Part shown: piece after piece, positions 1 through 64,000 of the stretch | Position numbering within the stretch: position 1 is the first letter of the stretch | Layout of the letters: every line of letters begins with the position of its first letter | Source of the DNA: Croceivirga sp. | Lineage (GTDB): Bacteria > Bacteroidota > Bacteroidia > Flavobacteriales > Flavobacteriaceae | Assembly (NCBI GenBank): GCA_028281025.1 | Contig: JANQKR010000034.1 | Location: 9,848-73,847 of the forward strand | Direction: 5' to 3' | DNA length: 64,000 bases | The notes under the pieces: model-generated | The model's input: only the letters and a program-made list of their open reading frames with translations | The model's database searches: none | What the model was told of the DNA's origin: nothing | Made by a program: the position numbers and the translations under genes

Positions 1-117
1 GGTGTGGATGGCGGCCGATTGAGTACGGAAGGCAAGGGTGAATTGGAACCCATTGCCGAAAACTCATCTCCCGAGGGCAAGGCCCAGAACAGGCGTGTTG
101 AATTCATAAAACAATAA
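1..117 (+). CDS. OmpA-family protein, C-terminal fragment (gene starts before the window)
   Basis: Frame 1 reads GVDGGRLSTEGKGELEPIAENSSPEGKAQNRRVEFIKQ*, with the OmpA/MotB C-terminal G.GE..P...N....G...NRRVEF motif. Confidence 0.9.
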   Translation, partial: GVDGGRLSTEGKGELEPIAENSSPEGKAQNRRVEFIKQ

Positions 118-125
118 ATCCGACC

Positions 126-824
126 ATGAAAAAACAGTTTGCGACCATTCTTTCACTGTTCCTATGCACTATGGCAAGTAAAGCACAGGACAATTGCAGC
201 ACCTATTATCCAATGGCTGAAGGCACCTCTTACACCTATAATTTGTACAATAAAAAGAATAAGCTCGAAGGAACCACCGCCTATACCGTAACCAATGTGA
301 ACAACAATGGTGGCAACACTTCTGCGACCATGAAAATGAGGTTTGAAGATGCGAAAGGAAAAAATGCCTTTGAATCGGACTATACCATGACCTGTACGGG
401 AGATGGTATAAAAATTGACTTCAAAAGTCTTTTTCCAAGTCAGATGCAACAACAATATGAAGCAATGAACCTTGAAATGGACATTACCGGAACGGATATA
501 GAAATCCCGAACACCTTGTCCATTGGCCAGGAATTGGCCGATGCCAATATCAACGTCAACATGAGCATGAGTGGAATGAACATGAAGATTGAAGTGAATA
601 CCACGGACCGGACCGTGGTGGGTGCAGAATCCGTGACCACTCCGGCTGGAACTTTTGATTGTTTTGTCATTTCAGCGAACACCTCTTCCAAAATGATGAT
701 GGCAAATCATGAAATGAGCGATAAAATTTGGCTGTCCAAAGGAGTGGGAATCGTTAAACAAGAGACGTATTCCAAAAATGGGAAACTGGAAAGTAGAATG
801 GAATTGGAAACCCTTTCCAAATAG
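126..824 (+). CDS. Secreted hypothetical protein (DUF3108-like beta-rich)
   Basis: Sec signal peptide; ESVTTPAGTFDC and WLSKGVGIVK motifs typical of DUF3108-like proteins. Confidence 0.7.
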   Translation: MKKQFATILSLFLCTMASKAQDNCSTYYPMAEGTSYTYNLYNKKNKLEGTTAYTVTNVNNNGGNTSATMKMRFEDAKGKNAFESDYTMTCTGDGIKIDFKSLFPSQMQQQYEAMNLEMDITGTDIEIPNTLSIGQELADANINVNMSMSGMNMKIEVNTTDRTVVGAESVTTPAGTFDCFVISANTSSKMMMANHEMSDKIWLSKGVGIVKQETYSKNGKLESRMELETLSK

Positions 825-862
825 AAAGGGCAAACTGCGGTCTAGACCGCGGTTTGCCCTTT
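825..862. terminator. Bidirectional intrinsic terminator
   Basis: AAAGGGCAAACTGCGG-TCTAGA-CCGCGGTTTGCCCTTT hairpin between convergent genes, overlapping the lipB stop. Confidence 0.8.
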
Positions 863-1558
863 AAACAACTTTGCTTCAAACAGCGTTTCAAAATGCCGAA
901 GAAGTTTTTGCTTTACCTCTTCCATATCAACCCTTTCCTTTCCCAGTTCAATATTTAAGGACGTAACGGCCTTATCCTTTATGCCGCAAGGGATCATTAA
1001 ATCAAAATAGCCCAAATCCGCATTGATGTTAAAGGCGAAGCCATGCATGGTCACCCAACGACTGGCACGCACGCCCATGGCACATATTTTACGGGCAAAT
1101 GGAGTGCCTACATCCAGCCAAACTCCCGTTTCACCATAGGAACGCTCTCCCTTAAGACCATATTCAGCCAAAGTCAAAATCACCATTTCTTCCAGAAATC
1201 TAAGGTATTTGTGGATATCGGTAAAAAAATTATCCAAATCCAGAATGGGATAACCCACTATCTGTCCCGGCCCATGATAGGTAATATCACCCCCCCTGTT
1301 GATTTTATAAAATTTTGCCCCTTTCTCCGCCAATACCTGTTCATCCACAAGCAAGTTTTCCATATCACCACTCTTTCCAAGTGTAAACACATGTGGATGC
1401 TCCACAAATAAAAAATGGTTGGGTGTGGGCAGATTCCGTTCTTCCCTTCGGTTCTTGATCTTGGTATCAACAATTTCCTTAAAAAGAAATTCTTGATAGT
1501 CCCAGGTTTCTTGGTAATCCTTTTGGCCCAAATCTTCTAGTAGGACTTTCTTGTTCAT
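842..1558 (-). CDS. lipB: Lipoyl(octanoyl) transferase
   Basis: EHPHVFTLG, RGGDITYHGPGQ, KICAMG, HGFAFN and PCGI motifs. Confidence 0.97.
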   Translation of the reverse strand: MNKKVLLEDLGQKDYQETWDYQEFLFKEIVDTKIKNRREERNLPTPNHFLFVEHPHVFTLGKSGDMENLLVDEQVLAEKGAKFYKINRGGDITYHGPGQIVGYPILDLDNFFTDIHKYLRFLEEMVILTLAEYGLKGERSYGETGVWLDVGTPFARKICAMGVRASRWVTMHGFAFNINADLGYFDLMIPCGIKDKAVTSLNIELGKERVDMEEVKQKLLRHFETLFEAKLFKGQTAV

Positions 1559-1581
1559 CCTACAAAAATACGAAGCCCCAA

Positions 1582-2325
1582 TCAGTTCTCCAGTTCCACC
1601 TTTAGATCCATGGATTTTGGATTTTTCATCATATCCAAAAAGTTCACTTCATATACCATGGTCTTTCCATCCATGGAAAAGGTTGCACCTTCAACATTTA
1701 CACGCTTCACACGTTTTGGAAAATGGTACTTGAAGGTGTAGGTCGATCCGGAAAGAAACATTTCGGCACCCTGCAAACTATCCAATTCCTGTTCAAACAT
1801 AGCTTGATCCACAATGGTGATCTTTCGGGTAAAAGTGTTGCCCCTAAGGGCATAGTTTACCTGGGTTGTAGGCGTTTTGGATTTCATGGGGGAGGTGCTG
1901 TCCGGGCCAATGGAAGGTCCAAGTGAACCTGCTTCCTGAAAAGCGTTGAAGGCATCATTGACCTCCGACACTTTTTTAAACTCACTGTACATGTCAAAAT
2001 TCATCGTGCCCTTTCCATGGTCCACTACCATACGGATACTAAAAGGTTCCAGTTTTTTCAGTTTTGCTTGCTCTTCGGGAGACAATTGCGCTATACTATC
2101 TTTCTTTTCTTCCAATAAATCCCTGAAAACCAATGTAGAATCGATGGCTTTTTCGGTAGAAAGCGTTGAATCCATGGACGCTAACATGGCCATCATCTCA
2201 TTTCCATCAAAATGAATGTTTAATTTCCCGGAACCATCTTCATTAAAGTAAATCTCTTCAGTAAAATTACAGGAGGGCAACAGTGTGGAAAACACTAAAA
2301 TTCCCAAAAGTTTTGAAAAATTCAT
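1582..2325 (-). CDS. Hypothetical lipoprotein
   Basis: Lipobox LLPSC; CNFTEEIYFNEDGSG N-terminus of a conserved Bacteroidota family. Confidence 0.8.
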   Translation of the reverse strand: MNFSKLLGILVFSTLLPSCNFTEEIYFNEDGSGKLNIHFDGNEMMAMLASMDSTLSTEKAIDSTLVFRDLLEEKKDSIAQLSPEEQAKLKKLEPFSIRMVVDHGKGTMNFDMYSEFKKVSEVNDAFNAFQEAGSLGPSIGPDSTSPMKSKTPTTQVNYALRGNTFTRKITIVDQAMFEQELDSLQGAEMFLSGSTYTFKYHFPKRVKRVNVEGATFSMDGKTMVYEVNFLDMMKNPKSMDLKVELEN

Positions 2326-2477
2326 GGTTGGTCGAATTCGTTTTGTAAAGGTTGACTAGTTTGCAAGATAGACCATTCCGTCCTAAACCGCCAGACCCTT
2401 GAAGAATAAATATATCTGCTCTGCATACCAATGAATTCCATGGTCATTTCGTTATTTTTATATGAGTTTTTAGGTGT

Positions 2478-3239
2478 ATGATAAAAAAGAGCGTTGTTTT
2501 CCCATTACGGATGCTACTGCTGCTATGGGCAGTTTCTTGTTCCGATAGCGATACCCCCTTATTCGAATCTCCCATTACTGAACCGGAGGTCGGGGAACAG
2601 GGGGAAGCTCCAAGGGAGGTTCCCATGGGGGACAACGACTATTTTTATTTGGCCCTGGGAGATAGTTACACCATTGGTACTGGAATTGATCCCAAGGACA
2701 GTTATCCTTCACAGTTGACATTGACGTTAAACAATAGGGCCAATGTTTCGGTAAATCTTGAGGTTATTGCCACAAATGGTTGGCGTACGGACGACTTAAT
2801 ACGGGCCATTGAGGGGAAAAAAAGACAGGAATACAGTTTTGTCACCTTATTGATCGGCGTCAATAATCAATTTCAGGGCATACAGTTTTCGGTATTCCAG
2901 GACGAATTCAAAACGCTGTTGGACAGGTCCATAGCACTTGCTGAAAATCGACCTGGACAGGTCATCGTCATTTCAATCCCGGATTATACCTATTCGCCAG
3001 GGGGCAAAATTTATGACTTTGGAGGGACCACTTCGGACCAAATTGATGACTACAATACTTTTGCGCGGAACACTGCAATTGAAAGGGGTTCACGCTTCAT
3101 TGACATTACGGATATTAGCAGGGAAGGCCTTAAACAGCCCGATTTGATCGCCCCCGATAGCTTGCACTTGTCCGGGAAGGCATACAAACAGGTCATGGAA
3201 CGGCTGTTGCCGGCTTTCGATAGCATTTTTCCAAACTAA
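2478..3239 (+). CDS. SGNH/GDSL hydrolase family lipoprotein
   Basis: Lipobox AVSC; LALGDSYT, IGVNN and DSLH catalytic blocks. Confidence 0.92.
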   Translation: MIKKSVVFPLRMLLLLWAVSCSDSDTPLFESPITEPEVGEQGEAPREVPMGDNDYFYLALGDSYTIGTGIDPKDSYPSQLTLTLNNRANVSVNLEVIATNGWRTDDLIRAIEGKKRQEYSFVTLLIGVNNQFQGIQFSVFQDEFKTLLDRSIALAENRPGQVIVISIPDYTYSPGGKIYDFGGTTSDQIDDYNTFARNTAIERGSRFIDITDISREGLKQPDLIAPDSLHLSGKAYKQVMERLLPAFDSIFPN

Positions 3240-3250
3240 TCACGGCCATT

Positions 3251-3406
3251 TTAATTGGGATTGTTCAGAATAACCAAAGCGGCAATGACCCCTGGAACCC
3301 AACCGCACAGTGTTAAAAGCAGCACTATAAGAAAGGATCCGCACCCCTTTCCAATAACGGCCAGTGGCGGGAAAATGATGGCTAATAATACCCGTATAAG
3401 ACTCAT
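3251..3406 (-). CDS. YqaE/Pmp3 family small membrane proteolipid (51 aa, not in the ORF track)
   Basis: Manual translation MSLIRVLLAIIFPPLAVIGKGCGSFLIVLLLTLCGWVPGVIAALVILNNPN*, with the Pmp3 IFPPLAV and GWxPGVI motifs. Confidence 0.9.
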   Translation of the reverse strand: MSLIRVLLAIIFPPLAVIGKGCGSFLIVLLLTLCGWVPGVIAALVILNNPN

Positions 3407-3475
3407 GTTGATTTTGATTGATGTACCATATAGGTCTAAAAATAACGTAACTTGTTACAGAAAAAGACGATTTAA

Positions 3476-4504
3476 ATGCGATTTTCTTTTCTCCTTTTTG
3501 CCCTTTTGATCTTTGGGGCTTCCCAGGCCCAATTTCACTTTAAAGGACAGGTCTCCAAAGACTTTGCGAACAAAGAGGTCCATTTGTCCTTGGTGGAGGA
3601 TTATCGCAGGACTTCCCGGGTGTATTTGGACCAGGTTTTTCAGAAAACCGTTGCGGACTCCCTTGGCTATTTCTCCTTTTCGGGAAATGCAATTCCTGAA
3701 ACCAATCGGATTTATAGGATTCATGTGGATGCCTGTGAAAGCAGTACCGGTGATAAAAACCATATCATGGGTTTCTGTCCCGCTATGGAAAGCATACTGT
3801 TCATAGCAAACAACAGGGATACTCTGTCACTGCCTTTGGGAATGGACCAACAGGCTTTCTGCGAAATAGTTTCCACAAACAGCATGTCCGCTGCGTTGTT
3901 ACAATTGGATTTGCTTAAAGAAGAACTGATCGTGGATGTACTGGAACAGGAAACTGAGGTTGCCAAAAACATGACCTATAAAAAATGGATACGGCAATTT
4001 CAAATCACGAGTCTAAATACCGAGGAACCCTTGGCCGAATTGTATGGCTATAACTTTCTATCGAACAGGGAAAATGAAACCTATCCGTATTACCTTCAGG
4101 ATTTACAAGAGAGCCCTTATTATGAGGGGTTAAAAGGACGGTTGAAGGAAATCTATCCCAAAGCAAGCTTTACCCAACAGTTCCAAAAAGAGCTTAAAGC
4201 GGATAGGACCCTTATTGCTGATGAAGAAACCATTGGAGCCCGTTTTAAACTGATCCATATCCTAGATGTTGTCCTGGGAATTGCCGCCGTTCAAGGAGCC
4301 CTCTATTCCTATGGCAGATGGAAACGCACAAAAAACCAAAATCCCTTTGATGCGTTATCCCCACAGGAAAGAAAGGTGTTGAACGCCATTTTGGAAGGAA
4401 AGTCCAATAAAGAAATTGCTACGGATTTCTTCATTAGCCTAAGTACGGTAAAATCACATATCAACAGTCTTTACAAAAAACTGGGGATGTCCTCACGGGA
4501 CTAG
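3476..4504 (+). CDS. Membrane-anchored LuxR-type HTH regulator (signal peptide, periplasmic domain, TM, HTH); possibly truncated by a premature TAG
   Basis: C-terminal LSPQERKVL...GKSNKEIA..FFISLSTVKSHINSLYKKLG motif. Confidence 0.88.
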   Translation: MRFSFLLFALLIFGASQAQFHFKGQVSKDFANKEVHLSLVEDYRRTSRVYLDQVFQKTVADSLGYFSFSGNAIPETNRIYRIHVDACESSTGDKNHIMGFCPAMESILFIANNRDTLSLPLGMDQQAFCEIVSTNSMSAALLQLDLLKEELIVDVLEQETEVAKNMTYKKWIRQFQITSLNTEEPLAELYGYNFLSNRENETYPYYLQDLQESPYYEGLKGRLKEIYPKASFTQQFQKELKADRTLIADEETIGARFKLIHILDVVLGIAAVQGALYSYGRWKRTKNQNPFDALSPQERKVLNAILEGKSNKEIATDFFISLSTVKSHINSLYKKLGMSSRD

Positions 4505-4621
4505 ATCTTTTCCTATTACAAGGGAAAACATTGATTTCGACCTGGGTCTAGTCCCTATTTCCAACCCAATCCCCTTTCCCAAAAAGTGTTTCTTGGTGAT
4601 TTTCGGGAAAAACTGAAAATC

Positions 4622-5164
4622 ATGAAAAAACTTTTTTTCCTAATGAGCATTGCCGTTGTTTTTCAACTGAAGGCACAGACCACGTACCAAGGGATAGCAA
4701 CACCCAATGGGGACCCCTTTCTCCTGGGTAAGATAAGTAAGGCCAATTTAAAGGCATCACCGTACCAGACCTGGTATAAAAACAATTACGAGGCCTATCC
4801 CGTAGATGAAAATCTAGTGGCCCTATTTAAAAAGGAACTGAACCAGCACGAGGTTGTATTGTTCCTTGGTACCTGGTGCGGTGACAGTAAACGGGAGGTC
4901 CCAAGAATGCTTAAAATACTCGAAACGGCCAATTTTCCGGAAGAGCGACTGAAAATTGTAGCGTTGGACCGAAGAAAGGACAACTATAAAAAAGGGCTCA
5001 ATGGAGAGGAAAAAGGATGGGATATAAAACGTGTCCCCACACTGATCCTTCTAAAAAACGGAGTGGAGGCAAATCGCATTGTGGAACGACCTGTGGATAC
5101 CTTGGAAGAGGATCTGTTGGCTATCCTGACCAATTTGGACTACACACCCAACTACGGCAACTAA
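4622..5164 (+). CDS. Thioredoxin-family protein (WCGDS)
   Basis: Signal peptide; FLGTWCGDSKREVP and cis-Pro RVPT motifs. Confidence 0.88.
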   Translation: MKKLFFLMSIAVVFQLKAQTTYQGIATPNGDPFLLGKISKANLKASPYQTWYKNNYEAYPVDENLVALFKKELNQHEVVLFLGTWCGDSKREVPRMLKILETANFPEERLKIVALDRRKDNYKKGLNGEEKGWDIKRVPTLILLKNGVEANRIVERPVDTLEEDLLAILTNLDYTPNYGN

Positions 5165-5183
5165 GCCATGGTCCCATACTATG

Positions 5184-5219
5184 AATTAAAGCGCAAAAGT
5201 GTAATTTTGCGCTTTAATT
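5184..5219. promoter_or_regulatory. Perfect 15-bp inverted repeat containing the lysS -7 promoter element
   Basis: AATTAAAGCGCAAAA-GTGTAA-TTTTGCGCTTTAATT; TAATTTTG at 5202-5209 matches Bacteroidota TAnnTTTG. Confidence 0.7.
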
Positions 5220-5226
5220 TTTGGCT

Positions 5227-6918
5227 ATGCAATTATCCGAACAAGAGCTTGTACGACGAGAAAAACTGACCAAATTGAGGGAATTGGGCATTGATCCCTA
5301 TCCTGCTGCGCTCTATCCCGTTGATACCAACTCCAAAAACATAAAGGAAGGTTTTGAGGAAGGGAAAAAGGTAATCATCGCCGGTCGGTTAATGTCCCGT
5401 CGCATTCAGGGAAAGGCCTCTTTTGCAGAGCTTCAAGATAGTGAAGGACGTATCCAGGTGTATTTTAACCGTGACGAAATATGCCCTGGACAAGACAAAA
5501 CAAGCTACAACGAGGTCTACAAAAAACTGTTGGACATCGGTGACTTCATCGGAGTGGAGGGAACCCTTTTCACCACTCAGGTGGGGGAAAAAACGGTCAT
5601 GGTCAAAAATTTCAAGATTTTAAGCAAGTCCCTGCGTCCCTTGCCCTTACCCAAAGTGGATGCCGATGGAAAGGTCTATGATGAATTCAATGATCCCGAG
5701 TTGCGCTATCGACAACGTTATGTGGATTTGGTCGTGAATCCCAAAGTAAAGGAGACCTTTATCAAGCGTACCAAAATCACGAACAGTATTCGGGAGTTTT
5801 ATAATGAACGGGGGTATTTGGAAGTGGAAACCCCCATTCTTCAACCTATTCCCGGAGGCGCTGCGGCCCGGCCTTTCTTAACGCACCACAACGCGCTGAA
5901 CATTCCCTTGTATTTGCGCATTGCCAATGAGCTGTACCTAAAGCGTTTGATTGTTGGCGGATTTGATGGGGTATATGAATTCTCCAAAGACTTTCGGAAC
6001 GAGGGGATGGACCGCACCCATAATCCGGAATTTACGGTTATGGAACTCTATGTGGCCTATAAGGATTACCATTGGATGATGGAGACCACGGAGCAGCTCT
6101 TGGAAAAAGTGGCCAAGGATGCTGCAGGGGGCACAAAAATCACTGTTGGGGAAAATACCATTGAATTTAAGGCGCCCTATCCCAGGGTCCCTATTTTGGA
6201 GGCCATTAAGGAACATACGGGCATCGATGTTTCGGGTATGGGCGAAGCAGAACTCCGCGAAACGGCAAAAGGTTTGGAAATTGAAGTCGATGGGACCATG
6301 GGCGTGGGGAAACTGATAGACGAGATTTTTGGTGAAAAATGTGAACACCATTACATCCAACCCACTTTTATCACCGATTATCCCAAAGAAATGAGCCCAT
6401 TGACGAAAGCCCACCGCAGTAAACCAGGACTCACGGAACGCTTTGAATTGATGGTCAATGGTAAAGAGTTGGCCAATGCCTACTCTGAGTTGAACGACCC
6501 CATAGATCAGCGTGAACGTTTTGAAGAACAACTACGTCTTTCCGAAAAAGGGGATGATGAGGCGATGTTCATTGATCAGGACTTTCTTAGGGCCCTGGAA
6601 TACGGAATGCCCCCAACTTCTGGAATCGGAATTGGCATTGACCGTTTGGTGATGCTCATGACCGATAACTCCAGTATCCAGGAAGTACTCTTCTTCCCTC
6701 AAATGCGACCCGAGAAAAAGCAGGTAGAATTGACCGAGGAGGAAAAAATCATCATGGACATCCTAAAACCAAAGGGTGAAATGATTTTGGCAGAATTAAA
6801 AACTGCGGCCGGACTTAGCGGTAAGAAATGGGATAAAAGCACCAAAAACCTTTCGAAACTCGGATTGTTTCAAGTGGAAAAAAATGAAAATGGCCTTTTT
6901 GCAAAGACAAAACAGTAA
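5227..6918 (+). CDS. lysS: Lysine--tRNA ligase (class II) with C-terminal extension
   Basis: OB-fold anticodon domain, EVETP, FRNEG.D.THNPEFT and YGMPP.SG.GIGIDR motifs. Confidence 0.98.
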
Positions 6919-6965
6919 GTACTTTTCTTTCGGCATTGATAGAAATCCTTTAGCTTAGGGTCCCA

Positions 6966-8396
6966 ATGGAACTCAGCAAAAAAATGGGCCTGATTCTGGG
7001 GCCCCTGGTTTTTCTTGTATTTCTTGGTCTCCCTTTTGAACTGGTATCCAAAAAAGGGGATTTGGTCATTGCCGTAGCCGTTTGGATGCTCTTTTGGTGG
7101 ATTACCGAAGCGGTCTCCATTTCCGTTACCGCTTTATTGCCCCTGTTACTGTTCCCCTTGCTCAAAATTTTGCCTATTGCAGAGGTTGGGGCAAACTACG
7201 GTAGCCCCATTGTTTTTTTATTCTTTGGGGGCTTTGTTATGGCTTTGGCATTGGAGAAGGTAAATCTGCACAAACGCATTGCCTTGAATATTATCCGGTT
7301 AACGGGAACCACCCCAAACAAAGTGGTACTCGGATTTATGATTGCCACTGCCGCATTAAGTATGTGGATCAGCAATACGGCCAGTACCGTGGTTATGTTG
7401 CCCATTGCCCTTTCGGTCATTGGCCTGTTGATCAATGATGAGGATGGCTTCACCAAAAACGATCAAAATTTTGCACTTAGTGTCATGTTGGGCATTGCCT
7501 TCTCTGCCAATGCGGGAGGGATAGCCACAGTTATAGGCACGCCCCCCAATTCGGTAATGATCGGCTTGTTGGAAAATGAATATAACATCCAGATTTCCTT
7601 TTTAAAATGGATGACCTTGGGTGTTCCTTTCGCTGCCTTATTGATCGGTATTACCTATTTGGTCCTGGTCCGGTGGATGTTTCCCAACCGGGATTTGAAG
7701 TTCAATGCTTCCAAAGAGGTCATTCATGAGGAATTAAAAAAACTAGGGCCTACCTCTGGTAAAGAAAAAATGGTCTTGGTCATTTTTGGCATCACGGTTT
7801 TTCTATGGATTTTCCGAACACTTATCAATTCGGTTTTCCCAAAATTGGGATTGTCGGATACCATGATCAGCATATTTGCGGCCATTGCCCTTTTTGCGGT
7901 TCCCTACAATGCTAAAAGAGGGGAATTTATCATTCACTGGCAAGACACGTCCAAATTGGCCTGGGGGATATTGATTCTTTTTGGGGGAGGACTGGCATTG
8001 GCAAAGGGTATGTCCGTCAGCGGTATTGTGGATTTGGTGGCCAATGCGATTGCCCAAAGCGAAATCAGCATTTTGTTTACCGCTTCGCTCCTCATCTTAT
8101 TAATGTTGTTCATGACGGAACTCATGAGCAATGTCGCCCTGGTTGCCGTTTTAGCTCCGGTTGTGGCCGGTATTGCCATTGGTCTTGGCCTTCCCATCCT
8201 TTATCTCTTGATTCCCGTGACCATGGCCAGTAGTTGTGCTTTTATGTTGCCTATGGCCACGCCGCCCAATGCCATTGTTTTTGCCAGTGGTTATGTAAAA
8301 GTGCCCCAAATGGCCAGGGTTGGCATCGTCCTAAACTTAATATCCGTGGCCCTTTTAATTCTGGTCTTTCAATTTGTGGTCCCCCTACTTTTCTAA
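6966..8396 (+). CDS. SLC13/DASS family sodium-coupled anion transporter
   Basis: Polytopic membrane protein; SMWISNTAST, GTPPN, ELMSN and MLPMATPPN motifs. Confidence 0.92.
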   Translation: MELSKKMGLILGPLVFLVFLGLPFELVSKKGDLVIAVAVWMLFWWITEAVSISVTALLPLLLFPLLKILPIAEVGANYGSPIVFLFFGGFVMALALEKVNLHKRIALNIIRLTGTTPNKVVLGFMIATAALSMWISNTASTVVMLPIALSVIGLLINDEDGFTKNDQNFALSVMLGIAFSANAGGIATVIGTPPNSVMIGLLENEYNIQISFLKWMTLGVPFAALLIGITYLVLVRWMFPNRDLKFNASKEVIHEELKKLGPTSGKEKMVLVIFGITVFLWIFRTLINSVFPKLGLSDTMISIFAAIALFAVPYNAKRGEFIIHWQDTSKLAWGILILFGGGLALAKGMSVSGIVDLVANAIAQSEISILFTASLLILLMLFMTELMSNVALVAVLAPVVAGIAIGLGLPILYLLIPVTMASSCAFMLPMATPPNAIVFASGYVKVPQMARVGIVLNLISVALLILVFQFVVPLLF

Positions 8397-8445
8397 ACAA
8401 AAAAAGCCCAAAAACTGGGCTATGTATTGTGCAGCTGTCCAAATA

Positions 8446-9192
8446 CTACTCCTGTAGTTCGTCAAATTCCAATTTGGACAAACCTTCCGGCGATGTCTTA
8501 AAGTCGATGGGTATGGCAACTCCTTTCCTCACCACAAAATCGGTCATGACCAACTGTTGTTGGGAAAGCTTTCGCAGTGCATCGAAATTGGTAAATCCAT
8601 TATGGGCCAGGTAAAGCCGTTTCAGCTTTTTCAATTGCTCCATACCAAGGGGAATTGCTCCTTCCAAATCGTTGTTGGCCACTGCCAAAGTCCTTAATTG
8701 GGAGAGTTCATTGATTCCTTGGGGCAATTCACCCATAAACTTATTATTGTTTAAATTGAGTTCTTCAAGACGCGTTAGCTTACCAATGGTATTGGGGATG
8801 TTTCCGGCCAAAGCATTATCCGAAAGATTGATGGTTCTCAGGTTTTTCAATTTTCTGAACAATCCCGGAACTTTTCCCCCAATGGTGTTGTTGGACAAAT
8901 CCAGGACTTCCAAATGTCTTAGATTGCCAATGGTAATCGGAATCCTACCCTGTAAATTGTTGTTCGATAGATGTAGGCCCACTACCTTGCCATTTCTGAC
9001 CGTAACCCCGTGCCAGGTGGAAATCGGTTTACTCTGATCCCATTCGTTGGTCCATAAATGACCCTTGGTCTTCGCCTTTAACTCCAATAGGGCAATAACT
9101 TCACGTTGGCTGACCTCATTTTGCGCCATGAGCATGGGGAGGGTCAAACACACCATCAGTAGTAAGCAGAACCTGGATTTAAAAGTCTTCAT
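8446..9192 (-). CDS. Secreted plant-type leucine-rich repeat protein
   Basis: Signal peptide; WHGVTV cap followed by ~24-aa LxxLxLSxNxLxGxIP repeats. Confidence 0.9.
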   Translation of the reverse strand: MKTFKSRFCLLLMVCLTLPMLMAQNEVSQREVIALLELKAKTKGHLWTNEWDQSKPISTWHGVTVRNGKVVGLHLSNNNLQGRIPITIGNLRHLEVLDLSNNTIGGKVPGLFRKLKNLRTINLSDNALAGNIPNTIGKLTRLEELNLNNNKFMGELPQGINELSQLRTLAVANNDLEGAIPLGMEQLKKLKRLYLAHNGFTNFDALRKLSQQQLVMTDFVVRKGVAIPIDFKTSPEGLSKLEFDELQE

Positions 9193-9357
9193 AACAAATG
9201 TTTGATTTGGCGTAAAGCTGGATTGTCCCAAAATTCAGAAAGGGCGTGCTCTTAAACAATTAATTGTGGTATAACCGGACAAATTAGTTGATCAAACCGA
9301 ACAAAACTGAGGTCTGCCTTTCAGCAAGTACCGACAATTTTGGGAAAATGGGCATAA

Positions 9358-9389
9358 AAAAAGCCCCGACCGTACGGTCGGGGCTTTTT
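9358..9389 (-). terminator. Intrinsic terminator of the 2-repeat protein gene (perfect 32-nt palindrome)
   Basis: AAAAAGCCCCGACCGTACGGTCGGGGCTTTTT. Confidence 0.85.
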
Positions 9390-9421
9390 CACTAACTAAC
9401 TCTAATACACTTTATTGAAAT

Positions 9422-9721
9422 CTACTCTTTGTATGGATTAAAATCCTCTGGAAGATAATCCTTGGTTTCAAAGCCCAGGTCTATGGCATCTTCCTCAATA
9501 AAATTCAAACTCTTTATGGAAACGTCTTCCTGGTAGGGATCAAAACCTTCAGGCAAATAGTCCGAGGTTTCGAAACCAAGTTCCGTTTGTTGATCCAATT
9601 CAATATAATCCACGGAATCTATATTGAATTCCCCTTTTGTCGTTTCAGCCGATTTTGCACTTAACATGGGCAAGAACAGCGCTGCCACAAATGTTAAAAC
9701 AAGATATTTTTGATACTTCAT
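9422..9721 (-). CDS. Small secreted acidic protein with 2 LGFETxDYLPExFxPY repeats
   Basis: Signal peptide MKYQKYLVLTFVAALFLPMLSA; two internal repeats; own promoter and terminator. Confidence 0.8.
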   Translation of the reverse strand: MKYQKYLVLTFVAALFLPMLSAKSAETTKGEFNIDSVDYIELDQQTELGFETSDYLPEGFDPYQEDVSIKSLNFIEEDAIDLGFETKDYLPEDFNPYKE

Positions 9722-9995
9722 AACCGTCATTTTTAGTAATGGTTGACAAAGGTAATACGCTTAAAATTCAACTTTAGTATGCTTTTCAGTTTCGTTAACA
9801 GGCCCAAAAAAAACTGTAGGAAAAGTATTGTCAACAAAAGGATTGCCCCTTTATGGAGGTGGCATCATTAGCATTCCTTTTTTGCCAAGTTGGCAGCGTT
9901 TGGCCCCATTTTTTAACAACTACATTTCGTCGATTTTTTCGTTATTTTTTTGTTAATTCCCCGTATTGGACCCCGTCACCATGGGAAAAACAAAA

Positions 9996-10016
9996 ATCCC
10001 GGCGATTCGCCGGGAT
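9996..10016 (-). terminator. Intrinsic terminator of the 5-repeat protein gene
   Basis: ATCCCGGCGA-T-TCGCCGGGAT, followed by a T-run on the minus strand. Confidence 0.8.
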
Positions 10017-10062
10017 CCTTGACTAACTAACTCAAAAATTTGATAAAATGAAAACATCCTAC

Positions 10063-10800
10063 CTAGTTTGACCCTGCATAGGGATCAAAGCCTTTTGGGA
10101 GATACGTGGCCGTATCAAAACCCAGATCAATTTCTTCTTCCTCAATGTAGTTGATGGCACTTAGGGCAACCGTATTTGGAAAGGAATCAAAGTCTACCGG
10201 CAGATATTCCTTGGTATCCAAACCAAGTTCCCATTCCACCTTTTCCATATCCACGTAATGCAAAGTGTCTATATCAAAGTACACTTCGTAAGGATTAAAG
10301 CCTTCCGGAAGATAATCTTCGGTATCAAAACCCAGTTCCACTGTTTCCTCCTCCATATAGTTAACGGAGTTGATATCAAAAGTAGAAGCGTAGGGATCGA
10401 ATCCTTCCGGCAAATAGTCCCAGGTTTCAAAACCAAGGTCAACTTCGGTGTTATCTTCGATATATATTACGGAATTCAAATCGAAAAAGCTTTCATAGGG
10501 ATCAAATCCTTCAGGAAGGTAATCTCCGGTCTCAAAACCTAAATCTACCTCGGACTCCTCTTCAATGAAATCAATATCGTCCAAATTCAACTCATAAGTC
10601 TTGCTTTCCTCGTAAGTCCATACATAAGGGGAAGCTTCCTCAACTACATCGGCCTCAACAGTAAGGGCCGCAAAATTGTTCTCAAAGCTACGGTTGATTT
10701 CTTGACTGGCCTGAAAGACAGGAACCGCACTTTTTTGTTCTTCTGCTATGGGGCTACTGCTCATTAATAGACACCCATAAATTAATAATAACTTGTTCAT
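10063..10800 (-). CDS. Secreted acidic protein with 5 LGF[ED]TxxYLPxGF[DN]PY repeats
   Basis: Likely start MNKLLLIYGCLL; five ~35-aa repeats, paralogous to 9422-9721. Confidence 0.85.
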   Translation of the reverse strand: MNKLLLIYGCLLMSSSPIAEEQKSAVPVFQASQEINRSFENNFAALTVEADVVEEASPYVWTYEESKTYELNLDDIDFIEEESEVDLGFETGDYLPEGFDPYESFFDLNSVIYIEDNTEVDLGFETWDYLPEGFDPYASTFDINSVNYMEEETVELGFDTEDYLPEGFNPYEVYFDIDTLHYVDMEKVEWELGLDTKEYLPVDFDSFPNTVALSAINYIEEEEIDLGFDTATYLPKGFDPYAGSN

Positions 10801-11067
10801 TTTTCGATTGATTTGATGATTGATGTTAATGCTTATAAGACTGCTCAAATTTCCATTTGTTACAGTCGATCACTTCATTTTAACAAAACTTCAATACGCT
10901 CTTAGCACAAGTATAGTGGGCGTTTTGAGCCAAACCATCAATAAAATGCAGGATTCCCAAAGGTTAATATCGATCGGCAAAAAAAAATTTGTTAATAGGA
11001 TTTTAACACTTTTCTTAGGTAATTTTTTGGTTCTTTGAACGAATACACCATATTCAAATTAATCAAA

Positions 11068-13566
11068 ATGACGCAAAAATTGTTGGTGAGGATCGTAATC
11101 CTTTTCCTTTTTATGGGCTCATTTCAAACTTCCGAAGCCCAACTTTTCAAAAAAAAGAAGAAAAAAACCGAAACAAAGGCCCCAGAAAAACCTAAAAAAG
11201 GAGCCATTAAACCCTATGAAAAAGTAATTACCAAAGATGCCAAAACCGATGACGGCCTTTTTAAGGTACATCAGGTAGAGGACAAACACTTCTACGAAAT
11301 TCCGGATTCCCTATTTCAAAGGGAAATGTTGATGGTGAGCCGAATCTCCAAAACCGCCACGGGAATCGGTTTTGGAGGGGGAAAAATCAATACTCAGGTC
11401 CTACGCTGGGAGAAGAAACCAAAAAAGGTGTTGTTGCGCGTGGTCTCTTATGGAAACTATGCCGCGGATTCCCTTCCCATTCATGAGGCCGTTGTGAATT
11501 CCAATTTTGAACCTGTGCTTTTTGCCTTCGACATTAAAGCATTCAATAAAAAGGATTCCTTGAATCCGGCCACGGTAATCGAAATAGACCCCTTGTTCAC
11601 CAAAGATGTGAACCCTTTGGGTATGCCGGATAGGTTTAGGAAAAGATACAAAGTGAGTCGTATGGACGGGGACCGCAGTTATATTGAGTCCATAAAAAGT
11701 TACCCCTTGAATATTGAGGCACGTCATGTAAAAACCTACGCTGCTAAGGAACCCCCAAGCAATCAAAGCATGGGTTCAATTTCAGTTGAAATCAATAATT
11801 CCATGATCTTGTTGCCCGAAGAGCCTATGAAACGTCGCTATTTTGATGAGCGCGTAGGTTGGTTTGCCAGGGGACAGGTAGATTATGGCCTCGATGTCCA
11901 AAAGAGCAAGACGGTACGTTATTTGGATCGCTGGCGACTGGAAGTAAAGGATGAAGATGTGGAGAAATTTAAAGCCGGGGAATTGGTGGAACCCAAAAAA
12001 CAGATTGTCTATTATATTGATCGGGCCACACCCGAAAAATGGAGGCCTTACATTAAACAGGGCATTGAAGATTGGCAGGTAGCTTTTGAGGCCGCAGGAT
12101 TTAAAAATGCCATCATTGCCAAAGACCCCCCAACACAAGAAGAAGATCCCGAATGGTCGCCAGAGGATGTTCGGTATTCCGTGGTCCGCTACTTGGCATC
12201 GCCAATTCCAAATGCGAACGGGCCCCATGTCAGTGACCCGAGAAGCGGTGAAATTTTGGAGTCCGATATCAATTGGTACCACAATGTCATGTCGCTACTT
12301 CGCAATTGGTTCTTTGTACAGACAGCAGCTATAAATCCCGAGGCCCGAAGCATGGAGTTCAGGGATGAAATCATGGGACGCTTAATCCGCTTTGTTTCCG
12401 CCCATGAAGTAGGCCATACCATAGGGTTGCCACATAATATGGGTAGCAGTGTAGCCTATCCCGTGGATTCCCTGCGTTCGGCCACCTTTACCAAAAAGTA
12501 TGGGACCGCACCTTCCATTATGGACTATGCCCGCTTTAACTACGTGGCACAGCCCGGTGATGACGGGGTGGCCTTAATGCCCGATATTGGTCCTTATGAC
12601 AAGCATTCGATCAACTGGGGATACCGTCCCATTTTGGGGAAATCGGCAGAGGAGGAAAAACCCATTTTAAATGAGTGGATTTTGGAGTATGCGGATGATC
12701 CCATGTATCGTTTCGGCCATCAACAAGTAGGGGATGTCCATGATCCAAGTTCCCAAACGGAAGATTTGGGGGACGATGCGGTGAAAGCCAGTACCTATGG
12801 CATTGCCAATCTTAAACGTATAGTTCCCAGTCTTATGGAATGGACCACGGAAGACGGTAAGGACTATGAAGATCTAAAAACGATGTACGGTCAGGTTGTA
12901 AACCAATTTAGACGGTATATGGGACACGTTTCCAACAATATTGGCGGGGTTTATGAATATTATAAGACCGCCGATCAGGAAGGTGCCGTCTATACCCATG
13001 TCCCCACGGACCATCAAAAAAAGTGTATGGAATTTATCCAGACACAGCTTTTTGAAACCCCGGAATGGTTACTTGACCAGGAAATCTTCAACAAGGTACA
13101 GTATTCCGGTTCGGTAGAACGCATTCGGGCGCTGCAGGTCGGAACATTGAACAATATCATGCACTTGGGTAAAATGGCAAGAATCATTGAAAACGAAACC
13201 ATGAATGGAAGAGGGGCCTATGGGCTTTTGGAAATGATGCGTGATATGCGCCGAGGAATATGGTCCGAAACACGAAACGGAAGAAAAATAGATACCTACA
13301 GACGCAATCTACAAAAGGCACATATTGATCGTCTTGAATATTTGATGACGGCAGAAAACCAGAAAAAACAACCCGCACTTGGAGGTTACCGAAAATCCAC
13401 GGTCGTAAATACCAGTCAATCGGATATCCGTTCGGTGGCGCGTGCCGAATTGAACAATCTGAAACGGGACATTAGAAGTGGTCTTTCAAGAATTTCGGAT
13501 TCCATGAGCAGATATCACCTTCAGGATGCCCTGGAACGTATTGATATGATTTTGGACCCCAGTTAG
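11068..13566 (+). CDS. Zinc-dependent metalloprotease (Bacteroidota met-zincin, DUF5117/DUF4953-type)
   Basis: Signal peptide; HEVGHTIGLPHN zinc motif and SIMDY Met-turn. Confidence 0.93.
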   Translation: MTQKLLVRIVILFLFMGSFQTSEAQLFKKKKKKTETKAPEKPKKGAIKPYEKVITKDAKTDDGLFKVHQVEDKHFYEIPDSLFQREMLMVSRISKTATGIGFGGGKINTQVLRWEKKPKKVLLRVVSYGNYAADSLPIHEAVVNSNFEPVLFAFDIKAFNKKDSLNPATVIEIDPLFTKDVNPLGMPDRFRKRYKVSRMDGDRSYIESIKSYPLNIEARHVKTYAAKEPPSNQSMGSISVEINNSMILLPEEPMKRRYFDERVGWFARGQVDYGLDVQKSKTVRYLDRWRLEVKDEDVEKFKAGELVEPKKQIVYYIDRATPEKWRPYIKQGIEDWQVAFEAAGFKNAIIAKDPPTQEEDPEWSPEDVRYSVVRYLASPIPNANGPHVSDPRSGEILESDINWYHNVMSLLRNWFFVQTAAINPEARSMEFRDEIMGRLIRFVSAHEVGHTIGLPHNMGSSVAYPVDSLRSATFTKKYGTAPSIMDYARFNYVAQPGDDGVALMPDIGPYDKHSINWGYRPILGKSAEEEKPILNEWILEYADDPMYRFGHQQVGDVHDPSSQTEDLGDDAVKASTYGIANLKRIVPSLMEWTTEDGKDYEDLKTMYGQVVNQFRRYMGHVSNNIGGVYEYYKTADQEGAVYTHVPTDHQKKCMEFIQTQLFETPEWLLDQEIFNKVQYSGSVERIRALQVGTLNNIMHLGKMARIIENETMNGRGAYGLLEMMRDMRRGIWSETRNGRKIDTYRRNLQKAHIDRLEYLMTAENQKKQPALGGYRKSTVVNTSQSDIRSVARAELNNLKRDIRSGLSRISDSMSRYHLQDALERIDMILDPS

Positions 13567-13595
13567 TAAAAGGGGCACCCAGCAATCCATTTTTT

Positions 13596-13624
13596 AAGGG
13601 GCAAACGCAAAATTTGCCCCTTTT
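13596..13624 (+). terminator. Intrinsic terminator
   Basis: AAGGGGCAAA-CGCAAAA-TTTGCCCCTTTT. Confidence 0.75.
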
Positions 13625-13727
13625 ATCGCCAGTAACGATGTATTCACCTACAAAAATCATCCGTTGACAACATATTGAAAAAAGCATTCCATCGTTTTCG
13701 TAACTTTAATATCCCTAAATCCTACTT

Positions 13728-13910
13728 ATGAAAGCCTATAAAGTCAAAAGTCTAATCTATCTGGGTTGCTTTATCGTTGCCGCTGTGGTGTACTACCATA
13801 TTGAACAGGACCAAAAATATCAGAATTCCTTTTTAGCTTCCCAAACCGCACAATTGGAAGCCCAAGATCAGCCTGAGGAGGAAAAGAAAGAGGAAGTTGA
13901 CCTTAATTAA
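13728..13910 (+). CDS. Small membrane-anchored hypothetical protein (60 aa)
   Basis: One hydrophobic helix and an acidic tail; AT-rich 5' leader. Confidence 0.65.
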   Translation: MKAYKVKSLIYLGCFIVAAVVYYHIEQDQKYQNSFLASQTAQLEAQDQPEEEKKEEVDLN

Positions 13911-14005
13911 GGTACCCCTGTTAAAAGCTTCATAAATTACTTCACTGTCATTAAACCTTTATGATCGGTAACGGTCATAGGTGTAAATCAAAAACAGTTA
14001 ATATC

Positions 14006-14458
14006 ATGAAGTATGCAAAAGTGTTTGTGGTCATTGCCTTAATGTCCACAATAATCGTAAGTGCCCAGCAGCAAAGGCATTCTGGGGGCAAAGGTAAATA
14101 CTACAAAGAATTTACCGTAGAACAACTGGCCACCTTAAAAACCAAAAAAATGACCTTGGCCCTAGATCTATCCGAAAAGCAACAGCAAGAGGTCATGAAA
14201 TTCCATATGGCAGAAGTGGAATACCGCAAAACAAAAATGGAGGAACGGCAAGCCAAAAAAGAATCCGGCGAGTTAAAAAAACCAACCGCAGAGGAACGTT
14301 ATGCCATGGAGAATGCCAAATTGGACCGAATGATCGCACAGCAAAAACAGCTCAAGGAAATACTGTCGAACGAGCAATACGATCAATGGAAAAAAATGCA
14401 GCTGTATAGGCATTCGCAACAAAAACAAAAATCAAGAAAGGAAAGTAGAAGAGGGTAA
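14006..14458 (+). CDS. Secreted helical protein, Spy/CpxP- or DUF4890-like
   Basis: Signal peptide; MTLALDLSEKQQ and LKEILSNEQYDQW (LTxxQ-like) motifs. Confidence 0.75.
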   Translation: MKYAKVFVVIALMSTIIVSAQQQRHSGGKGKYYKEFTVEQLATLKTKKMTLALDLSEKQQQEVMKFHMAEVEYRKTKMEERQAKKESGELKKPTAEERYAMENAKLDRMIAQQKQLKEILSNEQYDQWKKMQLYRHSQQKQKSRKESRRG

Positions 14459-14476
14459 TGGTTTTTTGTTGATTGG

Positions 14477-14520
14477 AAAGCCCCGCACTCCCAAACCGAT
14501 GGGTAGTTTCGGGGCTTTTT
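14477..14520 (+). terminator. Intrinsic terminator with a long structured loop
   Basis: AAAGCCCCG...CGGGGCTTTTT. Confidence 0.7.
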
Positions 14521-14684
14521 CCTTTGTAAACGACCCTAAAACAGTAAACTCGTCTTGAGTTTACTGTTAAGCTTTTTATAATTGAGGTCATTCATCCATA
14601 AAAAGTGGCATTTCATCGTCATTGACAACATTACGCCATCTTCCCGGCGTACATACAAAAACGTTCATTTTAAATCTTAATGCA

Positions 14685-15488
14685 ATGAAAACAAGACAGA
14701 TGTTATCCATCCTTACCTTACTAGCCATCTGTTTGTTTACCAATGCCCAAGAAAAATTGCACTGTTCCTATGAGGACTGTGATTTTACAAAAGGCGAAGT
14801 TGTTTATCTTTTTGGGGACGATGTCCTGCTCCGTGAAGCACCCACTGTGGAATCCAAAATCCTTGGGAAACTGGACATTGGAACCCATATGGTCATCATG
14901 GAAAAACACAAAAACTCTTGGCCTTACAAGGGAATCGATTCCCATTTCTACAAGGTGGACTACAAAGGAACCGAAGGGTACATCCTTGGTGGTCTTATTG
15001 CTTTGGAGAAAAAAACGGTTCATGGGGTGACCCATCTCTTCGGTAGGGCAAAGTCCGCGCAGCAGGACTATTTACTGATTCGGACACTGAAAGGTGATGG
15101 AAAATTCACTGAAAAATCCGTTCGATTGGACAACCCCCAATTTTATCTTACCGTCCAGGGCAATAAAGGACTTTCGCAAATTGATGCCATGCTCTATGTA
15201 GATTACGTGGCGGAGGGTTGCGGTGTGGAAGGCGGTCGTATTTATTTCTTCCAAAAGGAGGATTCCCTTTACCAGGTAGCACGCCTTTCCCGGATTTTTG
15301 ATGCCGGTGTGTACGCTATCCAGGAGGAATTCATTTTTCCCGAAGATGCGGACGGGGTAGAAGGGAAAATCCGATACACCAAAGAATTGGCCGAATATTA
15401 TGACGATGCCGCCAATTGGGAAAAGAAAAGCCGTGAAAGCAAAGAGCTGATTTGGACAAACCATAGCCTTGGTCTGGCCCAACGGTAA
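14685..15488 (+). CDS. Secreted SH3-domain protein
   Basis: Signal peptide; VLLREAPTVESKILGKLDIGT...YKVDYKGTEGYI bacterial SH3 pattern. Confidence 0.8.
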   Translation: MKTRQMLSILTLLAICLFTNAQEKLHCSYEDCDFTKGEVVYLFGDDVLLREAPTVESKILGKLDIGTHMVIMEKHKNSWPYKGIDSHFYKVDYKGTEGYILGGLIALEKKTVHGVTHLFGRAKSAQQDYLLIRTLKGDGKFTEKSVRLDNPQFYLTVQGNKGLSQIDAMLYVDYVAEGCGVEGGRIYFFQKEDSLYQVARLSRIFDAGVYAIQEEFIFPEDADGVEGKIRYTKELAEYYDDAANWEKKSRESKELIWTNHSLGLAQR

Positions 15489-15745
15489 ATGATCCACTCT
15501 TATAAACGCAGAACTGGGGCAAGACCCCAGTTTTGTGTTGCACAAACCTACCCAACCTTCCGAAACCCAAAAAAAGGGTTTTCCCTGCTGCACCCCTTTA
15601 AGATTTCGGCTCGCCATAGGATAGCTACATCAATAGAACCCGTCTTGCGTTTGGAAAGGTGGTCATATTGATGGTTATGTTGGCAGTCGCTTTTGTACGC
15701 CATATTTCCTTTAACCCATTTTCAATCGTATCTTCATTTGTCAAA

Positions 15746-15905
15746 GAAGTGATTTAAACTTTTTGCGTTTAGGCGAAAATTAGGGATTTTTTGACCATTT
15801 GAAAGCTTTTTTGAGTTGCATAGCAGGGCTACGGAAGGAAAAAAAGAAGAAAAATGGGCAAAAAAGGACAATTTTTTAGCAAATGGAAAAAGTTTAAATC
15901 ACTTC
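15746..15905. repeat. Perfect 19-bp inverted repeat pair around a 122-bp segment (candidate inverton or MITE)
   Basis: GAAGTGATTTAAACTTTTT (15746-15764) and AAAAAGTTTAAATCACTTC (15887-15905). Confidence 0.85.
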
Positions 15906-15918
15906 AAAGTTAAAACCC

Positions 15919-16299
15919 ATGAACCTCAATCAAATTACGGCCCCCTCCTCAAATCTCTCCAAAACCATTCCTTTTTACCAAACTTTGGGACTCCGGTTAA
16001 TTGTTCATTCCGCTCCCCACTATGCCCGCTTTGTCTGCCCCAATGGAAATGCCACCTTTTCATTGCATCTGGTCAAGGAGCTTCCTAAAGGCGAAGGAAT
16101 TTATATCTATTTTGAATGTGATGATTTGGATACGCATGTAGAAGCGCTGGTTGAAAAAGGGGTGCATTTTGAAGAACTCCCCAACGATAAGCCATGGTTA
16201 TGGCGCGAAGCCCGACTAAAAGACCCGGACGGCAATCAATTGATTTTGTATCGTGCCGGGAAAAATCGGGTGAACCCCCCTTGGCGAATAAACGGATAG
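15919..16299 (+). CDS. VOC/glyoxalase family protein
   Basis: FYQTLGL, YFECDDLD and WLWREARLKDPDGNQL motifs. Confidence 0.92.
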   Translation: MNLNQITAPSSNLSKTIPFYQTLGLRLIVHSAPHYARFVCPNGNATFSLHLVKELPKGEGIYIYFECDDLDTHVEALVEKGVHFEELPNDKPWLWREARLKDPDGNQLILYRAGKNRVNPPWRING

Positions 16300-16450
16300 G
16301 CCTTAAAACCTATACTATCCAAATCAGTAGTTATTTTTATTGGTTCTTGAACCACCAAACCCATCCCAAGCACTTAAGACCATTTATTATGAAATGGATA
16401 TGAAAGGATACTAATGTCATTTCGAACCAAATCAGAAGCATGGGAAAGGC

Positions 16451-17653
16451 ATGAATCAATTCCCATGGCTTCATTACTTTAGTAGCCCTATGCAACAACG
16501 CAAACATATTCTCCCTACCATTGTAGTGGCCCAGTTTTGCTGTACCTCGTTATGGTTTGCCAGCAATGGGGTGATCGGGGAACTTGTCGCTAATTTTCAA
16601 TTGGGCAACAGTGCCCTGGGGAACTTAACCTCTGCTGTGCAGTTTGGTTTTATATCCGGCACGCTCATTTTTGCCCTATTGACCATTACCGATCGTTTTT
16701 CCCCTTCCAAGGTATTTTTTGTTTCCGCGCTATTGGGTGCCCTATTTAATTTTTCAATGCTATGGCCACATAACAGCTTGACCAGTCTTCTCATCTTTAG
16801 GTATTTCACTGGATTTTTCCTGGCAGGCATTTATCCCGTGGGGATGAAAATTGCAGCGGATTATTTTGACAAGGGACTCGGAAAGTCCCTGGGGTTTTTG
16901 GTTGGGGCATTGGTAGTGGGTACGGCCTTTCCGCATTTGCTCAAGGGATGGGGTGAGGCGGTGGCCTGGGAATCGGTCATTAAAACCACTTCCGGACTGG
17001 CCGTGTTTGGAGGATTGTCACTTTTCCTTTTTGTGCCCAATGGGCCGTTTCGTAAACCGAGTCAAAAGGTAGATTTAAAAGCATTTTTTAAGGTGTTCCG
17101 GCAAACGGATTTTAGGGCGGCGGCTTTCGGGTATTTTGGACATATGTGGGAACTGTACACCTTTTGGGCCTTTGTTCCCATACTCTTGGCAACTTATACA
17201 GACCTACACCAAGTCAAGGTATCCATAGCGATTTGGAGCTTTGTCATTATTGCCCTGGGAGGGCCGGCCTGCGTACTCGGGGGATACATTTCCCAAAAAA
17301 TGGGGGTGCGGAATACTGCTGGCACCGCTTTGTTCCTATCGGGCTGTTGTTGCCTATTGGTTCCCTTGGCATTCCTCCTGCCGTACCCAAGCCTTTTCTT
17401 GATTTTCCTCTGTTTTTGGGGCATGGTGGTCATTGCCGATTCGCCTTTGTTTTCTACCCTGGTAGCACAAAATGCCGAACCTCAGCTCAAAGGAACGGCA
17501 TTGACCATTGTTAACTGTATCGGCTTTGCCATAACCATTGTTAGTATCCAATTCATAGTTTACCTACAGACCCTTACGGCTTCCAATGGGTTATATCTTC
17601 TGCTGGCCATTGGTCCGCTGTTCGGCCTGATCTGCCTCTTTAACAAAAGGTAG
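16451..17653 (+). CDS. MFS transporter
   Basis: About 12 TM helices; TSLWFA, GIYPVGMK, GYFGHMWELY and ADSP motifs. Confidence 0.92.
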   Translation: MNQFPWLHYFSSPMQQRKHILPTIVVAQFCCTSLWFASNGVIGELVANFQLGNSALGNLTSAVQFGFISGTLIFALLTITDRFSPSKVFFVSALLGALFNFSMLWPHNSLTSLLIFRYFTGFFLAGIYPVGMKIAADYFDKGLGKSLGFLVGALVVGTAFPHLLKGWGEAVAWESVIKTTSGLAVFGGLSLFLFVPNGPFRKPSQKVDLKAFFKVFRQTDFRAAAFGYFGHMWELYTFWAFVPILLATYTDLHQVKVSIAIWSFVIIALGGPACVLGGYISQKMGVRNTAGTALFLSGCCCLLVPLAFLLPYPSLFLIFLCFWGMVVIADSPLFSTLVAQNAEPQLKGTALTIVNCIGFAITIVSIQFIVYLQTLTASNGLYLLLAIGPLFGLICLFNKR

Positions 17654-17737
17654 TTTTTAAATTGAATGTCATTCCTATCCCCATGTGCCACCCCGAGCTT
17701 ATTGAAGGAAATGTGACCTGGAAATGGTTATGGATCC

Positions 17738-20161
17738 TTACAACTGCACTTCCCCCATTTTTTGAATATTTCTGGAAGAGGCACCAACCTTAATTTTATA
17801 TGGACCCTTTTCCAAAGCCCAACCGTTGCCATCTTCATCCCAATACCGTAACTCTTTGACAGGAATCTTTAGGAACAGGCTGTCCATTGCACCCGGTTCA
17901 AGGCTTTTGGTTTTGGCAAAGGCCTTTAATTCCTGAATTGGTCGGTCAATAGCGGAATTCAGTTTTTCGGTATACACTTGCACCACTTCTTTCCCAGGTA
18001 ATTCACCAACATTCGTGACGGTCATGGTCACATTAATGGTATCGTTTTGTGTATTTAATTCCATGTCCCCATACTCAAAACGGGTATAACTCAGTCCATA
18101 TCCAAAAGGATAGGAAACCTCTTTGTTTTTGCTATCAAAATGGCGGTATCCCACATATACCCCTTCATCATAGTGGGTGTAATCCTCGTCCCGTACTTTT
18201 TCCCCCTCAGGTTTTTCTTTTGGTGGGGATATCAGACTTCCTATCATACCTGTAATCGTCATGTGTTTTGGGCTTTTGGGGAAATTGGCATGGGAAGCAT
18301 GGTCCCCCAGGTTTACCGGAAATGTCATGGGCAATTTGGCACTTGGATTTACATGACCGATTAAAATATCGGCAACGGAGTTGCCTCCTTCCTGTCCTCC
18401 TTGCCAAGCCAAAAGGATGGCATCCGGCTTTTGTTTCCACGAAGCCGTTTCAATAACACCACCCACATTTAAAACGACGATCAGTTTTTTCCCCGCGGCA
18501 TGGAAAGCCTCACTTGTAGCCGTAATCATTTCCTGTTCCACATCGGTCAATAAAAAATCATCGACCTCTACACGATCGCCTCCCTCTCCGGCATTTCGTC
18601 CCAAGGTCAAAATCCCGACATCCGTACTGGAGACGATAGTCTCCAATTGTTGGGCGGTGTACTTGATTTCCGGTGGTGAAAAAGGGTTCATCATTGCATC
18701 AAAGCCCTCCGGCTGCACAAACGCCTCTGCATTGGCCACTTTATGGGCATCGTATAAGCTTTTGGCCTTTTCATTGATTTTGAACCCTACATTGGAGAGT
18801 CCTTCTTCCAAGGATATGGTATAGGCTTCGTTGACATCGCCCGAACCAGTCCCTCCAGCGATAAACCCATAAGACGTGGCTCCCAATAGGGCAACATTCT
18901 CAATATTGCGTAGGGGAAGTGCATCTTCATTTTTTAATAGAACCATACCTTCAGCGGCGGATTTTCTGGTAATCTTAGCATGTGCCTCCAAATCCGGATC
19001 GTTCCCAAAATCATAATTCCCAAGCTTCTTTGTTTTGAAAATCAAGGTAAGGATGCGACTAGCTGCACGATCAATATCGACCTCCAACAACTCCCCATTT
19101 TCCGCAGCTTCCGTTAAGGCCTTCCACTGTCTTTTGGTTCCCGGTTCCAACAGATCGTTCCCAGCTTTGATCTGTTCCGGTGCGTTTCTGCCGCCGAACC
19201 AATCGGTCATGACCAGGCCCTCAAAGCCCCAATCGTCACGTAGAATGTCCGTCAATAAATATTTACTCTCGGAGGTATAAGTTCCATTTACCTTGTTATA
19301 GGAGGACATAATGGTCCACGGCTGGGATTTTTCCACAATATGTTCAAATCCCTTTAAATAGATTTCACGCATGGCGCGTTCAGAAACGATCACATCATTT
19401 ACAAAACGCTCCGTTTCCTGATTGTTGGCCACAAAATGTTTTACAGAAGTACCGACACCATTGGACTCAATACCATTGACAATGGCTGCCCCCATATATC
19501 CGGACAATAAGGGGTCTTCCGAAAAATATTCAAAATTCCTTCCGCAAAGTGGATGCCTATGGATATTGGCACCGGGACCCAAAATCACATCTATTCCATA
19601 TTCCAGGGCTTCGTTGCCCATGGCAGTACCCACATCGTGCACCAACGCTTCATTCCAAGTGGATGCCAAAAGGGTGGCAATGGGAAAAGCGGTACAATAG
19701 TAGGTTCGGTCCTCCCCCTCACGAGTCGGTAAAATACGTAATCCGGCAGGGCCATCCGAAAGATAAACCGTAGGTATTCCCAATCGTGGTGTTGGAACAA
19801 TGGTTCCCACTGCCCCGGGAATTCCCTCACCTGGCTCTGTTTGCCCCATGGCAGAGGCAATACCCGATCCCTTTAACAGGTGTATTTTCTCTTCCAGGGT
19901 CATTTGCGAAAGGACATCGGACACCCGTGCTTCAATGGATTGGCGGTCATCTTCATAGACATCCAATTTGCCGTTGCCATTTCGGTCCAAAAAAGTATGG
20001 CCGTCCACGGTTATTTCCGACACATCCTTGTTTTCAACATAATCCCCTTCAAAATCAAAAAAGGTGGATTTTAGATAGCGAAATCCCAAAAATCCGGCCA
20101 ATACCAAAACAAGGACCAGCCCTACCAAAATTTTTAATGCAAGAAACAGTTTTTTCTTCAT
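17738..20161 (-). CDS. GH3 beta-glucosidase/xylosidase with N-terminal membrane anchor and FN3-like C-terminus
   Basis: SDGPAGLR, RNFEYFSEDP, KHFVAN, VMTDW nucleophile and YPFGYGLSYT motifs. Confidence 0.95.
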   Translation of the reverse strand: MKKKLFLALKILVGLVLVLVLAGFLGFRYLKSTFFDFEGDYVENKDVSEITVDGHTFLDRNGNGKLDVYEDDRQSIEARVSDVLSQMTLEEKIHLLKGSGIASAMGQTEPGEGIPGAVGTIVPTPRLGIPTVYLSDGPAGLRILPTREGEDRTYYCTAFPIATLLASTWNEALVHDVGTAMGNEALEYGIDVILGPGANIHRHPLCGRNFEYFSEDPLLSGYMGAAIVNGIESNGVGTSVKHFVANNQETERFVNDVIVSERAMREIYLKGFEHIVEKSQPWTIMSSYNKVNGTYTSESKYLLTDILRDDWGFEGLVMTDWFGGRNAPEQIKAGNDLLEPGTKRQWKALTEAAENGELLEVDIDRAASRILTLIFKTKKLGNYDFGNDPDLEAHAKITRKSAAEGMVLLKNEDALPLRNIENVALLGATSYGFIAGGTGSGDVNEAYTISLEEGLSNVGFKINEKAKSLYDAHKVANAEAFVQPEGFDAMMNPFSPPEIKYTAQQLETIVSSTDVGILTLGRNAGEGGDRVEVDDFLLTDVEQEMITATSEAFHAAGKKLIVVLNVGGVIETASWKQKPDAILLAWQGGQEGGNSVADILIGHVNPSAKLPMTFPVNLGDHASHANFPKSPKHMTITGMIGSLISPPKEKPEGEKVRDEDYTHYDEGVYVGYRHFDSKNKEVSYPFGYGLSYTRFEYGDMELNTQNDTINVTMTVTNVGELPGKEVVQVYTEKLNSAIDRPIQELKAFAKTKSLEPGAMDSLFLKIPVKELRYWDEDGNGWALEKGPYKIKVGASSRNIQKMGEVQL

Positions 20162-20171
20162 GGCTCTACAA

Positions 20172-20224
20172 TTGTGACTATTTGTCACAAATATAATCAT
20201 TTATTTTGTGGCACAACGTCACAA
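20172..20224. promoter_or_regulatory. Two palindromic operators, TTGTG[AG]C-N5-GTCACAA
   Basis: TTGTGAC-TATTT-GTCACAA (20172-20190) and TTGTGGC-ACAAC-GTCACAA (20206-20224) between the divergent GH3 and NUDIX-regulator genes. Confidence 0.8.
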
Positions 20225-20242
20225 AATAGTATTTTTGTGTTC

Positions 20243-20959
20243 ATGGAAATAGAAAAAATACTGGAAGAAGGTGCAGCGCATTTCTTGCCCAATCTGTCGA
20301 TAGATTTGGTAATCATCGGATATAAACAAGGAAAACTCCAGTGCCTGTTACTGAAATTCGAAAAAAAATGGGTGTTGCCGGGGGGATACATCAAAAAAGA
20401 AGAATCCGTGGATGAAGCGGTGGTCCGAATCCTTAAGGAGCGAACAGGATTGGAAGACCCCCATTTTAAGTTCCTGGCGGTCTTTGGTGATGCCAACAGA
20501 AGGTTTTCCGAAGAGTTTAAACGATATTTCAAAAAATATGATCTGCCCTGGAAAGACGATTATTTCATCAACAACCGTTTTGTAACCTTGGCCCACTACT
20601 CCCTTGTGGACATTGACAACACCCATCCTACGGCTTCCGGCTTTGACGAGGCCGTAGCATGGTTCCCTTTTGAGGAACTGCCGGAATTATGGCTGGACCA
20701 TAGAGACATTGTAAACACGGCCCGGAATCGCCTGAAAACGGACATCAAACGAGAGCAATTGTCCTATAATCTATTGCCCGACCCCTTTACCATGCCTGAG
20801 TTGCACCGCTTGCACCAAACCATTTTAGACGAACATTTGGACCGTAGTCGATTTCAGAAAAAAATGCTGGCCACCGGACTTTTTGAACGCCTTCCCAAGC
20901 TTAAAAAGGAAACACCGGGCAGCAATCCGTACCAATATCGATTGAAACAGAACATTTGA
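20243..20959 (+). CDS. NrtR/AraR-family NUDIX-wHTH transcriptional regulator
   Basis: WVLPGG...ESVDEA..R.L.ERTGL NUDIX-like box; FTMPELHRL...DRSRFQKKML winged HTH. Confidence 0.9.
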   Translation: MEIEKILEEGAAHFLPNLSIDLVIIGYKQGKLQCLLLKFEKKWVLPGGYIKKEESVDEAVVRILKERTGLEDPHFKFLAVFGDANRRFSEEFKRYFKKYDLPWKDDYFINNRFVTLAHYSLVDIDNTHPTASGFDEAVAWFPFEELPELWLDHRDIVNTARNRLKTDIKREQLSYNLLPDPFTMPELHRLHQTILDEHLDRSRFQKKMLATGLFERLPKLKKETPGSNPYQYRLKQNI

Positions 20960-21065
20960 TGGTCCCCAACTTGATAAAATACTGAGGTTAGTTAGTACAT
21001 TTGGAGTTAAGGGATAAAAAAGTTTTGCCCCCAATTGACGTCAAGAATTGAGCTAAAACCCAAAG

Positions 21066-22472
21066 ATGGCACCAATATATTGTTCCAAGCTTAGAAGCAC
21101 GGTCATTCCCATAGTGTACTTTTTACTGTTAAGCCCAACCGCCAATGCCCAAAGCATTTACAGAACTGCCTGTCAGGGTAATATTGCCCGACTGGACAGT
21201 ATGCTTTTAAAAACGGATATCAACACCCAGGACAATCGAGGCCGGTCGTTATTGCACTGGGCGGTAGCCTGTAATAAACAAAAGGTTTTTGAACATTTGA
21301 TGGCCAAAGGAATTGCGTTCAATTTAGAGGACAACGAAGGTGCCACGCCTTTATATATGGCCGTTCGATTTCAGCATATGGACTTTTTCGATGCCCTGGC
21401 AGGAATGCTTGGCGATGTTGACTGGCAAAAACGTTACGGCGCTGCCTTGTTGGAAAAAGCCATTTTGAACCGCGACCTCAGTTTTGTACGAAAACTGGTA
21501 GAAACTGGCGTATCCATTGACAGTAAAAACAAAAAGGGCAGCACCCCCTTGGAGATTGCACTACGTACCGAAACTTCTGAAATAGCGGACTGGTTGGTCG
21601 CAAATGGTGCCGATAGGACCTTAGTGCGCAATTTTACGCCACAAGGGGACTATATGGGACAAGAAGCACCTGGAAAGGAAGCCAAGGTGTTTGCCCCCAA
21701 CTTTATCTCCACTGAAGAATATGAGTTCGGCTCGGTATTTAATGCCAAAGGAAACGAATTCTATTATGGCGTTGACCTTGGTGGCCGAAATGTAATCCGG
21801 TTTTCCCAAAGGGAGGGAAACGAGTGGACCCAACCGAAAACCATCCTTTCCCATGAGCGATACGGTTATAACGACCCTTTTTTATCCCCTGATGGGAACC
21901 GGCTGTATTTTATCTCAAACCAGGCTTTGGACGGCCAAGGGGAATCCAAGGATATCGATATCTGGTATGTGGAACGTAAAGGAGCGGGTTGGTCCAAGCC
22001 GATAAATGCGGGCCCAAATATCAATTCCGAAGGTGAGGAGTATTATATCTCCTTTACCAAACAGGGTACGATGTACTTTGCCTCCGACAAGAACCAATCA
22101 CATCACGATATTTACTATTCCAAATTTGTGGATGGGGAATTTCAAGAAGCCGTAAAATTGGGAAACGCCATTAATACCGAGGCCTATGAGGCCGATGTAT
22201 TTGTGGATCCCAATGAAGCCTATTTGATTTTTTGTGCCCAACGCCCTGACGGACTGGGAAGGGGGGATCTCTACATCAGCTTTAAAAAGGCCGATGGTTC
22301 CTGGTCACCATCCGTCAATATGGGGGACACCGTGAATACCGAACATCATGAGCTCTGCCCTTTTGTCACAGAAGACGGCAAGTACCTCTTTTTTACGAGT
22401 CAACAGGATATTTACTGGGTGAGCACCGCAATTATTGATGCCCTAAAAGCAAAAAGTACCGCTATGGACTAG
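21066..22472 (+). CDS. Secreted ankyrin-repeat plus PD40 (TolB-like propeller) protein
   Basis: GRSLLHWA, GATPLYMA and GSTPLEIA ankyrin repeats; DPFLSPDGNRLYF and PFVTEDGKYLFF PD40 repeats. Confidence 0.88.
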   Translation: MAPIYCSKLRSTVIPIVYFLLLSPTANAQSIYRTACQGNIARLDSMLLKTDINTQDNRGRSLLHWAVACNKQKVFEHLMAKGIAFNLEDNEGATPLYMAVRFQHMDFFDALAGMLGDVDWQKRYGAALLEKAILNRDLSFVRKLVETGVSIDSKNKKGSTPLEIALRTETSEIADWLVANGADRTLVRNFTPQGDYMGQEAPGKEAKVFAPNFISTEEYEFGSVFNAKGNEFYYGVDLGGRNVIRFSQREGNEWTQPKTILSHERYGYNDPFLSPDGNRLYFISNQALDGQGESKDIDIWYVERKGAGWSKPINAGPNINSEGEEYYISFTKQGTMYFASDKNQSHHDIYYSKFVDGEFQEAVKLGNAINTEAYEADVFVDPNEAYLIFCAQRPDGLGRGDLYISFKKADGSWSPSVNMGDTVNTEHHELCPFVTEDGKYLFFTSQQDIYWVSTAIIDALKAKSTAMD

Positions 22473-22477
22473 TATTG

Positions 22478-22640
22478 GTCATTTCCAACCCGCCCAAGAA
22501 CGGAGTCGAAGGAAATAAGGGAAATCCATCATTGCTTTCTTTGGATTTCCCAGTCGCAAAACTCCTTCGAAATGACAATCGGAATCAAACAGTCATTTCG
22601 AGCCGACCCTGAGTAGAGTCGAAGGGGAGCGTGAGAAACC
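22478..22640. repeat. Cluster of three alternating REP-like palindromic units (GTCATTTC...GAAA[TC]C)
   Basis: Units at ~22478-22527 (+), 22543-22576 (-) and 22592-22640 (+); hairpins GGGAAATCCA/TGGATTTCCC and TCGAAATGAC/GTCATTTCGA. Confidence 0.75.
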
Positions 22641-22724
22641 CATACTTTAAGGAATAAATTTTCGATAGGCCAACCCTATTCCATTTGCTTCGTTAATTTC
22701 GCAAACACGTCCAATACCCACAAC

Positions 22725-23159
22725 ATGTCCCTTACTCCAGATTTTAGTATCATCCCCGCCAAAGCTTCCGAAGTAAAATCCATAGTCGATGGCATCAACA
22801 CCTATAACCTAAGTAAAGTACCGGCCTTGGCAGCGGTTTGGACCCCTTTGGAATTTGTGGCCAAAAGTAGGGATGGGAGGCTTATCGGCGGCGTCTTGGC
22901 CGGAATAGGCTATTGGAATGGACTTGAAATCAAATTGCTCTGGGTCGAAGAGGCCTACCGCAACCATGGTTTGGGGACAACACTCCTAAAACATACTGAA
23001 AAAGCCGCCAAACTAAAGGGGGCCGTAATTTCCATGTTGGATACTTTTGACTTTCAGGCCAAAGGTTTCTATTTGAAGCATGGTTATGAACCTGTTGGTG
23101 AAATCAAGGATTTTCCAAAAGGGCATAACCGAATTTATTTTTCAAAACGACTCGATTAA
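22725..23159 (+). CDS. GNAT family N-acetyltransferase
   Basis: LWVEEAYRNHGLGTTLL acetyl-CoA motif; FQAKGFYLKHGY. Confidence 0.92.
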   Translation: MSLTPDFSIIPAKASEVKSIVDGINTYNLSKVPALAAVWTPLEFVAKSRDGRLIGGVLAGIGYWNGLEIKLLWVEEAYRNHGLGTTLLKHTEKAAKLKGAVISMLDTFDFQAKGFYLKHGYEPVGEIKDFPKGHNRIYFSKRLD

Positions 23160-23281
23160 TCGTACAAGAGGGTCCGGGCAACTCTTCAGGGAACAAAAAA
23201 TCTACTGGAATCCACTATTTTCAACTTTTTTTCAATAGAAATCCCCCATTTACCGTTATAGTTCCAAAAGGATAAACGGCA

Positions 23282-24376
23282 TTGGAAGTAAAAGGTAGCT
23301 TTTGGACATCAATTTTGTCGGTTTTGATCTTGACGATAGGTTGTACCGATGAAAATGACCCAGTTTCCACTGAAGGGGCGGAACGCAATTTTGGGATGGG
23401 ATTTACCACTTGGAGCTTTGGCCCCAATCTTCAAGATGTGGACGAAACCTACCGTTTTATTGCCAATAATGCCGATGTTTATGTGGAACATTTGGACAAT
23501 ACCATTCCCTGGAACGCTTGGATAAACGATTTACCCTTGCCAGCTGAGTTTACCAATGAAATCGTGGGCAGGGCCAATCGAAAAATAGTTGGAAAGGACT
23601 TGGTGCTCTCCGTGGGTTTGCTTAATCTGGATCGTGATGATTTGGCCGCGGATTTTGATGGTTCCATTCCCACATACACCGTTTTGAACGACCCCCATAT
23701 TCAAGAGGCCTACACCAAACACATCCATTATTTGGTTACCCAATTCTCCCCAGATTATTTGGTTGCTGCCATTGAAGTAAACGAACTCTGGTTGGGAAAT
23801 CGGGCACTCTGGGAAGACTATACCCAATTAATGGCCCAAGTCTTTGCTGCCACCAAGATTACCTTTCCCAATTTAAAAATAGCCACTTCCATATCATTGC
23901 ATAATCTCCATAACCCAGCTGTGGAGAACGGGGAAGAATACATCAATGCGATACTGGGTCATGTCAACCAAATGGATTTTGTGGCCATCAGTTATTATCC
24001 TTTTTTAAAAAATCAAAGCACGATAGCTGAATTTCAGGAGACCTTGGATTTTTTGCACGGCAATACCAACAAACCAATCGCCATTGTAGAGAGCGGACAT
24101 ATTGCCGAAGATTTGATCGTATCCAATTTGGGCATTTCCATTAGTGGAAATGCAACTGAGCAGAACACCTTTCTGGAAACCCTTTTAAGCAACGCCCAAA
24201 CCCAAAATTATGAGATGGTAGTTTGGTGGGCGCATCGTGATAATGATTCACTTTGGGAGGTTTTTCCGCCCGAGGTCAAGGATATTGGACAACTATGGCG
24301 CGATACCGGTATACTGGATGAAAACGGGGTACAACGCCCCGCTTTTACAAGTTGGCGATCCTATTTTGGGAATTAA
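23282..24376 (+). CDS. Lipoprotein, probable clan GH-A glycoside hydrolase
   Basis: Lipobox TIGC; IEVNE, ISYYP and KPIAIVESG motifs. Confidence 0.7.
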   Translation: MEVKGSFWTSILSVLILTIGCTDENDPVSTEGAERNFGMGFTTWSFGPNLQDVDETYRFIANNADVYVEHLDNTIPWNAWINDLPLPAEFTNEIVGRANRKIVGKDLVLSVGLLNLDRDDLAADFDGSIPTYTVLNDPHIQEAYTKHIHYLVTQFSPDYLVAAIEVNELWLGNRALWEDYTQLMAQVFAATKITFPNLKIATSISLHNLHNPAVENGEEYINAILGHVNQMDFVAISYYPFLKNQSTIAEFQETLDFLHGNTNKPIAIVESGHIAEDLIVSNLGISISGNATEQNTFLETLLSNAQTQNYEMVVWWAHRDNDSLWEVFPPEVKDIGQLWRDTGILDENGVQRPAFTSWRSYFGN

Positions 24377-24472
24377 TTTAAAGCCGCTCCCTTAAGGATT
24401 CTTCTTATCCAAAACCCCCTTCACCATCGAAATCCTTAGATTTCTTACTTTTAAGATGTAATTCTTCCAAAA

Positions 24473-26239
24473 TTGAAAGGGCTTCCGTATATATTTTTTT
24501 TCCTGGTACTAGGGGCCGTTGATGGCCTGTGGTCCCAAACCAATGTGCAGGATAGCTTACTGCTTCGTTTTGAAAATACCAATGAACCGGACTCGGTTCG
24601 TTTCGATGCCGGCTTGGCCCTGGCACGCTTTAAAATGCGGTACGGAGCGGATAGTTCCCGGGTTATTGGGAAAAGACTGTTGGACTTTACCTTGATTACG
24701 GGAAACAAAACCTGGGAGGCCGACGCCATTAAATGGATCGGCATTACCTACGCACAACAGGGACAATTTGCAGAGGCCCATGAGTATTTTTTAAAAAATT
24801 ACGAGTTGGTCCAGGAACTAAAGGACCAAAGGGGTATTGCCATCATTTTAGGTAACATTGGTACCGTAAATTACGAAATGGGGAATTATCCCCAGGCCCA
24901 GGACTATATTTTAAGATCCCTGAAACTTGCGGAAAAACTAAATGAAGAGCCCACTATTTCCCGGGCACTGAACAATTTGGGCAATATTCACAACGACCTG
25001 GAAAATTATCAAACCTCATTGGAATACTACCAAAAAAGCCTGGCCATTAAAGAGAAAATGGGCCTTAAAAACAGCTTGCCCCTGGTCCATAACAATATTG
25101 GTTTGGCCCATTCGCAATTGAACGATCACAATCTGGCCATTGCCAGTTTCAATGAAAGTGTTCGCCTGGCGATTGAACTCAACGACCCTATTTCCGAAGC
25201 CAGGGGCTATTCCAATTTAGGAGCTCGATATGCCAAAATCAATGACTTTACCAAAGCACTGGAATTGCATGACAAAAGTGTTGACCTAAAATCAAAGATC
25301 AATGATTTGGATGGGCTGGCCTCCTCTTTGGTATCTCGCGGCCACACCTATTTGCAAATGAACCGCTTGACCAATGCCAGGGATGACTGCCTTAGGGGGC
25401 AGAAAATGTCATTGGTATCTGGGAACCGCAATCTCCTGAAGGCCGCATGTCTTTGTTTGAGTCAGGCATACAAGGGGCTTGGCGACTATAAAGCATCATT
25501 GGAATACCGCGAACATTTTTCCCAACTAAGGGATACCCTTCTCAACGAAGAACGCAGGCAGGAAGTTACCCGTGCCGAAATGAATTATGCGTTTGAAAAA
25601 AAACAATTGGCGGATAGTATCGCATTTCACAAAAAACAAACGGCCCAGCAAGTGGCCTATGAGCGCCAACTGAACAAACAGAACACCAAGTTCTATATTC
25701 TCCTTATTGTGAGTTTGGGCGTTATTGGATTCTTGACCTTTTTGTACTACAAATACCGGCAAAGCCTGAAATTGAAAAAGGTGGAAAACCAATTATTGAA
25801 TTCTGAAATTGAGTTCAAGAAAAAGGATCTGACCACCATGGCCGTCAATATTTCCAATAACCAAGAGTGGGCCGAATCCCTGGCTGAGCGATTGCAATCG
25901 CTAAAGGCCGCTACAGGACGAAAACGCCAAAAGGAATTGGAGCTTTTGGAGGAGGAAATCAAAAATAAAATTTGGGTGAACAAAGACAGTGATGACTTTT
26001 ATAAAAAAGTGGACGAACTGAGCAGCTCCTTTTATGCACGCCTCAATAAGCAGTTTGAAGGATTGACCAAAACGGACGTACGTCTTTGTTCATTCATTAA
26101 ACTGGATTTGAATACCAAACAGATTGCCACACTACAGAACATCAATCCCTCTTCAGTAAAAATGAGTCGAAATAGGCTTAGGAAGAAGCTCAACCTCTCT
26201 CCGGAAGACGATTTGTCCGCATTTTTACACGCCTTTTAG
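24473..26239 (+). CDS. Membrane-spanning TPR sensor with C-terminal LuxR-like HTH
   Basis: Signal peptide, multiple TPRs (LGNIG.V, LNNLGNIH), one TM (FYILLIVSLGVIGFLTFLYY), coiled coil, LTKTDVRLC...KQIA...SVKMSRNRLRKKLNL. Confidence 0.92.
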   Translation: MKGLPYIFFFLVLGAVDGLWSQTNVQDSLLLRFENTNEPDSVRFDAGLALARFKMRYGADSSRVIGKRLLDFTLITGNKTWEADAIKWIGITYAQQGQFAEAHEYFLKNYELVQELKDQRGIAIILGNIGTVNYEMGNYPQAQDYILRSLKLAEKLNEEPTISRALNNLGNIHNDLENYQTSLEYYQKSLAIKEKMGLKNSLPLVHNNIGLAHSQLNDHNLAIASFNESVRLAIELNDPISEARGYSNLGARYAKINDFTKALELHDKSVDLKSKINDLDGLASSLVSRGHTYLQMNRLTNARDDCLRGQKMSLVSGNRNLLKAACLCLSQAYKGLGDYKASLEYREHFSQLRDTLLNEERRQEVTRAEMNYAFEKKQLADSIAFHKKQTAQQVAYERQLNKQNTKFYILLIVSLGVIGFLTFLYYKYRQSLKLKKVENQLLNSEIEFKKKDLTTMAVNISNNQEWAESLAERLQSLKAATGRKRQKELELLEEEIKNKIWVNKDSDDFYKKVDELSSSFYARLNKQFEGLTKTDVRLCSFIKLDLNTKQIATLQNINPSSVKMSRNRLRKKLNLSPEDDLSAFLHAF

Positions 26240-26292
26240 GTATTTTTATAAGTTATTAAAAATCAGAGTGTTAAAAAACATAAAATACATTT

Positions 26293-26344
26293 TGTAACCC
26301 ATTTGTAACCCTGTTTTTGCATCCATGTAACCCATTTGTAATCC
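26293..26344 (+). promoter_or_regulatory. Four phased TGTAA[CT]CC direct repeats upstream of mddA
   Basis: Copies start at 26293, 26304, 26326 and 26337; all spacings are multiples of 11 bp. Confidence 0.75.
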
Positions 26345-26407
26345 TATACTATTCTTAGGACGGGCTTCTTCATGTCTAGGTTTGCCCCGAATTTTAATCT
26401 AAAGATC

Positions 26408-27184
26408 ATGAAGAAAATTTTAATGTTTACCTATTCCATGGTTGCCTACCTCATTGCATTTGCATCCATTCTTTTTTGGATAGCTTCTGTTGGCAACCTG
26501 ATTCCAGCAATTGGAATCGACCAAGAACCCCAAATGTCCTTTTTATGGGCATTAGCGAACAACGTACTTTTGATTTCCCTATTTGGGGTACAGCACAGCG
26601 TTATGGCGAGAAAATGGTTTAAGGAACTCTTCGCCCGTTATTTCCCAAAACCGATTGAGCGGAGCACTTTTGTTTTGGTTTCCGGACTACTGCTGTTTAA
26701 CATGGTGTACAACTGGCAACCCATTGGCGGTCAACTATGGCAAGTGGAACCCAATGGCATTTTGTTTTATGTACTCTATGCACTGTTCTTTATTGGATGG
26801 GCAATACTGTTCATCAGTTCTTTTTTAATCAACCATTTTGATTTGTTTGGGCTGCGACAAACGTTTTTGGAGTTAATGGGCAAGCCCTATACCCAATTGC
26901 AGTTCAGGGTAACCCTATTCTACAAACATGTACGGCATCCGCTCTATTTTGGTATGCTCTTGGGCATGTGGGCCACTCCGACCATGACCGTTACCCATTT
27001 GGTTTTTGCCATTGCCATTACAGCATACGTCATCATTGGAACTTTATTTGAAGAAAAAGATTTGGTGAACGAGTTTGGGGAAACCTATAAGGCATATCAA
27101 GCTAAAAAACCTATGCTCATCCCTTTTACCAAATGGCGAAAAGGAGCTAAACAAGGCCCAGTATTGACAAAGGAATTAAAATAA
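26408..27184 (+). CDS. mddA: Methanethiol S-methyltransferase (ICMT-like membrane methyltransferase)
   Basis: QHSVMAR, IERSTFVL, WQP, INHFDLFGLRQ, VRHPLY, WATP.M and EEKDL motifs characteristic of MddA. Confidence 0.85.
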   Translation: MKKILMFTYSMVAYLIAFASILFWIASVGNLIPAIGIDQEPQMSFLWALANNVLLISLFGVQHSVMARKWFKELFARYFPKPIERSTFVLVSGLLLFNMVYNWQPIGGQLWQVEPNGILFYVLYALFFIGWAILFISSFLINHFDLFGLRQTFLELMGKPYTQLQFRVTLFYKHVRHPLYFGMLLGMWATPTMTVTHLVFAIAITAYVIIGTLFEEKDLVNEFGETYKAYQAKKPMLIPFTKWRKGAKQGPVLTKELK

Positions 27185-27228
27185 CTACAAAAAATCATCA
27201 TCAAAAAACAGTAAAAAACAACGTAATC

Positions 27229-27369
27229 ATGAAAACACGAACAAACTACAAAATGCCCCTATTTTTTGGGTGGTACACCATCAACTCCAACAACCAAAGA
27301 AATCACGAAAACACCCTGAAATTGGGCAATTTTTCCAGTAAGGACTTGGAGTATCCCTACAAAAGGTAA
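27229..27369 (+). CDS. Putative 46-aa small protein (not in the ORF track)
   Basis: MKTRTNYKMPLFFGWYTINSNNQRNHENTLKLGNFSSKDLEYPYKR*, with an A-rich leader, between mddA and the terminator. Confidence 0.45.
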   Translation: MKTRTNYKMPLFFGWYTINSNNQRNHENTLKLGNFSSKDLEYPYKR

Positions 27370-27386
27370 GGACAACAAACAAATAA

Positions 27387-27412
27387 AAAGGGCATCGCTA
27401 TCGATGCCCTTT
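27387..27412. terminator. Bidirectional intrinsic terminator
   Basis: AAAGGGCATCG-CTAT-CGATGCCCTTT. Confidence 0.8.
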
Positions 27413-27434
27413 GCATTTCCCAAATCCCGGCCTT

Positions 27435-27725
27435 TCAAAGAGGATTTATGCCTCCACCTATTCCAAATTCCAGTTTTAGATGGGTATACATTACAGCTAT
27501 CCCCATTAAAAAAGCTCCAAAGAAAACGACAAGGAACAAGGGATTTTCAATACCCCGATTCATTTTCCGAAAGGCCCGCAGATAACCCAGATCGTCCAAT
27601 TGTCCAATACCAGGGGCTACGGCGTTTCCCCATGTAAAACACAGTACGGCCGTACCCCCAATTAACAGTATTGCCGTGAAAAGGGTTAGAGGACTTGTTG
27701 TCATTTCCATGTTCCATAATTCCAA
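27435..27725 (-). pseudogene. Truncated DUF1772/anthrone-oxygenase-like membrane protein
   Basis: W.NAV.PG...LDD..YLRAFR.MNR.I.NP.F N-terminal half present; the C-terminal half (GNIPLN helix onward) is absent. Confidence 0.65.
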
Positions 27726-27729
27726 TCGA

Positions 27730-28131
27730 TTATATCAACTCTTTTGTTCTTTTCCTAACCTTGAAATTCCAGTACACTAAGGTGGTGCCAATGAATTCCG
27801 CTCCAATGACCCAGAACCCCGGATCCGTAAAGAAATCATAGTAACTCCCCCCATTGGGAACAATGAGCACGGGCACCGTGATCAGGGCGTCCAAAAGGGC
27901 GGCCATGGCAAAAAAGGCCAGTCCCGTTGCCAATCCATGGGTTTGGGCCCCTTTTCTGTAGTACAGCCAAGATCCAGACCAGACCAAGGGTATTACAGCA
28001 AAAAAGAGTGTCAAATTGGCCTGTTGTTCCACATTTTCCAGTATTGGCAGATAAAAGGAAAGGGAATAGGCCAGAACTCCCAAAAACCAGATCAAGCCTC
28101 CAATTGCCAATGTTCTAAAAGTTTTCATCAC
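27730..28131 (-). CDS. DUF5367-like 4-TM membrane protein
   Basis: LDALITVP and FFTDPGFW motifs; four hydrophobic helices. Confidence 0.7.
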   Translation of the reverse strand: MMKTFRTLAIGGLIWFLGVLAYSLSFYLPILENVEQQANLTLFFAVIPLVWSGSWLYYRKGAQTHGLATGLAFFAMAALLDALITVPVLIVPNGGSYYDFFTDPGFWVIGAEFIGTTLVYWNFKVRKRTKELI

Positions 28132-28153
28132 TGTTTGTTTTAGGATTATGGGA

Positions 28154-28217
28154 CAAAACTAGAGCAGCTTAAATGGGGGCATTTGTCCAAAAAGGAGAAT
28201 GATTTGTTCGAAAAGGA
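28154..28217 (-). promoter_or_regulatory. -7 promoter element plus two 16-bp direct repeats with a 21-bp period (candidate AraC-family sites)
   Basis: TAGTTTTG on the minus strand at 28154-28161; ATTTGTCCAAAAAGGA (28181) and ATTTGTTCGAAAAGGA (28202). Confidence 0.6.
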
Positions 28218-28239
28218 TAACTTTTAACGCACTGCAAAA

Positions 28240-28606
28240 ACCGTATCAGGGCCTTTTATAGTTTAAAAGCTTACTTCAAAAGAAGGGGTCACGCTACGAG
28301 AAGAAATATGGCTGTCAGCTCTTTTTTAAGGCAGGACTGCACGCCGGAATTGTTACGGTGACCGAAGTGGGTAAATACAAGAAAGAAATCGCCTATCACG
28401 GGGACGTCATCAATACAGCAGCATGTATCCAGGTAAAATGCAATGCTTTTGAACGGGAATTATTGATTTCACAGGAATTGAAAACCCAATTGAATTCCAA
28501 CAACTACAGTTGTGCCCATATGGGCAGTATCCCCCTTAAGGGCAAACAGCAAACTGTCGATATCTGCTCGGTATCCCCAAAAACCCAATTGAGATCAGCT
28601 TCGTAA
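28240..28606 (+). pseudogene. C-terminal relic of a class III adenylate/guanylate cyclase
   Basis: FKAGLHAG.V.V.EVG..KKEIAYHGDVINTAACIQ and LKGK motifs; no N-terminus, an upstream frameshift, and the catalytic Arg replaced by Cys. Confidence 0.8.
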
Positions 28607-29455
28607 CTCACTTGGCCGAAAGCCGAATTTTTTGGTAAATGCATTGGAAAAGGAACTCAGGCTATCATAGCCCACATGCCAGGCCGCTTCCTGTACCGTA
28701 GCCTCTTTGTTTCGGATAAGTTCATGGGCCTTGGTCATACGTTCATTTTGCAGGTATTTAAAAACGGGAACCCCAAAAAGTTCCTTGAATTCCTTTTTCA
28801 GGGCAAAGGTATTCAATCCTATTTGCTTGGAAAGTTCCGTAAGCGAAGGGGGGCTGTCCAGATTATTGGACAGGATTTCCTGGGCCACAAATAGCTTTTC
28901 CCGTTCGGAGGTATTGATACTTTGGGTTTTCATTTGTGACAGTTGCCAAAAAAAGTGGGACAACAATGCCGTGATCTGGCTACGGAAGAACATCATCTTT
29001 GCTTTTCCCTGATAGTCATTGGAAAAAATATTGTCCACAATATGTTGCATTTCCGGTGTCATGAAAAAGCGGGGACCTTCCACGTAGGATGCAGCCGGAT
29101 TGACCAGTTGTTCCAACAGTTCCGTAAACAGCTCCCCTTCCCCATTGGGCAGGTTTTTCAAGTTTCTTGGGGCGGTGGCAATGACCAAACATTGCAGTGG
29201 TTTTTCCGGGGAGATGGTATGCACGGAATCCACGGTATCGTCCGCATAAAAGGAGAGGGCCAAACCTTTGGTGTTGTCATAGGTATTCCGGGTATCCCCA
29301 TGGTTCATGGAAAGATGCACATTCCCGGAACCATAAAGGGCCACGGCAATCAAGGGTTCTTCAAAACGACAGGAATCGACCAAAACCTCTTGGGTATGGG
29401 CTTCCTCCACCAGAATGATAAAATCGTTGATGTTAATGGTATCACGTATCACCAC
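28595..29455 (-). CDS. AraC family transcriptional regulator (GTG start)
   Basis: PPSLTELSKQIGLN...LKKEFKELFG and VQEAAWHVGYDSLSSFSNAFTKKFG double HTH. Confidence 0.93.
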   Translation of the reverse strand: MVIRDTININDFIILVEEAHTQEVLVDSCRFEEPLIAVALYGSGNVHLSMNHGDTRNTYDNTKGLALSFYADDTVDSVHTISPEKPLQCLVIATAPRNLKNLPNGEGELFTELLEQLVNPAASYVEGPRFFMTPEMQHIVDNIFSNDYQGKAKMMFFRSQITALLSHFFWQLSQMKTQSINTSEREKLFVAQEILSNNLDSPPSLTELSKQIGLNTFALKKEFKELFGVPVFKYLQNERMTKAHELIRNKEATVQEAAWHVGYDSLSSFSNAFTKKFGFRPSELRS

Positions 29456-29518
29456 AAGTGGAAATTAGGCAAAATAGCAATGCACAGCAAATAGGAAAGC
29501 ATGTCAAATGTCATAAAA
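29168..29518. repeat. Copy 1 of a ~351-bp direct repeat (araC 5' end plus upstream region)
   Basis: Aligns without gaps to 31776-32126, ~19 mismatches by manual count. Confidence 0.9.
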
Positions 29519-29707
29519 CAGAGTTCTAAGTTCTGCTATTTTAGTGTGCATTTATAAGAAAAAACTTTAATCATTATAGTCATTTATTTACTAAAACTAT
29601 ACTGATTTCTAAACCCACAGTACCAAACAGCTTAAATCCATATGGGGACCACATTTAGTTATTGCCTACCAGACCTTGAAAAGTAAATGAATTTTAAAAG
29701 AATTATT

Positions 29708-30415
29708 ATGAAAGCAAAAATTTTGATTACACTGTTTCTAGTATCATCCGATTTTGTGTTAGGGCAATGGAATGATAGCGGAAACAACTACACCACAGGA
29801 AAGTTGGGAATTGGAACCACGTCTTTGAGTATTGGTTATACGGGGGTCAATGATTTGGTAATAGGAGATGCCTCATGGAGTGAGGGATTTGTTATCAATG
29901 CAAATTCAAATAATGATGGAATTATGGCTTTTGCAAGTGATGGAAATATGGTAGCACGATTTATTTACAACAACCCTACGGAGAAGTTGCACTATTACAA
30001 AACAGGAAAAGGCAATTTAATGACGATTGATGGAAATGGAAAAGTAGGAATTGGAACAGAAAACACGGGAAATCATAAACTTGCCGTTGAAGGATCGATC
30101 GGAGCTCGGGAAATCAAAGTAGAGACAAATGGTTGGTCAGACTTTGTCTTTAAGAAAGACTATGATTTACCTACCCTGCAACAAGTTGAAAAGCATATTG
30201 AAGAAAAAGGACACCTTAAGGATATTCCAAGTGCCAAAGAGGTAGCGGAAAATGGAATCTTCCTGGGGGAAATGGACTCCAAATTACTTCAAAAAATAGA
30301 GGAACTGACGCTTTATACCATTCAACAAGAAAAGAAAATAGATAAACAAGCAGACGAAATTGCGGAGTTAAAGAGTCTTGTCAAACAGCTACTGGCGTCA
30401 AAAAATAAAAGCTGA
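29708..30415 (+). CDS. Secreted GIGT-repeat fibre-like protein with a Bacteroidota S74/ICA-like C-terminal domain and coiled coil
   Basis: Signal peptide; GKLGIGT and GKVGIGT; DFVFKKDYDLPTLQQVE..I...GHL..IPSA...LLQKIEELTLY motif. Confidence 0.85.
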   Translation: MKAKILITLFLVSSDFVLGQWNDSGNNYTTGKLGIGTTSLSIGYTGVNDLVIGDASWSEGFVINANSNNDGIMAFASDGNMVARFIYNNPTEKLHYYKTGKGNLMTIDGNGKVGIGTENTGNHKLAVEGSIGAREIKVETNGWSDFVFKKDYDLPTLQQVEKHIEEKGHLKDIPSAKEVAENGIFLGEMDSKLLQKIEELTLYTIQQEKKIDKQADEIAELKSLVKQLLASKNKS

Positions 30416-30450
30416 CAAAAACGAATAATCCATTTAAACCAAAAATTATC

Positions 30451-31680
30451 ATGAAAAAATGCACACTATCATTTTTGTTTTTCCTTTCGCTATATTTTTC
30501 ATTCTCCCAAACTGTCTATATACCGAATGGAACTGGCGGAATAACAAATTCATCCAATTCCAACATCGGAATTGGAACGAATTGGCCCGATAAAAAGTTT
30601 ACTGTTTTTGGTGATGTTCGGTTGGCTTCGGACGGACTGGGCGGAGGATTCCAAAGAAACGGTCTTTTAATACAGAATAGTGGTACAAGAACGGAACTGA
30701 GATGGCAGCATTTTGGACAAAACACAAACCCCTATATTGCTGTCGACCCCGCATTTGATGCCGCCAAATTATTGTTTGGCACTAATGGATCTGACCAAAT
30801 GGTACTTCAATCCAACGGAAATGTAGGAATTGGAACAACGTCCCCATTAAGCCCATTGCATATACGTTCTTCAATCAATAGAACGCTTCGATTGGATAAA
30901 ACCAATGTCCCAAATGGATCATATACCTGGCAAGCCCTGGAAACCAATTCTGTTGAACAATGGAGAATTGTTGGTAGGGAGTCCGATAATGCTGGATTGG
31001 AATTCTGGAACAAGAACTCCGACAATGTTTTATCCTTAATGCAAAATGGAAACATAGGGATAGGCGCTACTAACCCAAGTGAAAAACTTGATCTTAGTAA
31101 ATGGATGTCTTACAATGTAGTAAATGATAGTGGGATTAAGTTGGGCAACCTTAACGAGACCAGTGTAAACAACCATAAATCCCATTCTTACACACTTAAA
31201 ACATTTGGAGATGCCAATGGTATCCGGTTAGGTATTGTTCAACAGAGCAGAATTAGAAATGAAGTTGAGGTTCTTTCCATTTTGAATGATAATGTTGGTA
31301 TCGGAACAAAGGCTCCCGACATGAAACTGACCGTAAAAGGAAATATACACGCTGAGGAAGTGAAAATTGACCTTAATGTCCCTGCCCCGGATTATGTCTT
31401 TAAAGAAGGTTATATGCTAAGAAGTATTGAGGAAGTGGAAAGATTTGTCCAGGAAAACAACCACCTTCCCGAAATACCTTCTGCAGCAGAGTTCAAGCAA
31501 AATGGGGTGATGCTTGCAGAAATGGATATGAACCTGCTTAAAAAAATAGAGGAACTGACCCTTTATACCATTCAACAGGAAAAGAAAATAAAAAAACTTG
31601 AAGAAGAGAACCAAAAACTAAAATCCCTATCCAATAGGTTATCCAAAATAGAAAAACTACTACTGAAAGCTAAAAAATAA
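30451..31680 (+). CDS. Second secreted GIGT-repeat fibre-like protein with the same C-terminal domain
   Basis: Signal peptide; four GIGT/GIGA repeats; PDYVFKEGY.LRSIEEVE.F...NHLPEIPSA...LLKKIEELTLY motif. Confidence 0.87.
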   Translation: MKKCTLSFLFFLSLYFSFSQTVYIPNGTGGITNSSNSNIGIGTNWPDKKFTVFGDVRLASDGLGGGFQRNGLLIQNSGTRTELRWQHFGQNTNPYIAVDPAFDAAKLLFGTNGSDQMVLQSNGNVGIGTTSPLSPLHIRSSINRTLRLDKTNVPNGSYTWQALETNSVEQWRIVGRESDNAGLEFWNKNSDNVLSLMQNGNIGIGATNPSEKLDLSKWMSYNVVNDSGIKLGNLNETSVNNHKSHSYTLKTFGDANGIRLGIVQQSRIRNEVEVLSILNDNVGIGTKAPDMKLTVKGNIHAEEVKIDLNVPAPDYVFKEGYMLRSIEEVERFVQENNHLPEIPSAAEFKQNGVMLAEMDMNLLKKIEELTLYTIQQEKKIKKLEEENQKLKSLSNRLSKIEKLLLKAKK

Positions 31681-31733
31681 AAGGTTCGGATACGGATTAT
31701 CCGTTACGCCCTGTCCTAGCACAACCCATGGGT

Positions 31734-32060
31734 TTACCGCCTTGGGAAGTGAGTTCCTACGCCCACTTCCGTTGGTGGGGCGGTGGCCATGACCAAGCAT
31801 AGCAGTGGTTTTTCCGGGAAAATGGTATGCACGGAATCCACGGTATCGTCCGCATAAAAGGAGAGGGCCAAACCTTTGGTGTTGTCATAGGTATTCCGGG
31901 TATCTCCATGGTTCATGGAAAGATGCACATTCCCGGTACCATAAAGGGCCACGGCAATCAAGGGTTCTTCAAAACGACAGGACTCGACCAGCACTTCTTG
32001 GGTATGGGCTTCCTCCACCAGAATGATAAAATCGTTGATGTTAATGGTATCACGTATCAC
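31734..32060 (-). pseudogene. 5' fragment of a duplicated AraC regulator
   Basis: First ~95 aa nearly identical to 28595-29455, then unrelated sequence; no HTH. Confidence 0.9.
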
Positions 32061-32126
32061 AACAGGTGGAATTTAGGCAAAATAGCAACGCACCACAAAT
32101 GGGAAAGCCTGTCAAATGTCATAAAA
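31776..32126. repeat. Copy 2 of the ~351-bp direct repeat
   Basis: Aligns without gaps to 29168-29518. Confidence 0.9.
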
Positions 32127-32289
32127 GTATTGTGTATGTTGTACTAATTTCACATGTGGCTTTAGAGATGAAACCTTAGTTTTTTTTCCAAGGTCCCGTG
32201 CAATACAATCTGTACAAGAGTAAAATAACATCAACCCTTGTCCTAGGGATTTAAATATTTATACAAAGAATACGCATTAATTCCATTCA

Positions 32290-33720
32290 GTGGCATCAAG
32301 AGTTAAATCCATGAGATATCCCCATTCATTTCCTTACTTTCAAGAAAGAATCAATATCAATTTCGCAATAAACAAGTTTTGTTACTCATTGTTCATACTA
32401 CTAATTTCATTTATCTATAGCTGTGATAGTGAAAATGATGATGCCGAATTATTAGGGACAACAACGTTGAGCAGCACCGTTGTCTCAAACATCGAATCAA
32501 AGTCCGCGATCTTTAAAGCTTCAATCAATAACAATGGAGGTTCAGAACTTGTGCAGGGCGGATTCGTTTTTAGCAAAGAGTCAAATCCAAGCATAAACGA
32601 TAATATGCTCCTTGTTTCCGATTTAACTTCAGGGGATTTCACATCAACAGTATCTGATTTGGATGCAAATACGGTGTACTTTGTACGAGCTTTTGCCGAA
32701 AACAAAGTTGGAATCATTTATGGGGATGAAAGTAGTTTCGCCACCAATCATTTTATCCACGAAGGTTTCATTCAGCTTAAAACCCAAGGGGAACTTGATA
32801 ATTTTGGAAGTTTGGGCTATACGATCATAAATGGGAATGTAATCATAGGAGACTCCCAAGAATCAAATATCGTTTCATTAAATAGCTTGGAAAGCTTAAC
32901 TGAAATTAAAGGAAATATGGCGATTTTAGGTACTACTGACCTTGCGTCCCTACAGGGATTGCACAATATCAAAAGGGTTTATGGCGTATCAATTAGTGAA
33001 GCTGCAAGCCTAACCAATATTGATCCATTAAAAAACATAACCTCCATAGATGGCTATTTAGGTGATAATCGGTATATCGTTTCGTATTTCACAAACAATG
33101 AAAATTTATCAAATATCGATGGGTTAAGTAATGTTTCAAATATTGAAGGATACCTACAATTTATTAACAATAAATCGTTAACGAATCTTGATGGATTAAG
33201 AAATATCAATTCTTTTATAGGCGGTATACAAATAGCTAGAAATCAAAGCTTGGCGAATATTGACGGCCTCTCGAGTATCACTTCCATGATCAGCTTGGAT
33301 ATAGATGGAAATCCCTTGATAACAAATTTGGATGGGTTATCCAATTTAACTTCCGTTGAAGGATATTTACATATTTCAGGGATTAACTTGAGTAATATTG
33401 ATGGTTTGTCCAAGCTTGCCTCACTTGGACGCTTTTTAAATATTTATGACACTAAACTAACCCATTTGGACGGTCTTGTAAATCTAACTTCGGTAAGTTC
33501 AATCAATATTAGCCGTAACCCTGACCTAATAAGCATTGATGGGTTAAAAAATGTAAATTCCATTGAAGGATTTAGTTTTCATGACAACGTGAAGCTATCG
33601 GATTTTTGCAGTATTTCAGATGTATTTATGAAGGATTCGTCAACTACATTATCCATTCATCGTAATGCATACAATCCCACAAAACAAGATTTGATCAATG
33701 GTGCTTGTACTAAGCAATAA
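32290..33720 (+). CDS. FN3 plus receptor-L-domain/LRR lipoprotein (true start probably downstream of 32290)
   Basis: Lipobox IYSC; YFVRAFAENKVG FN3-like; ~22-aa LTN[IL]DGLxxLTSV.G.L.I repeats; AT-rich. Confidence 0.85.
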   Translation: MASRVKSMRYPHSFPYFQERININFAINKFCYSLFILLISFIYSCDSENDDAELLGTTTLSSTVVSNIESKSAIFKASINNNGGSELVQGGFVFSKESNPSINDNMLLVSDLTSGDFTSTVSDLDANTVYFVRAFAENKVGIIYGDESSFATNHFIHEGFIQLKTQGELDNFGSLGYTIINGNVIIGDSQESNIVSLNSLESLTEIKGNMAILGTTDLASLQGLHNIKRVYGVSISEAASLTNIDPLKNITSIDGYLGDNRYIVSYFTNNENLSNIDGLSNVSNIEGYLQFINNKSLTNLDGLRNINSFIGGIQIARNQSLANIDGLSSITSMISLDIDGNPLITNLDGLSNLTSVEGYLHISGINLSNIDGLSKLASLGRFLNIYDTKLTHLDGLVNLTSVSSINISRNPDLISIDGLKNVNSIEGFSFHDNVKLSDFCSISDVFMKDSSTTLSIHRNAYNPTKQDLINGACTKQ

Positions 33721-34073
33721 TGTAATTATCGTTAACAATAATTGCAAATCATTTGTTTATCACCGGACGGACTGTGGTTTAGCACCAAAGTGAACGTCGT
33801 AATCAAACCGTCGGATTTTGACTTCCAACAATCCTTGTTTTAACAATTTAGGTTCACCATTGAATGATTCCGAAATACCGTAATTGTTGGGACCATGTCG
33901 TAACTTATGTCTGTTGTAAGTGTTATGATTACTTCATCTTTAAAACTCTTGTTTTCCATTGTTCAAAGAAATGATTTTCCACAATCCAGTAAAACCAAAC
34001 GATTATCAATAAAAACAAAATCGACTGTGACAAAATCCAGTTTCAATCGTCTTGGTTGAAAATCACATTAAAA

Positions 34074-34730
34074 ATGAAAACTCAAAAAATTGGGGGGATA
34101 GCGGCCCTAATTGAAGCACTGCTCTACATCATCGGTATTGCCTTTCTTTTTATGGTCCTGTCCCCTGCTATGGACGATACAAGTTCGGATACCGAAAAAT
34201 TAGCGTTTATCCTTGAAAACAAAACCTTGTACCAAGTTTGGCACCTTTTGATCTACGTGGTTTTTGGATTGGTACTCGTCCCTTTGACCGTTGCCATACA
34301 CGAAAACTTCAGTGCCAATTCGGCAATTGGCAAAAAGGTCATGCCAATACTTGGGTTTATTTGGTCGGCATTGGTCATTTCCAGTGGAATGATAAGCAAT
34401 ATAGGCCTGGAAACGGTCAATGGTCTATTCATTGAAGAGGAAACGACCGCAGTAACGGCCTGGGAAATCATCGGTGCCATTCAAAATGGTCTTGGCGGTG
34501 GTGTGGAAGTGGTAGGCGGACTCTGGGTATTTCTTATAAGCATCCATGGATTAAAGGAAAGCATTTTCCCCAGATTCCTTAACTATCTTGGACTGCTTGT
34601 TGGAGGTGCCGGAATACTAACGGCAGTTCCTGGATTGGGAGACTTGGGACTCCTTTTTGGACTTACCCAAATCCTTTGGTTTGGTTGGATTGGAGCAGCT
34701 ATGATACAACATAAAAATCCTTCGATTTGA
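34074..34730 (+). CDS. DUF4386-like membrane protein
   Basis: KIGGIAAL, GLGGGVE and hydrophobic helices. Confidence 0.75.
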   Translation: MKTQKIGGIAALIEALLYIIGIAFLFMVLSPAMDDTSSDTEKLAFILENKTLYQVWHLLIYVVFGLVLVPLTVAIHENFSANSAIGKKVMPILGFIWSALVISSGMISNIGLETVNGLFIEEETTAVTAWEIIGAIQNGLGGGVEVVGGLWVFLISIHGLKESIFPRFLNYLGLLVGGAGILTAVPGLGDLGLLFGLTQILWFGWIGAAMIQHKNPSI

Positions 34731-36008
34731 TCAAAATACCTTTCTCACTGCTTCCAGGGTCTTTGCCAAATCCGAATAACTGATGGCATCATTTAAAAAG
34801 TAACTTTCAAAAGCCGAAGGCGGAAGATATATCCCCTGCTCCAACATGCCATGAAAGTATTTTTTGAAGGTATCGTTATTGCCCTTTGCGGATGAGGTAA
34901 AATCCACTACCGGATGCTCACAAAAATGTACGGAAATCATACTTCCAAAACGGTTGATTTGATGGGCAATGCCTTTTTCGGTCAACACTTCGGTAATTCC
35001 CTTATGGAGGTATTCCGTTTTTTGCATCAGGTTATCGAATACCTCGGGGTTTTGGTCTATTTCGGTCAACATGGCCAAGCCTGCGCCCATGGCCAAAGGA
35101 TTACCGCTTAAAGTTCCCGCTTGATAGACCGGTCCCTCTGGGGCCAAATGTGCCATGATTTCAGCTCTGGCGGCAAAAGCGCCTACCGGCAAACCTCCAC
35201 CTATGACCTTGCCAAACATCACAATATCCGCATCAATGCCCAAGGCCTCTTGTGCCCCACCCTTTGCCAAACGAAAACCGGTCATTACCTCATCAAAAAG
35301 CAACAGTATTTCTTCTTGAGTGCAAATTTCACGTAGCCCTTTTATAAAATCCTCGGAAGGCACAATACACCCCATATTACCGGCAACTGGTTCCAAAATA
35401 ATACCTGCGATTTCCCCTTTATTGGCTTCCACCAGGGCTTTCACACCTTCCAAATCGTTATAATCGGCCAATAAGGTATCCTTGGCCGTACCCTGCGTGA
35501 CCCCCGGGCTGTTGGGACTTCCGAAGGTTACCGCACCACTGCCCGCCTGAATCAAAAATGAATCCGAATGTCCGTGGTAGCAACCGGCAAATTTGATGAT
35601 TTTATCTTTTCCGGTATACCCCCTTGCCAGGCGTACGGCACTCATACATGCTTCGGTCCCGGAATTCACAAAACGAATTTTATCAATATTGGGAACCATA
35701 TGTACGGCAAGTCTGGCTAAGTCCGTTTCAACCTCTGTAGGAATACCAAAGGAAGTTCCTTTTTGTGCTTTTTCAATTACCGCATTGATAACAGGTCCAT
35801 GGGCATGACCAAATAACAACGGGCCCCAAGATGAGATATAATCAATGTATTGATTCCCATCTTCATCATATAAATAGGCCCCTTTGGCCTGTTTGATAAA
35901 AATAGGCTCCCCACCTACGGCCTTAAATGCCCGTACGGGTGAATTGACCCCACCTGGTATATATCTTTTTGCTTCTGCAAACAATGCACTGCTTCGCTGG
36001 TATCGCAT
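34731..36008 (-). CDS. hemL: Glutamate-1-semialdehyde 2,1-aminomutase
   Basis: [38 protein letters not shown] and QAGTLSGNP motifs. Confidence 0.98.
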
Positions 36009-36013
36009 CTCTC

Positions 36014-36859
36014 CTATTTTGACTTTACCTTCCTTAAATTGAGCACTTGCCCAATGGCTATGTTGGTGTTTTTTAGATTGTTCAACTGCATGATTTCCTG
36101 TACGGAAACCGCATACTTCTTTGATATGCCATAAAGGGTGTCCCCCTTTTTCACTACATGGGTAAAAACCTCATAGTCCTTCGTTTTGCGAACGGTTTCC
36201 AGGCCTCCATCCACAACTGCCTCATCAAATTTGTCCAAGTTGTACCGATCGATCAGGGCAATCAATTTTTGGGGGTATTTCTTATCGGTCGCGTATCCTG
36301 CCTTTTTTAAACCATGGGCCCACTTCTTATAGTCGTCCCTGCGGTAATTGAACAAAAACCGATAACGCGAACGGGATGCCAAAAAGATACTATGATCCCG
36401 AAACGAAAACATGGGATGGTTGTACTTTCGAAAACACTCCCCTTTGGCATCATCATCATGGAAATCATAATCCCCTTGCCATCCACTGTGACATTTTATC
36501 CCAAAATGATTGTTGGTCTTTTGGGTAAGTTCCCCCCTGCCCGAGCCGCTCTCCAAAATCCCTTGGGCCAGTGTAATACTGGCCGGGATACCAAAAGCCC
36601 GCATTTCGTATTGCGCTATTTGGGCAAATTCCTCGATATAATCCTGGGTGGATGCAATTGGAAACTTTTTAAAAAAGCCAGGGTCGGCAGGTAATGGATA
36701 CAATTCCGATGTCTTGAACTTAGTGGATTCAATTCCTGTATTGGGGGTATACACCACCTTTTTTTGCGGTTGCTGCTTCACCGTGCGGGCGGTACGCTTT
36801 TTTGCGCCGCACCCTACTAAAAACAAAATGGCAATACTGCCTAAAAAACGTGTAATCAT
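36014..36859 (-). CDS. GH73 glucosaminidase plus LysM lipoprotein
   Basis: [19 protein letters not shown] and GYATD motifs; C-terminal [16 protein letters not shown] LysM. Confidence 0.93.
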
Positions 36860-37764
36860 AGATTGATTAACGGTAAATTCTTCTTTTTCAGTACCTCGTT
36901 CATGCCAAAGATTCCTTGTAAACCCCCTGTATGGATGGCCAAAATCTTCGTCCCCGCCTTAAACTGATTGTTCGCAATCATATCCAGCAGACCAAAAAAT
37001 AGCTTTCCCGTATATACGGGATCGGAAGCAATCCCTGTTTGTTCCTTAAACGCATTGATGCTTGCAATAAGCTCAGGGGTTACCTTGGCATATCCCCCAA
37101 AATGGTAATCAGTAATCAATTTCCAATTGGGTTTGGTCACAAATTTACGAATGGAATCGATTAAAAAATCACCTTTTAAGGCAGGGAAGCCCAAAACCTG
37201 TTGATGTGCTGCAGTTGCATTGATAAGTCCAGCCATCGTACCTCCGGTGCCCACACAGGTGGCAATGATATCAAATTCCGTATCGTCCTGTGTCAAAATT
37301 TCCTTGCAGCCCTTTACGGCCAAGGCATTTGTGCCTCCCTCTGGTAGTAGGTAAAAATCCCCATATTCCATTAGTAGTTTTCGAACAAAGGCCCTATCAT
37401 CTTTGGTTCGGTACGTTTCCCTACTTACAAAATGAAATCGCATGCCATATTCGGAGGCCAGTTTCAATGTGGGATTGGTCCCCCAATCCTTTTTGAGCTC
37501 TTCCCCGCGTATGACCCCAATGGTCCCAAAACCATACTCTTTTCCGGCACAGGCCACCGCAGCAATATGGTTGGAGAAGGCTCCGCCAAAGGTGAGCAGT
37601 ACGTCAAAATTTTGTGCTTTTGCCCTTTGCAGATTGTACTTTAGCTTACGGTATTTGTTCCCTGAAATAACGGGGTGAAGAAGGTCTTCCCGTTTCACGG
37701 CAAGGTTTACCTGCTTTTTGGAAAGTAAAGGAAGGGCAATCTGCTGATTGGGGATGTGGTTCAA
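36856..37764 (-). CDS. ACC deaminase/D-cysteine desulfhydrase family PLP enzyme
   Basis: KREDLLHP.ISGNKYRKL, SNH, GTGGT, DPVYTGK and HTGG motifs. Confidence 0.93.
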   Translation of the reverse strand: MNHIPNQQIALPLLSKKQVNLAVKREDLLHPVISGNKYRKLKYNLQRAKAQNFDVLLTFGGAFSNHIAAVACAGKEYGFGTIGVIRGEELKKDWGTNPTLKLASEYGMRFHFVSRETYRTKDDRAFVRKLLMEYGDFYLLPEGGTNALAVKGCKEILTQDDTEFDIIATCVGTGGTMAGLINATAAHQQVLGFPALKGDFLIDSIRKFVTKPNWKLITDYHFGGYAKVTPELIASINAFKEQTGIASDPVYTGKLFFGLLDMIANNQFKAGTKILAIHTGGLQGIFGMNEVLKKKNLPLINL

Positions 37765-38097
37765 TTAGGGCCTAAAAATATAGTTTAGAAAGCTATAGGG
37801 TTTTCTCCTGTCCGTATAGCCCAAATCCATTTCGTTGGCATAGGCTTCCCGTTCAAAGCTGATGTTTTGATAGGCCCTGTAGCTGTCCAAATACAGAAAG
37901 GTCCGCACCACCCATTCCAAAATATACCAAAAATAAAAGGGGACTACCAATAGTTCCAACTGCTGTTTTAGATGGATTTTCTCATGGTTAATAAGCACCA
38001 CATCATCTTTATGGCTATCTTCTTTTACAATAATAAAGGGCCAAAGGGTAAGACCCACGTAGTTTTTCCTAAAGAAATGTCTAAAAACCAATATCAT
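37765..38097 (-). CDS. Conserved small protein with HExxH and downstream FEREAY (possible mini-zincin)
   Basis: NHEKIHLKQQ...ISFEREAY. Confidence 0.8.
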   Translation of the reverse strand: MILVFRHFFRKNYVGLTLWPFIIVKEDSHKDDVVLINHEKIHLKQQLELLVVPFYFWYILEWVVRTFLYLDSYRAYQNISFEREAYANEMDLGYTDRRKPYSFLNYIFRP

Positions 38098-38289
38098 ATT
38101 TCAGTTCCTTTTATGAACCTATCTTGATGGTGGGGTAAACAAATATACTTTTTTCTTTTTCCCAACGGAATAAACCGGGTTTAACGGCCATTATTTTGGA
38201 TGAAACCCTAAGAAGTCCTTAAAATCCTTTAAAATACGCCGTTTGAAGTGTAACTTAGTGTAACTTTGAGAATAGCAAGGATAAGCTAA

Positions 38290-38451
<162 letters not shown>

Positions 38452-38523
38452 CTTGGTTTTCGGCATAATATTTGTGGTGGTTTAAGGAAAGTTCGCTTTC
38501 GGTTTAACTCAAAAAAATATGCT

Positions 38524-39138
38524 ATGAAAAAGATAAAACTACTTACCTTACCCTTAGTACTACTGCTATTTCTAACCTCCTGTTCAACGGTACAGGTCAT
38601 TGCCGATTATGACAGACAGGTGAATTTTAATGAATATAGGACCTATGCCTTTTACAAAACGGGCATTGATAGGGCCCAAATATCCGATTTGGACAAAAAA
38701 CGTATTCTCAAAGCCATTGAAACCGAAATGGCCAACAGGGGCTTCACCAAATCCCGAAACCCAGATATTCTGGTAAGCATCTTTACCAAGGAACGCGAAC
38801 AGGTAGATGTCTTCAACAACAACTTTGGTTGGGGTTGGGGAGGAATTGGCTGGGGCGGCTGGGGCTGGGGCGGCTGGGGCTGGAATCCTTGGATCTGGGG
38901 CCCTGGATGGGGCTGGGGCGGAGGCTGGGGTCCAAACGTTTCCACCCGCACCGAAGGCTCGTTGTATATTGACCTTATCGATGCCAACAACAAAGAACTG
39001 GTATGGCAAGGGCGTGGTGTTGGCACATTGAACAACACCAAAAACATAGACAAAAAAGAAGACCGTATACGAAAGTTCGTTTCAGAGATATTGGAAGAAT
39101 ATCCCCCAAACCGGGAAATTGCGGCAAATGGCCTTTAA
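38524..39138 (+). CDS. DUF4136 family lipoprotein
   Basis: Lipobox LTSC; DYDRQVNF..YRTYAF, Gly/Trp-rich loop and EGSLYIDLID...ELVWQG. Confidence 0.9.
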   Translation: MKKIKLLTLPLVLLLFLTSCSTVQVIADYDRQVNFNEYRTYAFYKTGIDRAQISDLDKKRILKAIETEMANRGFTKSRNPDILVSIFTKEREQVDVFNNNFGWGWGGIGWGGWGWGGWGWNPWIWGPGWGWGGGWGPNVSTRTEGSLYIDLIDANNKELVWQGRGVGTLNNTKNIDKKEDRIRKFVSEILEEYPPNREIAANGL

Positions 39139-39318
39139 GGCCTTTTGAAACCTTATAGTAAAGCGAAGAATCTACTGCCCCCGATGTTTTGTTTGAGTGT
39201 TTATTGTGGTCATGGGGTGATAGGTTCTTCGTTTTCATGGTATTGATCCAATTTCCGTCCAATACGTTAAGCCTATTGCCTACAATCTTTTTATCTTTAG
39301 GGTAAGACCTGGAATGCA

Positions 39319-39825
39319 ATGGAATACTATCTGGCCCAAGCCAATATTGCTCGTTTTAAAGCGCAACTGGACCATCCCATAATGAAGGAATTTGTGGATT
39401 TTTTAGAGCCCGTCAACAAATTTGCAGAAGAGAGTCCTGGTTTTGTTTGGCGTTTGAAAGACGACCAGGGAAGGCCGGCCTCCTATATCCAATCTCCCTT
39501 TAAGGATGAAAACATGGCCGTAAACATTAGTCTTTGGGAAGACGTGGATGCCTTTAAAGCTTTCGTTTATGGTTCAGTACACAGCTATTTTTTACGGAGT
39601 AAAAAAAAATGGTTCGATGTAAAGGGCCCATCCCAATTTGTACTATGGTGGTTGCCCAAGGGGGAGCTGCCCACCTTGGATATGGCAAAGGAGAAACTGG
39701 AACTCCTGGAACAAAACGGAGCATCTCCGCAGGCCTTTACCATGGCGGAGTTCTATAATTGCACGGGCCAAAGAATAGCCGCTCCACTTTCACGCCAACG
39801 TATGAAGCACAACAGTTCAGAATAA
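39319..39825 (+). CDS. DUF3291 domain protein
   Basis: LAQANIA, AEESPGFVWRL, N.SLWE and VLWW motifs. Confidence 0.85.
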   Translation: MEYYLAQANIARFKAQLDHPIMKEFVDFLEPVNKFAEESPGFVWRLKDDQGRPASYIQSPFKDENMAVNISLWEDVDAFKAFVYGSVHSYFLRSKKKWFDVKGPSQFVLWWLPKGELPTLDMAKEKLELLEQNGASPQAFTMAEFYNCTGQRIAAPLSRQRMKHNSSE

Positions 39826-39834
39826 TAATAAACC

Positions 39835-41598
39835 ATGGAAACAGCATATGAAAGTAATCCAGTATTGGATAAACTACCAGAGCACTTAAGACAATACATC
39901 AAACCCCAAAACTATGATGAATACACTCCCGTAGATCAAGCGGTTTGGAGGTACGTGATGCGCAAGAATGTTGACTATTTGAGCAAGGTAGCCCATAAAT
40001 CCTATGTAGAAGGACTACAAAAAACGGGCATATCCATAAATCATATTCCCAATATGTACGGCATGAACCGTATTCTAAAGGAAATAGGATGGGCCGCCGT
40101 CGCGGTTGATGGTTTTATTCCACCATCTGCCTTCATGGAGTTCCAAGCCTATAATGTATTGGTCATTGCCTCCGACATTAGACAGTTGGAAAACATAGAA
40201 TACACCCCAGCTCCAGATATCATCCATGAAGGTGCGGGACATGCCCCCATCATAGCCAATCCGGAGTATGCGGAATATTTAAGGCGATTTGGGGAAATTG
40301 GTGCCAAAGCCATTTCCAGTGCCATGGATTACGAACTATATGATGCCGTTCGTCATCTTTCCATAATTAAGGAAGCGGAAGGGACACCCCAGGAAGAGAT
40401 TGTGAAAGCAGAAAAAAAGATTGAGCATCTCCAAGAGAACATGGGGATACCAAGTGAAATGGCATTGATCAGAAACCTGCATTGGTGGACCGTGGAATAT
40501 GGATTGATTGGTGAACTGGACAATCCTAAAATCTATGGGGCAGGACTACTCTCCTCCATCGGTGAAAGTACCTGGTGCATGACGGACCAGGTAAAAAAAA
40601 TACCCTATACCATAGAAGCAGCGCATACTTCATTTGACATTACAAAACCGCAACCCCAACTTTTTGTAACCCCAAATTTCGCGCATTTAAGTCAGGTATT
40701 GGAAGATTTTGCGAACACCATGGCATTACGTACCGGGGGATTAATAGGTATCCAAAAATTGGTAACCTCCAAAGCCCTTGGCACAGCAGAGTTGAGTACA
40801 GGACTGCAAATATCGGGATGCTTCAACAACATCATTGAAAAGGATGGAAAACCCATATATCTCCGTACCGTAGGGCCCACGGCACTATCGTATCGGGAAA
40901 AGGAACTGGTGGGGCATGGTGTGGAGCAGCACCCGGAAGGCTTTGGCTCCCCAGTGGGTAAACTCAAGGGTATCAATTTGGCCATTGAGGACATGAGCCC
41001 CAGGGACTTAAAGGCGTATAACATTTTTGAAGGGGAACGCATCACACTGGAGTTTGAAGGCGGGGTGAAGGTAGCGGGTGAAATTGTTACGGGAACCCGA
41101 AACCTTAAAGGGGAGATTATCCTCATCACCTTTAAGGAATGTAAGGTTACCCATGATGACACCATTCTGTTCCTCCCTGAATGGGGGCTGTACCATATGG
41201 CCGTTGGGGAAAAAATAGTATCGGCCTTTAATGGGCCTGCAGACTTAAAAAGCTTTAACCTCATCTCCCATGAGCTTACCGAAACTACCATTAAAAAGAA
41301 CAGGGATTCCGATTTGATCAGATTGGAAACCTACTACAGACAGGTACGGGACTACAGGGAAGGGAAAAACACCTACACTTCCAGGGGAAAACTTTTTGAA
41401 GAGTTTAAATTGCATTTTCCCAATGATTGGTTGCTGCCCGTAGAGCTTTATGAATTGGCATTACAGGGCAACAGAAAGGCCTTGGCCAATGACATTGAGG
41501 AGCATCTGGAAAAGGTTAAACGGAACAGGCCCAAAGTAGGCCGTTTAATAGATGATGGGCTGGAACTTGCCAATAAAGCCTTAATGAAACAATCCTAA
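39835..41598 (+). CDS. phhA: Aromatic amino acid (phenylalanine-4-)hydroxylase, long form
   Basis: YTPAPDIIHEGAGH, WWTVEYGL and YGAGLLSSIGE iron-binding motifs. Confidence 0.9.
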   Translation: METAYESNPVLDKLPEHLRQYIKPQNYDEYTPVDQAVWRYVMRKNVDYLSKVAHKSYVEGLQKTGISINHIPNMYGMNRILKEIGWAAVAVDGFIPPSAFMEFQAYNVLVIASDIRQLENIEYTPAPDIIHEGAGHAPIIANPEYAEYLRRFGEIGAKAISSAMDYELYDAVRHLSIIKEAEGTPQEEIVKAEKKIEHLQENMGIPSEMALIRNLHWWTVEYGLIGELDNPKIYGAGLLSSIGESTWCMTDQVKKIPYTIEAAHTSFDITKPQPQLFVTPNFAHLSQVLEDFANTMALRTGGLIGIQKLVTSKALGTAELSTGLQISGCFNNIIEKDGKPIYLRTVGPTALSYREKELVGHGVEQHPEGFGSPVGKLKGINLAIEDMSPRDLKAYNIFEGERITLEFEGGVKVAGEIVTGTRNLKGEIILITFKECKVTHDDTILFLPEWGLYHMAVGEKIVSAFNGPADLKSFNLISHELTETTIKKNRDSDLIRLETYYRQVRDYREGKNTYTSRGKLFEEFKLHFPNDWLLPVELYELALQGNRKALANDIEEHLEKVKRNRPKVGRLIDDGLELANKALMKQS

Positions 41599-42192
41599 CT
41601 GTTCAAAGTTTACCACTGGTTTTTCGTTGTAGGTCAATGTCCATCCCATGGAATCGGTCAACACCAAAAGCTTGGAAAGTTCGGAAAGCAAACGGTTCTG
41701 TGCGTTTGAACGTAAGGTTGAGGCCTCAACTTTTTTTAGTAGGGAAGCATTGACATTTTGTTTGATCAAATTATAATCCTCGGCACCAAAAGGATTGAAG
41801 TAATCCGCAGAAACATCGTAGTATTCAAAATCTGGGTTAATGGTAATTTCAGGTTCTGGAATGTTCCTTAGTTCCACTACCTTGTGTTCCCCGTCAATTT
41901 CAAAGTCAATGTCCTTTAAATCATAACTAATGATCACTTTGGCATTCACGACCACCAAAGCCTTTTTGTCTGCTGTGACCAGGGGACCAAAGAGCTCTTT
42001 GGAATCCGCATAATTGTAAACCTCGGCAAAGTGTCCTTCGGTAACGATCAATTTGGATACATTTTTGATCTGTTCCTGAATCAGCATCGAATTTTCCTGA
42101 AGGATGGTCTCCGTGTATCGGTGCTCGGCACATGACCTATAAATCAATACCGTTGTTAAGGCTATAAGTGCTCCTGCCAAGACCTTTTTCAT
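41581..42192 (-). CDS. DUF4230 domain protein
   Basis: N-terminal TM; IKNVSKLIVTEG and KKALVVVNAKVIISYDL. Confidence 0.85.
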   Translation of the reverse strand: MKKVLAGALIALTTVLIYRSCAEHRYTETILQENSMLIQEQIKNVSKLIVTEGHFAEVYNYADSKELFGPLVTADKKALVVVNAKVIISYDLKDIDFEIDGEHKVVELRNIPEPEITINPDFEYYDVSADYFNPFGAEDYNLIKQNVNASLLKKVEASTLRSNAQNRLLSELSKLLVLTDSMGWTLTYNEKPVVNFEQLGLFH

Positions 42193-42224
42193 CTGAAAAT
42201 TGGAATTTAACGCTTAACAAATTA

Positions 42225-42890
42225 TCATTTACAGTTTTCCAGGTTCAAAAGCACCTTGTTGTACCGCTTTTCCAATTGCTGTTCCAATTGGCTTACAAAC
42301 TCCAAAGCTTTCAACAATTTTTCAATGGAATCCCGTTGCAATGCTTCAACCACTTTCTGAAATTCATTGGCCACCAAATTCTGGAGATTATAGGTGCTCT
42401 CCAACTCATACAGGCAATCAAAGTCAAAGTCACTGAATATGCCTGTGGCTTTTGAAGTATCCCAGGCTATTTCACTAAGTGTCGCAATCTCCAGATTGAT
42501 GTAGGTGTCACCTTTATACTCATAAAGGCCATCCCCCTTTTGAATCGAATCCAATACCTTATAAAAATTGGAATACTTACTTTGAAAGACCTTCATTTCC
42601 CCAGTAGTCATGACTACTGTTCCACTATCATCGGAAGAAAGCTTCTTATACGCATCAATAAATTCGGGTATTCTTTTGTTATCTGCCCTACTTTTTAAGA
42701 GTTCCCCAAGATTGTTTTTTAGTTCACCCTCGATTTTGGTAAGGGCAACCGCTTTGTTTTTACTGATTTCATTAGAGGTATTCCAATTGTTGAACCATAT
42801 GGCCAAATTGATCCCAATGAAAATTAAGAGGATTTCACCCAATATATACTTCAAGTTCAAATTTCGTATCCTGATCCTCTTCATCTCCAT
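42225..42890 (-). CDS. Hypothetical membrane-anchored protein (DUF6090-like), coupled to alaS
   Basis: KYILGEILLIFIGINLAIWFNNWN; start overlaps the alaS stop (TAATG). Confidence 0.75.
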   Translation of the reverse strand: MEMKRIRIRNLNLKYILGEILLIFIGINLAIWFNNWNTSNEISKNKAVALTKIEGELKNNLGELLKSRADNKRIPEFIDAYKKLSSDDSGTVVMTTGEMKVFQSKYSNFYKVLDSIQKGDGLYEYKGDTYINLEIATLSEIAWDTSKATGIFSDFDFDCLYELESTYNLQNLVANEFQKVVEALQRDSIEKLLKALEFVSQLEQQLEKRYNKVLLNLENCK

Positions 42891-45505
42891 TACATAACAT
42901 ACTCCTTTGCTTTCTCCAAAGCTTCAGGAATGCCTCCTGGATTTTTACCTCCCGCCGTAGCAAAGAAGGGCTGTCCGCCACCGCCCCCTTGAATGTACTT
43001 GCCCAATTCCCGAACAATACCTCCCGCATTCAACCCTTTTTCAAAGGCCAAATCCTTGGAGATATAACAGGAAAGTAGTGCCTTTCCATCTTTTTCGGCA
43101 GCCAAGAGTACAAAGAGATTGGTTTTTACGTTGCCCATTTCAAACAGCAAATCCTTCATCCCACCGGCATCCAAATCTACTTTCCTGGCCAGGAATTTAA
43201 CCCCATCAATCTCAGATAGCCCATTGAGCAATTCTGATTTTAGTCCCCTGGCCTTTTCCTTAAGCAACTGTTCCACCTGTTTTTTTAACTGGTTGTTTTC
43301 CTCCTGAAGCAAAGCCACTGCCTTAACCGGCTCTTTTGTATTGTTGAGCAGATCCCTAATTTCAAACAATTGTCGGTTATTGCTGAAATAAAAGTCTTTG
43401 ACGGCATCAAGGGTAATGGCTTCAATTCTTCGAATACCCGCAGCCACGGCACCTTCCGATACGATTTTGAAATGCCAAATGTCCCCGGTATTCTTTACGT
43501 GGGTACCACCGCACAGTTCAATGGATTTTCCAAAACGTACCGTTCGAACGGCATCCCCATACTTTTCCCCAAACAAGGCCATGGCCCCTTGTTCCAAAGC
43601 TTCGGACATGGGGATGTTGCGCTGTTCTTCCAGGGGTAGATGTCCATCAATTCTGGCATTGACAAAATTCTCCACCTCCCGTAGTTCATCCACGGTCAAC
43701 TTTGCAAAATGGGAAAAGTCGAACCGAAGGTACTTGGAATGCACGGCAGAACCTTTCTGCTCCACATGTTTCCCCAAAACTTCCCGTAGTGCCTGGTGCA
43801 ATAAATGTGTTGCCGTATGGTTGCTTGCCGTTCGCTGTCGTTGTTTTTGGTCCACCGATGCTTTGAAAACGGCATGTAGATCCTTGGGAAGGGTCTCCGA
43901 AAAATGAACAATCTCGTTATTCTCTTTTTTGGTGTCCACAATATAGGTAACATCCCCATTGGGAGCTTCCAAATACCCTTTGTCCCCAACCTGTCCGCCA
44001 CCTTCTGCATAAAATGGGGTACTATCAAAAACCAACTGATAACGGTCGCCCTCTTTTTTGGAACTGATCTTTCGGTATTTGACCAACCTCACATCGAGCT
44101 CCAAAACATCATACCCCACAAACTCCTGTTCCGAATCCTTATGTAGAACCGTCCAATCGTCCTTGCTGGTTTCGGAAGCGGCGCGCGATCGGTCCTTTTG
44201 CGCTTGTAGGGCCTTATTGAACCCTTCCATGTCCAACCCGTACCCTTTCTCTTCAAGTATCAAGGAGGTAAGGTCTATTGGAAAACCAAAGGTGTCATAA
44301 AGTTCAAAGGCCTTTACTCCATCCACCGTTTTTCCATTGGTGGATTTGATGACCGAATCCAACAACACCAATCCCTGCTCCAGCGTACTTAGAAATGAGC
44401 TTTCCTCTTCCTTAATGACATTTTCAATCAACTGCCTTTGCTCTTTCAGTTCAGGAAATGTCCCACCCATTTGTTCCCCCAGCACCTTGACCAAACGATG
44501 GATAAAAGGGTTTTTTGTATCCAAAAAGGTAAATCCATAGCGAATTGCCCTTCTCAGAATCCTTCGAATCACATATCCTGCACCGGTGTTGCTGGGCAAC
44601 TGCCCATCGGCAATGGCAAAAGCAACGGCCCTAACGTGATCCGCCACCACACGGATGGCAATATCGGTCCCCGAATCCTTCCCGTATTCCTTTAGGGTAA
44701 TGGTTTCGATTTCCCGGATAAGCGGTGTAAACACATCGGTATCATAGTTGGACTGTGTTCCCTGCAATACCATGCATAGGCGTTCAAAGCCCATCCCCGT
44801 ATCAATATGTTTTTCAGGAAGGTCTTCCAACTGCCCATTGGCCTTTCTGTTGAACTGGATAAACACCAAATTCCAAATTTCCACCACTTGGGGGTGGTCC
44901 TTGTTGACCAACCGATCTCCTGAAATCTTTGCCTTTTCTTCCTTGGAACGGATATCCACATGGATTTCGGAACACGGTCCACAGGGACCTTGGTCCCCCA
45001 TCTCCCAAAAGTTATCCTTTTTATCCCCCATAAGTATGCGGTCTTCGGGAATAATCTTTTTCCAAAAATCGAACGCCTCTTGGTCCATATCCAGGTTATC
45101 CGCATCATCACTCCCTTCAAAAACCGTTACGTAGAGGTTTTCCTTATCAATTTTATAGACTTCGGTCAACAATTCCCATGCCCAGGTAATGGCTTCCTTT
45201 TTAAAATAATCCCCAAAACTCCAATTACCCAACATCTCGAACATGGTGTGGTGGTAGGTATCCTTGCCCACCTCATCCAAATCGTTGTGCTTTCCACTGA
45301 CCCTAAGGCACTTTTGCGTATCGGCCACCCTATTTGTATTGGGTTTGGAAATGCCCAGGAAGTATTCCTTAAACTGGTTCATCCCAGCATTGGTGAACAT
45401 CAACGTTGGGTCATTTTTCATCACCATGGGGGCGGAGGGAACAATACGGTGTTGCTTGGATCTGAAAAAGTTTAAAAACTGTTCTCTAATCTGTTGGGAT
45501 GTCAT
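42890..45505 (-). CDS. alaS: Alanine--tRNA ligase
   Basis: [36 protein letters not shown], editing HTATH/ELCGGTH and GGGGG motifs. Confidence 0.98.
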
Positions 45506-45607
45506 ATGGGGAGCTAACCTTTAATTAATTTTAACAGACCATACAAAACAATTTTTATATTTGTCTGTTACCTAATTGAACGACCAAAAATAGGATAATT
45601 TACCTTC

Positions 45608-46585
45608 ATGTCTAAAGTTAAGTACTATTACGACCCAGATACACTTTCATATCGGAAGATTGAACCCAAAAAGTCGAAAAAGTACCGAAATATTGCCTTT
45701 TTTGTTTTAGGGGCCTCGCTCTTTGGTTTCCTTGGGCTTATCTTTCTTTTGAATACCAACCTGGTGAACACGCCAAAGGAGCTTTCCTTACAGCGCGAAG
45801 TGCAGAACTATGAGCTCCAGTTTGAAATTTTGGATAGGAAGATGCAGCAGATTGAGGAAGTACTCGCCAATATCGAAGATCGTGATAACAATATTTATCG
45901 ATTGTACTTTGAGGCCAACCCTATTCCCGAAGAACAAAGACGTGCAGGATTTGGAGGGATCAATCGCTATAAATCCCTGGAAGGTTTCAACAATTCGGAA
46001 ATCATTATCGCTGCTACCAAGCGGTTGGATGTGATTCAAAAACAAATGGTCATTCAATCAAAATCATTGGACGAAATTGCCAAGCTTGCCGAAGAGAAGG
46101 AAAAGCTCCTGGCGGCAATTCCTGCCATACAGCCGGTTCGAAACGCGGATCTCACCCGAATGGCTTCCGGATTTGGATGGCGTACCGATCCGTTTACCAA
46201 GGCCCGTAAAATGCACAAGGGTATGGATTTTACAGCCCCAAGGGGAACTCCCATATTTGCATCGGGAGATGGAAAAGTGGTCCGGGCAGACAATCGATCT
46301 TCCGGTTACGGGAAGCACATCCGTATTGATCACGGTTATGGCTATCTAAGTCTTTATGCCCATTTGAGCAAGTACAACGTTTCCAGGGGGCAAAAGGTCA
46401 AACGGGGCGATCTCATCGGATTTGTGGGGAATACGGGACGCTCCGAAGCACCACACTTACATTATGAGGTTTGGAAAGACGGTGAAAAAATCAATCCCAT
46501 TAACTTTTACTATGGAAGTTTGACCGCTGAGGAATTTGAGAATATGCTCAAGTTTGCGAACCAAGAGAATCAATCCCTTGACTAA
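45608..46585 (+). CDS. M23 family metallopeptidase
   Basis: HKGMDF, YAHL and HLHYEV motifs; N-terminal TM and coiled coil. Confidence 0.93.
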   Translation: MSKVKYYYDPDTLSYRKIEPKKSKKYRNIAFFVLGASLFGFLGLIFLLNTNLVNTPKELSLQREVQNYELQFEILDRKMQQIEEVLANIEDRDNNIYRLYFEANPIPEEQRRAGFGGINRYKSLEGFNNSEIIIAATKRLDVIQKQMVIQSKSLDEIAKLAEEKEKLLAAIPAIQPVRNADLTRMASGFGWRTDPFTKARKMHKGMDFTAPRGTPIFASGDGKVVRADNRSSGYGKHIRIDHGYGYLSLYAHLSKYNVSRGQKVKRGDLIGFVGNTGRSEAPHLHYEVWKDGEKINPINFYYGSLTAEEFENMLKFANQENQSLD

Positions 46586-46914
46586 TGCATGTAGAACTCC
46601 CTGAGAAACGCTATTACGGAATTGGAGAAGTCGCCAAGGCCTTTGGCGTAAATACATCCCTTATTCGCTTTTGGGAAAAGGAGTTTGATGTGCTACAGCC
46701 CAAGAAAAATGCGAAGGGCAACCGGAAGTTCACCCCCCAGGACATTAAAAACCTTCAGCTCATCCACCATCTGGTCAAGGAACGAGGCTTTACATTGGAG
46801 GGCGCCAAAATTCACTTGAAGGAGGAAAAACACAAGACCCTTTCCAATTTTGAGGTCATTGAGAAGCTACAACGGGTAAAGGCAGAACTTATAAAAATCA
46901 AGGAACAATTATAA
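46585..46914 (+). CDS. MerR family HTH regulator
   Basis: YYGIGEVAKAFGVNTSLIRFWEKEF...NRKF. Confidence 0.92.
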   Translation: MHVELPEKRYYGIGEVAKAFGVNTSLIRFWEKEFDVLQPKKNAKGNRKFTPQDIKNLQLIHHLVKERGFTLEGAKIHLKEEKHKTLSNFEVIEKLQRVKAELIKIKEQL

Positions 46915-46982
46915 ACTGTAACAAATAGGTACCGTTACAGACTTATCCAATACGTACAGTAAACACTAAAAAGACAAGAACA

Positions 46983-47582
46983 ATGAAAAAGTGGTTAATT
47001 CCGTTAATCGTTATTGGCATTCTACTATTTTTCCTGGGAAGCTGGTATGTGGGAACCAATAATACCCTAGTGGACATGAAAGGGCAGGCTACCAAACAAT
47101 GGGCCAATGTGGAAAGTTCCTATCAGAGAAGGAGCGATCTTATTGGGAACCTTGTAAAAACTGTTCAGGGTGCTGCGGATTTTGAGCGGGGTACGTTAAA
47201 GGATGTCATTGAAGCACGGGCAAAAGCGACCTCCACCACCATAGACATCAACAATCTTACTCCGGATAAATTGGCACAGTTCCAAGAGGCGCAATCAGGA
47301 CTTTCATCGGCGCTATCGCGACTATTGGTTACGGTGGAACGGTATCCCGACTTGAAAGCAAATCAAAACTTTTTGGAACTGCAATCCCAGTTGGAAGGCA
47401 CCGAAAATAGAATCAATGTAGAGCGGAACCGTTTTAATGATCTGGCGGGAGAGTACAACATTAAGATCGAAAAGATTCCGACCAATATTATAGCCAACAT
47501 TGCTGGTTTTGATGCCTTGGCATTGTTTAAATCGGACTCTGGTGCAGAAAATGCCCCGGAGGTGGACTTTAATTTCGACTGA
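46983..47582 (+). CDS. lemA: LemA family protein
   Basis: QWANVE..YQRR.DLI.NLV, ERYPDLKANQNF and LEGTENRI motifs. Confidence 0.95.
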   Translation: MKKWLIPLIVIGILLFFLGSWYVGTNNTLVDMKGQATKQWANVESSYQRRSDLIGNLVKTVQGAADFERGTLKDVIEARAKATSTTIDINNLTPDKLAQFQEAQSGLSSALSRLLVTVERYPDLKANQNFLELQSQLEGTENRINVERNRFNDLAGEYNIKIEKIPTNIIANIAGFDALALFKSDSGAENAPEVDFNFD

Positions 47583-48022
47583 TGATGTCCAAAGTAGAAG
47601 CTTTTCTCACTACGGAAGAAGAGCAGGAAATTGTCAACGCTATTCTGGAGGCCGAAAAAAATACCTCTGGGGAAATCCGTGTGCATATTGAAGCCACGGC
47701 GGGGATTGACCATTTTAGTCGTGCACAGCAGGTATTTCACTTTTTAAAGATGGACAATACCAAGGATGGGAACGGCGTACTCCTTTACGTGGCGGTGAAC
47801 GACAAGAGATTTGTGATTTATGGGGACCGGGGGATTGATCGGGCCGTGCCCAAGGGATTTTGGGAAAGCACCAAAGATATCATTGCCTCCCATTTTAAAA
47901 ACGGAAATTTCAAGCAAGGCATCGTTGAGGGCGTTTTGAAGGCAGGAAAAGAATTGGAAGAACACTTTCCCTGGCAACATGGGGATACCAATGAATTAAG
48001 TGATGCAGTTTCAAAAGGCTAG
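47582..48022 (+). CDS. TPM domain protein (short form)
   Basis: AEKNTSGEIRVH, NGVL.YV and GDRGID. Confidence 0.9.
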   Translation: MMSKVEAFLTTEEEQEIVNAILEAEKNTSGEIRVHIEATAGIDHFSRAQQVFHFLKMDNTKDGNGVLLYVAVNDKRFVIYGDRGIDRAVPKGFWESTKDIIASHFKNGNFKQGIVEGVLKAGKELEEHFPWQHGDTNELSDAVSKG

Positions 48023-48911
48023 GCCCCTCTCCAAGATAGCCATAGGGATTTCCCCGCTCCCTCCCAACTTAGTACAGAGGGATGGAAATACTACTTCTGC
48101 TATAGGTTATCCTATTATGGTACTCCTTAGGCGATGTCTATTTCCCGTTTTCCTATTTCTTGTCTCCTATTTGGGATGGGGACAATTTCAAATTCCGTCC
48201 AAACCGGACAAGGAAACCAGTGTGTACGATTATGTAACGCTTTTAAATGCCGCTGAAAAAAAGCAGTTGGAGCAAAAACTTATCCGATATTCCGATAGCA
48301 CCTCCACACAGATCGTAGTGGCCATTATTAGCTCAACGGAAGGGGAAAACATCAACTTCCTGGGTGCACAATGGGGCCAAAAGTGGGGAATAGGGCAAGC
48401 AGACGAGGATAACGGCATCCTTATTTTGTTGGCAAAGGACGATCGGAGAATTGCCATTAATACGGGCTATGGCGTAGAAGAATTCCTAACGGATTTCATG
48501 AGCAAACGTATTATTGAACAAGTTATCATCCCAGAATTTAAACAAGGGGATTATTATGGGGGACTGGATGCTGGTACGGACGCCATTTTTCAGGTATTGA
48601 CAGGCCAGTTCAAGGAAGACCGGACTTTTGGCAATGGCCGGGAATTTCCATTGAAGTCCGTTTTGCCCTTCATCGTTTTCCTGGTCATATTCTTGATTTT
48701 GGCCAGCCGTAAAAACAAAGGTGGGCGAAACAACCGAGGCGGACGAGGCGGCAGGGGATTGGATATTTGGGATATGATCATTTTGAGCAATATGGGCAGA
48801 GGCGGCTACAAAGGCGGATCTTCAGGAGGTGGTTTTGGTTCCGGCGGAGGCTTTGGTGGAGGCTTTGGAGGCGGTGGTTTTGGAGGCGGCGGCGCCTCTG
48901 GGGGTTGGTAA
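48000..48911 (+). CDS. TPM domain protein with TM helix and Gly-rich tail (start at 48003 or 48117)
   Basis: TSTQIVV, WGIGQ...DNGILIL, INTGYG.E and GGGFGGGGASGGW. Confidence 0.92.
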   Translation: MMQFQKARPLSKIAIGISPLPPNLVQRDGNTTSAIGYPIMVLLRRCLFPVFLFLVSYLGWGQFQIPSKPDKETSVYDYVTLLNAAEKKQLEQKLIRYSDSTSTQIVVAIISSTEGENINFLGAQWGQKWGIGQADEDNGILILLAKDDRRIAINTGYGVEEFLTDFMSKRIIEQVIIPEFKQGDYYGGLDAGTDAIFQVLTGQFKEDRTFGNGREFPLKSVLPFIVFLVIFLILASRKNKGGRNNRGGRGGRGLDIWDMIILSNMGRGGYKGGSSGGGFGSGGGFGGGFGGGGFGGGGASGGW

Positions 48912-48985
48912 CTTCAAATAAAAAGCGGTGCTTGCTGGTCCCATTGCCAAAACCAGAACACTCCAGCCAAAATTGGAAAACGATA

Positions 48986-49417
48986 CTATTGTGCTGCTGA
49001 TAGGGCAGGTTTACGATAGAAAATCTTATTGACAATTTTCCACTCCCCATCAATTTTAAGGAGGTTCATAAAATCAATGAAGGAAAAGGTGGGATACTCT
49101 ATTTCCAATCGTGCGTTGGCCGCATGTCCGGAAATTGTGATGTCCGCTATTTTTGTTGTTCGATTTTGTTTGGGTTTGGAGGCATCCATTCCCGAAAAAA
49201 ATTCAAGGGCATTCACCTCCTTATACCCATCTTTGGTAATATATTTCATGGTGGCGGTTTCATGAAAAGCCTTCTTTAAGGTCTCGTAATCATTATTGGT
49301 CCCCCCTTCCAGATAGTAATTAACGGTTTTGGCCACTAATTGATAATCGGATTCCTGGGCAACCGTGAATGCCATGGAAAAAATTGTAATGAGGAATAAA
49401 AGGACTGTTCGTTTCAT
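48986..49417 (-). CDS. NTF2-like (lumazine-binding-2 type) secreted protein
   Basis: LKKAFHE.A and FIDFMNLLKIDGEWKIVNK. Confidence 0.85.
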   Translation of the reverse strand: MKRTVLLFLITIFSMAFTVAQESDYQLVAKTVNYYLEGGTNNDYETLKKAFHETATMKYITKDGYKEVNALEFFSGMDASKPKQNRTTKIADITISGHAANARLEIEYPTFSFIDFMNLLKIDGEWKIVNKIFYRKPALSAAQ

Positions 49418-49505
49418 GATGGATAGGTTTTTGTTCCTTTAAAATTAAAAAAGTGTACTGGAGGGAACTATTAAAGGAATGATAAAGTTCAGCTATTGAT
49501 TTCTT

Positions 49506-51818
49506 TTATTCCTCCGTCAATTCTATCCTTTTTGAAAGGGATGTCAACGTACCATCCACCCCCATACCTTCAATATGCAGAATCACCCTGTTTTGACCGA
49601 GCACTGGAATTGTAAATGAGGTCGGGACTTCAGAATCCACATTAATATTTGCTTTCCAATCCAAAGTACCATAGTTCCTAAAAACAGCGCTGGCATAGTC
49701 CGGATAATTAGCAGCAAAATACGCTTGGGGTTGGGCATATCCCTTTTCAATGGCAAATTTTATAAACTTGTCCCGCTTTTCAGGAGATATGTAATTTTGG
49801 TTTAGGGCAATTGATACAAAAGCATCTGGAGGTGTCTTGCTATAGGTAACATACTTTACATCCTTTAATGCCATCCCCATTATTTCATTGGCATTAGCAA
49901 ACGAACCTTCAACATAAAGGGGTACTGGTCTTAATCCGCCGTACTTCATTATGGCCAGGTTAAAGGAACCTCCATCGGAACTAATACCAAATCCTAGTCC
50001 GGCTAAAAAGTTTACCAATGATCTGTGTCTCTCAATTTCTTCATCACCTATGAACCTACCTAGGGTAGTTGGAGAAAAATCAATTATCTTATTTTCCTCC
50101 TTTTTATCTGAAACGGTCACCTCACTCAAAGCAATGGTGCGCTCGTCAAGGTTCAGTGTTTGATCAAAAGTAACTTCTTCAACACCCTTAGTTTCATTTT
50201 CCAGGGTTTCCTTTGCGAGCCAGGTATTTACCCCCTCCCCGGCCTCTTCTAAACTTTTACCGATCTTAACCGTTGCCTCTGGTTTCCTCAGGTTGCCCCT
50301 TGCACCAAGAAGACTGAAGCTTATGGAATCGCCCTCAAAAAGGGGCATGCTGTGTCCAAAAGAAGCATCGCTTCTTAAATCCACATAATCCATGGTTTTT
50401 GAAAGACCGGTGTACAGCACAAGCTGCCGTTCAATACCCAAGCGGGCATCAGTAATCCTTCCGGAGAAGGGAATACCCTTTTCCAGTTCAAAATCTACTT
50501 TAACCTCTTCAAGTTTCCGTGAATTCCAATCGTATTTCCCCCAACCTTCTATCAACAGCCGTTTGTCCAATTCAAATCGCCTTTGCCTATCCTGCACTTC
50601 AAAATAATATCGGTCTTGAATGCTTTCATTGACATAGGGATGAACCAAAAATGAAGAGATGATGGAATGATCTGGGGTGTAAGCCCTACTTGAACCGGGC
50701 AGTGCCGATAAACTAAGGTTAGCGCTTTGTTCCACTCCATTGGGCAGCATTAAATCCACCTGAATGGAATCCCTGAATGCTGTCTGGCAATGTTCAATTT
50801 CCACCTTACCCCCAAAAACAGCTTCTCGATGGTTGAAGAACATCCTGCGGGCAATTGGTTCCAGACTATTATTAAAGAGTACGGCCGTAAGGACGCCATG
50901 TGGCATCTGATTGCGGTCAAACCAAATTTTGGGTTCGTCCCCATTTACCTCAAAGTCCTCTAGACCAATAAAATCATCCTGATAAACCGCTAAGGTATAG
51001 GCTTTCCCATCTTCTATAGTAAAAAGGCTTTTTGAACCCACCATGACCATTAAAACCTTATCCACATCTTTGTTATCCACACTGATTCCGAATTCGTTGT
51101 TCACAGCTTCTGGCAGCTTTTCCCTAATAAGGTTCCCATCAAAACCGGTCATTTGAACGTAGTAAACGTGGCCAGGTTCAACATGGAAGCCTATCTTACC
51201 CATACCAAAACGATTGGTAGCTACCTTTTTACGGACTATTTGGCCATTTCCATCGACCAGCTCCAGGTTTTTGACCGATATCCCTTGGCCCAGACCATTG
51301 CTCACCAATAGGCCCACTTGGTTGTACGCCCCTGTTATCAGTTGCCCTCCTTCGGGGTATATGGAAATCTTTATAGCTCCTGTTTGCAAATCCTCTTCCT
51401 CTGCGTCATTCCGTAACACACGAATGTTCTGCCGATAGGGGTGTAACTCCTTAAAATTGCGCATATAATTGGTCCATGCCAGTACCGTATATGCTGTACC
51501 GGTTAAGGAGGAGTCAATGGCAAAATCACCCTGGGCCATGCCATTTTCCACATAAAAGAGTTTCCTTTTCAGCTCTTTTCCCGTACCGTCAAAAATCCCT
51601 ACATGCAAATTTGATGTGAAAAATGAAGGTAGTTTGCTCCTTTGATTCCGTACATAGGCCTTAAACCATAACCGTTCCCCCTGCAAGAAAGTGGTCTTGT
51701 TCAAATGGAGATGGATATTCTCCATTGACCCAATGGAATCCTTTTGAACATCCGCCTGTTGTCCATTGGCGAAAAATATTGAACCCAAAAAGAAAATAAA
51801 GAGTAGTTCTTTTCCCAT
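49506..51818 (-). CDS. Secreted MG2-like domain protein with TonB-plug-like C-terminal region and no beta-barrel
   Basis: IHLHLNK..F..GE.LWFKAYV, YPEGGQL..G, LSEVTV and IEGM...G. Confidence 0.75.
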   Translation of the reverse strand: MGKELLFIFFLGSIFFANGQQADVQKDSIGSMENIHLHLNKTTFLQGERLWFKAYVRNQRSKLPSFFTSNLHVGIFDGTGKELKRKLFYVENGMAQGDFAIDSSLTGTAYTVLAWTNYMRNFKELHPYRQNIRVLRNDAEEEDLQTGAIKISIYPEGGQLITGAYNQVGLLVSNGLGQGISVKNLELVDGNGQIVRKKVATNRFGMGKIGFHVEPGHVYYVQMTGFDGNLIREKLPEAVNNEFGISVDNKDVDKVLMVMVGSKSLFTIEDGKAYTLAVYQDDFIGLEDFEVNGDEPKIWFDRNQMPHGVLTAVLFNNSLEPIARRMFFNHREAVFGGKVEIEHCQTAFRDSIQVDLMLPNGVEQSANLSLSALPGSSRAYTPDHSIISSFLVHPYVNESIQDRYYFEVQDRQRRFELDKRLLIEGWGKYDWNSRKLEEVKVDFELEKGIPFSGRITDARLGIERQLVLYTGLSKTMDYVDLRSDASFGHSMPLFEGDSISFSLLGARGNLRKPEATVKIGKSLEEAGEGVNTWLAKETLENETKGVEEVTFDQTLNLDERTIALSEVTVSDKKEENKIIDFSPTTLGRFIGDEEIERHRSLVNFLAGLGFGISSDGGSFNLAIMKYGGLRPVPLYVEGSFANANEIMGMALKDVKYVTYSKTPPDAFVSIALNQNYISPEKRDKFIKFAIEKGYAQPQAYFAANYPDYASAVFRNYGTLDWKANINVDSEVPTSFTIPVLGQNRVILHIEGMGVDGTLTSLSKRIELTEE

Positions 51819-52007
51819 TGATCAATGAAGTTCGACACAATGAAAAATATCAAAAAATACCCCGCTTTACTAGCACTTTTAGATAGAATTAGCACTTTTC
51901 CAGCAATTTCTAAGACGAATAGTCCAGTTAACAAGCGTAAATGCCTTTTATGCTTGACACCATTTTCCGCTTCTTTAGCATCCGTGGATTTATGGCAATA
52001 AAAAGGC

Positions 52008-53309
52008 CTATTTCTTTCGAAGAAACACAGTTATCGGTACCCCTGTAAAATCAAAATGTTTGCGGATCTGGTTTTCCAAAAAACGTTTGTACGGTTCCCG
52101 CACATATTGGGGCAGATTACAGAAAAATGCAAATTGGGGATAAGGGGTGGGCAACTGGGTACAAAACTTGATCTTTACATACTTCCCCTTATAGGCTGGA
52201 GGTGGATTTTTCTCAATAATGGGAAGCATAACATCATTGAATTCCCGTGTTTTTATTTTCCTGCTCCGGTTTTGATAAACCTCCACTGCGGTTTCAATGG
52301 CCTTAAAAATCCGTTGTTTGTTCAGCACCGAAATGAAAACAATGGGGACATCATCAAACGGTTCCAATTGTTTTCTGATCTTTTGGGAGTATTCCTTTAC
52401 CGAATTCGTCTCCTTTTCCACCAAATCCCATTTATTGACCAAAATGACCACGCCCTTATGATTCCGTTCCGCCAGCCAAAAGATGTTCTGTACCTGGCCA
52501 TCAAATCCCCGGGTGGCATCAAATAGCAAAATACAGACATCGCAGTATTCTATGGAACGTACGGAACGCATTACGGAATAAAACTCCAAATCTTCCTTTA
52601 CTTTGGCTTTTCTGCGTATGCCAGCGGTATCCACTAAATTAAATTCGAATCCAAACCGATTGTATTTGGTATCGATACTGTCCCGGGTTGTTCCGGCAAT
52701 ATCGGTGACAATGTACCGGTCTTCACCGATCAGCGCATTGATAAAGGAAGATTTCCCGGCATTGGGTCGGCCCACAACGGCAAAACGGGGCAGTTCTGCC
52801 TCTTCTTCGGCCTTTTCCGGAAGTACTTTGACCAAGGCGTCCAACAGTTCCCCCGTTCCACTGCCATTGATACTGGAAAGGGTATAATATTCGCCAAGTC
52901 CCAGGGCGTAGAACTCCACGGCATCGGCTGCTCGCTGTGCATTATCCACTTTGTTCACCGCCAGAAAAGTAGGTTTGTCCACCCTCCGCAATAAATTGGC
53001 CACATCCTCATCCATTCCGGTTACCCCGGATTCCACATCTACCATAAAAATTATGGCATCGGCTTCGTCAATGGCCAATTCCACCTGCTTGTCTATTTCC
53101 TGCTCAAAAATATCATCGCTTCCCACAACATACCCTCCGGTATCAATAACGGAAAACTCTTTTCCGTTCCAATCGCTCTTCCCATAATGTCTGTCCCGGG
53201 TAACCCCACTGACGGCATCTACAATGGCTTCCCTTTTCTGGATCAAGCGATTGAAAAACGTAGACTTTCCCACATTTGGCCTTCCTACTATGGCGACAAT
53301 GCCTCCCAT
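52008..53309 (-). CDS. der: Ribosome biogenesis GTPase Der
   Basis: Two GRPN[VA]GKS G-domains, DTGG/DTAG and NKVD/NKWD. Confidence 0.98.
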
Positions 53310-53384
53310 GCCCTTAAATTTTGGCAAAAGTAGTATTATTTATAAAGAAAAATGGATACCTTTTCGAGGCTTAACCCATAAATA

Positions 53385-53897
53385 ATGAGCGAACTGGTCA
53401 ACGAAATTGTTCTTAGGCCACGGTTCGATATTAGATTGTATACCGATCCGGACACCCTAAAGGCTGCTTTTGATATTCAGCCCAAAGATCCCTTTTTGCT
53501 CAAACGGATCGATGAACACGTTTATATTCGATTCAAAAAAGAGAAAACCACTTTTTGGTCACCGCAGTTGCATCTGGAAATTAGTTCCTTTAGCCCCCAA
53601 AAAAGCACGATCCATGGGGTTTTTGGACCCAATCCTACCTTGTGGACCTTCTTTATGTTCCTTCATTTTGGTGTCGCCACCACATTTATCATCATGGGCA
53701 TTTTCGCCTATTCCAAACATTCACTGGGTCACGATATTACGCTATGGCTGATTGGAATGGGCTTTTTGGTGGTCATATGGTTTACACTGTACGCCTTTGG
53801 AAGGTTGGGCAAAGCCAAGGGAAAACCACAGATGCAACAATTGCGAAAATATGCCGATGAATTGTTTATTGGTATACAAAAAGAACACGGTCAATGA
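53385..53897 (+). CDS. Conserved hypothetical 2-TM protein
   Basis: LRPRF, WSPQL.LEI and FGPNPTLWT.FMF. Confidence 0.8.
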   Translation: MSELVNEIVLRPRFDIRLYTDPDTLKAAFDIQPKDPFLLKRIDEHVYIRFKKEKTTFWSPQLHLEISSFSPQKSTIHGVFGPNPTLWTFFMFLHFGVATTFIIMGIFAYSKHSLGHDITLWLIGMGFLVVIWFTLYAFGRLGKAKGKPQMQQLRKYADELFIGIQKEHGQ

Positions 53898-53941
53898 CCG
53901 TGCCCAATGAAACTTAATCTAATTATGAAGCAAAACTTTTT

Positions 53942-55474
53942 TTAATTTTCATAAATGGTCACCGTACCGCTCACCTCATTGCTTACAACCAGTAAGTCTT
54001 TTCCCGTAGGACTATCATCGGCACTTATGGCCAATACTCCTTCGGGACCAACGTCACCTTCCGTTGAAAGAATCTGAATAAATTCGGGATAGGATGGATC
54101 GGAAATGTCATATACCATAATCTGATTGTTCCTTTCAAGTCCGAGAAACAAGATTTGCCTGCCTCCTATTTCCTGGATGGTAACCGCCTCCGGTTCTGCA
54201 CCTTTATCATCACTTCTCCCATCATCACCATTAAAAACATCCGGAGTCAATTCCAATGTTCTGGAAGCTATGTCATTGCCACTGTCATATATCAGTTGCC
54301 CTGTACCTGACCAAATCGTAAAAGAACGTGCACCAAAGCTGTATAGTTCATCAAAATCACCATCATCATCAATATCCCCTTGAACCAAGGTCAGTTTCAA
54401 CCTTCCCAGGTTGGCATCATCCTGTAGTTCGGCAGCGTTGGGAAATACTGTCGGGTCCAGCACTACGTCCTTAATCCTGTCTTCTTCAACAAAACCGGGG
54501 TCCCCCTCATACTCCCTGGCGTCACCCTCATTTGCCGTTACCACGTAATCCATTCCGTTGACTTTGTAGTACGCAATAGCGTCTGGCTGATACATTCCAA
54601 AGACCGGAACACTGCGCAACGCCTTTACACCATCCCGGTCACTTGGGTCGATCTCATTGCCCGGAACGGAATAATCTTTATATCCCAATGGAACAATGTC
54701 GGTAATTTGTTTGTTGACCAAATCAACTACGGCAACACCATTGTTTTCTTGAAGGGAGACCCATGCCGTCTTGGAGTTATCTGAAATTGCAACATATTCC
54801 GGTTCCACATCCATGGATAAAGTGGCACCAGGGCCAAAAATACGGAGTCCCTTCCCCTGTAAGCTTTCCTTTTGACCATTAAATGACTCAAAGTCCAAAT
54901 TATAGGTATCCCCCGATGCAACATTAATGATGCTGACCATTCCCTTTGGGTCCACGGTATAATCATCATTGGGTTCACCTTCATTGGCAACAACCACATA
55001 TTTCCCATTTGGTGTAAAGGCAACCATATCCGGTAAAGCACCAACATTGGCCGCATATAAAAACTCCAACGTTTCGGTGTCATAAAACTTAATAAAACCA
55101 TTGTCTTGTTTCACCATACTCTCCACTGCAACAGCCAAGGTCCCATTTTTCACACTAACACTATTGGGTGCCCCAGCACCGTTCAAACCCAAATCTGTCA
55201 CAGGCATTGGGCTATGTACATCTGAAAGGTCGTATACTGAGATCACGTCCTTTTCCACATTGACCGTAAACAGTCTTTGGGTCTTGGCATCAAAAGCGGA
55301 TATTTCCGCCGCACCTTCACCACCAACCGTAAAGGTGGAAATCTGTTTAAAATCAATAGTAGTGCTTCCTTCACCACCATTGCCGCCTTCCCCAATAAAA
55401 TCGTCCAAGTATTCACAAGAAAAAAGGGAAAGTAAGAGCGCTAAAGAGAGTAGAGGTATTGTAGTCTTTTTCAT
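53942..55474 (-). CDS. Choice-of-anchor I family beta-propeller lipoprotein
   Basis: Lipobox LFSC; GAAEISAFD, GALPDMV.F, ANEGEP, MYQPD, GARSFTIW and GAEPE. Confidence 0.88.
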   Translation of the reverse strand: MKKTTIPLLSLALLLSLFSCEYLDDFIGEGGNGGEGSTTIDFKQISTFTVGGEGAAEISAFDAKTQRLFTVNVEKDVISVYDLSDVHSPMPVTDLGLNGAGAPNSVSVKNGTLAVAVESMVKQDNGFIKFYDTETLEFLYAANVGALPDMVAFTPNGKYVVVANEGEPNDDYTVDPKGMVSIINVASGDTYNLDFESFNGQKESLQGKGLRIFGPGATLSMDVEPEYVAISDNSKTAWVSLQENNGVAVVDLVNKQITDIVPLGYKDYSVPGNEIDPSDRDGVKALRSVPVFGMYQPDAIAYYKVNGMDYVVTANEGDAREYEGDPGFVEEDRIKDVVLDPTVFPNAAELQDDANLGRLKLTLVQGDIDDDGDFDELYSFGARSFTIWSGTGQLIYDSGNDIASRTLELTPDVFNGDDGRSDDKGAEPEAVTIQEIGGRQILFLGLERNNQIMVYDISDPSYPEFIQILSTEGDVGPEGVLAISADDSPTGKDLLVVSNEVSGTVTIYEN

Positions 55475-55549
55475 TTTGTTTGGTTTATTTTGCTTTGGAA
55501 GTTCCCAAACTAAAATGAAATAGATGTTAATGAAAAGGCAAAAAAACTT

Positions 55550-56437
55550 TTAGTTATTGTAACCAAACCGTTTTAATTGATTGCTGTTGGAACGCCAGTT
55601 CTTGTTGACTTTTACGTACAGCTCAATATGGACCTGTTTTCCAAAGAATTTTTCCAAATCTTCCCGGGCCCCAACGCCCACTTTCTTAAGGGCGCTACCT
55701 TTATGTCCAATAATGATCCCCTTTTGGGAGTCCCGTTCCACCATGATAATGGAGCGGATCCTAATGATCTGTTCGTCCTCCAAAAATTCCTCGGTCTCCA
55801 CTTCCACGGAATAGGGAATCTCTTTTTTGTAATGCAATAGAATTTTTTCCCTTATGGCTTCATTGACAAAAAAGCGTTCGGGTTTATCGGTGAATTGATC
55901 CTTGGGAAAATAGGGAGGCCCCTCTGGAAGCAATTCCAAAATCCGCTTAAAGACTTCTTCCACATTGAAGTTTTCCAAAGCGGAAATTGGATGTATTTCG
56001 GCATGGGGCAACTGTTCCTTCCAAAAAGTTACCTGCGCTTCCAAAATCTGTTGTTCCGAAGTGTCAATTTTATTCAGGAGCAACAACACCGGAATGGATG
56101 TATTCCTGATTTTTTGGAAAAAATCGGCGTCCTTTAACCCCTTTTCCCCAATTTCGACCATATACAAAAGCACATCGGCATCTTCCAAAGCGGATTTCAC
56201 AAAATTCATCATGGACTGCTGTAGCTCATAGGCCGGTTTAATAATCCCGGGGGTATCCGAAAAAACCACTTGAAAATCCTCCCCATTGACAATTCCAAAG
56301 ATGCGATGGCGTGTTGTTTGCGCTTTGGAGGTGATAATGGAGAGCTTTTCCCCCACCAAAGCATTCATTAAAGTGGATTTTCCAACATTGGGGTTTCCAA
56401 TAATGTTTACAAAACCGGATTTATGGGTCTTTTCCAT
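55550..56437 (-). CDS. era: GTPase Era (true start MEKTHKSG)
   Basis: GNPNVGKST, QTTR, DTPG, NKID and KH-domain GIIIG..G. Confidence 0.98.
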   Translation of the reverse strand: MEKTHKSGFVNIIGNPNVGKSTLMNALVGEKLSIITSKAQTTRHRIFGIVNGEDFQVVFSDTPGIIKPAYELQQSMMNFVKSALEDADVLLYMVEIGEKGLKDADFFQKIRNTSIPVLLLLNKIDTSEQQILEAQVTFWKEQLPHAEIHPISALENFNVEEVFKRILELLPEGPPYFPKDQFTDKPERFFVNEAIREKILLHYKKEIPYSVEVETEEFLEDEQIIRIRSIIMVERDSQKGIIIGHKGSALKKVGVGAREDLEKFFGKQVHIELYVKVNKNWRSNSNQLKRFGYNN

Positions 56438-56545
56438 AAAAGCAAAGCTACAAACAAAAAAGGGCCGGATAAACCGACCCTTTCCAATTAAAGTACCAAC
56501 GGAAATTCCCCCAAATCCATTGGACATGATGGTATCGAATTCCAT

Positions 56546-56586
56546 TTGAAAAGTCATCACAAAATTTAGGTGATGACAATTTTCAA
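56546..56586. promoter_or_regulatory. Operator-like inverted repeat upstream of the lipoprotein cluster
   Basis: TTGAAAAGTCATCAC-N9-GTGATGAC(AA)TTTTCAA. Confidence 0.55.
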
Positions 56587-56615
56587 TACCCTCGATATAC
56601 CCTAAAAACAACATC

Positions 56616-57836
56616 ATGAAATCAACGATTGTCCTTTCCATTTTCCTGGCCCTCTCCCTTTGTTCCTGTATGGGGAGACAAGAACACCAAGGTGAAAACC
56701 AATATCACGGGGATTCCCTGAAATATGAAGCTGCGTATGGCGAAGCCATCCCAGGACATACTACCTTTCCAGAGGCAGAAAAACAGGGTTTTTTTGATCG
56801 GTTCAACACTACATCCCCAAAAACCCACACTTTTAGGGATGCCAGAACCGGATTAGTGGTACAAACCAGTGATTATCCCAGTGATTGGAAGGTTATTTCC
56901 AAACCACTGTACACCTTCGATCAAAAACTACCCAATTTTCTCGTTCAGGTTGAAGGTCCAAACAACCTGAAACATTTCAATACCCCCTTTAAATTTTATT
57001 TCACTTTCAGCAATCCCCAGATGAACCAGTATGTCTCTTCTCCCATGAATCAGATGTTAAGGCCTATTGTGGGGAACCAGCAAATACATCAGGAAGAAGT
57101 CGCTCCACGAATGCAACGCAGCGGATTTACATACGTAGGAACCAAAGCCATGCCCAGGGAGGAAGCCTATGCCAGAAAAATACTGAAGGACAAAGGAACC
57201 GGGCAAGAACAATTGGAAATCGTAAACACCGAATGGAAAAGCGAAACTGGGCAACGCGCTTTGGCCACCATTGTCAAAGTCGCATTGCAGCAACCCATTT
57301 CACAACAGGACTACGTGATGGTATGGTTTTATGGTGTGGCGTACACTTTTGTGGACGGCCGCCACTTTGAACAGACCCTGGACGACCTTTATGCCTCTGC
57401 GACAAGCACAAAATTCAATCCCCAATGGGAGCAGTACGTTACGCAATTGGCCCAACAACGACAACGGGAACAAGCCAGAAAATCCGCTATGGACCATCAA
57501 AACCGAATGAATGCGAGATGGGCTTCCTTTAATGCCCATCAACAAAAAATGAAAGGTATTTGGGCGGCCCAGGATGCCAATCATGCCTCCTTTATGAATA
57601 GAAATTTTGGCCCTGGAAGTGATATTGGCCAAAAACAGTTTGTCAACATGATCAATGAGCAAGAGACGGTGTACAACCCGTTGACCGGCAAAAACTACCA
57701 GGTCAATGCAGGCTCTACTGAATATTGGATGGACAGTGAAGGCAATTACATCCAAAACAACGATCTGTTCTATACCCCAAATGGGGACATTAATCTTAAT
57801 AATCGCGAATGGGTAAAGGTGCAAAAAGCCTTTTGA
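56616..57836 (+). CDS. Hypothetical lipoprotein with Gln-rich helical C-terminal region
   Basis: Lipobox LCSC; 406-aa ORF. Confidence 0.8.
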   Translation: MKSTIVLSIFLALSLCSCMGRQEHQGENQYHGDSLKYEAAYGEAIPGHTTFPEAEKQGFFDRFNTTSPKTHTFRDARTGLVVQTSDYPSDWKVISKPLYTFDQKLPNFLVQVEGPNNLKHFNTPFKFYFTFSNPQMNQYVSSPMNQMLRPIVGNQQIHQEEVAPRMQRSGFTYVGTKAMPREEAYARKILKDKGTGQEQLEIVNTEWKSETGQRALATIVKVALQQPISQQDYVMVWFYGVAYTFVDGRHFEQTLDDLYASATSTKFNPQWEQYVTQLAQQRQREQARKSAMDHQNRMNARWASFNAHQQKMKGIWAAQDANHASFMNRNFGPGSDIGQKQFVNMINEQETVYNPLTGKNYQVNAGSTEYWMDSEGNYIQNNDLFYTPNGDINLNNREWVKVQKAF

Positions 57837-57897
57837 TGACAATTCATCTTTTTTTCGATAAACAAAAAAGAATAGAAAAACTTTAAATCAAAATCTT

Positions 57898-58278
57898 ATG
57901 AAAAACGTAGTTAAAATCACCTTGCTTTTGTTAACGATAGTTACATTTTCCTGCTCTTCCGACGACTCCAACGACAATGACGAACCGCTGGTATTTGTGG
58001 GGAGTTGGTCAGGAACTTTCTCGGGAGGGGACAGTGGTGTCTGGAGTGCTATTATTACCGAAGAGGGTACAGTAACTGGGGATGCATTTTCAAATACTGC
58101 GCAAGAAAGTCTTCCCTTAAATGGAACCATATCGACCGAGGGTTCATTTAGAGCTACTGCCGGAACGGCAGAGAATGGTGCAACGTTCAGTGGCACATTT
58201 ACGGTAGACTCTTCTTCCGGCACTTGGGAAAACAATGCCGATCAAATCTCCGGAACATGGATGGGTGCGAGAAACTAA
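57898..58278 (+). CDS. Small beta-rich lipoprotein
   Basis: Lipobox TFSC; GSWSGTF, GATFSGTF and SGTW strands. Confidence 0.82.
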   Translation: MKNVVKITLLLLTIVTFSCSSDDSNDNDEPLVFVGSWSGTFSGGDSGVWSAIITEEGTVTGDAFSNTAQESLPLNGTISTEGSFRATAGTAENGATFSGTFTVDSSSGTWENNADQISGTWMGARN

Positions 58279-58325
58279 ATCCGTAATAAAGCCTATAACT
58301 TTTTTGATTGGACAACCAAAAAATT

Positions 58326-60527
58326 ATGAAAACACTACATACATTTTTACTGCTAACCCTGGTAATCACCGGAGGCCTTGTTGGATGTTCTTCGGGGGAC
58401 GATACGGATCAAATGTTGGATGATGATGTGATACAGAACGAAGACCCCAATACTCCGGATGATCCTGAAGAACCCAATGCCACTTTTGAAGAGGTCGCGG
58501 TCCAAGTAAGCCTACCACAAGGGGCCTCCCTGGATGTATCTACCGCCAAGCTCTTTTCTTTGGGAAGTACCTCAGCGGTGGCAAGTTCTGGACAAGGGAC
58601 AATCCCCTTTAATCCGGGAACGGTGGAACTGGCCTATCTGCTGGATGCTGAGGACAACCTGCTCTTGGCCGGTTTTGTGTCCGAGGACCAAAAAGAACTG
58701 TCCGTTGCCACTACTGTGGAGGTGATGCTCTATTTTGGGCTCGATTATTACCTTTTACCAAACTCGGCTAAAGCGGCTTTTTTGAAAGGAGTTCGTCAAA
58801 CTTCAATTTTTAATGGTTTGAAAGATGAGGTTGAACAACTTTTTATCAATGACCCCTTAATGTTCACCAAAGGTTCGTACACCTCGGCCCTTACCGCTGC
58901 CTTGGACCAACTTTCCACAAATAAGGGAAGTAACCACATGGCAAACCGTATCTTCTTTAACGACGAAACCACAAAAAGTGGGGTAACCCTTTCTGCAATT
59001 GATTCCACCAGGATCCAACTGCAAAATGCATTGCCCAGACGATCTCGGGTATTGATCTATAAAAAATCAATAACGGACAGAGATGGAAATGAAATGGAAA
59101 TTCCCAATTACACGGATACCCCTTTCGAAAATTTTGAATTGGAAATTGGGAAGCTCAACGAAATTGAGAACCTGAATTTTGGATCTTCCCTTGCTCAAAT
59201 TAGTGCGCAACAGGCTTCCATTGACAATGCATCGAGTACCGGACCAATACTTCTGCCCGTTAATCCCGTAACGGAATTTGTTGCGGAATACGAAGTAGTA
59301 CTCATTGGTTCGGGACAACCACAGGACGAAGCAAGGAACATGACCATGGCGGAGTTGGAAATCTATGGGAACCTCACAAAAAGAACCTACATCCTGGATT
59401 ATTTTCTACCCACCTTATTGGAGATTGGGGGAAACAGGTCGCTTTTACCCCCTTTTGGAAGTGCTAAGCAAGAAGCATTGTTCAATGCCATCTCACCCAT
59501 TTTGGAACAATATCCCGATGTATTGGATGAAGTGGCGGACAACGAATTCAAAAGCGCCTCCAACATTCTTTTGCCCGCTTTATATGAAGATATTCGGTTA
59601 AGCAATGATCTAAGGACCATTTTAACGGATGTGTACAACATCCTTTCCGGAAATGGTGATTTCCCCAATACCTTTATTCAGAGCCAGGAACTTATTGAAA
59701 CGGGGTATCCTAGAACCCGGTTTATCCTTAGGACCATTGATCGGAACATTAAGGCTAGTAATCCCTTTGCCAATTTTGCGGGTTTGGATACGGCAGCCTT
59801 CAATTTTGAAAGTTGGTTGGTACAATCCATTGATGCGGTGGTAGATATGCAGCAGGACAATGTAGAATTATGTCTTGGTGAGGCCACGGAACTTCGGGTG
59901 ACCGCAATTACCTCCTTTGAGCCGGAGGTTGAGGAATTTGAATTTCATTGGAGTACGAGCAATGAATTTGGGGGAAGGGTTCAGGACATTGGTGGGGATC
60001 CCAACAATTTTGTTTCCTATATCAGTACCGCTTTGGAATCAAATTTAGGAAGTGGCAATAATCCAGAAACCGTGACCGTTGTGCTTTATTTCAGAAATAA
60101 GAATACCGGGGAATTGAGCGAGGCCGGGCGGGATACCATGACCGTTAATAACATAAAGGGGTGCGAATCCTTCTTTGTTGGCTTTACCCAGGAAGTGGAA
60201 ATTGCTGAAAATCCAGAGGATCTTGGTTGTGGTGGAAATACGGAATACCGTGTCCAGGGCGGGAGGTTTGTGGCCAGATTCGCACCTGTTGAAAATGCGG
60301 TATCCTATACGGGCAGAATACTGCGCAAGGACGGAACTTTTGGAAATGAATTTAGTTTTGTACCCAATGATATTGGTAACGGTCTGGTGGAGTTCTTTAC
60401 GGCCATTGAAGTGACCAATATTCTTTTTACCTGCAATAGACAACAAGCGGAAGAACGGCAACAGGAACTTTTCAATCGGTTGGAGGAAATTGGCCATCAA
60501 GGGATTGAAATCACCCCCGTCTTCTAA
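58326..60527 (+). CDS. Large hypothetical surface lipoprotein
   Basis: Lipobox LVGC followed by an acidic D/P linker; ~733 aa. Confidence 0.82.
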   Translation: MKTLHTFLLLTLVITGGLVGCSSGDDTDQMLDDDVIQNEDPNTPDDPEEPNATFEEVAVQVSLPQGASLDVSTAKLFSLGSTSAVASSGQGTIPFNPGTVELAYLLDAEDNLLLAGFVSEDQKELSVATTVEVMLYFGLDYYLLPNSAKAAFLKGVRQTSIFNGLKDEVEQLFINDPLMFTKGSYTSALTAALDQLSTNKGSNHMANRIFFNDETTKSGVTLSAIDSTRIQLQNALPRRSRVLIYKKSITDRDGNEMEIPNYTDTPFENFELEIGKLNEIENLNFGSSLAQISAQQASIDNASSTGPILLPVNPVTEFVAEYEVVLIGSGQPQDEARNMTMAELEIYGNLTKRTYILDYFLPTLLEIGGNRSLLPPFGSAKQEALFNAISPILEQYPDVLDEVADNEFKSASNILLPALYEDIRLSNDLRTILTDVYNILSGNGDFPNTFIQSQELIETGYPRTRFILRTIDRNIKASNPFANFAGLDTAAFNFESWLVQSIDAVVDMQQDNVELCLGEATELRVTAITSFEPEVEEFEFHWSTSNEFGGRVQDIGGDPNNFVSYISTALESNLGSGNNPETVTVVLYFRNKNTGELSEAGRDTMTVNNIKGCESFFVGFTQEVEIAENPEDLGCGGNTEYRVQGGRFVARFAPVENAVSYTGRILRKDGTFGNEFSFVPNDIGNGLVEFFTAIEVTNILFTCNRQQAEERQQELFNRLEEIGHQGIEITPVF

Positions 60528-60633
60528 ATGGCAGGGCAATACGTGTAACATTAGCCGGAAAACCATGAATTTAAACCGGATTTATTTTGTAAGCTGTTGA
60601 AAATCTCTAACTTCCCCGTACTTTCCAAAAAGT

Positions 60634-61206
60634 ATGGGGGATACTTTTCAACAAGGGGAAAAAGACATCGTTCAAGGTTTCAAAAACAACGATGCCGTCA
60701 TTATGAAAACCGTATATCTCCAAACCTATCCTAAAGTGAGAAATTACATTCTTAAGAACAATGGGAATGATGATCATGCCAAAGACACTTTTCAAGAAGC
60801 CTTTGTGGCCTGCTGGAGCAATATCAAAGCCGATAAGTTCTCGGAAAACGGCAATGTGGAAGCCTACCTTTTTACCATTGCAAAAAACAAGTGGACCGAT
60901 TATTTAAGATCTTCGGATTTTAAAAAGAAGGTTACCGCAAACAGCTTCACCCAACTCAAGGCAGTTACCGAAGATAGCTTGGCCAATGAATCCGAAGCGG
61001 AACATCGCAGAAGATTGCTACGACAGGCATTGGAGCAATTAGGGGATAATTGCAGAAAACTGTTGCAGCTTTTTTATTTTGAACGGAAGTCCATGAAGGA
61101 GATTTCGATTGAAATGAAGGTCGCCCCTGCATCCGCAAGAAATCAAAAGTATCGTTGTATGGAAAAACTTCGAACCCTAAGTCTAGCAATTAAAGAAAAT
61201 GGATAA
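60634..61206 (+). CDS. ECF RNA polymerase sigma factor
   Basis: AKDTFQEAF, YLFTIAKNKW region 2; CRKLLQLFY.E.KSMKEI region 4. Confidence 0.93.
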   Translation: MGDTFQQGEKDIVQGFKNNDAVIMKTVYLQTYPKVRNYILKNNGNDDHAKDTFQEAFVACWSNIKADKFSENGNVEAYLFTIAKNKWTDYLRSSDFKKKVTANSFTQLKAVTEDSLANESEAEHRRRLLRQALEQLGDNCRKLLQLFYFERKSMKEISIEMKVAPASARNQKYRCMEKLRTLSLAIKENG

Positions 61207-61927
61207 AGGCCCCAAATACCTATCCGAAAAGGAACAAGACCGTTTTGAGGAATACCTGTTGGGTAGAATGTCCACTCAAGCGGCCACGCAATTTCAACAA
61301 GAATTGGAGGAAGATTCCAAACTGTCCGAACAATTTCAGGAATTTAAAGCATTGTTTCGTACCATTGAGGAAGCGGCTCTACGCAATGCCTTGGAAGATT
61401 TTCACAACGAAACCTTACCCCCAAAAAACAAAAAGACAAGGACTACATTCTACCGAATTGCCGCAGGAGTAGCTATCCTTATGGCCTTGGGCACAGGGTA
61501 TTGGTTGATCAATCGTGCAACACCCAGTGAACGTGTATTCGAAACCTATTTCTCACCAGATCCAGGATTACCAACGGTTATGGGCTCCCAGGATAATTAT
61601 GCTTTTTATGAGGCCATGGTGGACTACAAGAGGGGGGACTATACCAGTGCCATTAAAAAATGGGAAAAACTATATGGGAGCAAATCCGAAAAGGATACCT
61701 TAAATTATTTTTTGGGATGTGCCCATCTTGCCAATGGCACTGCGGAATCTGCCCTTGATTATTTGAAAAGAAACGAGCACGACACCCATTCTGCTTTTTA
61801 CCAGGAATCCAATTATTTTCTTGGGTTGGCATATCTTAAACTGAATCAAAGGGACGCGGCATTACCCTATTTTAAAAGGAGTGGGCTACCAAAGTCCAAG
61901 GAAATTCTCGAGTTGATTTCAAAGTAG
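61199..61927 (+). CDS. Putative transmembrane anti-sigma factor with periplasmic TPR
   Basis: FEEYLLGRM N-terminal helix bundle, TM FYRIAAGVAILMALG, then TPR-like helices; overlaps the sigma stop. Confidence 0.82.
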   Translation: MDKGPKYLSEKEQDRFEEYLLGRMSTQAATQFQQELEEDSKLSEQFQEFKALFRTIEEAALRNALEDFHNETLPPKNKKTRTTFYRIAAGVAILMALGTGYWLINRATPSERVFETYFSPDPGLPTVMGSQDNYAFYEAMVDYKRGDYTSAIKKWEKLYGSKSEKDTLNYFLGCAHLANGTAESALDYLKRNEHDTHSAFYQESNYFLGLAYLKLNQRDAALPYFKRSGLPKSKEILELISK

Positions 61928-61929
61928 TC

Positions 61930-64000
61930 ATGAAAAAAGAGTTGGTTTGGATAGGTGTGGTCTTGCTGTTTTTCCACTACAGTTTACCAGGACAGGTTCC
62001 TTCCCCGGACGTTCGGGGAAGACAGTTCATAGACAGCCTTATTAGCGCCAATGCCTTACAGGCCGCAAATACGGAATTGCAAACGCAGATAGCCTACTAC
62101 CTTAAAAATGCCGTTGATAGTCTTCCCCGGTACGTACGTTTGGTGGGCAGTTATAATCTGGCGAAAAACGATTGGAATATCGCCACGTCCAGGGCCGAAG
62201 GTTTTGTAAGCCAAATTAAAAAGGTTTCAACACCAAGAACCCAGATAGCGGCATTGATCGAACTTTCAAATCTTTACTTTGATGCCCGCTTCCACCAAAA
62301 AAATTATGATGCCTCAGCAGAAGCCCTTCAATTGGCACGCACTTTGGATAACTTTGAAGTGGCAAAAACTTCGCTATTGGAGTACAACAAGGGAAATGCC
62401 TTGTTGTATATGGGCAAGTATGCCCAAGCACAAATCCATTTTTTGCGCTCCAAGAAGATTTTGGACCGTAACCCAGAAATAGCACTGGAACAATTCTACA
62501 ATACCTATAACAATTTGGGCCGTGTTTATGCCAACCTTTCCATGTTGGATAGCGCCAACCATTATTACAAAAAGGCACTTGGTTCTTTGAACGATTTTGA
62601 AAGCCCAAATGCCGATATTTACTACAGAAAGGCAATTATTGGGAACAACCTCTCCCTAAATTATCAAAATGTTGGAAAAACGGAAGAGGCGATCGAGACC
62701 CTTCAAAAATCTGCCGAGAACTTTCAAAAATATGTTGAACAAGGTGATGACGAATCCAAGAAAATAAGATCCAAAAGAAATCGACTTGTAGCCATCGATA
62801 ATTTGGGGACCTTCTTTCAAGGTATTGGGGAATATGGCAAGGCCATAGAACTGATCAACCTTTCCTACCTTCAAAAGAAGCGCTATTTACCGGAGGATGA
62901 TCCTGATATTATCATATCCAAAATATTACTTGCCGAAGCACATTTTTCCGCGAAAAATTTTGCCAAGGCCAGGACCTATATTAATCAGGTACTCGTGCAG
63001 ATCGGAAAAAATCCAGAAAGACTGGCATACATTGATAGCTACTCCAAAAATGTAAAAGCCGCGATTGAAGAGGCTACCGGGAATTTTGAAGAAGCCCGAT
63101 TTTTTTACGAAAAGAGTGAATCCGTTCTAAAAAAGGAAGTTTCAAGAAATTATTTACCGGAAGAACTGGACGGACTCATACGGATGTCCCAGTTTTATGC
63201 AAAAACCGGCCATCTGGAAAAGGGACTATCATTGGCTTTGGAAGGGTATACCTATACCCACCGCCCCGGCTTTGAAAACGAATTGGTAAAAATTGCCCAT
63301 ACCAAAAATGTAGCGGACATCCATTTAAAATCACAGGACTATCAAAAAGCATTGAAGTACGGCCAGGAAGCATTGTCCAATTATGATGAAGTTTCAGCCG
63401 ATGGTAAAGAAGTGTCCAATTATGTTAAAATCACTTTTGAGAAACCCGGCATCCTGTTACTCCGGGCAAAGGCAAAGTACCACTTGGAAAAGAACAAATC
63501 CGAATCGCATCTAAAGGATATTTTGAAAGAACTTGATGAGGGCATTGAAATCCTTAACAAAAGACGTAGTCTCATCATAACGTACAACGACCTCCATGTG
63601 CTTCTGGCCGAAAACAAAGCCTTCTTTGACTTTATGAAGCAACTTCATCTGGAACTCTATGAACTTACTTCAGATGAGCGGTATCTTAAAAAAGTATTGG
63701 AATTCCATGAATCCAATTTGTACAACAGGATTCGGTCAAGATTAAACCTGACCAATACTTACAATTTTAAGAACATCCCCAGTGAAGTCCTTAAAAAAGA
63801 GGATGACCTGAAAAATACTTTAATGGTTCCCATCAAAAAAAATGAAGGGGTTAAAAACTATGTAAGGAACACTAAAATCTGGCATCAATTTCTTGATTCC
63901 CTTAAGACAACATATCCGCAATATTACAATTTAAAGTATGCATCCCTTGCGGAGACCTTGGACGATTTAAACGAAAAACTCCCCAAGGAATCCACGCTCG
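61930..64000 (+). CDS. Secreted TPR protein, probable CHAT (caspase-like) protease; runs off the window end
   Basis: Open frame from ATG 61930 (MKKELVWIGVVLLFF) to the end; multiple TPRs; pre-CHAT linker-like VLEFHES...R and LDSLKTTYPQYYNLKY; the catalytic domain is not visible. Confidence 0.75.
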   Translation, partial: MKKELVWIGVVLLFFHYSLPGQVPSPDVRGRQFIDSLISANALQAANTELQTQIAYYLKNAVDSLPRYVRLVGSYNLAKNDWNIATSRAEGFVSQIKKVSTPRTQIAALIELSNLYFDARFHQKNYDASAEALQLARTLDNFEVAKTSLLEYNKGNALLYMGKYAQAQIHFLRSKKILDRNPEIALEQFYNTYNNLGRVYANLSMLDSANHYYKKALGSLNDFESPNADIYYRKAIIGNNLSLNYQNVGKTEEAIETLQKSAENFQKYVEQGDDESKKIRSKRNRLVAIDNLGTFFQGIGEYGKAIELINLSYLQKKRYLPEDDPDIIISKILLAEAHFSAKNFAKARTYINQVLVQIGKNPERLAYIDSYSKNVKAAIEEATGNFEEARFFYEKSESVLKKEVSRNYLPEELDGLIRMSQFYAKTGHLEKGLSLALEGYTYTHRPGFENELVKIAHTKNVADIHLKSQDYQKALKYGQEALSNYDEVSADGKEVSNYVKITFEKPGILLLRAKAKYHLEKNKSESHLKDILKELDEGIEILNKRRSLIITYNDLHVLLAENKAFFDFMKQLHLELYELTSDERYLKKVLEFHESNLYNRIRSRLNLTNTYNFKNIPSEVLKKEDDLKNTLMVPIKKNEGVKNYVRNTKIWHQFLDSLKTTYPQYYNLKYASLAETLDDLNEKLPKESTL

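Follow-up and report, generated by a model that had tools for sequence, protein, structure and literature searches.

Two neighbouring repeat-protein genes in the window

The window, i.e., the whole stretch of 64,000 nucleotides of Croceivirga sp. DNA analysed here, harbors two neighbouring genes co-oriented on the minus strand, REP5 and REP2, which carry five and two copies, respectively, of a repeated module. The REP5 coding sequence spans positions 10063-10800; its open reading frame is listed as 10063-10848, and the ATG at 10800 (MNKLLL...) is the likely start. The 245-residue product comprises a signal peptide (approximately residues 1-20), a variable acidic N-region and modules R1 to R5, placed by alignment and HMM domains at 10495-10596, 10390-10491, 10288-10389, 10180-10281 and 10078-10179 (overall span 10078-10596), with the last module ending 4 residues before the stop codon. 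REP2 (9422-9730, minus strand) encodes a signal peptide followed by two modules (9533-9634 and 9431-9532), and ends 2 residues past the last PY; the protein has 102 amino acids if read from the ATG at 9730 and 99 from the ATG at 9721, the latter being a second methionine (MKYQ) used as the start by most orthologues.

Both N-termini are of Sec type as judged by eye, with a Lys-containing start, a hydrophobic stretch and the sequence PIA|EEQ or LSA|KSA; by the same inspection, nearly all homologues start with such a signal sequence. No lipobox ([LVI][ASTVI][GAS]C) was found at the end of the REP5 and REP2 signal peptides, and by that test neither is a bacterial lipoprotein; the Cys at REP5 residue 10 sits within the hydrophobic core, at a position that homologues do not conserve. 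The T9SS C-terminal sorting domain (Por_Secre_tail) is likewise absent from both proteins, whose chains stop 2-4 residues past the last module. Mature REP5 and REP2 bear net charges of -54 and -18, respectively, and Asp plus Glu account for 26-29% of their residues. Reading frames, alignment, HMM matches and charge thus confirmed the description given in a first-pass annotation of this DNA, namely two co-oriented genes for exported, very acidic proteins with two and five repeat copies; its mention of a short N-terminal stretch needs correction, as some 65 residues outside the repeats precede repeat 1 in mature REP5.

Each gene is predicted from the sequence to be monocistronic and to have its own terminator. 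At the REP5 3' end, a GAGTTAGTTAGT box (10022-10033) is followed by a G+C hairpin and T-run at approximately 9986-10018, read as a rho-independent terminator (9986-10033, minus strand), and the REP2 3' end displays the same 12-nt box at 9391-9402, with a terminator hairpin and T-run behind it at about 9356-9387 (9356-9402, minus strand). The box was rejected as a REP-specific element, given that it also precedes terminators behind SusD-like and other genes. On the promoter side, TACCTTTG (9747-9754, minus strand), 24 nt upstream of the REP2 ATG, matches the Bacteroidota -7 box TAnnTTTG and is kept in orthologous upstream regions. For the divergent intergenic region between REP5 and a met-zincin gene (10801-11067), about 50 orthologous upstream sequences were compared, and two elements preceding REP5 proved to be conserved, a leader (AGTCTTATAAGCATnnCATCAATCAnnAAAtCAATCnAAAA-ATG) and CTGTAACA. 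No LytTR-type box pair was found in the window upstream of REP5, REP2 or the leucine-rich repeat (LRR) gene that follows; a 9/10 direct repeat upstream of the latter was discarded, being kept only as far as the closest genome.

Regarding expression, when 20 kb of the window (40 kb for X17/18) were compared with assembled contigs from the RNA-type runs X17/18, X21 and X23 and from the coral metatranscriptome X25, contigs were found only inside REP5 and REP2, with 98-100% identity; the RNA nature of these runs is partly guessed, X25 alone being labelled metatranscriptomic. The metatranscriptome contig extends to position 10813. Run X6, with patchy contigs across the whole 20 kb, says nothing about expression and was set aside. 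The possibility, raised in the first-pass annotation, that these genes are not expressed is at odds with their contigs in RNA-type runs. Apparently, the window genes are strongly transcribed in coral and dinoflagellate-associated samples. Strain GF1 produces zeaxanthin and lives in association with the dinoflagellate endosymbionts of corals (PMC6974559, PMC11812308); in a close relative of this strain, the window copies seem to rank with the most visible transcripts. The host of REP5 and REP2 is itself a coral/alga-associated marine flavobacterium.

A repeat family of the Flavobacteriaceae

The module has a period of 34-36 amino acids. Its first part (I-x-Y/F-I-E-E-E..) is acidic and strand-like, and its second (L-G-F-D-T-x-x-Y-L-P-x-G-F-D/N-P-Y) is an aromatic/proline clasp; together they span 28-35 residues, with the near-invariant core LGFDTxxYLPxGFxPY. 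Conservation among the 885 unique modules falls on hydrophobic and aromatic residues, proline and Asx/Gly turn positions (L27 in 99%, P28 in 98%, F31 in 99% and F21 in 91%), with no fixed set of carboxylate ligands; E12/E14 and the D/N at positions 22 and 32 are also conserved. The five REP5 modules score 38-65 bits each as HMM domains, R4 being the most degenerate. Modules at the same position in different species are 65% identical, versus 44% between positions within one protein, indicating position-specific orthology. Furthermore, Tandem Repeats Finder detected no DNA-level repeat in the REP5 and REP2 coding sequences, and the units are therefore old and maintained at the protein level. In divergent members a 28-residue core is retained while the spacer ranges from about 6 to about 40 residues, which argues for independent beads rather than a solenoid.

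No globular fold was obtained with AlphaFold2 for either protein (pTM about 0.2). The models from 121- and 35-sequence alignments reached pTM values of 0.19 and 0.21, with no strands and with helical turns of 3-4 residues at DYLP only; for REP2 (35-sequence alignment, pLDDT 67.7, pTM 0.21) the signal-peptide helix was the sole structure. A cation-dependent fold would look alike, and a poor model is not proof of disorder. We tentatively regard REP5 and REP2 as putative intrinsically disordered, beads-on-a-string proteins, a view that is part of the overall reading preferred below.

Searches with REP5 and REP2 returned no family in Pfam, only noise in NCBIfam (E>0.1) and a best match of E=0.22 among PDB sequences (121-sequence profile), in agreement with the first-pass annotation, in which no named family was recognised for the repeat. 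Against the six-frame translation of the genome (5.1 Mb), the repeat HMM recovered REP5 (E=1.6e-77), REP2 (E=1.1e-30) and two further open reading frames, for a total of four REP genes. At E<=1e-3 there are 392 homologues, every one of them hypothetical or unnamed, and a literature search under LytTR and Flavobacteria terms retrieved nothing on the family. Its members form 330 clusters at 50% identity, all of 54-303 amino acids with 2-7 modules and a repeat-only architecture; the sole fusions found are three clusters (P0246, P0308 and P0311) with the T9SS C-terminal sorting domain PF18962, scoring 30.4 bits in P0246 against a cut-off of 27. REP genes occur in 77 of 301 genus-level genomes, all from Flavobacteriaceae; the single genome-search match outside this family (G343) and a contig labelled 'Balneola' rest on very short contigs or on the ends of contigs, which suggests misbinning. 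REP is therefore a previously unnamed protein family confined to Flavobacteriaceae.

Gene neighbourhoods and kinase-LytTR cassettes

Related loci were searched with a 34-residue repeat alignment, and neighbours were counted over 200 of them. The recurrent neighbours are SLC13, the met-zincin, a DUF4890-like protein, AspRS, kinase, regulator, LRR, alpha/beta hydrolase and FtsE. In the window, the met-zincin (DUF5118-DUF5117-DUF4953; 11068-13566, plus strand; Pfam E=1.7e-126) is divergent from REP5, an arrangement found at 90/200 loci. It is missing from several genera that retain REP genes (e.g., Eudoraea-type loci) and from all cassette-type loci described below, and is thus a frequent but dispensable neighbour; a literature search under DUF4953 retrieved nothing. 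Downstream of REP2 lies a gene for a secreted plant-type LRR protein (8446-9192, minus strand; about 248 residues from MKTFKS; Pfam LRR_8, E=2e-22). LRR genes adjoin REP genes at 15/200 loci, a minority clade, and LRR paralogues occur in 197/301 family genomes regardless of REP; being everywhere, they rendered a phylogenetic-profile test of the LRR protein as a partner uninformative. Exporter genes were observed at a few loci: one REP paralogue of the window genome lies in the order OEP-HlyD-REP-ABC-DUF2807-MacB/FtsX (contig C37; also in Flagellimonas sp. 389), another in the order ABC-HlyD-TolC-...-REP (contig C8; also in another genus), and one cassette-type locus reads REP-HK-RR-...-TolC-RND. 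No maturase (radical-SAM, YcaO, P450, lanthionine synthetase or other) recurs among the neighbours of the 200 loci, nor is a C39 or AgrB gene among the recurrent ones.

A different organization characterizes a sister branch of the family, in which REP is followed by a terminator, a LytS-type histidine kinase with four transmembrane helices, and a LytTR response regulator (40/200 loci). Kinase/regulator linkage was observed in all five divergent members looked up, in 25 of 51 metagenome loci (those with enough downstream DNA), and at 9 of 20 secondary sites of Flavobacteriaceae genomes in which a window-type locus is present as well. The linked kinases (LytS/YehU type, PF06580) have four predicted transmembrane helices, loops of 10-24 residues and no periplasmic domain, and fall into two separate clades (support 100/98), each with its own box, GnCGTTTCAC or GTTCATCGCA. 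Cassette REP promoters display two to three direct repeats of 9-10 bp that recur every 21 nt, the last one stopping 42 nt short of the -7 box. By a strict pattern, box pairs were counted in 22 of 39 unique type II (cassette-type) promoters versus 3 of 212 type I (window-type) promoters; in 21 of the 22, 42 nt separate the second box from the -7 box. Within the cassette loci REP is the sole gene with box pairs, and it is thus the dedicated output of the two-component system there.

The window genome holds about 20 LytS/LytTR pairs, none of them near any of its four REP genes, and lacks the main REP-linked kinase clade, so that this kinase cannot be a universal REP partner. No CGTTTCAC pair was found in front of any promoter of this genome; a single GTTCATCGC pair, belonging to a sister two-component system, precedes an ABC transporter gene on contig C13, not near REP. 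The boxes of this sister system in front of a transporter suggest that such systems drive protective outputs. Altogether, comparative genomics indicates that the REP family is wired into envelope signalling, the window genes being linked to it only through homology to the sister branch.

Candidate functions and significance

Based on gene context and sequence features, REP probably works in sensing or answering cell-envelope conditions. Our preferred reading, put forward tentatively, is that REP proteins are a novel family that acts in the extracytoplasmic space by multivalent binding, or as 'bait', and is connected to envelope signalling. According to this proposal, hyper-acidic, disordered REP5 and REP2 would be exported via Sec, each module may act as an independent short recognition motif that becomes structured only once on its partner, and the chain as a whole, located beyond the cytoplasm, would engage a conserved ligand or a component of the envelope in a multivalent manner, as a binder or as bait. 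In the sister branch, REP is both the first gene of the cassette and the output of the kinase-LytTR system; comparison with Bce-type and Com/Pln-type modules suggests that its product may in addition be what the kinase monitors, or may bind or present that stimulus. The window genes, having no boxes and no adjacent two-component system, represent a stand-alone version. In Bce-type modules, an intramembrane-sensing kinase regulates an ABC transporter that doubles as co-sensor. The REP-linked kinases are similarly short-looped, the adjacent, specifically regulated gene likewise encodes an extracytoplasmic or envelope-acting product, and the boxes of the sister system in the window genome even precede an ABC transporter; however, the REP target is a soluble acidic repeat protein instead of a transporter, the regulator is of LytTR rather than OmpR type, and co-sensing by REP is a conjecture.

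A live, albeit rather unlikely, alternative is that REP is a multi-copy precursor of signalling peptides, exported via Sec and cut between modules, in window-type loci perhaps by the DUF4953 met-zincin, into aromatic/Pro peptides of 17-30 residues that membrane-embedded LytS-type kinases would sense, closing an autoinducer-like loop with positive feedback, of the comCDE, plnABCD and agr kind. The order precursor, kinase and LytTR regulator, with boxes only before the precursor and a terminator between precursor and kinase, reproduces the three-component layout of Gram-positive systems: in the Firmicutes comCDE, plnABCD and agrBDCA cassettes, as in the REP sister branch, a small exported product is followed by a membrane-embedded kinase and a LytTR regulator, and direct repeats of 9-10 bp with a 21-bp period precede the product gene. 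Kinases with four transmembrane helices and no periplasmic domain, and a secreted metalloprotease as divergent neighbour at 90 of the 200 loci, would also fit. In contrast to the Firmicutes cassettes, REP has a Sec signal peptide and neither a double-glycine leader with a C39-ABC exporter nor AgrB processing; it has 100-300 residues with 2-7 near-identical motifs in place of one short variable peptide; its linked kinase is of LytS/YehU type (PF06580), not HPK10; and the system belongs to Gram-negative Bacteroidota, with the window genes devoid of any cassette. The signal peptide, pro-region and tandem conserved cores with acidic spacers also resemble multi-copy pheromone and hormone precursors such as yeast alpha-factor and the plant CLE/CEP multi-domain precursors, but no conserved cleavage sites, dibasic or otherwise recognisable, are evident in REP, where processing is putative only; moreover, its spacers are themselves conserved and its units are position-specific and unhomogenised, with R4 decaying. 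Further points against a precursor are that the core motif hardly varies between genera or between the two kinase clades, whereas pheromones diversify with their receptors; that a peptide of 2-4 kDa would not freely pass the outer membrane; that the met-zincin is dispensable; and that the window genome has neither a linked kinase nor the main kinase clade. In a broader form, which we likewise consider doubtful, REP would be the signal or signal-presenting component of an undescribed protein/peptide signalling system of Bacteroidota, sensed whole or cleaved by the four-helix LytS-type kinases and autoinduced through LytTR boxes, with the window copies as constitutive emitters in the algal/coral phycosphere.

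It is also possible, though not probable, that REP is a low-affinity, high-capacity buffer for cations (Ca2+, Mg2+, Fe3+), or a sponge for cationic antimicrobial peptides or polyamines in the envelope, with envelope stress as its inducer in the cassette branch. The charge of -54 with 26-29% acidic residues, the conservation of E12/E14 and of D/N at 22 and 32, the REP paralogues inside or beside TolC-type exporters, and the transporter-linked boxes of the sister two-component system are consistent with such a role, and calsequestrin-like proteins, biomineralisation proteins and RTX-type repeats share with REP an extreme Asp/Glu content, repetitiveness and the lack of a predicted fold without ligand. 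REP nevertheless has no sequence relation to them: searches for known Ca2+ repeats (RTX, EF-hand, dockerin, TSP3) gave no Pfam match and no conserved Asp/Gly ligand pattern in REP5 or REP2, the strongest constraint falls on Leu, Phe, Tyr and Pro rather than on carboxylates or Gly/Asp ligand positions, a 16-residue near-invariant motif would be superfluous if only charge mattered, and few loci show exporter adjacency. Ca2+ or metal binding, one of the options offered in the first-pass annotation, is neither favoured nor contradicted by the near-invariant positions.

That REP is the ligand of the adjacent LRR protein, or a decoy or inhibitor of the adjacent met-zincin, we consider improbable. 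LRR solenoids of this type bind extended peptides, the LRR gene follows REP on the same strand in the window and about 14 other loci, and the met-zincin is a common divergent neighbour; however, each repeat gene has a separate terminator, the protease is missing from several REP-retaining loci and all cassette-type ones, similar LRR proteins are found mostly in genomes without REP, and the motif is unchanged in genomes lacking either neighbour. The first-pass annotation had itself offered synteny as the test of the LRR-ligand idea, which largely fails it with 15/200 adjacent loci and LRR paralogues in 197/301 genomes regardless of REP. Least probable of all is a RiPP precursor with enzymatically cross-linked or otherwise modified Tyr/Pro cores. 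The presence of several cores, with Tyr, Pro and Phe conserved as possible modification sites, would allow it, but no recurrent maturase accompanies REP, and Sec signal peptides are atypical of bacterial RiPP precursors. Of the annotation's proposal of a protease-released multi-core peptide, the strict RiPP form finds no support, and the met-zincin is a frequent neighbour that several genera do without; its broader notion of a signal-like secreted product gains indirectly from the REP-kinase-LytTR cassettes.

Few regulators are as numerous in Flavobacteriaceae as LytS/LytTR two-component pairs, and to our knowledge almost none has a known input or output in this family. REP provides one clear output, an exported repeat protein under box control that is dedicated to these systems and has been taken up by two distinct kinase clades, and its cassettes offer a testable handle on what these systems sense. 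They also make it conceivable that Bacteroidota signal through peptides or proteins, a mode for which we know of no established case in this phylum. With 330 clusters so far all annotated as hypothetical, the family merits an entry in profile databases. Finally, given the visible transcripts of the window copies in a GF1-related bacterium, the REP family may matter for life in the phycosphere.

Repeat-only proteins forming a new family in Flavobacteriaceae

The two co-oriented repeat ORFs described in the first-pass annotation, with 5 and 2 units, were confirmed by ORF calling and unit alignment. Both lie on the minus strand: the REP5 ORF was called at 10063-10848, with translation probably starting at the ATG at 10800, which is common to its homologues (MNKLLLIYGC..., 245 aa), while REP2 (9422-9730) encodes 102 aa, its orthologues starting mostly at MKY, three residues further in. 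Units are 34-36 aa long in both proteins, and each gene has a separate terminator, a hairpin with a T-run. The N-termini, read by eye, carry Sec-type signal sequences, with no lipobox found in either protein, and mature REP5 has a net charge of -54, mature REP2 of -18. A profile of 377 units, used in a six-frame search over the entire 5.1-Mb assembly, matched the REP5 and REP2 ORFs (E=1.6e-77 and 1.1e-30, respectively) and only two further genes, C37:31891-32514 (4 units) and C8:23440-23718 (1-2 units).

The repeat had also been left without a recognised named family, which our searches bear out: neither protein matched Pfam-A or NCBIfam, no solved structure was found with a 121-sequence profile (best E=0.22), and the 392 homologues retrieved by word-indexed search are all unnamed or 'hypothetical'. 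A full HMMER scan with a 34-position unit profile over 1.84 billion representatives yielded 330 clusters, the best 150 of which measure 54-303 aa with 2-7 matched stretches each; the only fusions seen were three 303-aa clusters, with two units followed by a DUF3244-like region and a T9SS sorting domain. With all membership tests against named families having failed, REP is new as a sequence family. It is restricted to Flavobacteriaceae, being present in 77 of 301 genomes of this family (one sampled per genus) and in 5/351 of a phylum-wide sample, of which four are Flavobacteriaceae and the fifth lies at a contig end; named hosts include Flagellimonas/Allomuricauda, Croceivirga, Croceitalea, Maribacter, Arenibacter, Eudoraea, Muriicola, Ulvibacterium and Euzebyella.

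AlphaFold2 models of REP5 (pLDDT 63, pTM 0.19) and REP2 (pLDDT 67.7, pTM 0.21) displayed no strands, just helical turns of 3-4 residues, with local confidence of ~80 in motif cores only. Over 885 distinct units, conservation is highest at L27 and F31 (99% each), P28 (98%) and F21 (91%), followed by Y26, Y34, L19 and E12 (87-88%); Asx/Gly turn positions are found at 22 and 32 (D/N) and 30 (G/D/N), and position 33 is P/A. Divergent members keep a 28-aa core (I-x-x-Y/I-E-x-E-E-E-I-D-L-G-F-D-T-x-x-Y-L-P-x-G-F-N-P-Y-x-G-M), with the spacer stretched up to ~40 aa. We infer that REP consists of independent motifs along a flexible acidic chain, not of a packed repeat fold. Tandem Repeats Finder detected no DNA repeat in the REP5 and REP2 genes, and units share 65% identity with the same-position unit in other species vs 44% with their neighbours within one protein; therefore, the arrays are old and are not being homogenised. 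These results establish REP as a new family restricted to one lineage, whose repeat-only members are exported and acidic, have no predicted fold and carry a near-invariant aromatic/Pro motif.

Genomic coupling of REP to LytS/LytTR systems

In 5 of 5 cases looked up, divergent REP members immediately preceded a co-directional His_kinase gene (PF06580, LytS/YehU type), followed by a Response_reg+LytTR regulator wherever the contig is long enough to call. We refer to these as cassette-type loci, and to those with a stand-alone REP as window-type. A metagenome scan recovered 79 REP loci, with the kinase next after REP in 32 (25 of the 51 loci with at least 1.5 kb downstream); overall, the arrangement occurs at 40/200 loci, and at 9 of 20 secondary REP sites in Flavobacteriaceae genomes, several of which also hold a window-type locus. 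Between REP and the kinase gene there is usually a rho-independent terminator, and the kinases display four predicted TM helices with loops of just 10-24 aa. In a maximum-likelihood tree including 19 paralogues from the window genome, the REP-linked kinases formed exactly two separate clades (38 and 5 distinct sequences; support 100/98 and 100/99), and thus REP is coupled to two distant LytS/LytTR lineages.

Cassette-type REP promoters contain two or three direct repeats with a period of exactly 21 nt, the box consensus being ~GnCGTTTCAC in the large kinase clade and GTTCATCGCA in the small one. Under a strict pattern, the box pair was present in 22 of 39 unique cassette-type upstream regions vs 3/212 window-type ones, and in 21 of the 22 the second box begins 42 nt before the TAnnTTTG -7 box. 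Across entire cassette loci (up to 12 kb, both strands), box pairs occur upstream of REP only. Direct repeats with a 21-nt period are the textbook geometry of LytTR sites (AgrA, ComE, PlnC/D). Judging from this geometry and the REP-only placement, REP in the cassette branch is the specific local target of the adjacent LytS/LytTR system. The genomic coupling of REP to such systems is repeated and independent, and REP is the sole target that bears boxes.

In the small cassette clade (L120:8787-9374, L123, L131), a secreted DUF3244-like protein with a T9SS sorting-domain signature is encoded between REP and the kinase gene, and such a protein is fused to two REP modules in clusters P0246, P0308 and P0311, a Rosetta-stone hint which suggests that both products act together at the cell surface.

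The window genome encodes ~20 LytS/LytTR pairs, none near any of its four REP genes, and no LytTR-type boxes were found upstream of REP5, REP2 and the LRR gene. The pair at C13:7631-10564 is sister to the small REP-linked clade; its box pair, GTTCATCGC-N12-(A)TTTATCGC, follows the regulator gene and precedes an ABC transporter (ATPase + permease), suggesting that this pair drives the transporter. A purely pheromone-precursor role for REP is unlikely and is not favoured, because the motif barely differs among genera or between the two clades of linked kinases, the unit arrays show no homogenisation, and the large, main linked kinase clade has no member in the window genome.

Exporter-linked paralogues, window-type loci and transcription

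Both REP paralogues outside the window adjoin exporter genes. The first (207 aa, 4 modules) lies between an HlyD-type adaptor and an ABC ATPase at C37:29273-38927, in an operon ordered OEP-HlyD-REP-ABC_tran-DUF2807-MacB_PCD/FtsX that adjoins a sigma-54-type two-component (kinase/regulator) pair; the same insertion is found in Flagellimonas sp. 389 (L047). The second is short, 92 aa, and at C8:22693-30228 forms part of a co-directional series of genes, TetR-ABC(555 aa)-HlyD-TolC-YitT-121 aa-REP-thioredoxin-like, the core of which is kept in a genome of another genus (L210). Furthermore, TolC-RND genes lie further along one cassette locus. These few loci are suggestive of a link between REP and TolC-type exporters. 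A sponge for cations or cationic compounds would agree with these contexts and with the charge of the proteins, but leaves the invariant hydrophobic motif unexplained, and we regard it as improbable.

The neighbourhood survey took in 80 genome loci, another 30 at the genus level and several contigs that were looked up. The order at window-type loci is DUF4890-like gene (-), optional DUF5118-5117-4953 met-zincin (-), REPn (+), optional REPm (+), optional LRR gene (+) and SLC13 symporter (-), with cross-genus identities of 77-92% for flanking genes vs 40-70% for REP; it looks like an old syntenic slot with variable content. The first-pass annotation had considered REP as an LRR ligand or protease decoy, or as a RiPP-like precursor cut by the met-zincin, proposals that synteny with these genes was to decide. 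The LRR gene is present at 15/200 loci, and similar secreted LRR proteins occur in 197/301 family genomes, only about five being REP-adjacent orthologues; the met-zincin is present at 90/200 loci and absent from Eudoraea-type and other loci where REP still adjoins the DUF4890-like gene. Neither the ligand or decoy role nor cleavage by the met-zincin holds as a general explanation: the ligand or decoy role is very improbable, and the RiPP precursor, with no RiPP-type maturase recurring among neighbours at 200 loci, more so still.

A 9/10 direct repeat (TTTGTTCGGTT / TTTGTCCGGTT, 22-nt spacing) lies on the minus strand at ~9270-9305, ~90-113 nt before the LRR gene start; only the closest genome (L001) shares it, so it is probably no general regulatory site. 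A 12-nt box, GAGTTAGTTAGT, is found on the minus strand at 9391-9402 and 10022-10033, with 7 exact copies in 5.1 Mb vs ~0.6 expected by chance; other sites in the assembly are C24:215655, C29:107647, C37:501088, C37:760705, C6:190158 and C31:250058, along with near-copies. Most copies are a few bases 5' of a terminator hairpin behind unrelated genes (e.g., several SusD-like), and the box also follows REP genes of other genera (L086, L186). The copies after unrelated genes rule it out as a REP-specific element; it looks like a general 3'-end element of the lineage.

The closest named genome, with 94-99% amino-acid identity in neighbouring genes, is that of Flavobacteriaceae bacterium GF1, which produces zeaxanthin and comes from the phycosphere of a dinoflagellate living as a coral endosymbiont (PMC6974559, PMC11812308). 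A coral metagenome run contains 0.99 of the sampled words of the window. Among contigs from the small RNA-type runs of 'organism F', those on window 1-20000 lie exclusively inside REP5, plus REP2 in X17/18, two runs with no contigs on 1-40000 outside these genes; a contig here denotes presence rather than quantity, and all runs except X25 are labelled RNA by guess. In X25, a coral metatranscriptome, the sole contig (10663-10813) covers the REP5 5' end and 13 nt of leader. Identity of these REP5/REP2 contigs to the window is 98-100%. Even with these limits, the window REP copies are transcribed, and their messages probably rank with the most abundant in this region. In run X8, from a relative with ~95% identity, a long contig (7-19998) skips the 163 bases between 15740 and 15904, and four others start or stop inside this segment (window 15740-15905), one in opposite orientation, which fits a heterogeneous (invertible or variable) population at this site.

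A multivalent binder as a tentative reading

REP resembles tandem linear-motif proteins in design, and our general reading, offered tentatively and at somewhat less than even chances, is that the modules would serve as recognition motifs and the protein as a multivalent extracytoplasmic binder or bait, with possible kinase feedback in the cassette branch. Cassette REP is also similar in design to known product-kinase-LytTR cassettes, from which it differs in its new phylum, its Sec-exported multi-module product and its LytS-type kinases. In this branch, the kinase may itself respond to the REP product, which would then be a ligand, as in Com/Pln systems, or a Bce-like target and co-sensor in one.

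Follow-up and report, generated by a model that had tools for sequence, protein, structure and literature searches.

When a circular molecule integrates into a chromosome by a single crossover, as in Campbell-type integration, direct repeats of the homologous segment come to flank the added DNA. Surface-structure cassettes, such as those of capsule or O-antigen loci, are exchanged between conserved flanking genes. Homology-facilitated illegitimate recombination (HFIR) is a further documented route, in which foreign DNA enters beside a homologous anchor and is joined at its other end across 3–10 bp (PMC6382021, citing de Vries & Wackernagel 2002, Prudhomme et al. 2002 and Meier & Wackernagel 2003). 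HFIR has been shown in the transformation of Acinetobacter baylyi, Streptococcus pneumoniae and Pseudomonas stutzeri (PMC6382021).

Here we compare with these systems a locus in a Muricauda/Flagellimonas genome (GCA_028281025.1), located in a 64,000-nucleotide stretch of contig JANQKR010000034.1 that we refer to as the window. The 5′ end of an AraC-type regulator gene occurs there twice in direct orientation, on either side of two fibre-like genes (Table 1). Comparison with related genomes places the gained DNA in the second repeat copy and the segment beyond it and suggests that the repeat itself could be the by-product of an imprecise recombination event.

Table 1. Features of the araC locus, in window coordinates
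Feature	Position	Strand	Remarks
Intact AraC-family regulator gene, 285 aa	28595–29452	−	Pfam HTH_18, E=7e-18
Repeat copy A	29168–29518	−	araC codons 1–95 plus 66 nt upstream; 19 mismatches to copy B
Fibre-like gene 1, 242 aa, signal peptide, resident	29687–30415	+	Similar gene in the same place in G001 and G004; weak PHROG tail-fibre match
Fibre-like gene 2, 409 aa, signal peptide, resident	30451–31680	+	PHROG tail-fibre matches, E=1e-12
Spacer, left part	31681–31775		Matches the G001, G004, L029 and L024 spacers as far as the joint
108-aa ORF	31734–32060	−	95 AraC residues plus 13 spacer read-through residues; no HTH
Repeat copy B, truncated araC allele	31776–32126	−	Codons 1–95 plus 66 nt upstream
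Joint zone, spacer/araC overlap	31776–31794		Exact GCGGTGG plus patchy similarity
Orphan low-GC segment with LRR lipoprotein gene	32127–34012	+	LRR gene at 32290–33720
Spacer, right part	34013–34055		95% to G001, 93% to G004; homology with relatives resumes
Conserved membrane protein gene, 224 aa, DUF4386-like; then hemL	34056–34730	+	Right flank, candidate homologous anchor

Results

The repeat and the integrity of the assembly

The two copies align without gaps over 351 nt with 19 mismatches (94.6% identity), exactly the direct duplication of about 351 bp and about 95% identity described in the initial annotation, and their likeness ends sharply at either edge. Copy A comprises the first 285 nt of the intact araC gene and the 66-nt stretch upstream of it, and further upstream its homology with G001 and G004 carries on; copy B, from 66 nt upstream of the start outward, runs directly into the flank of the LRR gene. 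Both 66-nt leaders contain the motif TGACATTTGACA. The intact gene encodes a protein with HTH_18 at residues 208–285 and a beta-rich N-terminal part, 98–99% identical to six other full-length alleles, and it is a single-copy orthologue in the 14 other genus genomes searched.

Two copies about as divergent as related species are, in a draft of 49 contigs, could have arisen in silico, with fibre-type and LRR-type strain variants strung into one contig. We regard such an artefact as extremely improbable. The genome is 99.7% complete with 1.0% contamination, and Logan contigs of SRR20820735, an independent assembly, match 29423–31851 and 32031–39720 at 100%. The first of these contigs crosses the joint between fibre gene 2, spacer and copy B and carries five B-specific variants, which allays the concern over misassembly raised at the outset; the contig breaks fall exactly in the blocks where A and B are identical (83, 65 and 45 nt), as a true repeat would give. 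Moreover, the sequence in common at the joint is only ~7–10 nt, far under assembler word sizes and thus too short for a k-mer mis-join.

Comparison with related genomes

Four relatives were compared at the locus: G001, G004, L029 (GCA_009797885.1) and L024 (a TARA scaffold). Their resident order is araC, an array of fibre genes, a 173-nt spacer and the gene for the 224-aa membrane protein, with fibre-like genes directly upstream of the AraC-type gene in every one (4/4). None of the four has a second araC copy or the LRR gene at araC, and in all of them the spacer is uninterrupted. Fibre gene 1, transcribed divergently from araC, encodes a protein with 95% (G001) and 91% (G004) identity to that of the gene in the same position, and belongs to a paralogue family with 26, 23 and 28 matches in G000, G001 and G004, respectively. 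Fibre gene 2 is a mosaic of the relatives' array genes, its N-terminal ~130 aa and C-terminal domain matching gene 2 of G001 and its last 25 aa matching gene 3. Synteny with L029 is unbroken across 22631–30839.

The fibre genes are AT-rich, as the initial annotation had observed (37–39% GC between the copies, against 43.0% for the genome). Its view of them as foreign cargo is not supported by the comparison: since they occupy the same place in all relatives found, without any repeat there, they are probably not added DNA. Nor is the insertion in araC itself. The DNA missing from the relatives is copy B with the LRR gene, a block of 2.2 kb at ~31795–34012. It interrupts the spacer that separates the fibre array from the 224-aa gene, at a distance of 2.3 kb upstream from araC. 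Campbell-type additive integration at araC with the fibre genes as cargo was rejected on the same grounds, because the inter-repeat DNA is present in relatives with a single araC. From araC to the 224-aa gene and hemL the content varies between relatives (one, two or three fibre genes, or LRR), and this interval is, judging from its gene content, a variable set of surface-protein genes in the Muricauda/Flagellimonas group.

The LRR lipoprotein gene is transcribed divergently from copy B and encodes a protein with Pfam Recep_L and LRR_EndoS matches (443 aa from an alternative start). Its GC content of 35.1% falls in the lowest 2.1% of the genome's 1.4-kb windows. It has no paralogue in its own genome, where 32127–34012 resembles nothing else, and among 5.8 billion proteins the best non-self match to its product has 38% identity. 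The 18 other genus genomes contain no match to its DNA at the araC locus; G004 has two short matches of ~72%, more than 2 Mb away from that locus.

Joints of the extra block

At the left joint, spacer position 31775 abuts araC position 285 (31776) within the 7-nt microhomology GCGGTGG, which is common to spacer and araC. The empty-site spacer AGCGGTGGTCGTGCCCCATTGCAATG resembles araC GGCGGTGGCAATGACCAAACATTGCAGTG more widely, with a local alignment score of 11 over 28 nt that 3% of random window pairs reach. The left and right parts of the spacer are 13 nt apart in relatives. The block has slightly different limits depending on the comparison: 31795–34012 in place of 13 nt against L029, and 31777–34012 in place of 32 nt against L024. 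From 34013 on, the right flank is homologous to that of the relatives and syntenic with L029 to 39874 (93.9%). Sliding identity of this flank to L029 is ~86–98% with no step, so that no donor tract is delimited, and no such step was seen in either flank against L029, L024 or L028.

A transposon, insertion sequence or integrase island was considered and rejected. There is no recombinase gene, in agreement with the initial annotation (no integrase or transposase ORF or Pfam match in 29519–34055), and there are no convincing terminal inverted repeats, the putative arms being only 70–82% complementary. The target lost 13 nt instead of gaining a target-site duplication.

Origin of the block

We hold, with moderate confidence, that the block was probably gained by one-sided homologous plus microhomology-based recombination (HFIR) with DNA of a related lineage, the fibre genes being resident. 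This view draws on the empty sites in G001, G004, L029 and L024, the microhomology at the joint, the orphan and atypical LRR gene, the continuity of copy B with the flank of that gene, and the distances, majority of informative sites and relaxed constraint of copy B described below. In such an event the block would arrive as a single linear piece from a relative that has the LRR gene, not the fibre array, upstream of araC. The right end of the incoming piece would recombine by homology on the side of the spacer, the 224-aa gene and hemL, and its left end, broken inside araC, would be attached by an illegitimate event to the microhomology closest at hand. Two clean crossovers would swap the cassettes; the sloppy left joint would add the LRR cassette and leave a stump of araC, with the 351-nt direct repeat as its by-product. 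A genome of the donor type, with a full araC beside the LRR gene, was not found among 19 genus genomes, 5.8 billion proteins and scans of genome and metagenome contigs queried with the LRR protein and with the sequence where B meets the LRR flank (closest match, 38% identity).

The same order and the very same joint are predicted by an event of opposite polarity, which is also the closest of the alternatives to the idea in the initial annotation. Here an ancestor with araC (as copy B), followed by the LRR gene and then by the 224-aa gene, would have taken up a relative's piece reaching from the left flank through araC (as copy A) and the fibre array to the left spacer; a homologous crossover would have brought in the left side, and the end of the donor spacer would have been joined at GCGGTGG in the resident araC, stranding copy B and making the fibre genes the incoming ones. 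Decay of B would then start at the event, and the GC content of the fibre genes is likewise below that of the genome. We nonetheless think this polarity unlikely. In each of the four other lineages it is the fibre array, never the LRR gene, that stands at araC, which makes the fibre arrangement the group's common state and the LRR gene the rarity. Furthermore, the joint would fall inside the homologous anchor, making a duplication instead of the usual small deletion, and A and its flanks show no unusual closeness to any known relative (93–96%).

The divergence between A and B had been taken to suggest two alleles from different strains, a proposal that holds up in part. Copy B looks more like an allele in its own right than a recent copy of A: the 19 differences that separate the two are about as many as set B apart from orthologues in other species (15–28, the nearest being L028 with 15). 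Trees of A and B with five close lineages and four outgroups are stars, however, for the full gene as for the 351 nt, and AU tests do not reject A and B as sisters (p=0.40), which leaves room for an old in-situ copy. The informative sites are divided, four grouping A with L024 against B, G001, L028 and G004, and two grouping A with B against the rest. By an in-situ account, a 2.6-kb segment (29168–31775) would have been duplicated in tandem via GCGGTGG and the second fibre array then replaced by the LRR gene or lost to decay, and the two copies would differ by 5% simply because of their age.

The junction of the spacer with araC position 285 is the exact novel end-to-start joint that a tandem duplication would produce, and both the unrejected sisterhood and the two sites that join A and B accord with it. 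We still find an in-situ origin unlikely, as a single rare event would be enough and this account calls for a pair of them. Only 351 nt of the segment are repeated, nothing of a second fibre array is left, and 32127–34012 has no other match in the genome. By synonymous distance B is closer to L028 (4) than to A (6). In addition, had B been neutral ever since it parted from A, its synonymous distance would predict ~9 changes at nonsynonymous sites, and four are seen, a weak indication that rests on a hand estimate (Poisson p ~0.05).

Fate of copy B

The 108-aa ORF formed by copy B matches no Pfam family and lacks the C-terminal double helix-turn-helix of AraC/XylS regulators, the araC homology stopping at codon 95; its product is a deposited protein from the present contig only. 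Copy B has four amino-acid changes (S42T, S81F, Q87L and I91M) that occur in none of seven intact alleles. Its unique changes comprise four nonsynonymous and one synonymous, against three and 13 in five functional lineages (Fisher p=0.025). These changes, unseen in any intact allele, point to copy B being a decaying fragment, or scar, as opposed to a maintained HTH-less regulator, and the relaxed constraint speaks against the earlier suggestion of an expressed, interfering domain.

More broadly, the locus could be a maintained device, in which RecA-mediated excision or amplification of the fibre genes serves as a switch or the 108-aa product interferes with AraC. The blocks of identity within the repeats would suit the former, and RecA recombination between them is possible in principle. 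Copy B retains a start codon and its 66-nt leader, and an AlphaFold model of the intact AraC sets a beta-rich part before residue ~95 and helices after it. This model, with pLDDT below 50 for most of residues 1–179, is unreliable in the N-terminal part and usable for secondary structure only, as a hint. We judge a maintained device very improbable, given the excess of unique amino-acid changes in B over alleles that are otherwise 98–99% identical; moreover, the whole structure of A, B and LRR gene has been seen in a single genome and thus gives no sign of being conserved. A scan for sigma-70 promoters and terminators, ill-suited to Bacteroidota promoters, gave counts at the level of shuffled sequence.

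A scar could also have a future. At some later time, RecA could remove the fibre genes by way of the 351-nt repeats, which raises the prospect that the locus is the trapped intermediate of a two-step cassette swap, with an imprecise import followed by RecA deletion through the repeats. This prospect seems to us quite unlikely. Were it correct, the swap would leave an intact chimeric araC beside the LRR gene, and a population could toggle or sort AraC-adjacent surface proteins without a dedicated recombinase.

Discussion

Altogether, imprecise recombination with related-strain DNA most likely left this feature as a scar of an ordinary kind, and it reveals no new mechanism, element or regulator. 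Its interest lies in what is, on this reading, a clean natural example of gene gain by one homologous arm and one microhomology joint, the footprint of which is a shortened second copy of a flanking gene. Such footprints are useful as markers of cassette exchange at the surface-protein loci of marine Flavobacteriaceae. There is also a practical lesson: cargo is not identified by the direct repeat that flanks it, and only the empty site in relatives does so.

The parallels with described systems are instructive in this respect. The locus shares with Campbell-type integration the direct repeats of a homologous segment on either side of intervening DNA, and differs from it in that the fibre genes between the repeats lie at the same place in relatives and are therefore probably not added DNA. 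As regards AraC/XylS-family regulators, the product of copy A is a full member with its C-terminal HTH_18, whereas copy B covers residues 1–95 only, without the DNA-binding domain and under relaxed constraint. Like capsule and O-antigen loci, the region has a variable block, here of secreted or surface proteins, between conserved genes (araC and the 224-aa gene/hemL). Unlike them, it is no biosynthetic locus, and in place of a clean replacement the two cassettes lie next to each other, separated by a stump of the flanking gene.

The closest likeness appears to be with HFIR: putatively foreign DNA that is absent from the site in relatives lies beside a candidate homologous anchor, its other end falls at an exact microhomology whose 7 nt are within the 3–10 bp range, few recipient bases (13 nt) were lost, and neither a recombinase gene nor element ends are present. 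It also differs from the known cases. Those come from experiments, while here the event would be read from a natural genome, and a recipient gene at a distance of 2.3 kb is homeologous to the "foreign" end, a relation that would be the source of the direct repeat.

Results

A direct count over the repeated 5' end of araC gives 19 mismatches in 351 ungapped positions (94.6% identity), bearing out the gapless ~351-bp direct repeat described in the initial annotation; an automated repeat search recovered a 300-nt core, and similarity ends abruptly at either side. Copy A comprises codons 1-95 of the intact gene and its 66-nt leader, and copy B is the same stretch, reading into a 108-aa open reading frame. 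Both leaders keep the block TTTTATGACATTTGACA at the very outer limit of the repeat; it includes the direct repeat TGACA-TT-TGACA and is a candidate for an operator of the regulator itself or for a promoter element. About 10 nt in from the inner boundary of copy A, araC contains a small hairpin (GCAATG-ACCAAA-CATTGC) with a T-run after it; the stem of its copy B counterpart is degraded (GCCATG...CATAGC).

Features of the araC locus (window coordinates)
Feature	Position	Strand	Description
Cyclase gene remnant	28132-28606		adenylate/guanylate cyclase
Intact AraC-family gene	28595-29452	minus	285 aa; HTH_18 at residues 208-285, E=7e-18
Copy A	29168-29518		codons 1-95 of intact araC plus 66-nt leader
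Hairpin	29178-29195		in araC
Leader, copy A	29453-29518	minus	keeps the block
Fibre gene 1	29687-30415		signal peptide; weakly tail-fibre-like (PHROG)
Fibre gene 2	30451-31680		signal peptide; weakly tail-fibre-like (PHROG)
108-aa ORF	31734-32060		contains copy B reading frame; no HTH
Copy B	31776-32126		truncated araC
Leader, copy B	32061-32126	minus	keeps the block
LRR gene	32290-33720		lipoprotein-type signal; Recep_L/LRR_EndoS repeats

The source assembly is a 49-contig draft in which the window is G000:C26:9848-73847; the names of related proteins assign the genome to Muricauda/Flagellimonas (Flavobacteriaceae). In the independent Logan assembly of run SRR20820735, one contig is identical to window 29423-31851, spanning fibre gene 2, the spacer behind it and the joint with copy B, five B-specific variants included; a second is identical to window 32031-39720. 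The joint is thus reproduced at 100% in a separate assembly. Both contigs end inside blocks identical between A and B, as expected of a true repeat. About 7-10 nt are common to the two sides of the joint, too few for a k-mer mis-join.

The two fibre-like genes do lie on AT-richer DNA, as had been noted (37-39% GC; genome, 43.0%), and give PHROG tail-fibre matches as strong as 1e-12. They were taken for foreign cargo, a reading that their positional counterparts in relatives contradict. The fibre gene 1 protein is 95% and 91% identical to its counterparts in 'Flavobacteriaceae bacterium GF1' (G001) and Muricauda sp. SCSIO 64092 (G004), and fibre gene 2 combines parts of the second and third G001 genes. 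Fibre-like genes stand directly and divergently upstream of araC in G001 (one), G004 (three), GCA_009797885.1 (L029; three) and a TARA scaffold (L024; two), and synteny with L029 is unbroken over window 22631-30839 (93.3%) and 34013-39874 (93.9%). These counterparts and the continuous synteny argue that the fibre genes are resident.

The fibre genes form a large chromosomal paralogue family that occurs in tandem arrays (window 29687-31680; G000:C37:729359-737882; G000:C29:33001-38817). It gives 26 matches in the source genome, 23 in G001 and 28 in G004; smaller genomes of the genus have few matches or lack them. Its proteins carry, beside the signal peptide, GN[IV]GIGT motifs and a conserved stretch of ~110 aa at the C-terminus, the last part of which is a coiled coil. 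At araC the array holds one, two or three genes depending on the relative; the 5' end of the first gene and the 3' end of the last are the same throughout, which suggests unequal recombination between paralogues.

The extra DNA lies beyond the fibre genes. Relatives have a 173-nt spacer behind the last fibre gene, then a gene for a 224-aa membrane protein and hemL. The window's spacer is split (31681 to about 31794, and from 34013) by a 2,218-nt block that stands for 13 nt of L029 or 32 nt of L024 and consists of copy B followed by 1.9 kb; the LRR gene is the single gene that it carries. This 1.9-kb segment has no match elsewhere in its own genome and no counterpart at the araC locus of 18 other genus genomes; G004 holds only two short ~72% matches, >2 Mb away. 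Among 5.8 billion proteins, nothing but the LRR protein itself comes closer to it than 38% identity, and the gene's GC content (35.1%) falls in the lowest 2.1% of the genome's 1.4-kb windows. Over its first ~140 residues the protein shows similarity to the N-terminal portion of NF049889, the model for the Bacteroides arabinanase BT0360, with a score far under the model's cut-off (E=3e-12); FIYSC near residue 45 resembles a lipoprotein signal, and gene callers place the start 33 codons downstream, giving 443 aa.

The sequences at the left joint are AGCGGTGGTCGTGCCCCATTGCAATG in the empty-site spacer and GGCGGTGGCAATGACCAAACATTGCAGTG in araC; an identical 7-mer occurs in both where they cross over, and another close by. 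The local alignment score of 11 is attained by 3% of random window pairs. On the right, homology with relatives returns around CAAT/ATAAAC. No recombinase gene, convincing terminal inverted repeat or target duplication was found at the insert, which agrees with the earlier report of neither integrase nor transposase.

araC is single-copy in 13 other genus genomes and has a second partial match in one more (G016); the G001 and G004 genes are 95% identical to copy A. Over the 351 nt, copy B differs from copy A at 19 positions, from a related locus on a Logan contig (L028) at 15, from G001 at 19, from G004 at 24 and from L024 at 28; copy A differs from L028 at 18, from L024 at 19 and from G001 at 20. 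Four informative sites (three clustered) join A and L024 against B, G001, L028 and G004, and two join A and B. The full-gene tree of intact alleles is a star without resolved branching, and the 351-nt tree adds B as a further ray. These trees show that copy B did not arise from A recently, in keeping with the proposal of two alleles from different strains, but sisterhood of A and B, when forced, is not rejected (AU p=0.40).

The seven intact alleles retain 98-99% protein identity despite 5-7% DNA divergence, and S42T, S81F, Q87L and I91M of copy B occur in none of them. Over the 95 codons, lineage-unique changes number 13 synonymous and 3 nonsynonymous in five functional lineages against 1 and 4 in B (Fisher p=0.025), a signature of relaxed constraint. 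An HTH-less product interfering with the intact regulator, as had been suggested, is therefore disfavoured. The structure model of intact AraC, unreliable across its N-terminal 179 residues (pLDDT below 50), offers only a hint that the strands end near residue 93 and that helices, a likely interface, come after.

Discussion

The simplest account of these data is a single event of homology-facilitated illegitimate recombination (HFIR). We envision a linear piece of DNA from a relative that had the LRR gene, and not the fibre array, upstream of araC. Its right end would have entered by homologous recombination; its left end, broken inside araC, would have joined at microhomology close to the right anchor, with loss of 13 nt. 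HFIR would explain why copy B passes directly into orphan DNA, precisely at 66 nt ahead of its start, and why both cassettes lie side by side. The upstream edge of araC also breaks in more distant species, where the neighbouring gene is PAP2/haloperoxidase-like (G010, L005) or encodes a 372-aa outer-membrane-like protein (G006, L008), and the downstream DUF5367 gene is conserved in G010 and G006; gene order thus marks this edge as a recurrent synteny break.

Three points weaken the HFIR account. Searches for the LRR protein and for the boundary between copy B and the LRR flank in 19 genus genomes, genome and metagenome contigs and the 5.8 billion proteins brought up no donor; sliding identity against relatives reveals no donor tract in the right flank; and the polarity could be reversed, with the LRR type resident and araC plus the fibre array incoming. 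A two-step route in situ is possible as well, in which a tandem duplication through the same microhomology was followed by replacement of the second array. This route requires two rare events, nothing is left of a second fibre array in 32127-34012, and the changes in B are somewhat few if it was neutral throughout (p about 0.05 by our estimate, weak evidence).

Between araC and the DUF5367 gene lies the cyclase remnant. L028 holds an intact 324-aa cyclase gene there, of which the window lacks 705 nt; the two parts of the alignment have 9 nt in common (28234-28242), suggestive of a deletion at a microhomology. The deleted state is common to the window and L029.

Going by the mismatch positions, the two copies match perfectly over stretches of 83, 65 and 45 nt, so that recombination by RecA could in principle remove the fibre genes, with a chimeric, intact araC then adjoining the LRR gene. 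Such a deletion, if it occurs, would complete a cassette swap. The initial annotation's observation is confirmed and its interpretation supported in part. Experiments have documented HFIR with joints of 3-10 bp (PMC6382021, which cites de Vries & Wackernagel 2002, Prudhomme et al. 2002 and Meier & Wackernagel 2003). We read the feature as a scar of recombination beside an orphan gene that was acquired; footprints of this kind are known from genome evolution.

Follow-up and report, generated by a model that had tools for sequence, protein, structure and literature searches.

The window, by which we mean the whole 64,000-nucleotide stretch of DNA analysed here, from the marine-type Flavobacteriaceae genome of a Croceivirga sp., ends with three closely packed genes on the forward strand. 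The first (60634..61206) encodes a 190-residue ECF (group IV) sigma-70 factor, identified from its ORF, its Pfam and TIGR02937 matches and its PDB relatives. The second (61199..61927), delineated by ORF, domain, topology and orthologue alignment, encodes a 242-residue anti-sigma-like protein. The third (61930..64000), the TPR-CHAT gene, opens with a signal peptide and a TPR array and leaves the window after 690 of its 1085 codons; the remainder comes from the contig to which the window belongs. At the base level, the sigma and anti-sigma genes overlap by 8 nt (ATGGATAA at 61199-61206, context AAAATGGATAAAGG), and only 2 nt (61928-61929, context AAGTAGtcATGAAA) separate the anti-sigma gene from the TPR-CHAT gene. 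The layout given in a preliminary description of this DNA, with its 8-bp overlap, 2-bp gap and open third frame, was thus borne out. Upstream, on the same strand, ORF calls place three lipoprotein genes, which we call up406 (406 aa, 56616..57836), up126 (126 aa, 57898..58278) and up739 (739 aa, 58308..60527, start codon uncertain). Finally, a 13-bp RNA hairpin on the forward strand (60612..60641) holds the sigma start codon in its 3' arm; its MFE is -22.5 kcal/mol (z -3.5), and none of 200 shuffled sequences was as stable.

Factors of the ECF group are distinguished by having sigma regions 2 and 4 only, within about 170-220 residues. The 190-residue product of the first gene has exactly this composition, with Sigma70_r2 at residues 28-94 and Sigma70_r4_2 at 127-179 (Pfam). 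It scored 90.3 bits against TIGR02937 (sigma70-ECF; cut-off 42.9), and its nearest solved relatives in a PDB search were SigL, SigK, SigW and RpoE.

The anti-sigma-like protein has a cytoplasmic N-terminus of about 83 residues, one transmembrane helix at about 84-105 (FYRIAAGVAILMALGTGYWLI) and a periplasmic TPR domain at about 136-242, the repeats in its C-terminal half being recognised by Pfam. The position of the hydrophobic segment is kept in 52 orthologues, as expected of a single-pass protein, and a conserved juxtamembrane sequence, YFSPDPGLPTVM, occupies residues 117-128. The N-terminus matched neither an anti-sigma domain (ASD) in Pfam nor, in a profile search, any PDB entry. It did give sub-threshold NCBIfam matches, to NF047528 in 24 of the 52 orthologues and to NF052375 in 18; for the Croceivirga protein itself the latter match covers residues 17-108 (E 8e-4, again sub-threshold). 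Since there is no cysteine among the first 83 residues, and hence no H-x3-C-x2-C zinc motif of the ZAS subgroup, this region can at most be a non-zinc ASD. The cytoplasmic part co-varies best with the sigma factor (r 0.82). We infer that the second gene encodes the cognate anti-sigma factor, which would hold the sigma factor through its N-terminus.

The complete TPR-CHAT gene specifies 1085 residues and ends at a position equivalent to 65187 of the window (L002 1778-5035). The preliminary description had predicted a CHAT domain with its dyad downstream, and both were found on the contig. Pfam CHAT (PF12770) matches residues 739-1040 with an E-value of 7.2e-38 (131.1 bits, cut-off 24), over profile positions 2-289 of 289, and the catalytic motifs are HIGTHAE (His900) and LTACETG (Cys950). 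Both residues are invariant in two homologue alignments (n=22 and n=81). About 10 residues after the domain comes a hydrophobic helix (about 1052-1072), followed by RRKRK; domain, dyad and this C-terminal anchor all lie past the end of the window. Of 119 homologues, 118 were predicted to have the C-terminal helix with its Lys/Arg tail and 106 to have an N-terminal signal-like segment. The exported protein of the earlier description thus retains its signal peptide and gains an anchor, and by prediction it sits in the periplasm, tethered next to the transmembrane helix of the anti-sigma factor.

An AF2 model of residues 660-1050 alone, built with 81 sequences (pTM 0.80), has the caspase-hemoglobinase fold, with active-site loops of low confidence. 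The top Foldseek matches of this model were Csx29, separase, DdvA, SAVED-CHAT and gingipain; Csx29 was the best (E 8.5e-15 with TM 0.58-0.62, and overall E 8.5e-15 to 1e-10 with TM 0.5-0.62) and DdvA was also significant (E 2e-7). A full-length AF2 model was set aside, its CHAT region being unusable (pLDDT below 50 over residues 802-987). When solved structures were searched by profile, the CHAT domain alone matched only DdvA (8ROT), marginally (E 0.52), with Cys950 aligned to Cys907; a single-sequence search and a full-length profile returned TPR proteins only and no CHAT structure. The CHAT domain is the best-conserved part of the system, with a mean pairwise identity of 0.63 against 0.42 for the many TPRs that Pfam detects in the same protein. 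The dyad's invariance suggests that catalysis, itself a predicted activity, is under selection, and it does not name the substrate.

The arrangement of these genes is widely conserved. Of 80 orthologous loci, about 50 share the order sigma, anti-sigma, CHAT, a recurrence far beyond chance, and the spacing is operon-tight in 46 loci (median gaps of about 4 and 11 nt). The triad also occurs in additional families of the class, and it reappears with the same topology in more lineages of the phylum. In all 20 distant paralogue loci sigma and anti-sigma genes adjoin CHAT, whether co-directional, convergent or divergent. Across 201 Flavobacteriaceae genomes, 76 had both CHAT and an anti-sigma of this type, 8 only CHAT, 11 only anti-sigma and 106 neither, an odds ratio of 92. 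Conserved linkage and co-occurrence together make a functional tie between the protease and the sigma/anti-sigma pair likely. However, sigma/anti-sigma pairs of orthologue grade also exist with no CHAT gene adjoining, which argues against strict dependence on CHAT, and in about 25 of the 80 loci (mostly Aequorivita) CHAT lies apart from the pair, behind up406 and under a sigma-type promoter, a position that would befit a member of the regulon. A mirror-tree comparison of CHAT with the periplasmic domain of the anti-sigma gave a partial r of 0.23, a weak value that we do not use as support. The juxtamembrane motif YFxPDPGLPTxM was considered as a CHAT-specific cleavage site and rejected, because orphan anti-sigmas carry it too; distant CHAT-linked paralogues show only a looser version of it.

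A k-mer pair search for a promoter upstream of sigma stayed at control level. Inspection of sequences revealed an ECF-type promoter motif, TGATGAC-N15-CGAT, which precedes sigma genes in relatives as well as adjacent genes for lipoproteins and type-IX-secreted proteins. When it was tested on the loci against scrambled controls, 144 copies were found in 72 of 80 loci, compared with a mean of 3.5 for the controls. Their median distance to the gene that follows is 31 nt for lipoprotein or type-IX secretion (T9SS) genes and about 93 nt for sigma genes, the latter in 19 related loci. In the present genome the 107-nt gap upstream of the sigma gene contains no copy; the nearest copies precede up126 and up406. 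The four best sites for the motif's PWM in the whole 5.1-Mb genome all flank this operon. The best (TGATGACAATTTTCAATACCCTCGAT, 56571..56596, forward strand, 28.1 bits) lies 19 nt ahead of the up406 start codon, and the second (TGATGACAATTCATCTTTTTTTCGAT, 57834..57859, forward strand, 24.5 bits) lies 38 nt before up126 and probably also feeds the genes downstream, the sigma operon included, by read-through. The third (GATGACTTTTCAAATGGAATTCGAT, 56534..56558, reverse strand, 24.1 bits) points away from the cluster; about 100 nt further on in that direction is the likely start (MEKTHKSGF...) of a gene for an Era-type GTPase. A large regulon was considered and discarded: a looser pattern occurred 101 times genome-wide, against about 88 expected by chance, and the PWM gave four strong sites, all of them local. 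The sigma factor of the cassette is the candidate reader of TGATGAC-N15-CGAT promoters.

The predicted cargo gives few clues. The putative regulon member up406 has 111 homologues, named only hypothetical or lipoprotein and lacking any Pfam domain, and they occur near the cassette in 39 of the 80 related loci. Homologues of up739 were found in 5 related loci, in 3 of which the motif lies directly upstream. For the cargo lipoproteins as a group, neither Pfam at E <= 10, NCBIfam nor homologue searching provided any hint of function.

These results are consistent with a conserved envelope-signalling module of Bacteroidota, composed of an ECF sigma factor, its cognate anti-sigma and a periplasmic TPR-CHAT predicted protease, to which we assign a probability of roughly one half. 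That the three proteins form a single signalling unit in which CHAT belongs to the input side seems to us reasonably probable; that CHAT directly cleaves the anti-sigma is a more tentative proposal. In such a module, the short cytoplasmic N-terminus of the anti-sigma would hold the sigma factor, leaving a small TPR domain in the periplasm. Because the protease would be tied to the inner membrane by a helix at its C-terminus, separated from the catalytic domain by about 10 residues, the CHAT active site should lie at the membrane surface, beside the anti-sigma juxtamembrane segment. The signal would probably be received by the protease's TPR array, which is long and evolves faster, and the activated protease would control the stability of the anti-sigma. 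The likeliest variant, though still a doubtful one, is that this membrane-anchored caspase-fold enzyme acts in trans as a signal-gated site-1 protease, its TPR array receiving extracellular protein or peptide cues and its CHAT domain clipping the periplasmic domain of the anti-sigma. Intramembrane proteolysis might then free the sigma factor to recognise TGATGAC(A)TTT-N-(T)CGAT promoters. In this genome its regulon would be small and local, comprising the three upstream lipoprotein genes, one downstream lipoprotein gene and possibly era, with the sigma operon itself probably driven by read-through from the upstream promoters. In relatives, the same promoter would also drive the sigma gene itself and type-IX-secreted proteins.

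The same components could be wired in the opposite sense, with the CHAT protease as the output of the pathway. The sigma/anti-sigma pair would then sense an envelope signal through the anti-sigma TPR domain and general site-1 and site-2 proteases, and CHAT, as a co-regulated periplasmic effector, would process, mature or degrade the co-regulated lipoproteins or type-IX cargo, or foreign proteins. The Aequorivita-type loci would suit such a scheme, with CHAT behind up406 and a sigma-type promoter and the sigma/anti-sigma genes 2-7 kb away or elsewhere, as would one locus (L030) with the motif directly before CHAT, the occurrence of up406 homologues beside CHAT in 39 of 80 loci, and the orphan pairs, which work without CHAT. 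We nevertheless think it rather unlikely. In 20 of 20 distant paralogue loci, which have other cargo genes and another promoter motif, an HMM search found sigma and anti-sigma beside CHAT, convergent and divergent arrangements included; in ECF regulons it is normally the cargo that varies and the core regulators that persist. The strong genome-level co-occurrence of CHAT and anti-sigma points the same way, and in DdvA the CHAT domain is physically part of the anti-sigma. Alternatively, CHAT might act on the input side and leave the anti-sigma uncut, either as an RseB-like protective co-anti-sigma, released after ligand binding or self-cleavage, or by producing a ligand for the anti-sigma TPR domain through the processing of some extracellular protein or peptide. 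Both periplasmic partners carry protein-binding TPR modules, and the anti-sigma periplasmic domain is well conserved (identity 0.48-0.49), as for a fixed partner, whereas the TPR array of the CHAT protein diverges (0.39-0.44). This genome, however, has neither a GG-peptide nor an exporter within about 15 kb of the cassette. Binding of CHAT to the anti-sigma is putative, and the invariant dyad suggests selection for catalysis, albeit with no substrate named thereby; on balance we hold this arrangement to be unlikely.

The preliminary description had raised a threat-sensing or defence circuit as a possibility, and the cassette might on this account be an anti-phage or conflict system in which the exported protease would detect an invader and turn on genes for defence. 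Both characterised bacterial connections between TPR-CHAT proteins and sigma factors are indeed linked to defence (DdvS/DdvA to CBASS and CRISPR, and the type III-E craspase), and the region 3-9 kb downstream contains an integrase and a restriction-modification-like gene. However, this island is missing from L004, the sole related locus with the same downstream genes, and PADLOC matched none of the three core and four cargo proteins. The genome holds a single CHAT gene, with no cas gene among the neighbours within about 10 kb and no defence gene recognised by PADLOC among its neighbours, in agreement with the earlier view of the cassette as CRISPR-independent. Since the predicted regulon consists of a few local lipoproteins and, in relatives, type-IX-secreted proteins, a role in defence found no support and appears very improbable.

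We found no paper in the searchable literature that links CHAT, sigma factors and Bacteroidota or Flavobacteria, and the paper that re-classified ECF factors does not mention CHAT in its main text. The triad is thus undescribed in that literature, and it looks like a split version of the DdvS/DdvA switch. To our knowledge, DdvA is the only sigma switch with a periplasmic TPR-CHAT module at its core to have been studied. In DdvA, protease and presumed substrate form a single chain with no known signal, which has kept CHAT cleavage a proposal. The split version puts protease and anti-sigma in two genes, making the cleavage hypothesis directly testable in trans, and the sharply defined promoter motif can serve as a reporter. 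Bacteroidota are rich in ECF sigma factors, the inputs of which are mostly unknown. The module is common in this phylum, and understanding it would account for a large group of so far uncharacterised 'CHAT domain-containing proteins'; it may also show how surface lipoproteins and the cargo of type-IX secretion are regulated in these bacteria. If the proposal is correct, transmembrane signalling of this kind would be widespread in Bacteroidota, reaching other classes as well as no fewer than 40% of the Flavobacteriaceae genomes sampled. It would add a new class of trigger to those of regulated intramembrane proteolysis, with small groups of surface lipoproteins and type-IX-secreted proteins under its control.

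In the canonical regulated intramembrane proteolysis of anti-sigma factors, exemplified by RseA/DegS/RseP with RseB, RsiW/PrsW and RsiV, a single-pass anti-sigma has a cytoplasmic sigma-binding part and a periplasmic regulatory domain. The triad resembles these systems in a predicted organisation of that kind, in encoding a candidate site-1 protease or co-regulator with or near the pair and, in relatives, in a putatively autoregulated ECF promoter. It differs in that the candidate site-1 enzyme would be a caspase-fold cysteine protease with a TPR sensor of about 650 residues; we know of no system in which such a protease has been shown to do the site-1 job in trans. The analogy drawn in the preliminary description was with the type III-E craspase, in which the TPR-CHAT protein Csx29 cleaves Csx30, tied to an ECF sigma factor (RpoE) (PMC10028731; PDB 7ZOQ, 8EEY, 7Y9X). 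This comparison stands as far as the fold is concerned, Csx29 being the best Foldseek match. In both cases a TPR array precedes a CHAT protease with the same dyad, and proteolysis is tied, here by proposal, to a sigma regulator. In contrast to Csx29, a cytoplasmic protein in complex with Cas7-11 that target RNA activates, the triad protein is predicted to be exported and membrane-anchored; it has no cas neighbours, and its partner is a membrane anti-sigma-like protein of the classical type, not Csx30/Csx31.

The closer precedent, which the earlier analogy missed, is DdvS/DdvA of Myxococcus xanthus, an ECF sigma factor and a transmembrane anti-sigma with a periplasmic TPR-CHAT module (PDB 8ROT/8RW5; PMC11506125, PMC6061681). 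The authors of the DdvA study propose CHAT-mediated site-1 cleavage, although mutants of the dyad had no phenotype in unperturbed cells, and DdvA-like fusions are reported only from Myxococcota and one Comamonas (PMC11506125). Among the ten longest frames that we sampled from Bacteroidota, none encoded such a fusion. Unlike DdvA, the triad has no cysteine in its anti-sigma N-terminus and no CHCC zinc site, and its predicted regulon comprises local lipoproteins and T9SS cargo, not CBASS and type III-B CRISPR. In all related loci examined, moreover, anti-sigma and TPR-CHAT are two proteins, the former keeping a small TPR domain and the latter bearing a signal peptide and a C-terminal anchor of its own. 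Common to both are an ECF sigma factor under a single-pass anti-sigma and a TPR-CHAT His/Cys module on the periplasmic side (both predicted for the triad), and a proposed regulated proteolysis with CHAT as the site-1 protease. The module may therefore be viewed as a split, three-gene counterpart, in Bacteroidota, of the Myxococcus DdvS/DdvA system.

The window (C26:9848-73847, in a 5.1-Mb genome of 49 contigs) closes with three ORFs, all on the same strand, which run from position 60634 to its end. The first (60634-61206, +) encodes a 190-aa ECF sigma factor with Sigma70_r2 and Sigma70_r4_2 domains; it scores 90.3 bits against a cut-off of 42.9 for the NCBIfam ECF superfamily model TIGR02937, and its closest solved structures are SigL, SigK, SigW and RpoE. 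The second ORF (61199-61927, +), encoding an anti-sigma-like protein of 242 aa, begins inside the final codons of the sigma gene, and the 8-nt overlap reported in the preliminary description is borne out at the base level in AAAATGGATAAAGG. Its product has a polar N-terminus of ~83 residues, a single hydrophobic helix (~84-105) and a C-terminal TPR domain. Only 2 nt (TAG-tc-ATG) lie between its stop codon and the third ORF which, as had also been described, starts with a signal-peptide-like segment, continues with many TPRs (recognised by Pfam) and runs off the window. Reading onward along the window's own contig gave the complete gene, encoding 1085 aa, and with it the CHAT domain and His/Cys dyad that the preliminary description had proposed to look for downstream. 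Indeed, residues 739-1040 cover the entire Pfam CHAT profile (E 7.2e-38) and contain the motifs HIGTHAE (His900) and LTACETG (Cys950), and at the very C-terminus of the protein a hydrophobic helix precedes RRKRK.

Two features were observed at the borders of the cassette. A 13-bp RNA hairpin (60612-60641, +), within a longer structure of -22.5 kcal/mol (z -3.5), has the sigma start codon buried in its 3' arm; judged by eye, a similar inverted repeat occupies the equivalent place in L004, the locus of the closest relative. Lying between the lipoprotein genes upstream and the sigma operon, this hairpin could serve as a translational gate or as an attenuator. On the other side, 3-9 kb downstream (7707-14088 of L002, the stretch of the same contig with the CHAT gene; window-equivalent ~67860-74240, beyond the window), lie genes for an HTH protein, small HTH proteins, a tyrosine-recombinase-like integrase and a 1239-aa protein which by eye resembles an N6-adenine methylase / restriction-specificity fusion. 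This stretch looks like a mobile island, and no such island was seen in L004.

Together with its orthologues, the TPR-CHAT protein makes up a large Flavobacteriaceae family (1020-1110 aa), whose members are named in databases only as 'CHAT domain-containing (tetratricopeptide repeat) protein'. Each of 22 full-length homologues and each of 81 CHAT-domain homologues retains both His900 and Cys950. PDB sequence searches with the whole protein returned only TPR proteins; a profile of the CHAT domain alone matched one entry, 8ROT/8RW5, which according to the entry titles is the Myxococcus anti-sigma factor DdvA. The match is marginal (E 0.52), yet it pairs Cys950 with Cys907 of DdvA. In the full-length AF2 model the TPR array came out well and CHAT poorly; modelling the CHAT domain alone from 81 sequences gave a pTM of 0.80. 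In Foldseek comparisons of this model with the PDB the top matches were to Csx29, the TPR-CHAT protein of type III-E CRISPR systems (E 8.5e-15 to 1e-10, TM 0.5-0.62), followed by two chains of the mouse sperm-axoneme map 9ijj and then by separases (~1e-7), DdvA (2e-7), SAVED-CHAT and gingipain. We regard the CHAT fold as securely assigned by the model, in which the active-site loops are of low confidence.

A C-terminal hydrophobic helix followed by Lys/Arg is found in 118 of 119 full-length homologues, and an N-terminal hydrophobic, signal-like segment in 106 of them; among the N-termini inspected this segment usually closes with (A/S/G)Q, the usual residue pattern at signal-peptidase sites in Bacteroidota. 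Since positive charges are present at both ends, the sequences predict that the bulk of the protein must be periplasmic, whether the signal is cleaved or not. Additionally, because only ~10 residues lie between the CHAT domain and the C-terminal anchor, the catalytic domain would sit at the membrane surface. The family C-terminus (L002 4900-5035; window-equivalent ~65050-65187) combines a short conserved P-I/L-x-L stretch, the hydrophobic helix and the Lys/Arg cluster, a three-part layout resembling sorting signals of the exosortase/rhombosortase type. We take this to be a simple membrane anchor, a sorting signal being the alternative.

Several lines of evidence bear on the second gene. Sub-threshold matches to two NCBIfam anti-sigma models occur in 24 and in 18, respectively, of 52 orthologues; the Croceivirga protein itself has such a match over residues 17-108 (E 8e-4). 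The strongest co-variation of all region pairs is that of its cytoplasmic part with the sigma factor (r 0.82). A Pfam search for ASD had no match, a PDB search found nothing outside the TPRs, and the protein has no zinc motif. From its position and overlap with the sigma gene, its single-pass topology, the sub-threshold models and the co-variation, it is probably a non-zinc class I anti-sigma factor.

A genome scan gave 419 loci with CHAT relatives, 80 of which were fetched. Of these, 55 contain homologues of both sigma and anti-sigma, which in ~50 loci lie directly upstream of CHAT in the order seen here; in five Aequorivita loci they are 2-7 kb downstream of CHAT, and ~25 loci, mostly from Aequorivita, have neither within 6 kb of it. 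Spacing in the 46 adjacent cases is operon-like (-11 to +20 nt from sigma to anti-sigma, mostly -4 to +42 nt from anti-sigma to CHAT). In a survey of 201 Flavobacteriaceae genomes, each under its own genus label, ~34 contain a clear CHAT orthologue (>480 bits) and ~50 more a distant TPR-CHAT paralogue. All 20 paralogue loci that were fetched have homologues of sigma and of the TPR anti-sigma nearby, arranged co-directionally, convergently or divergently, and in the class's other families both partners accompany all four of the CHAT orthologues sampled. In one distant lineage, represented by four loci, a convergent anti-sigma-like gene and a nearby sigma gene are present, with weak HMM matches; in further lineages the triad is co-directional and the signal-plus-anchor topology is the same, and sigma/anti-sigma neighbours are lacking around roughly a dozen of the other TPR-CHAT genes sampled. 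Across the 201 genomes, 76 have both this type of anti-sigma and CHAT, 8 only CHAT, 11 only the anti-sigma and 106 neither (odds ratio 92, Fisher p 1e-33, counting genomes as independent irrespective of kinship). By region, identity is 0.63 in the CHAT domain, 0.48-0.49 in the juxtamembrane and periplasmic parts of the anti-sigma, and 0.39-0.44 in the CHAT TPR array.

Two unusual contexts were also encountered. At L124 in genome G052, which has no related CHAT gene, an orphan anti-sigma orthologue adjoins a 52-aa ORF (6615-6773, +) resembling a decayed sigma region 4 (...YFDKKSLREYA...ARIKKH...); this looks like a module in decay. L130 (G474) and L132 (G223) encode another type of TPR-CHAT protein (~1150 aa, no C-terminal anchor) directly behind an exported protein of ~950 aa whose N-terminus is vWA-like by eye. 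A sigma gene lies ~1.3 kb away in L130, and an HMM search detected no anti-sigma in either locus. These loci appear to represent a distinct CHAT context.

Going beyond the preliminary description, we found a promoter motif and a local regulon. Upstream of the sigma genes is a bipartite ECF-style motif, TGATGAC(A/C)TTT - N - (T)CG(A/T)T, which occurs 144 times in 72 of the 80 loci; 40 scrambled patterns averaged 3.5 copies and never exceeded 12. The first ORF behind it belongs to the up406 lipoprotein family in 35 cases, to the family of down264, the lipoprotein gene past CHAT, in 15, to up739 in three and to CHAT in one; it is sigma in 19 loci, and in 10 cases it is the anti-sigma, with the motif inside the sigma ORF. 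A further 44 proteins behind the motif, including beta-propeller repeat proteins and an S8 peptidase, have in common a type-IX secretion C-terminal tail. Measured to the start codon, the median spacing of the motif is 31 nt in cargo genes and 93 nt in sigma genes. When a weight matrix built from 118 sites was scanned across the whole 5.1-Mb genome, the four best scores (28.1, 24.5, 24.1 and 21.6 bits) all fell within 10 kb around the operon: the first two precede up406 and the lipoprotein gene up126, respectively, the third, on the opposite strand, points at an Era-type GTPase gene, and the fourth precedes down264, immediately past CHAT. The fifth-best site (16.7 bits) scores lower than 90% of the training sites. 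The 107-nt gap upstream of the Croceivirga sigma gene contains no copy, and this gene may be transcribed by read-through from the up126 promoter. From the co-location of motif and cassette and the classical autoregulation argument, we infer that the sigma factor reads the TGATGAC-type motif. Its predicted regulon in this genome comprises up406, up126-up739, down264 and possibly era.

Some individual copies deserve mention. The third-best site in the genome (56534-56558, -; 24.1 bits) is back-to-back with the up406 promoter and faces the gene for the Era-type, housekeeping GTPase (ORF 55550-56641, likely start MEKTHKSGF); the related locus L013 has a similar back-to-back pair. Nine or ten related loci (L007, L009, L012, L016, L021, L023, L051, L064 and L077) have a full copy (TGATGACATTTTAAAAGAAAACCGAT) within the sigma ORF itself, in its 3' part and ~230 nt upstream of the anti-sigma start; the Croceivirga sigma gene lacks such a copy. 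From there, anti-sigma and CHAT could be transcribed in a sigma-dependent manner while sigma is left out, which would amount to a built-in negative feedback. Just downstream of CHAT, a copy of this promoter in many relatives (L040, from 10276; L029, from 10403; L068, from 9144; L022, minus strand, 3285) drives diverse type-IX-secreted proteins, among them beta-propeller repeat proteins and an S8 subtilisin-like peptidase; the member from L022, the only one searched for, has no homologue in the Croceivirga genome.

Taken together, the cassette would be a split module in which CHAT belongs to the input side of the signalling core, a reading to which we assign a probability of about 0.6. It is favoured as the most likely one because of the fusion precedent of DdvA, the persistence of the triad through changes in gene order, in promoter motif and in cargo, the co-occurrence of anti-sigma and CHAT across genomes, the membrane-proximal catalytic domain, and a conservation pattern with CHAT highest, the anti-sigma intermediate and the TPR array lowest. 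Direct cleavage of the anti-sigma by CHAT would be the simplest input-side variant, which we consider possible but doubtful. Both estimates are held down because orphan sigma/anti-sigma pairs occur, which argues against a strict link, because of the Aequorivita layout, because the conserved juxtamembrane motif of the anti-sigma is not CHAT-specific, and because CHAT shows little extra co-variation with the periplasmic domain of the anti-sigma.

CHAT genes of Aequorivita are placed behind up406 and behave like regulon members, as expected if CHAT were an output protease; set against the evidence for an input role, such an output role is unlikely. That CHAT is instead a non-cleaving partner, or processes a ligand, seems to us improbable as well. 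A defence system, as the preliminary description had suggested, is very improbable. The cargo proteins carry lipoprotein signal sequences and match nothing in Pfam, NCBIfam or PADLOC, and none of the names among 111 homologues is informative.

Within the literature that could be searched, no paper links CHAT, sigma factors and Bacteroidota or Flavobacteria, and CHAT is nowhere named in the main text of the ECF re-classification paper. Of the type III-E precedent originally invoked, the fold and domain order shared with Csx29 hold, but the Croceivirga protein is exported and has no CRISPR connection, and DdvS/DdvA is the closest characterised system. There, a TPR-CHAT forms the periplasmic domain of the ECF anti-sigma DdvA, which without that domain becomes exposed to RseP (PMC11506125). 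Its authors proposed a site-1 cut by the CHAT domain, which could not be shown; mutating the dyad had no effect as long as cells were unperturbed, and what DdvA responds to is not known (PMC11506125). Such fusions are reported only from Myxococcota and one Comamonas (PMC11506125). DdvS/DdvA works likewise, but with a single chain, a zinc ASD and a defence regulon, none of which applies to the Croceivirga module. We regard the cassette as a real, widespread and uncharacterised module, a split, trans-acting version of a DdvS/DdvA-like switch in which, unlike in DdvA, the anti-sigma and TPR-CHAT functions are divided between two membrane proteins.
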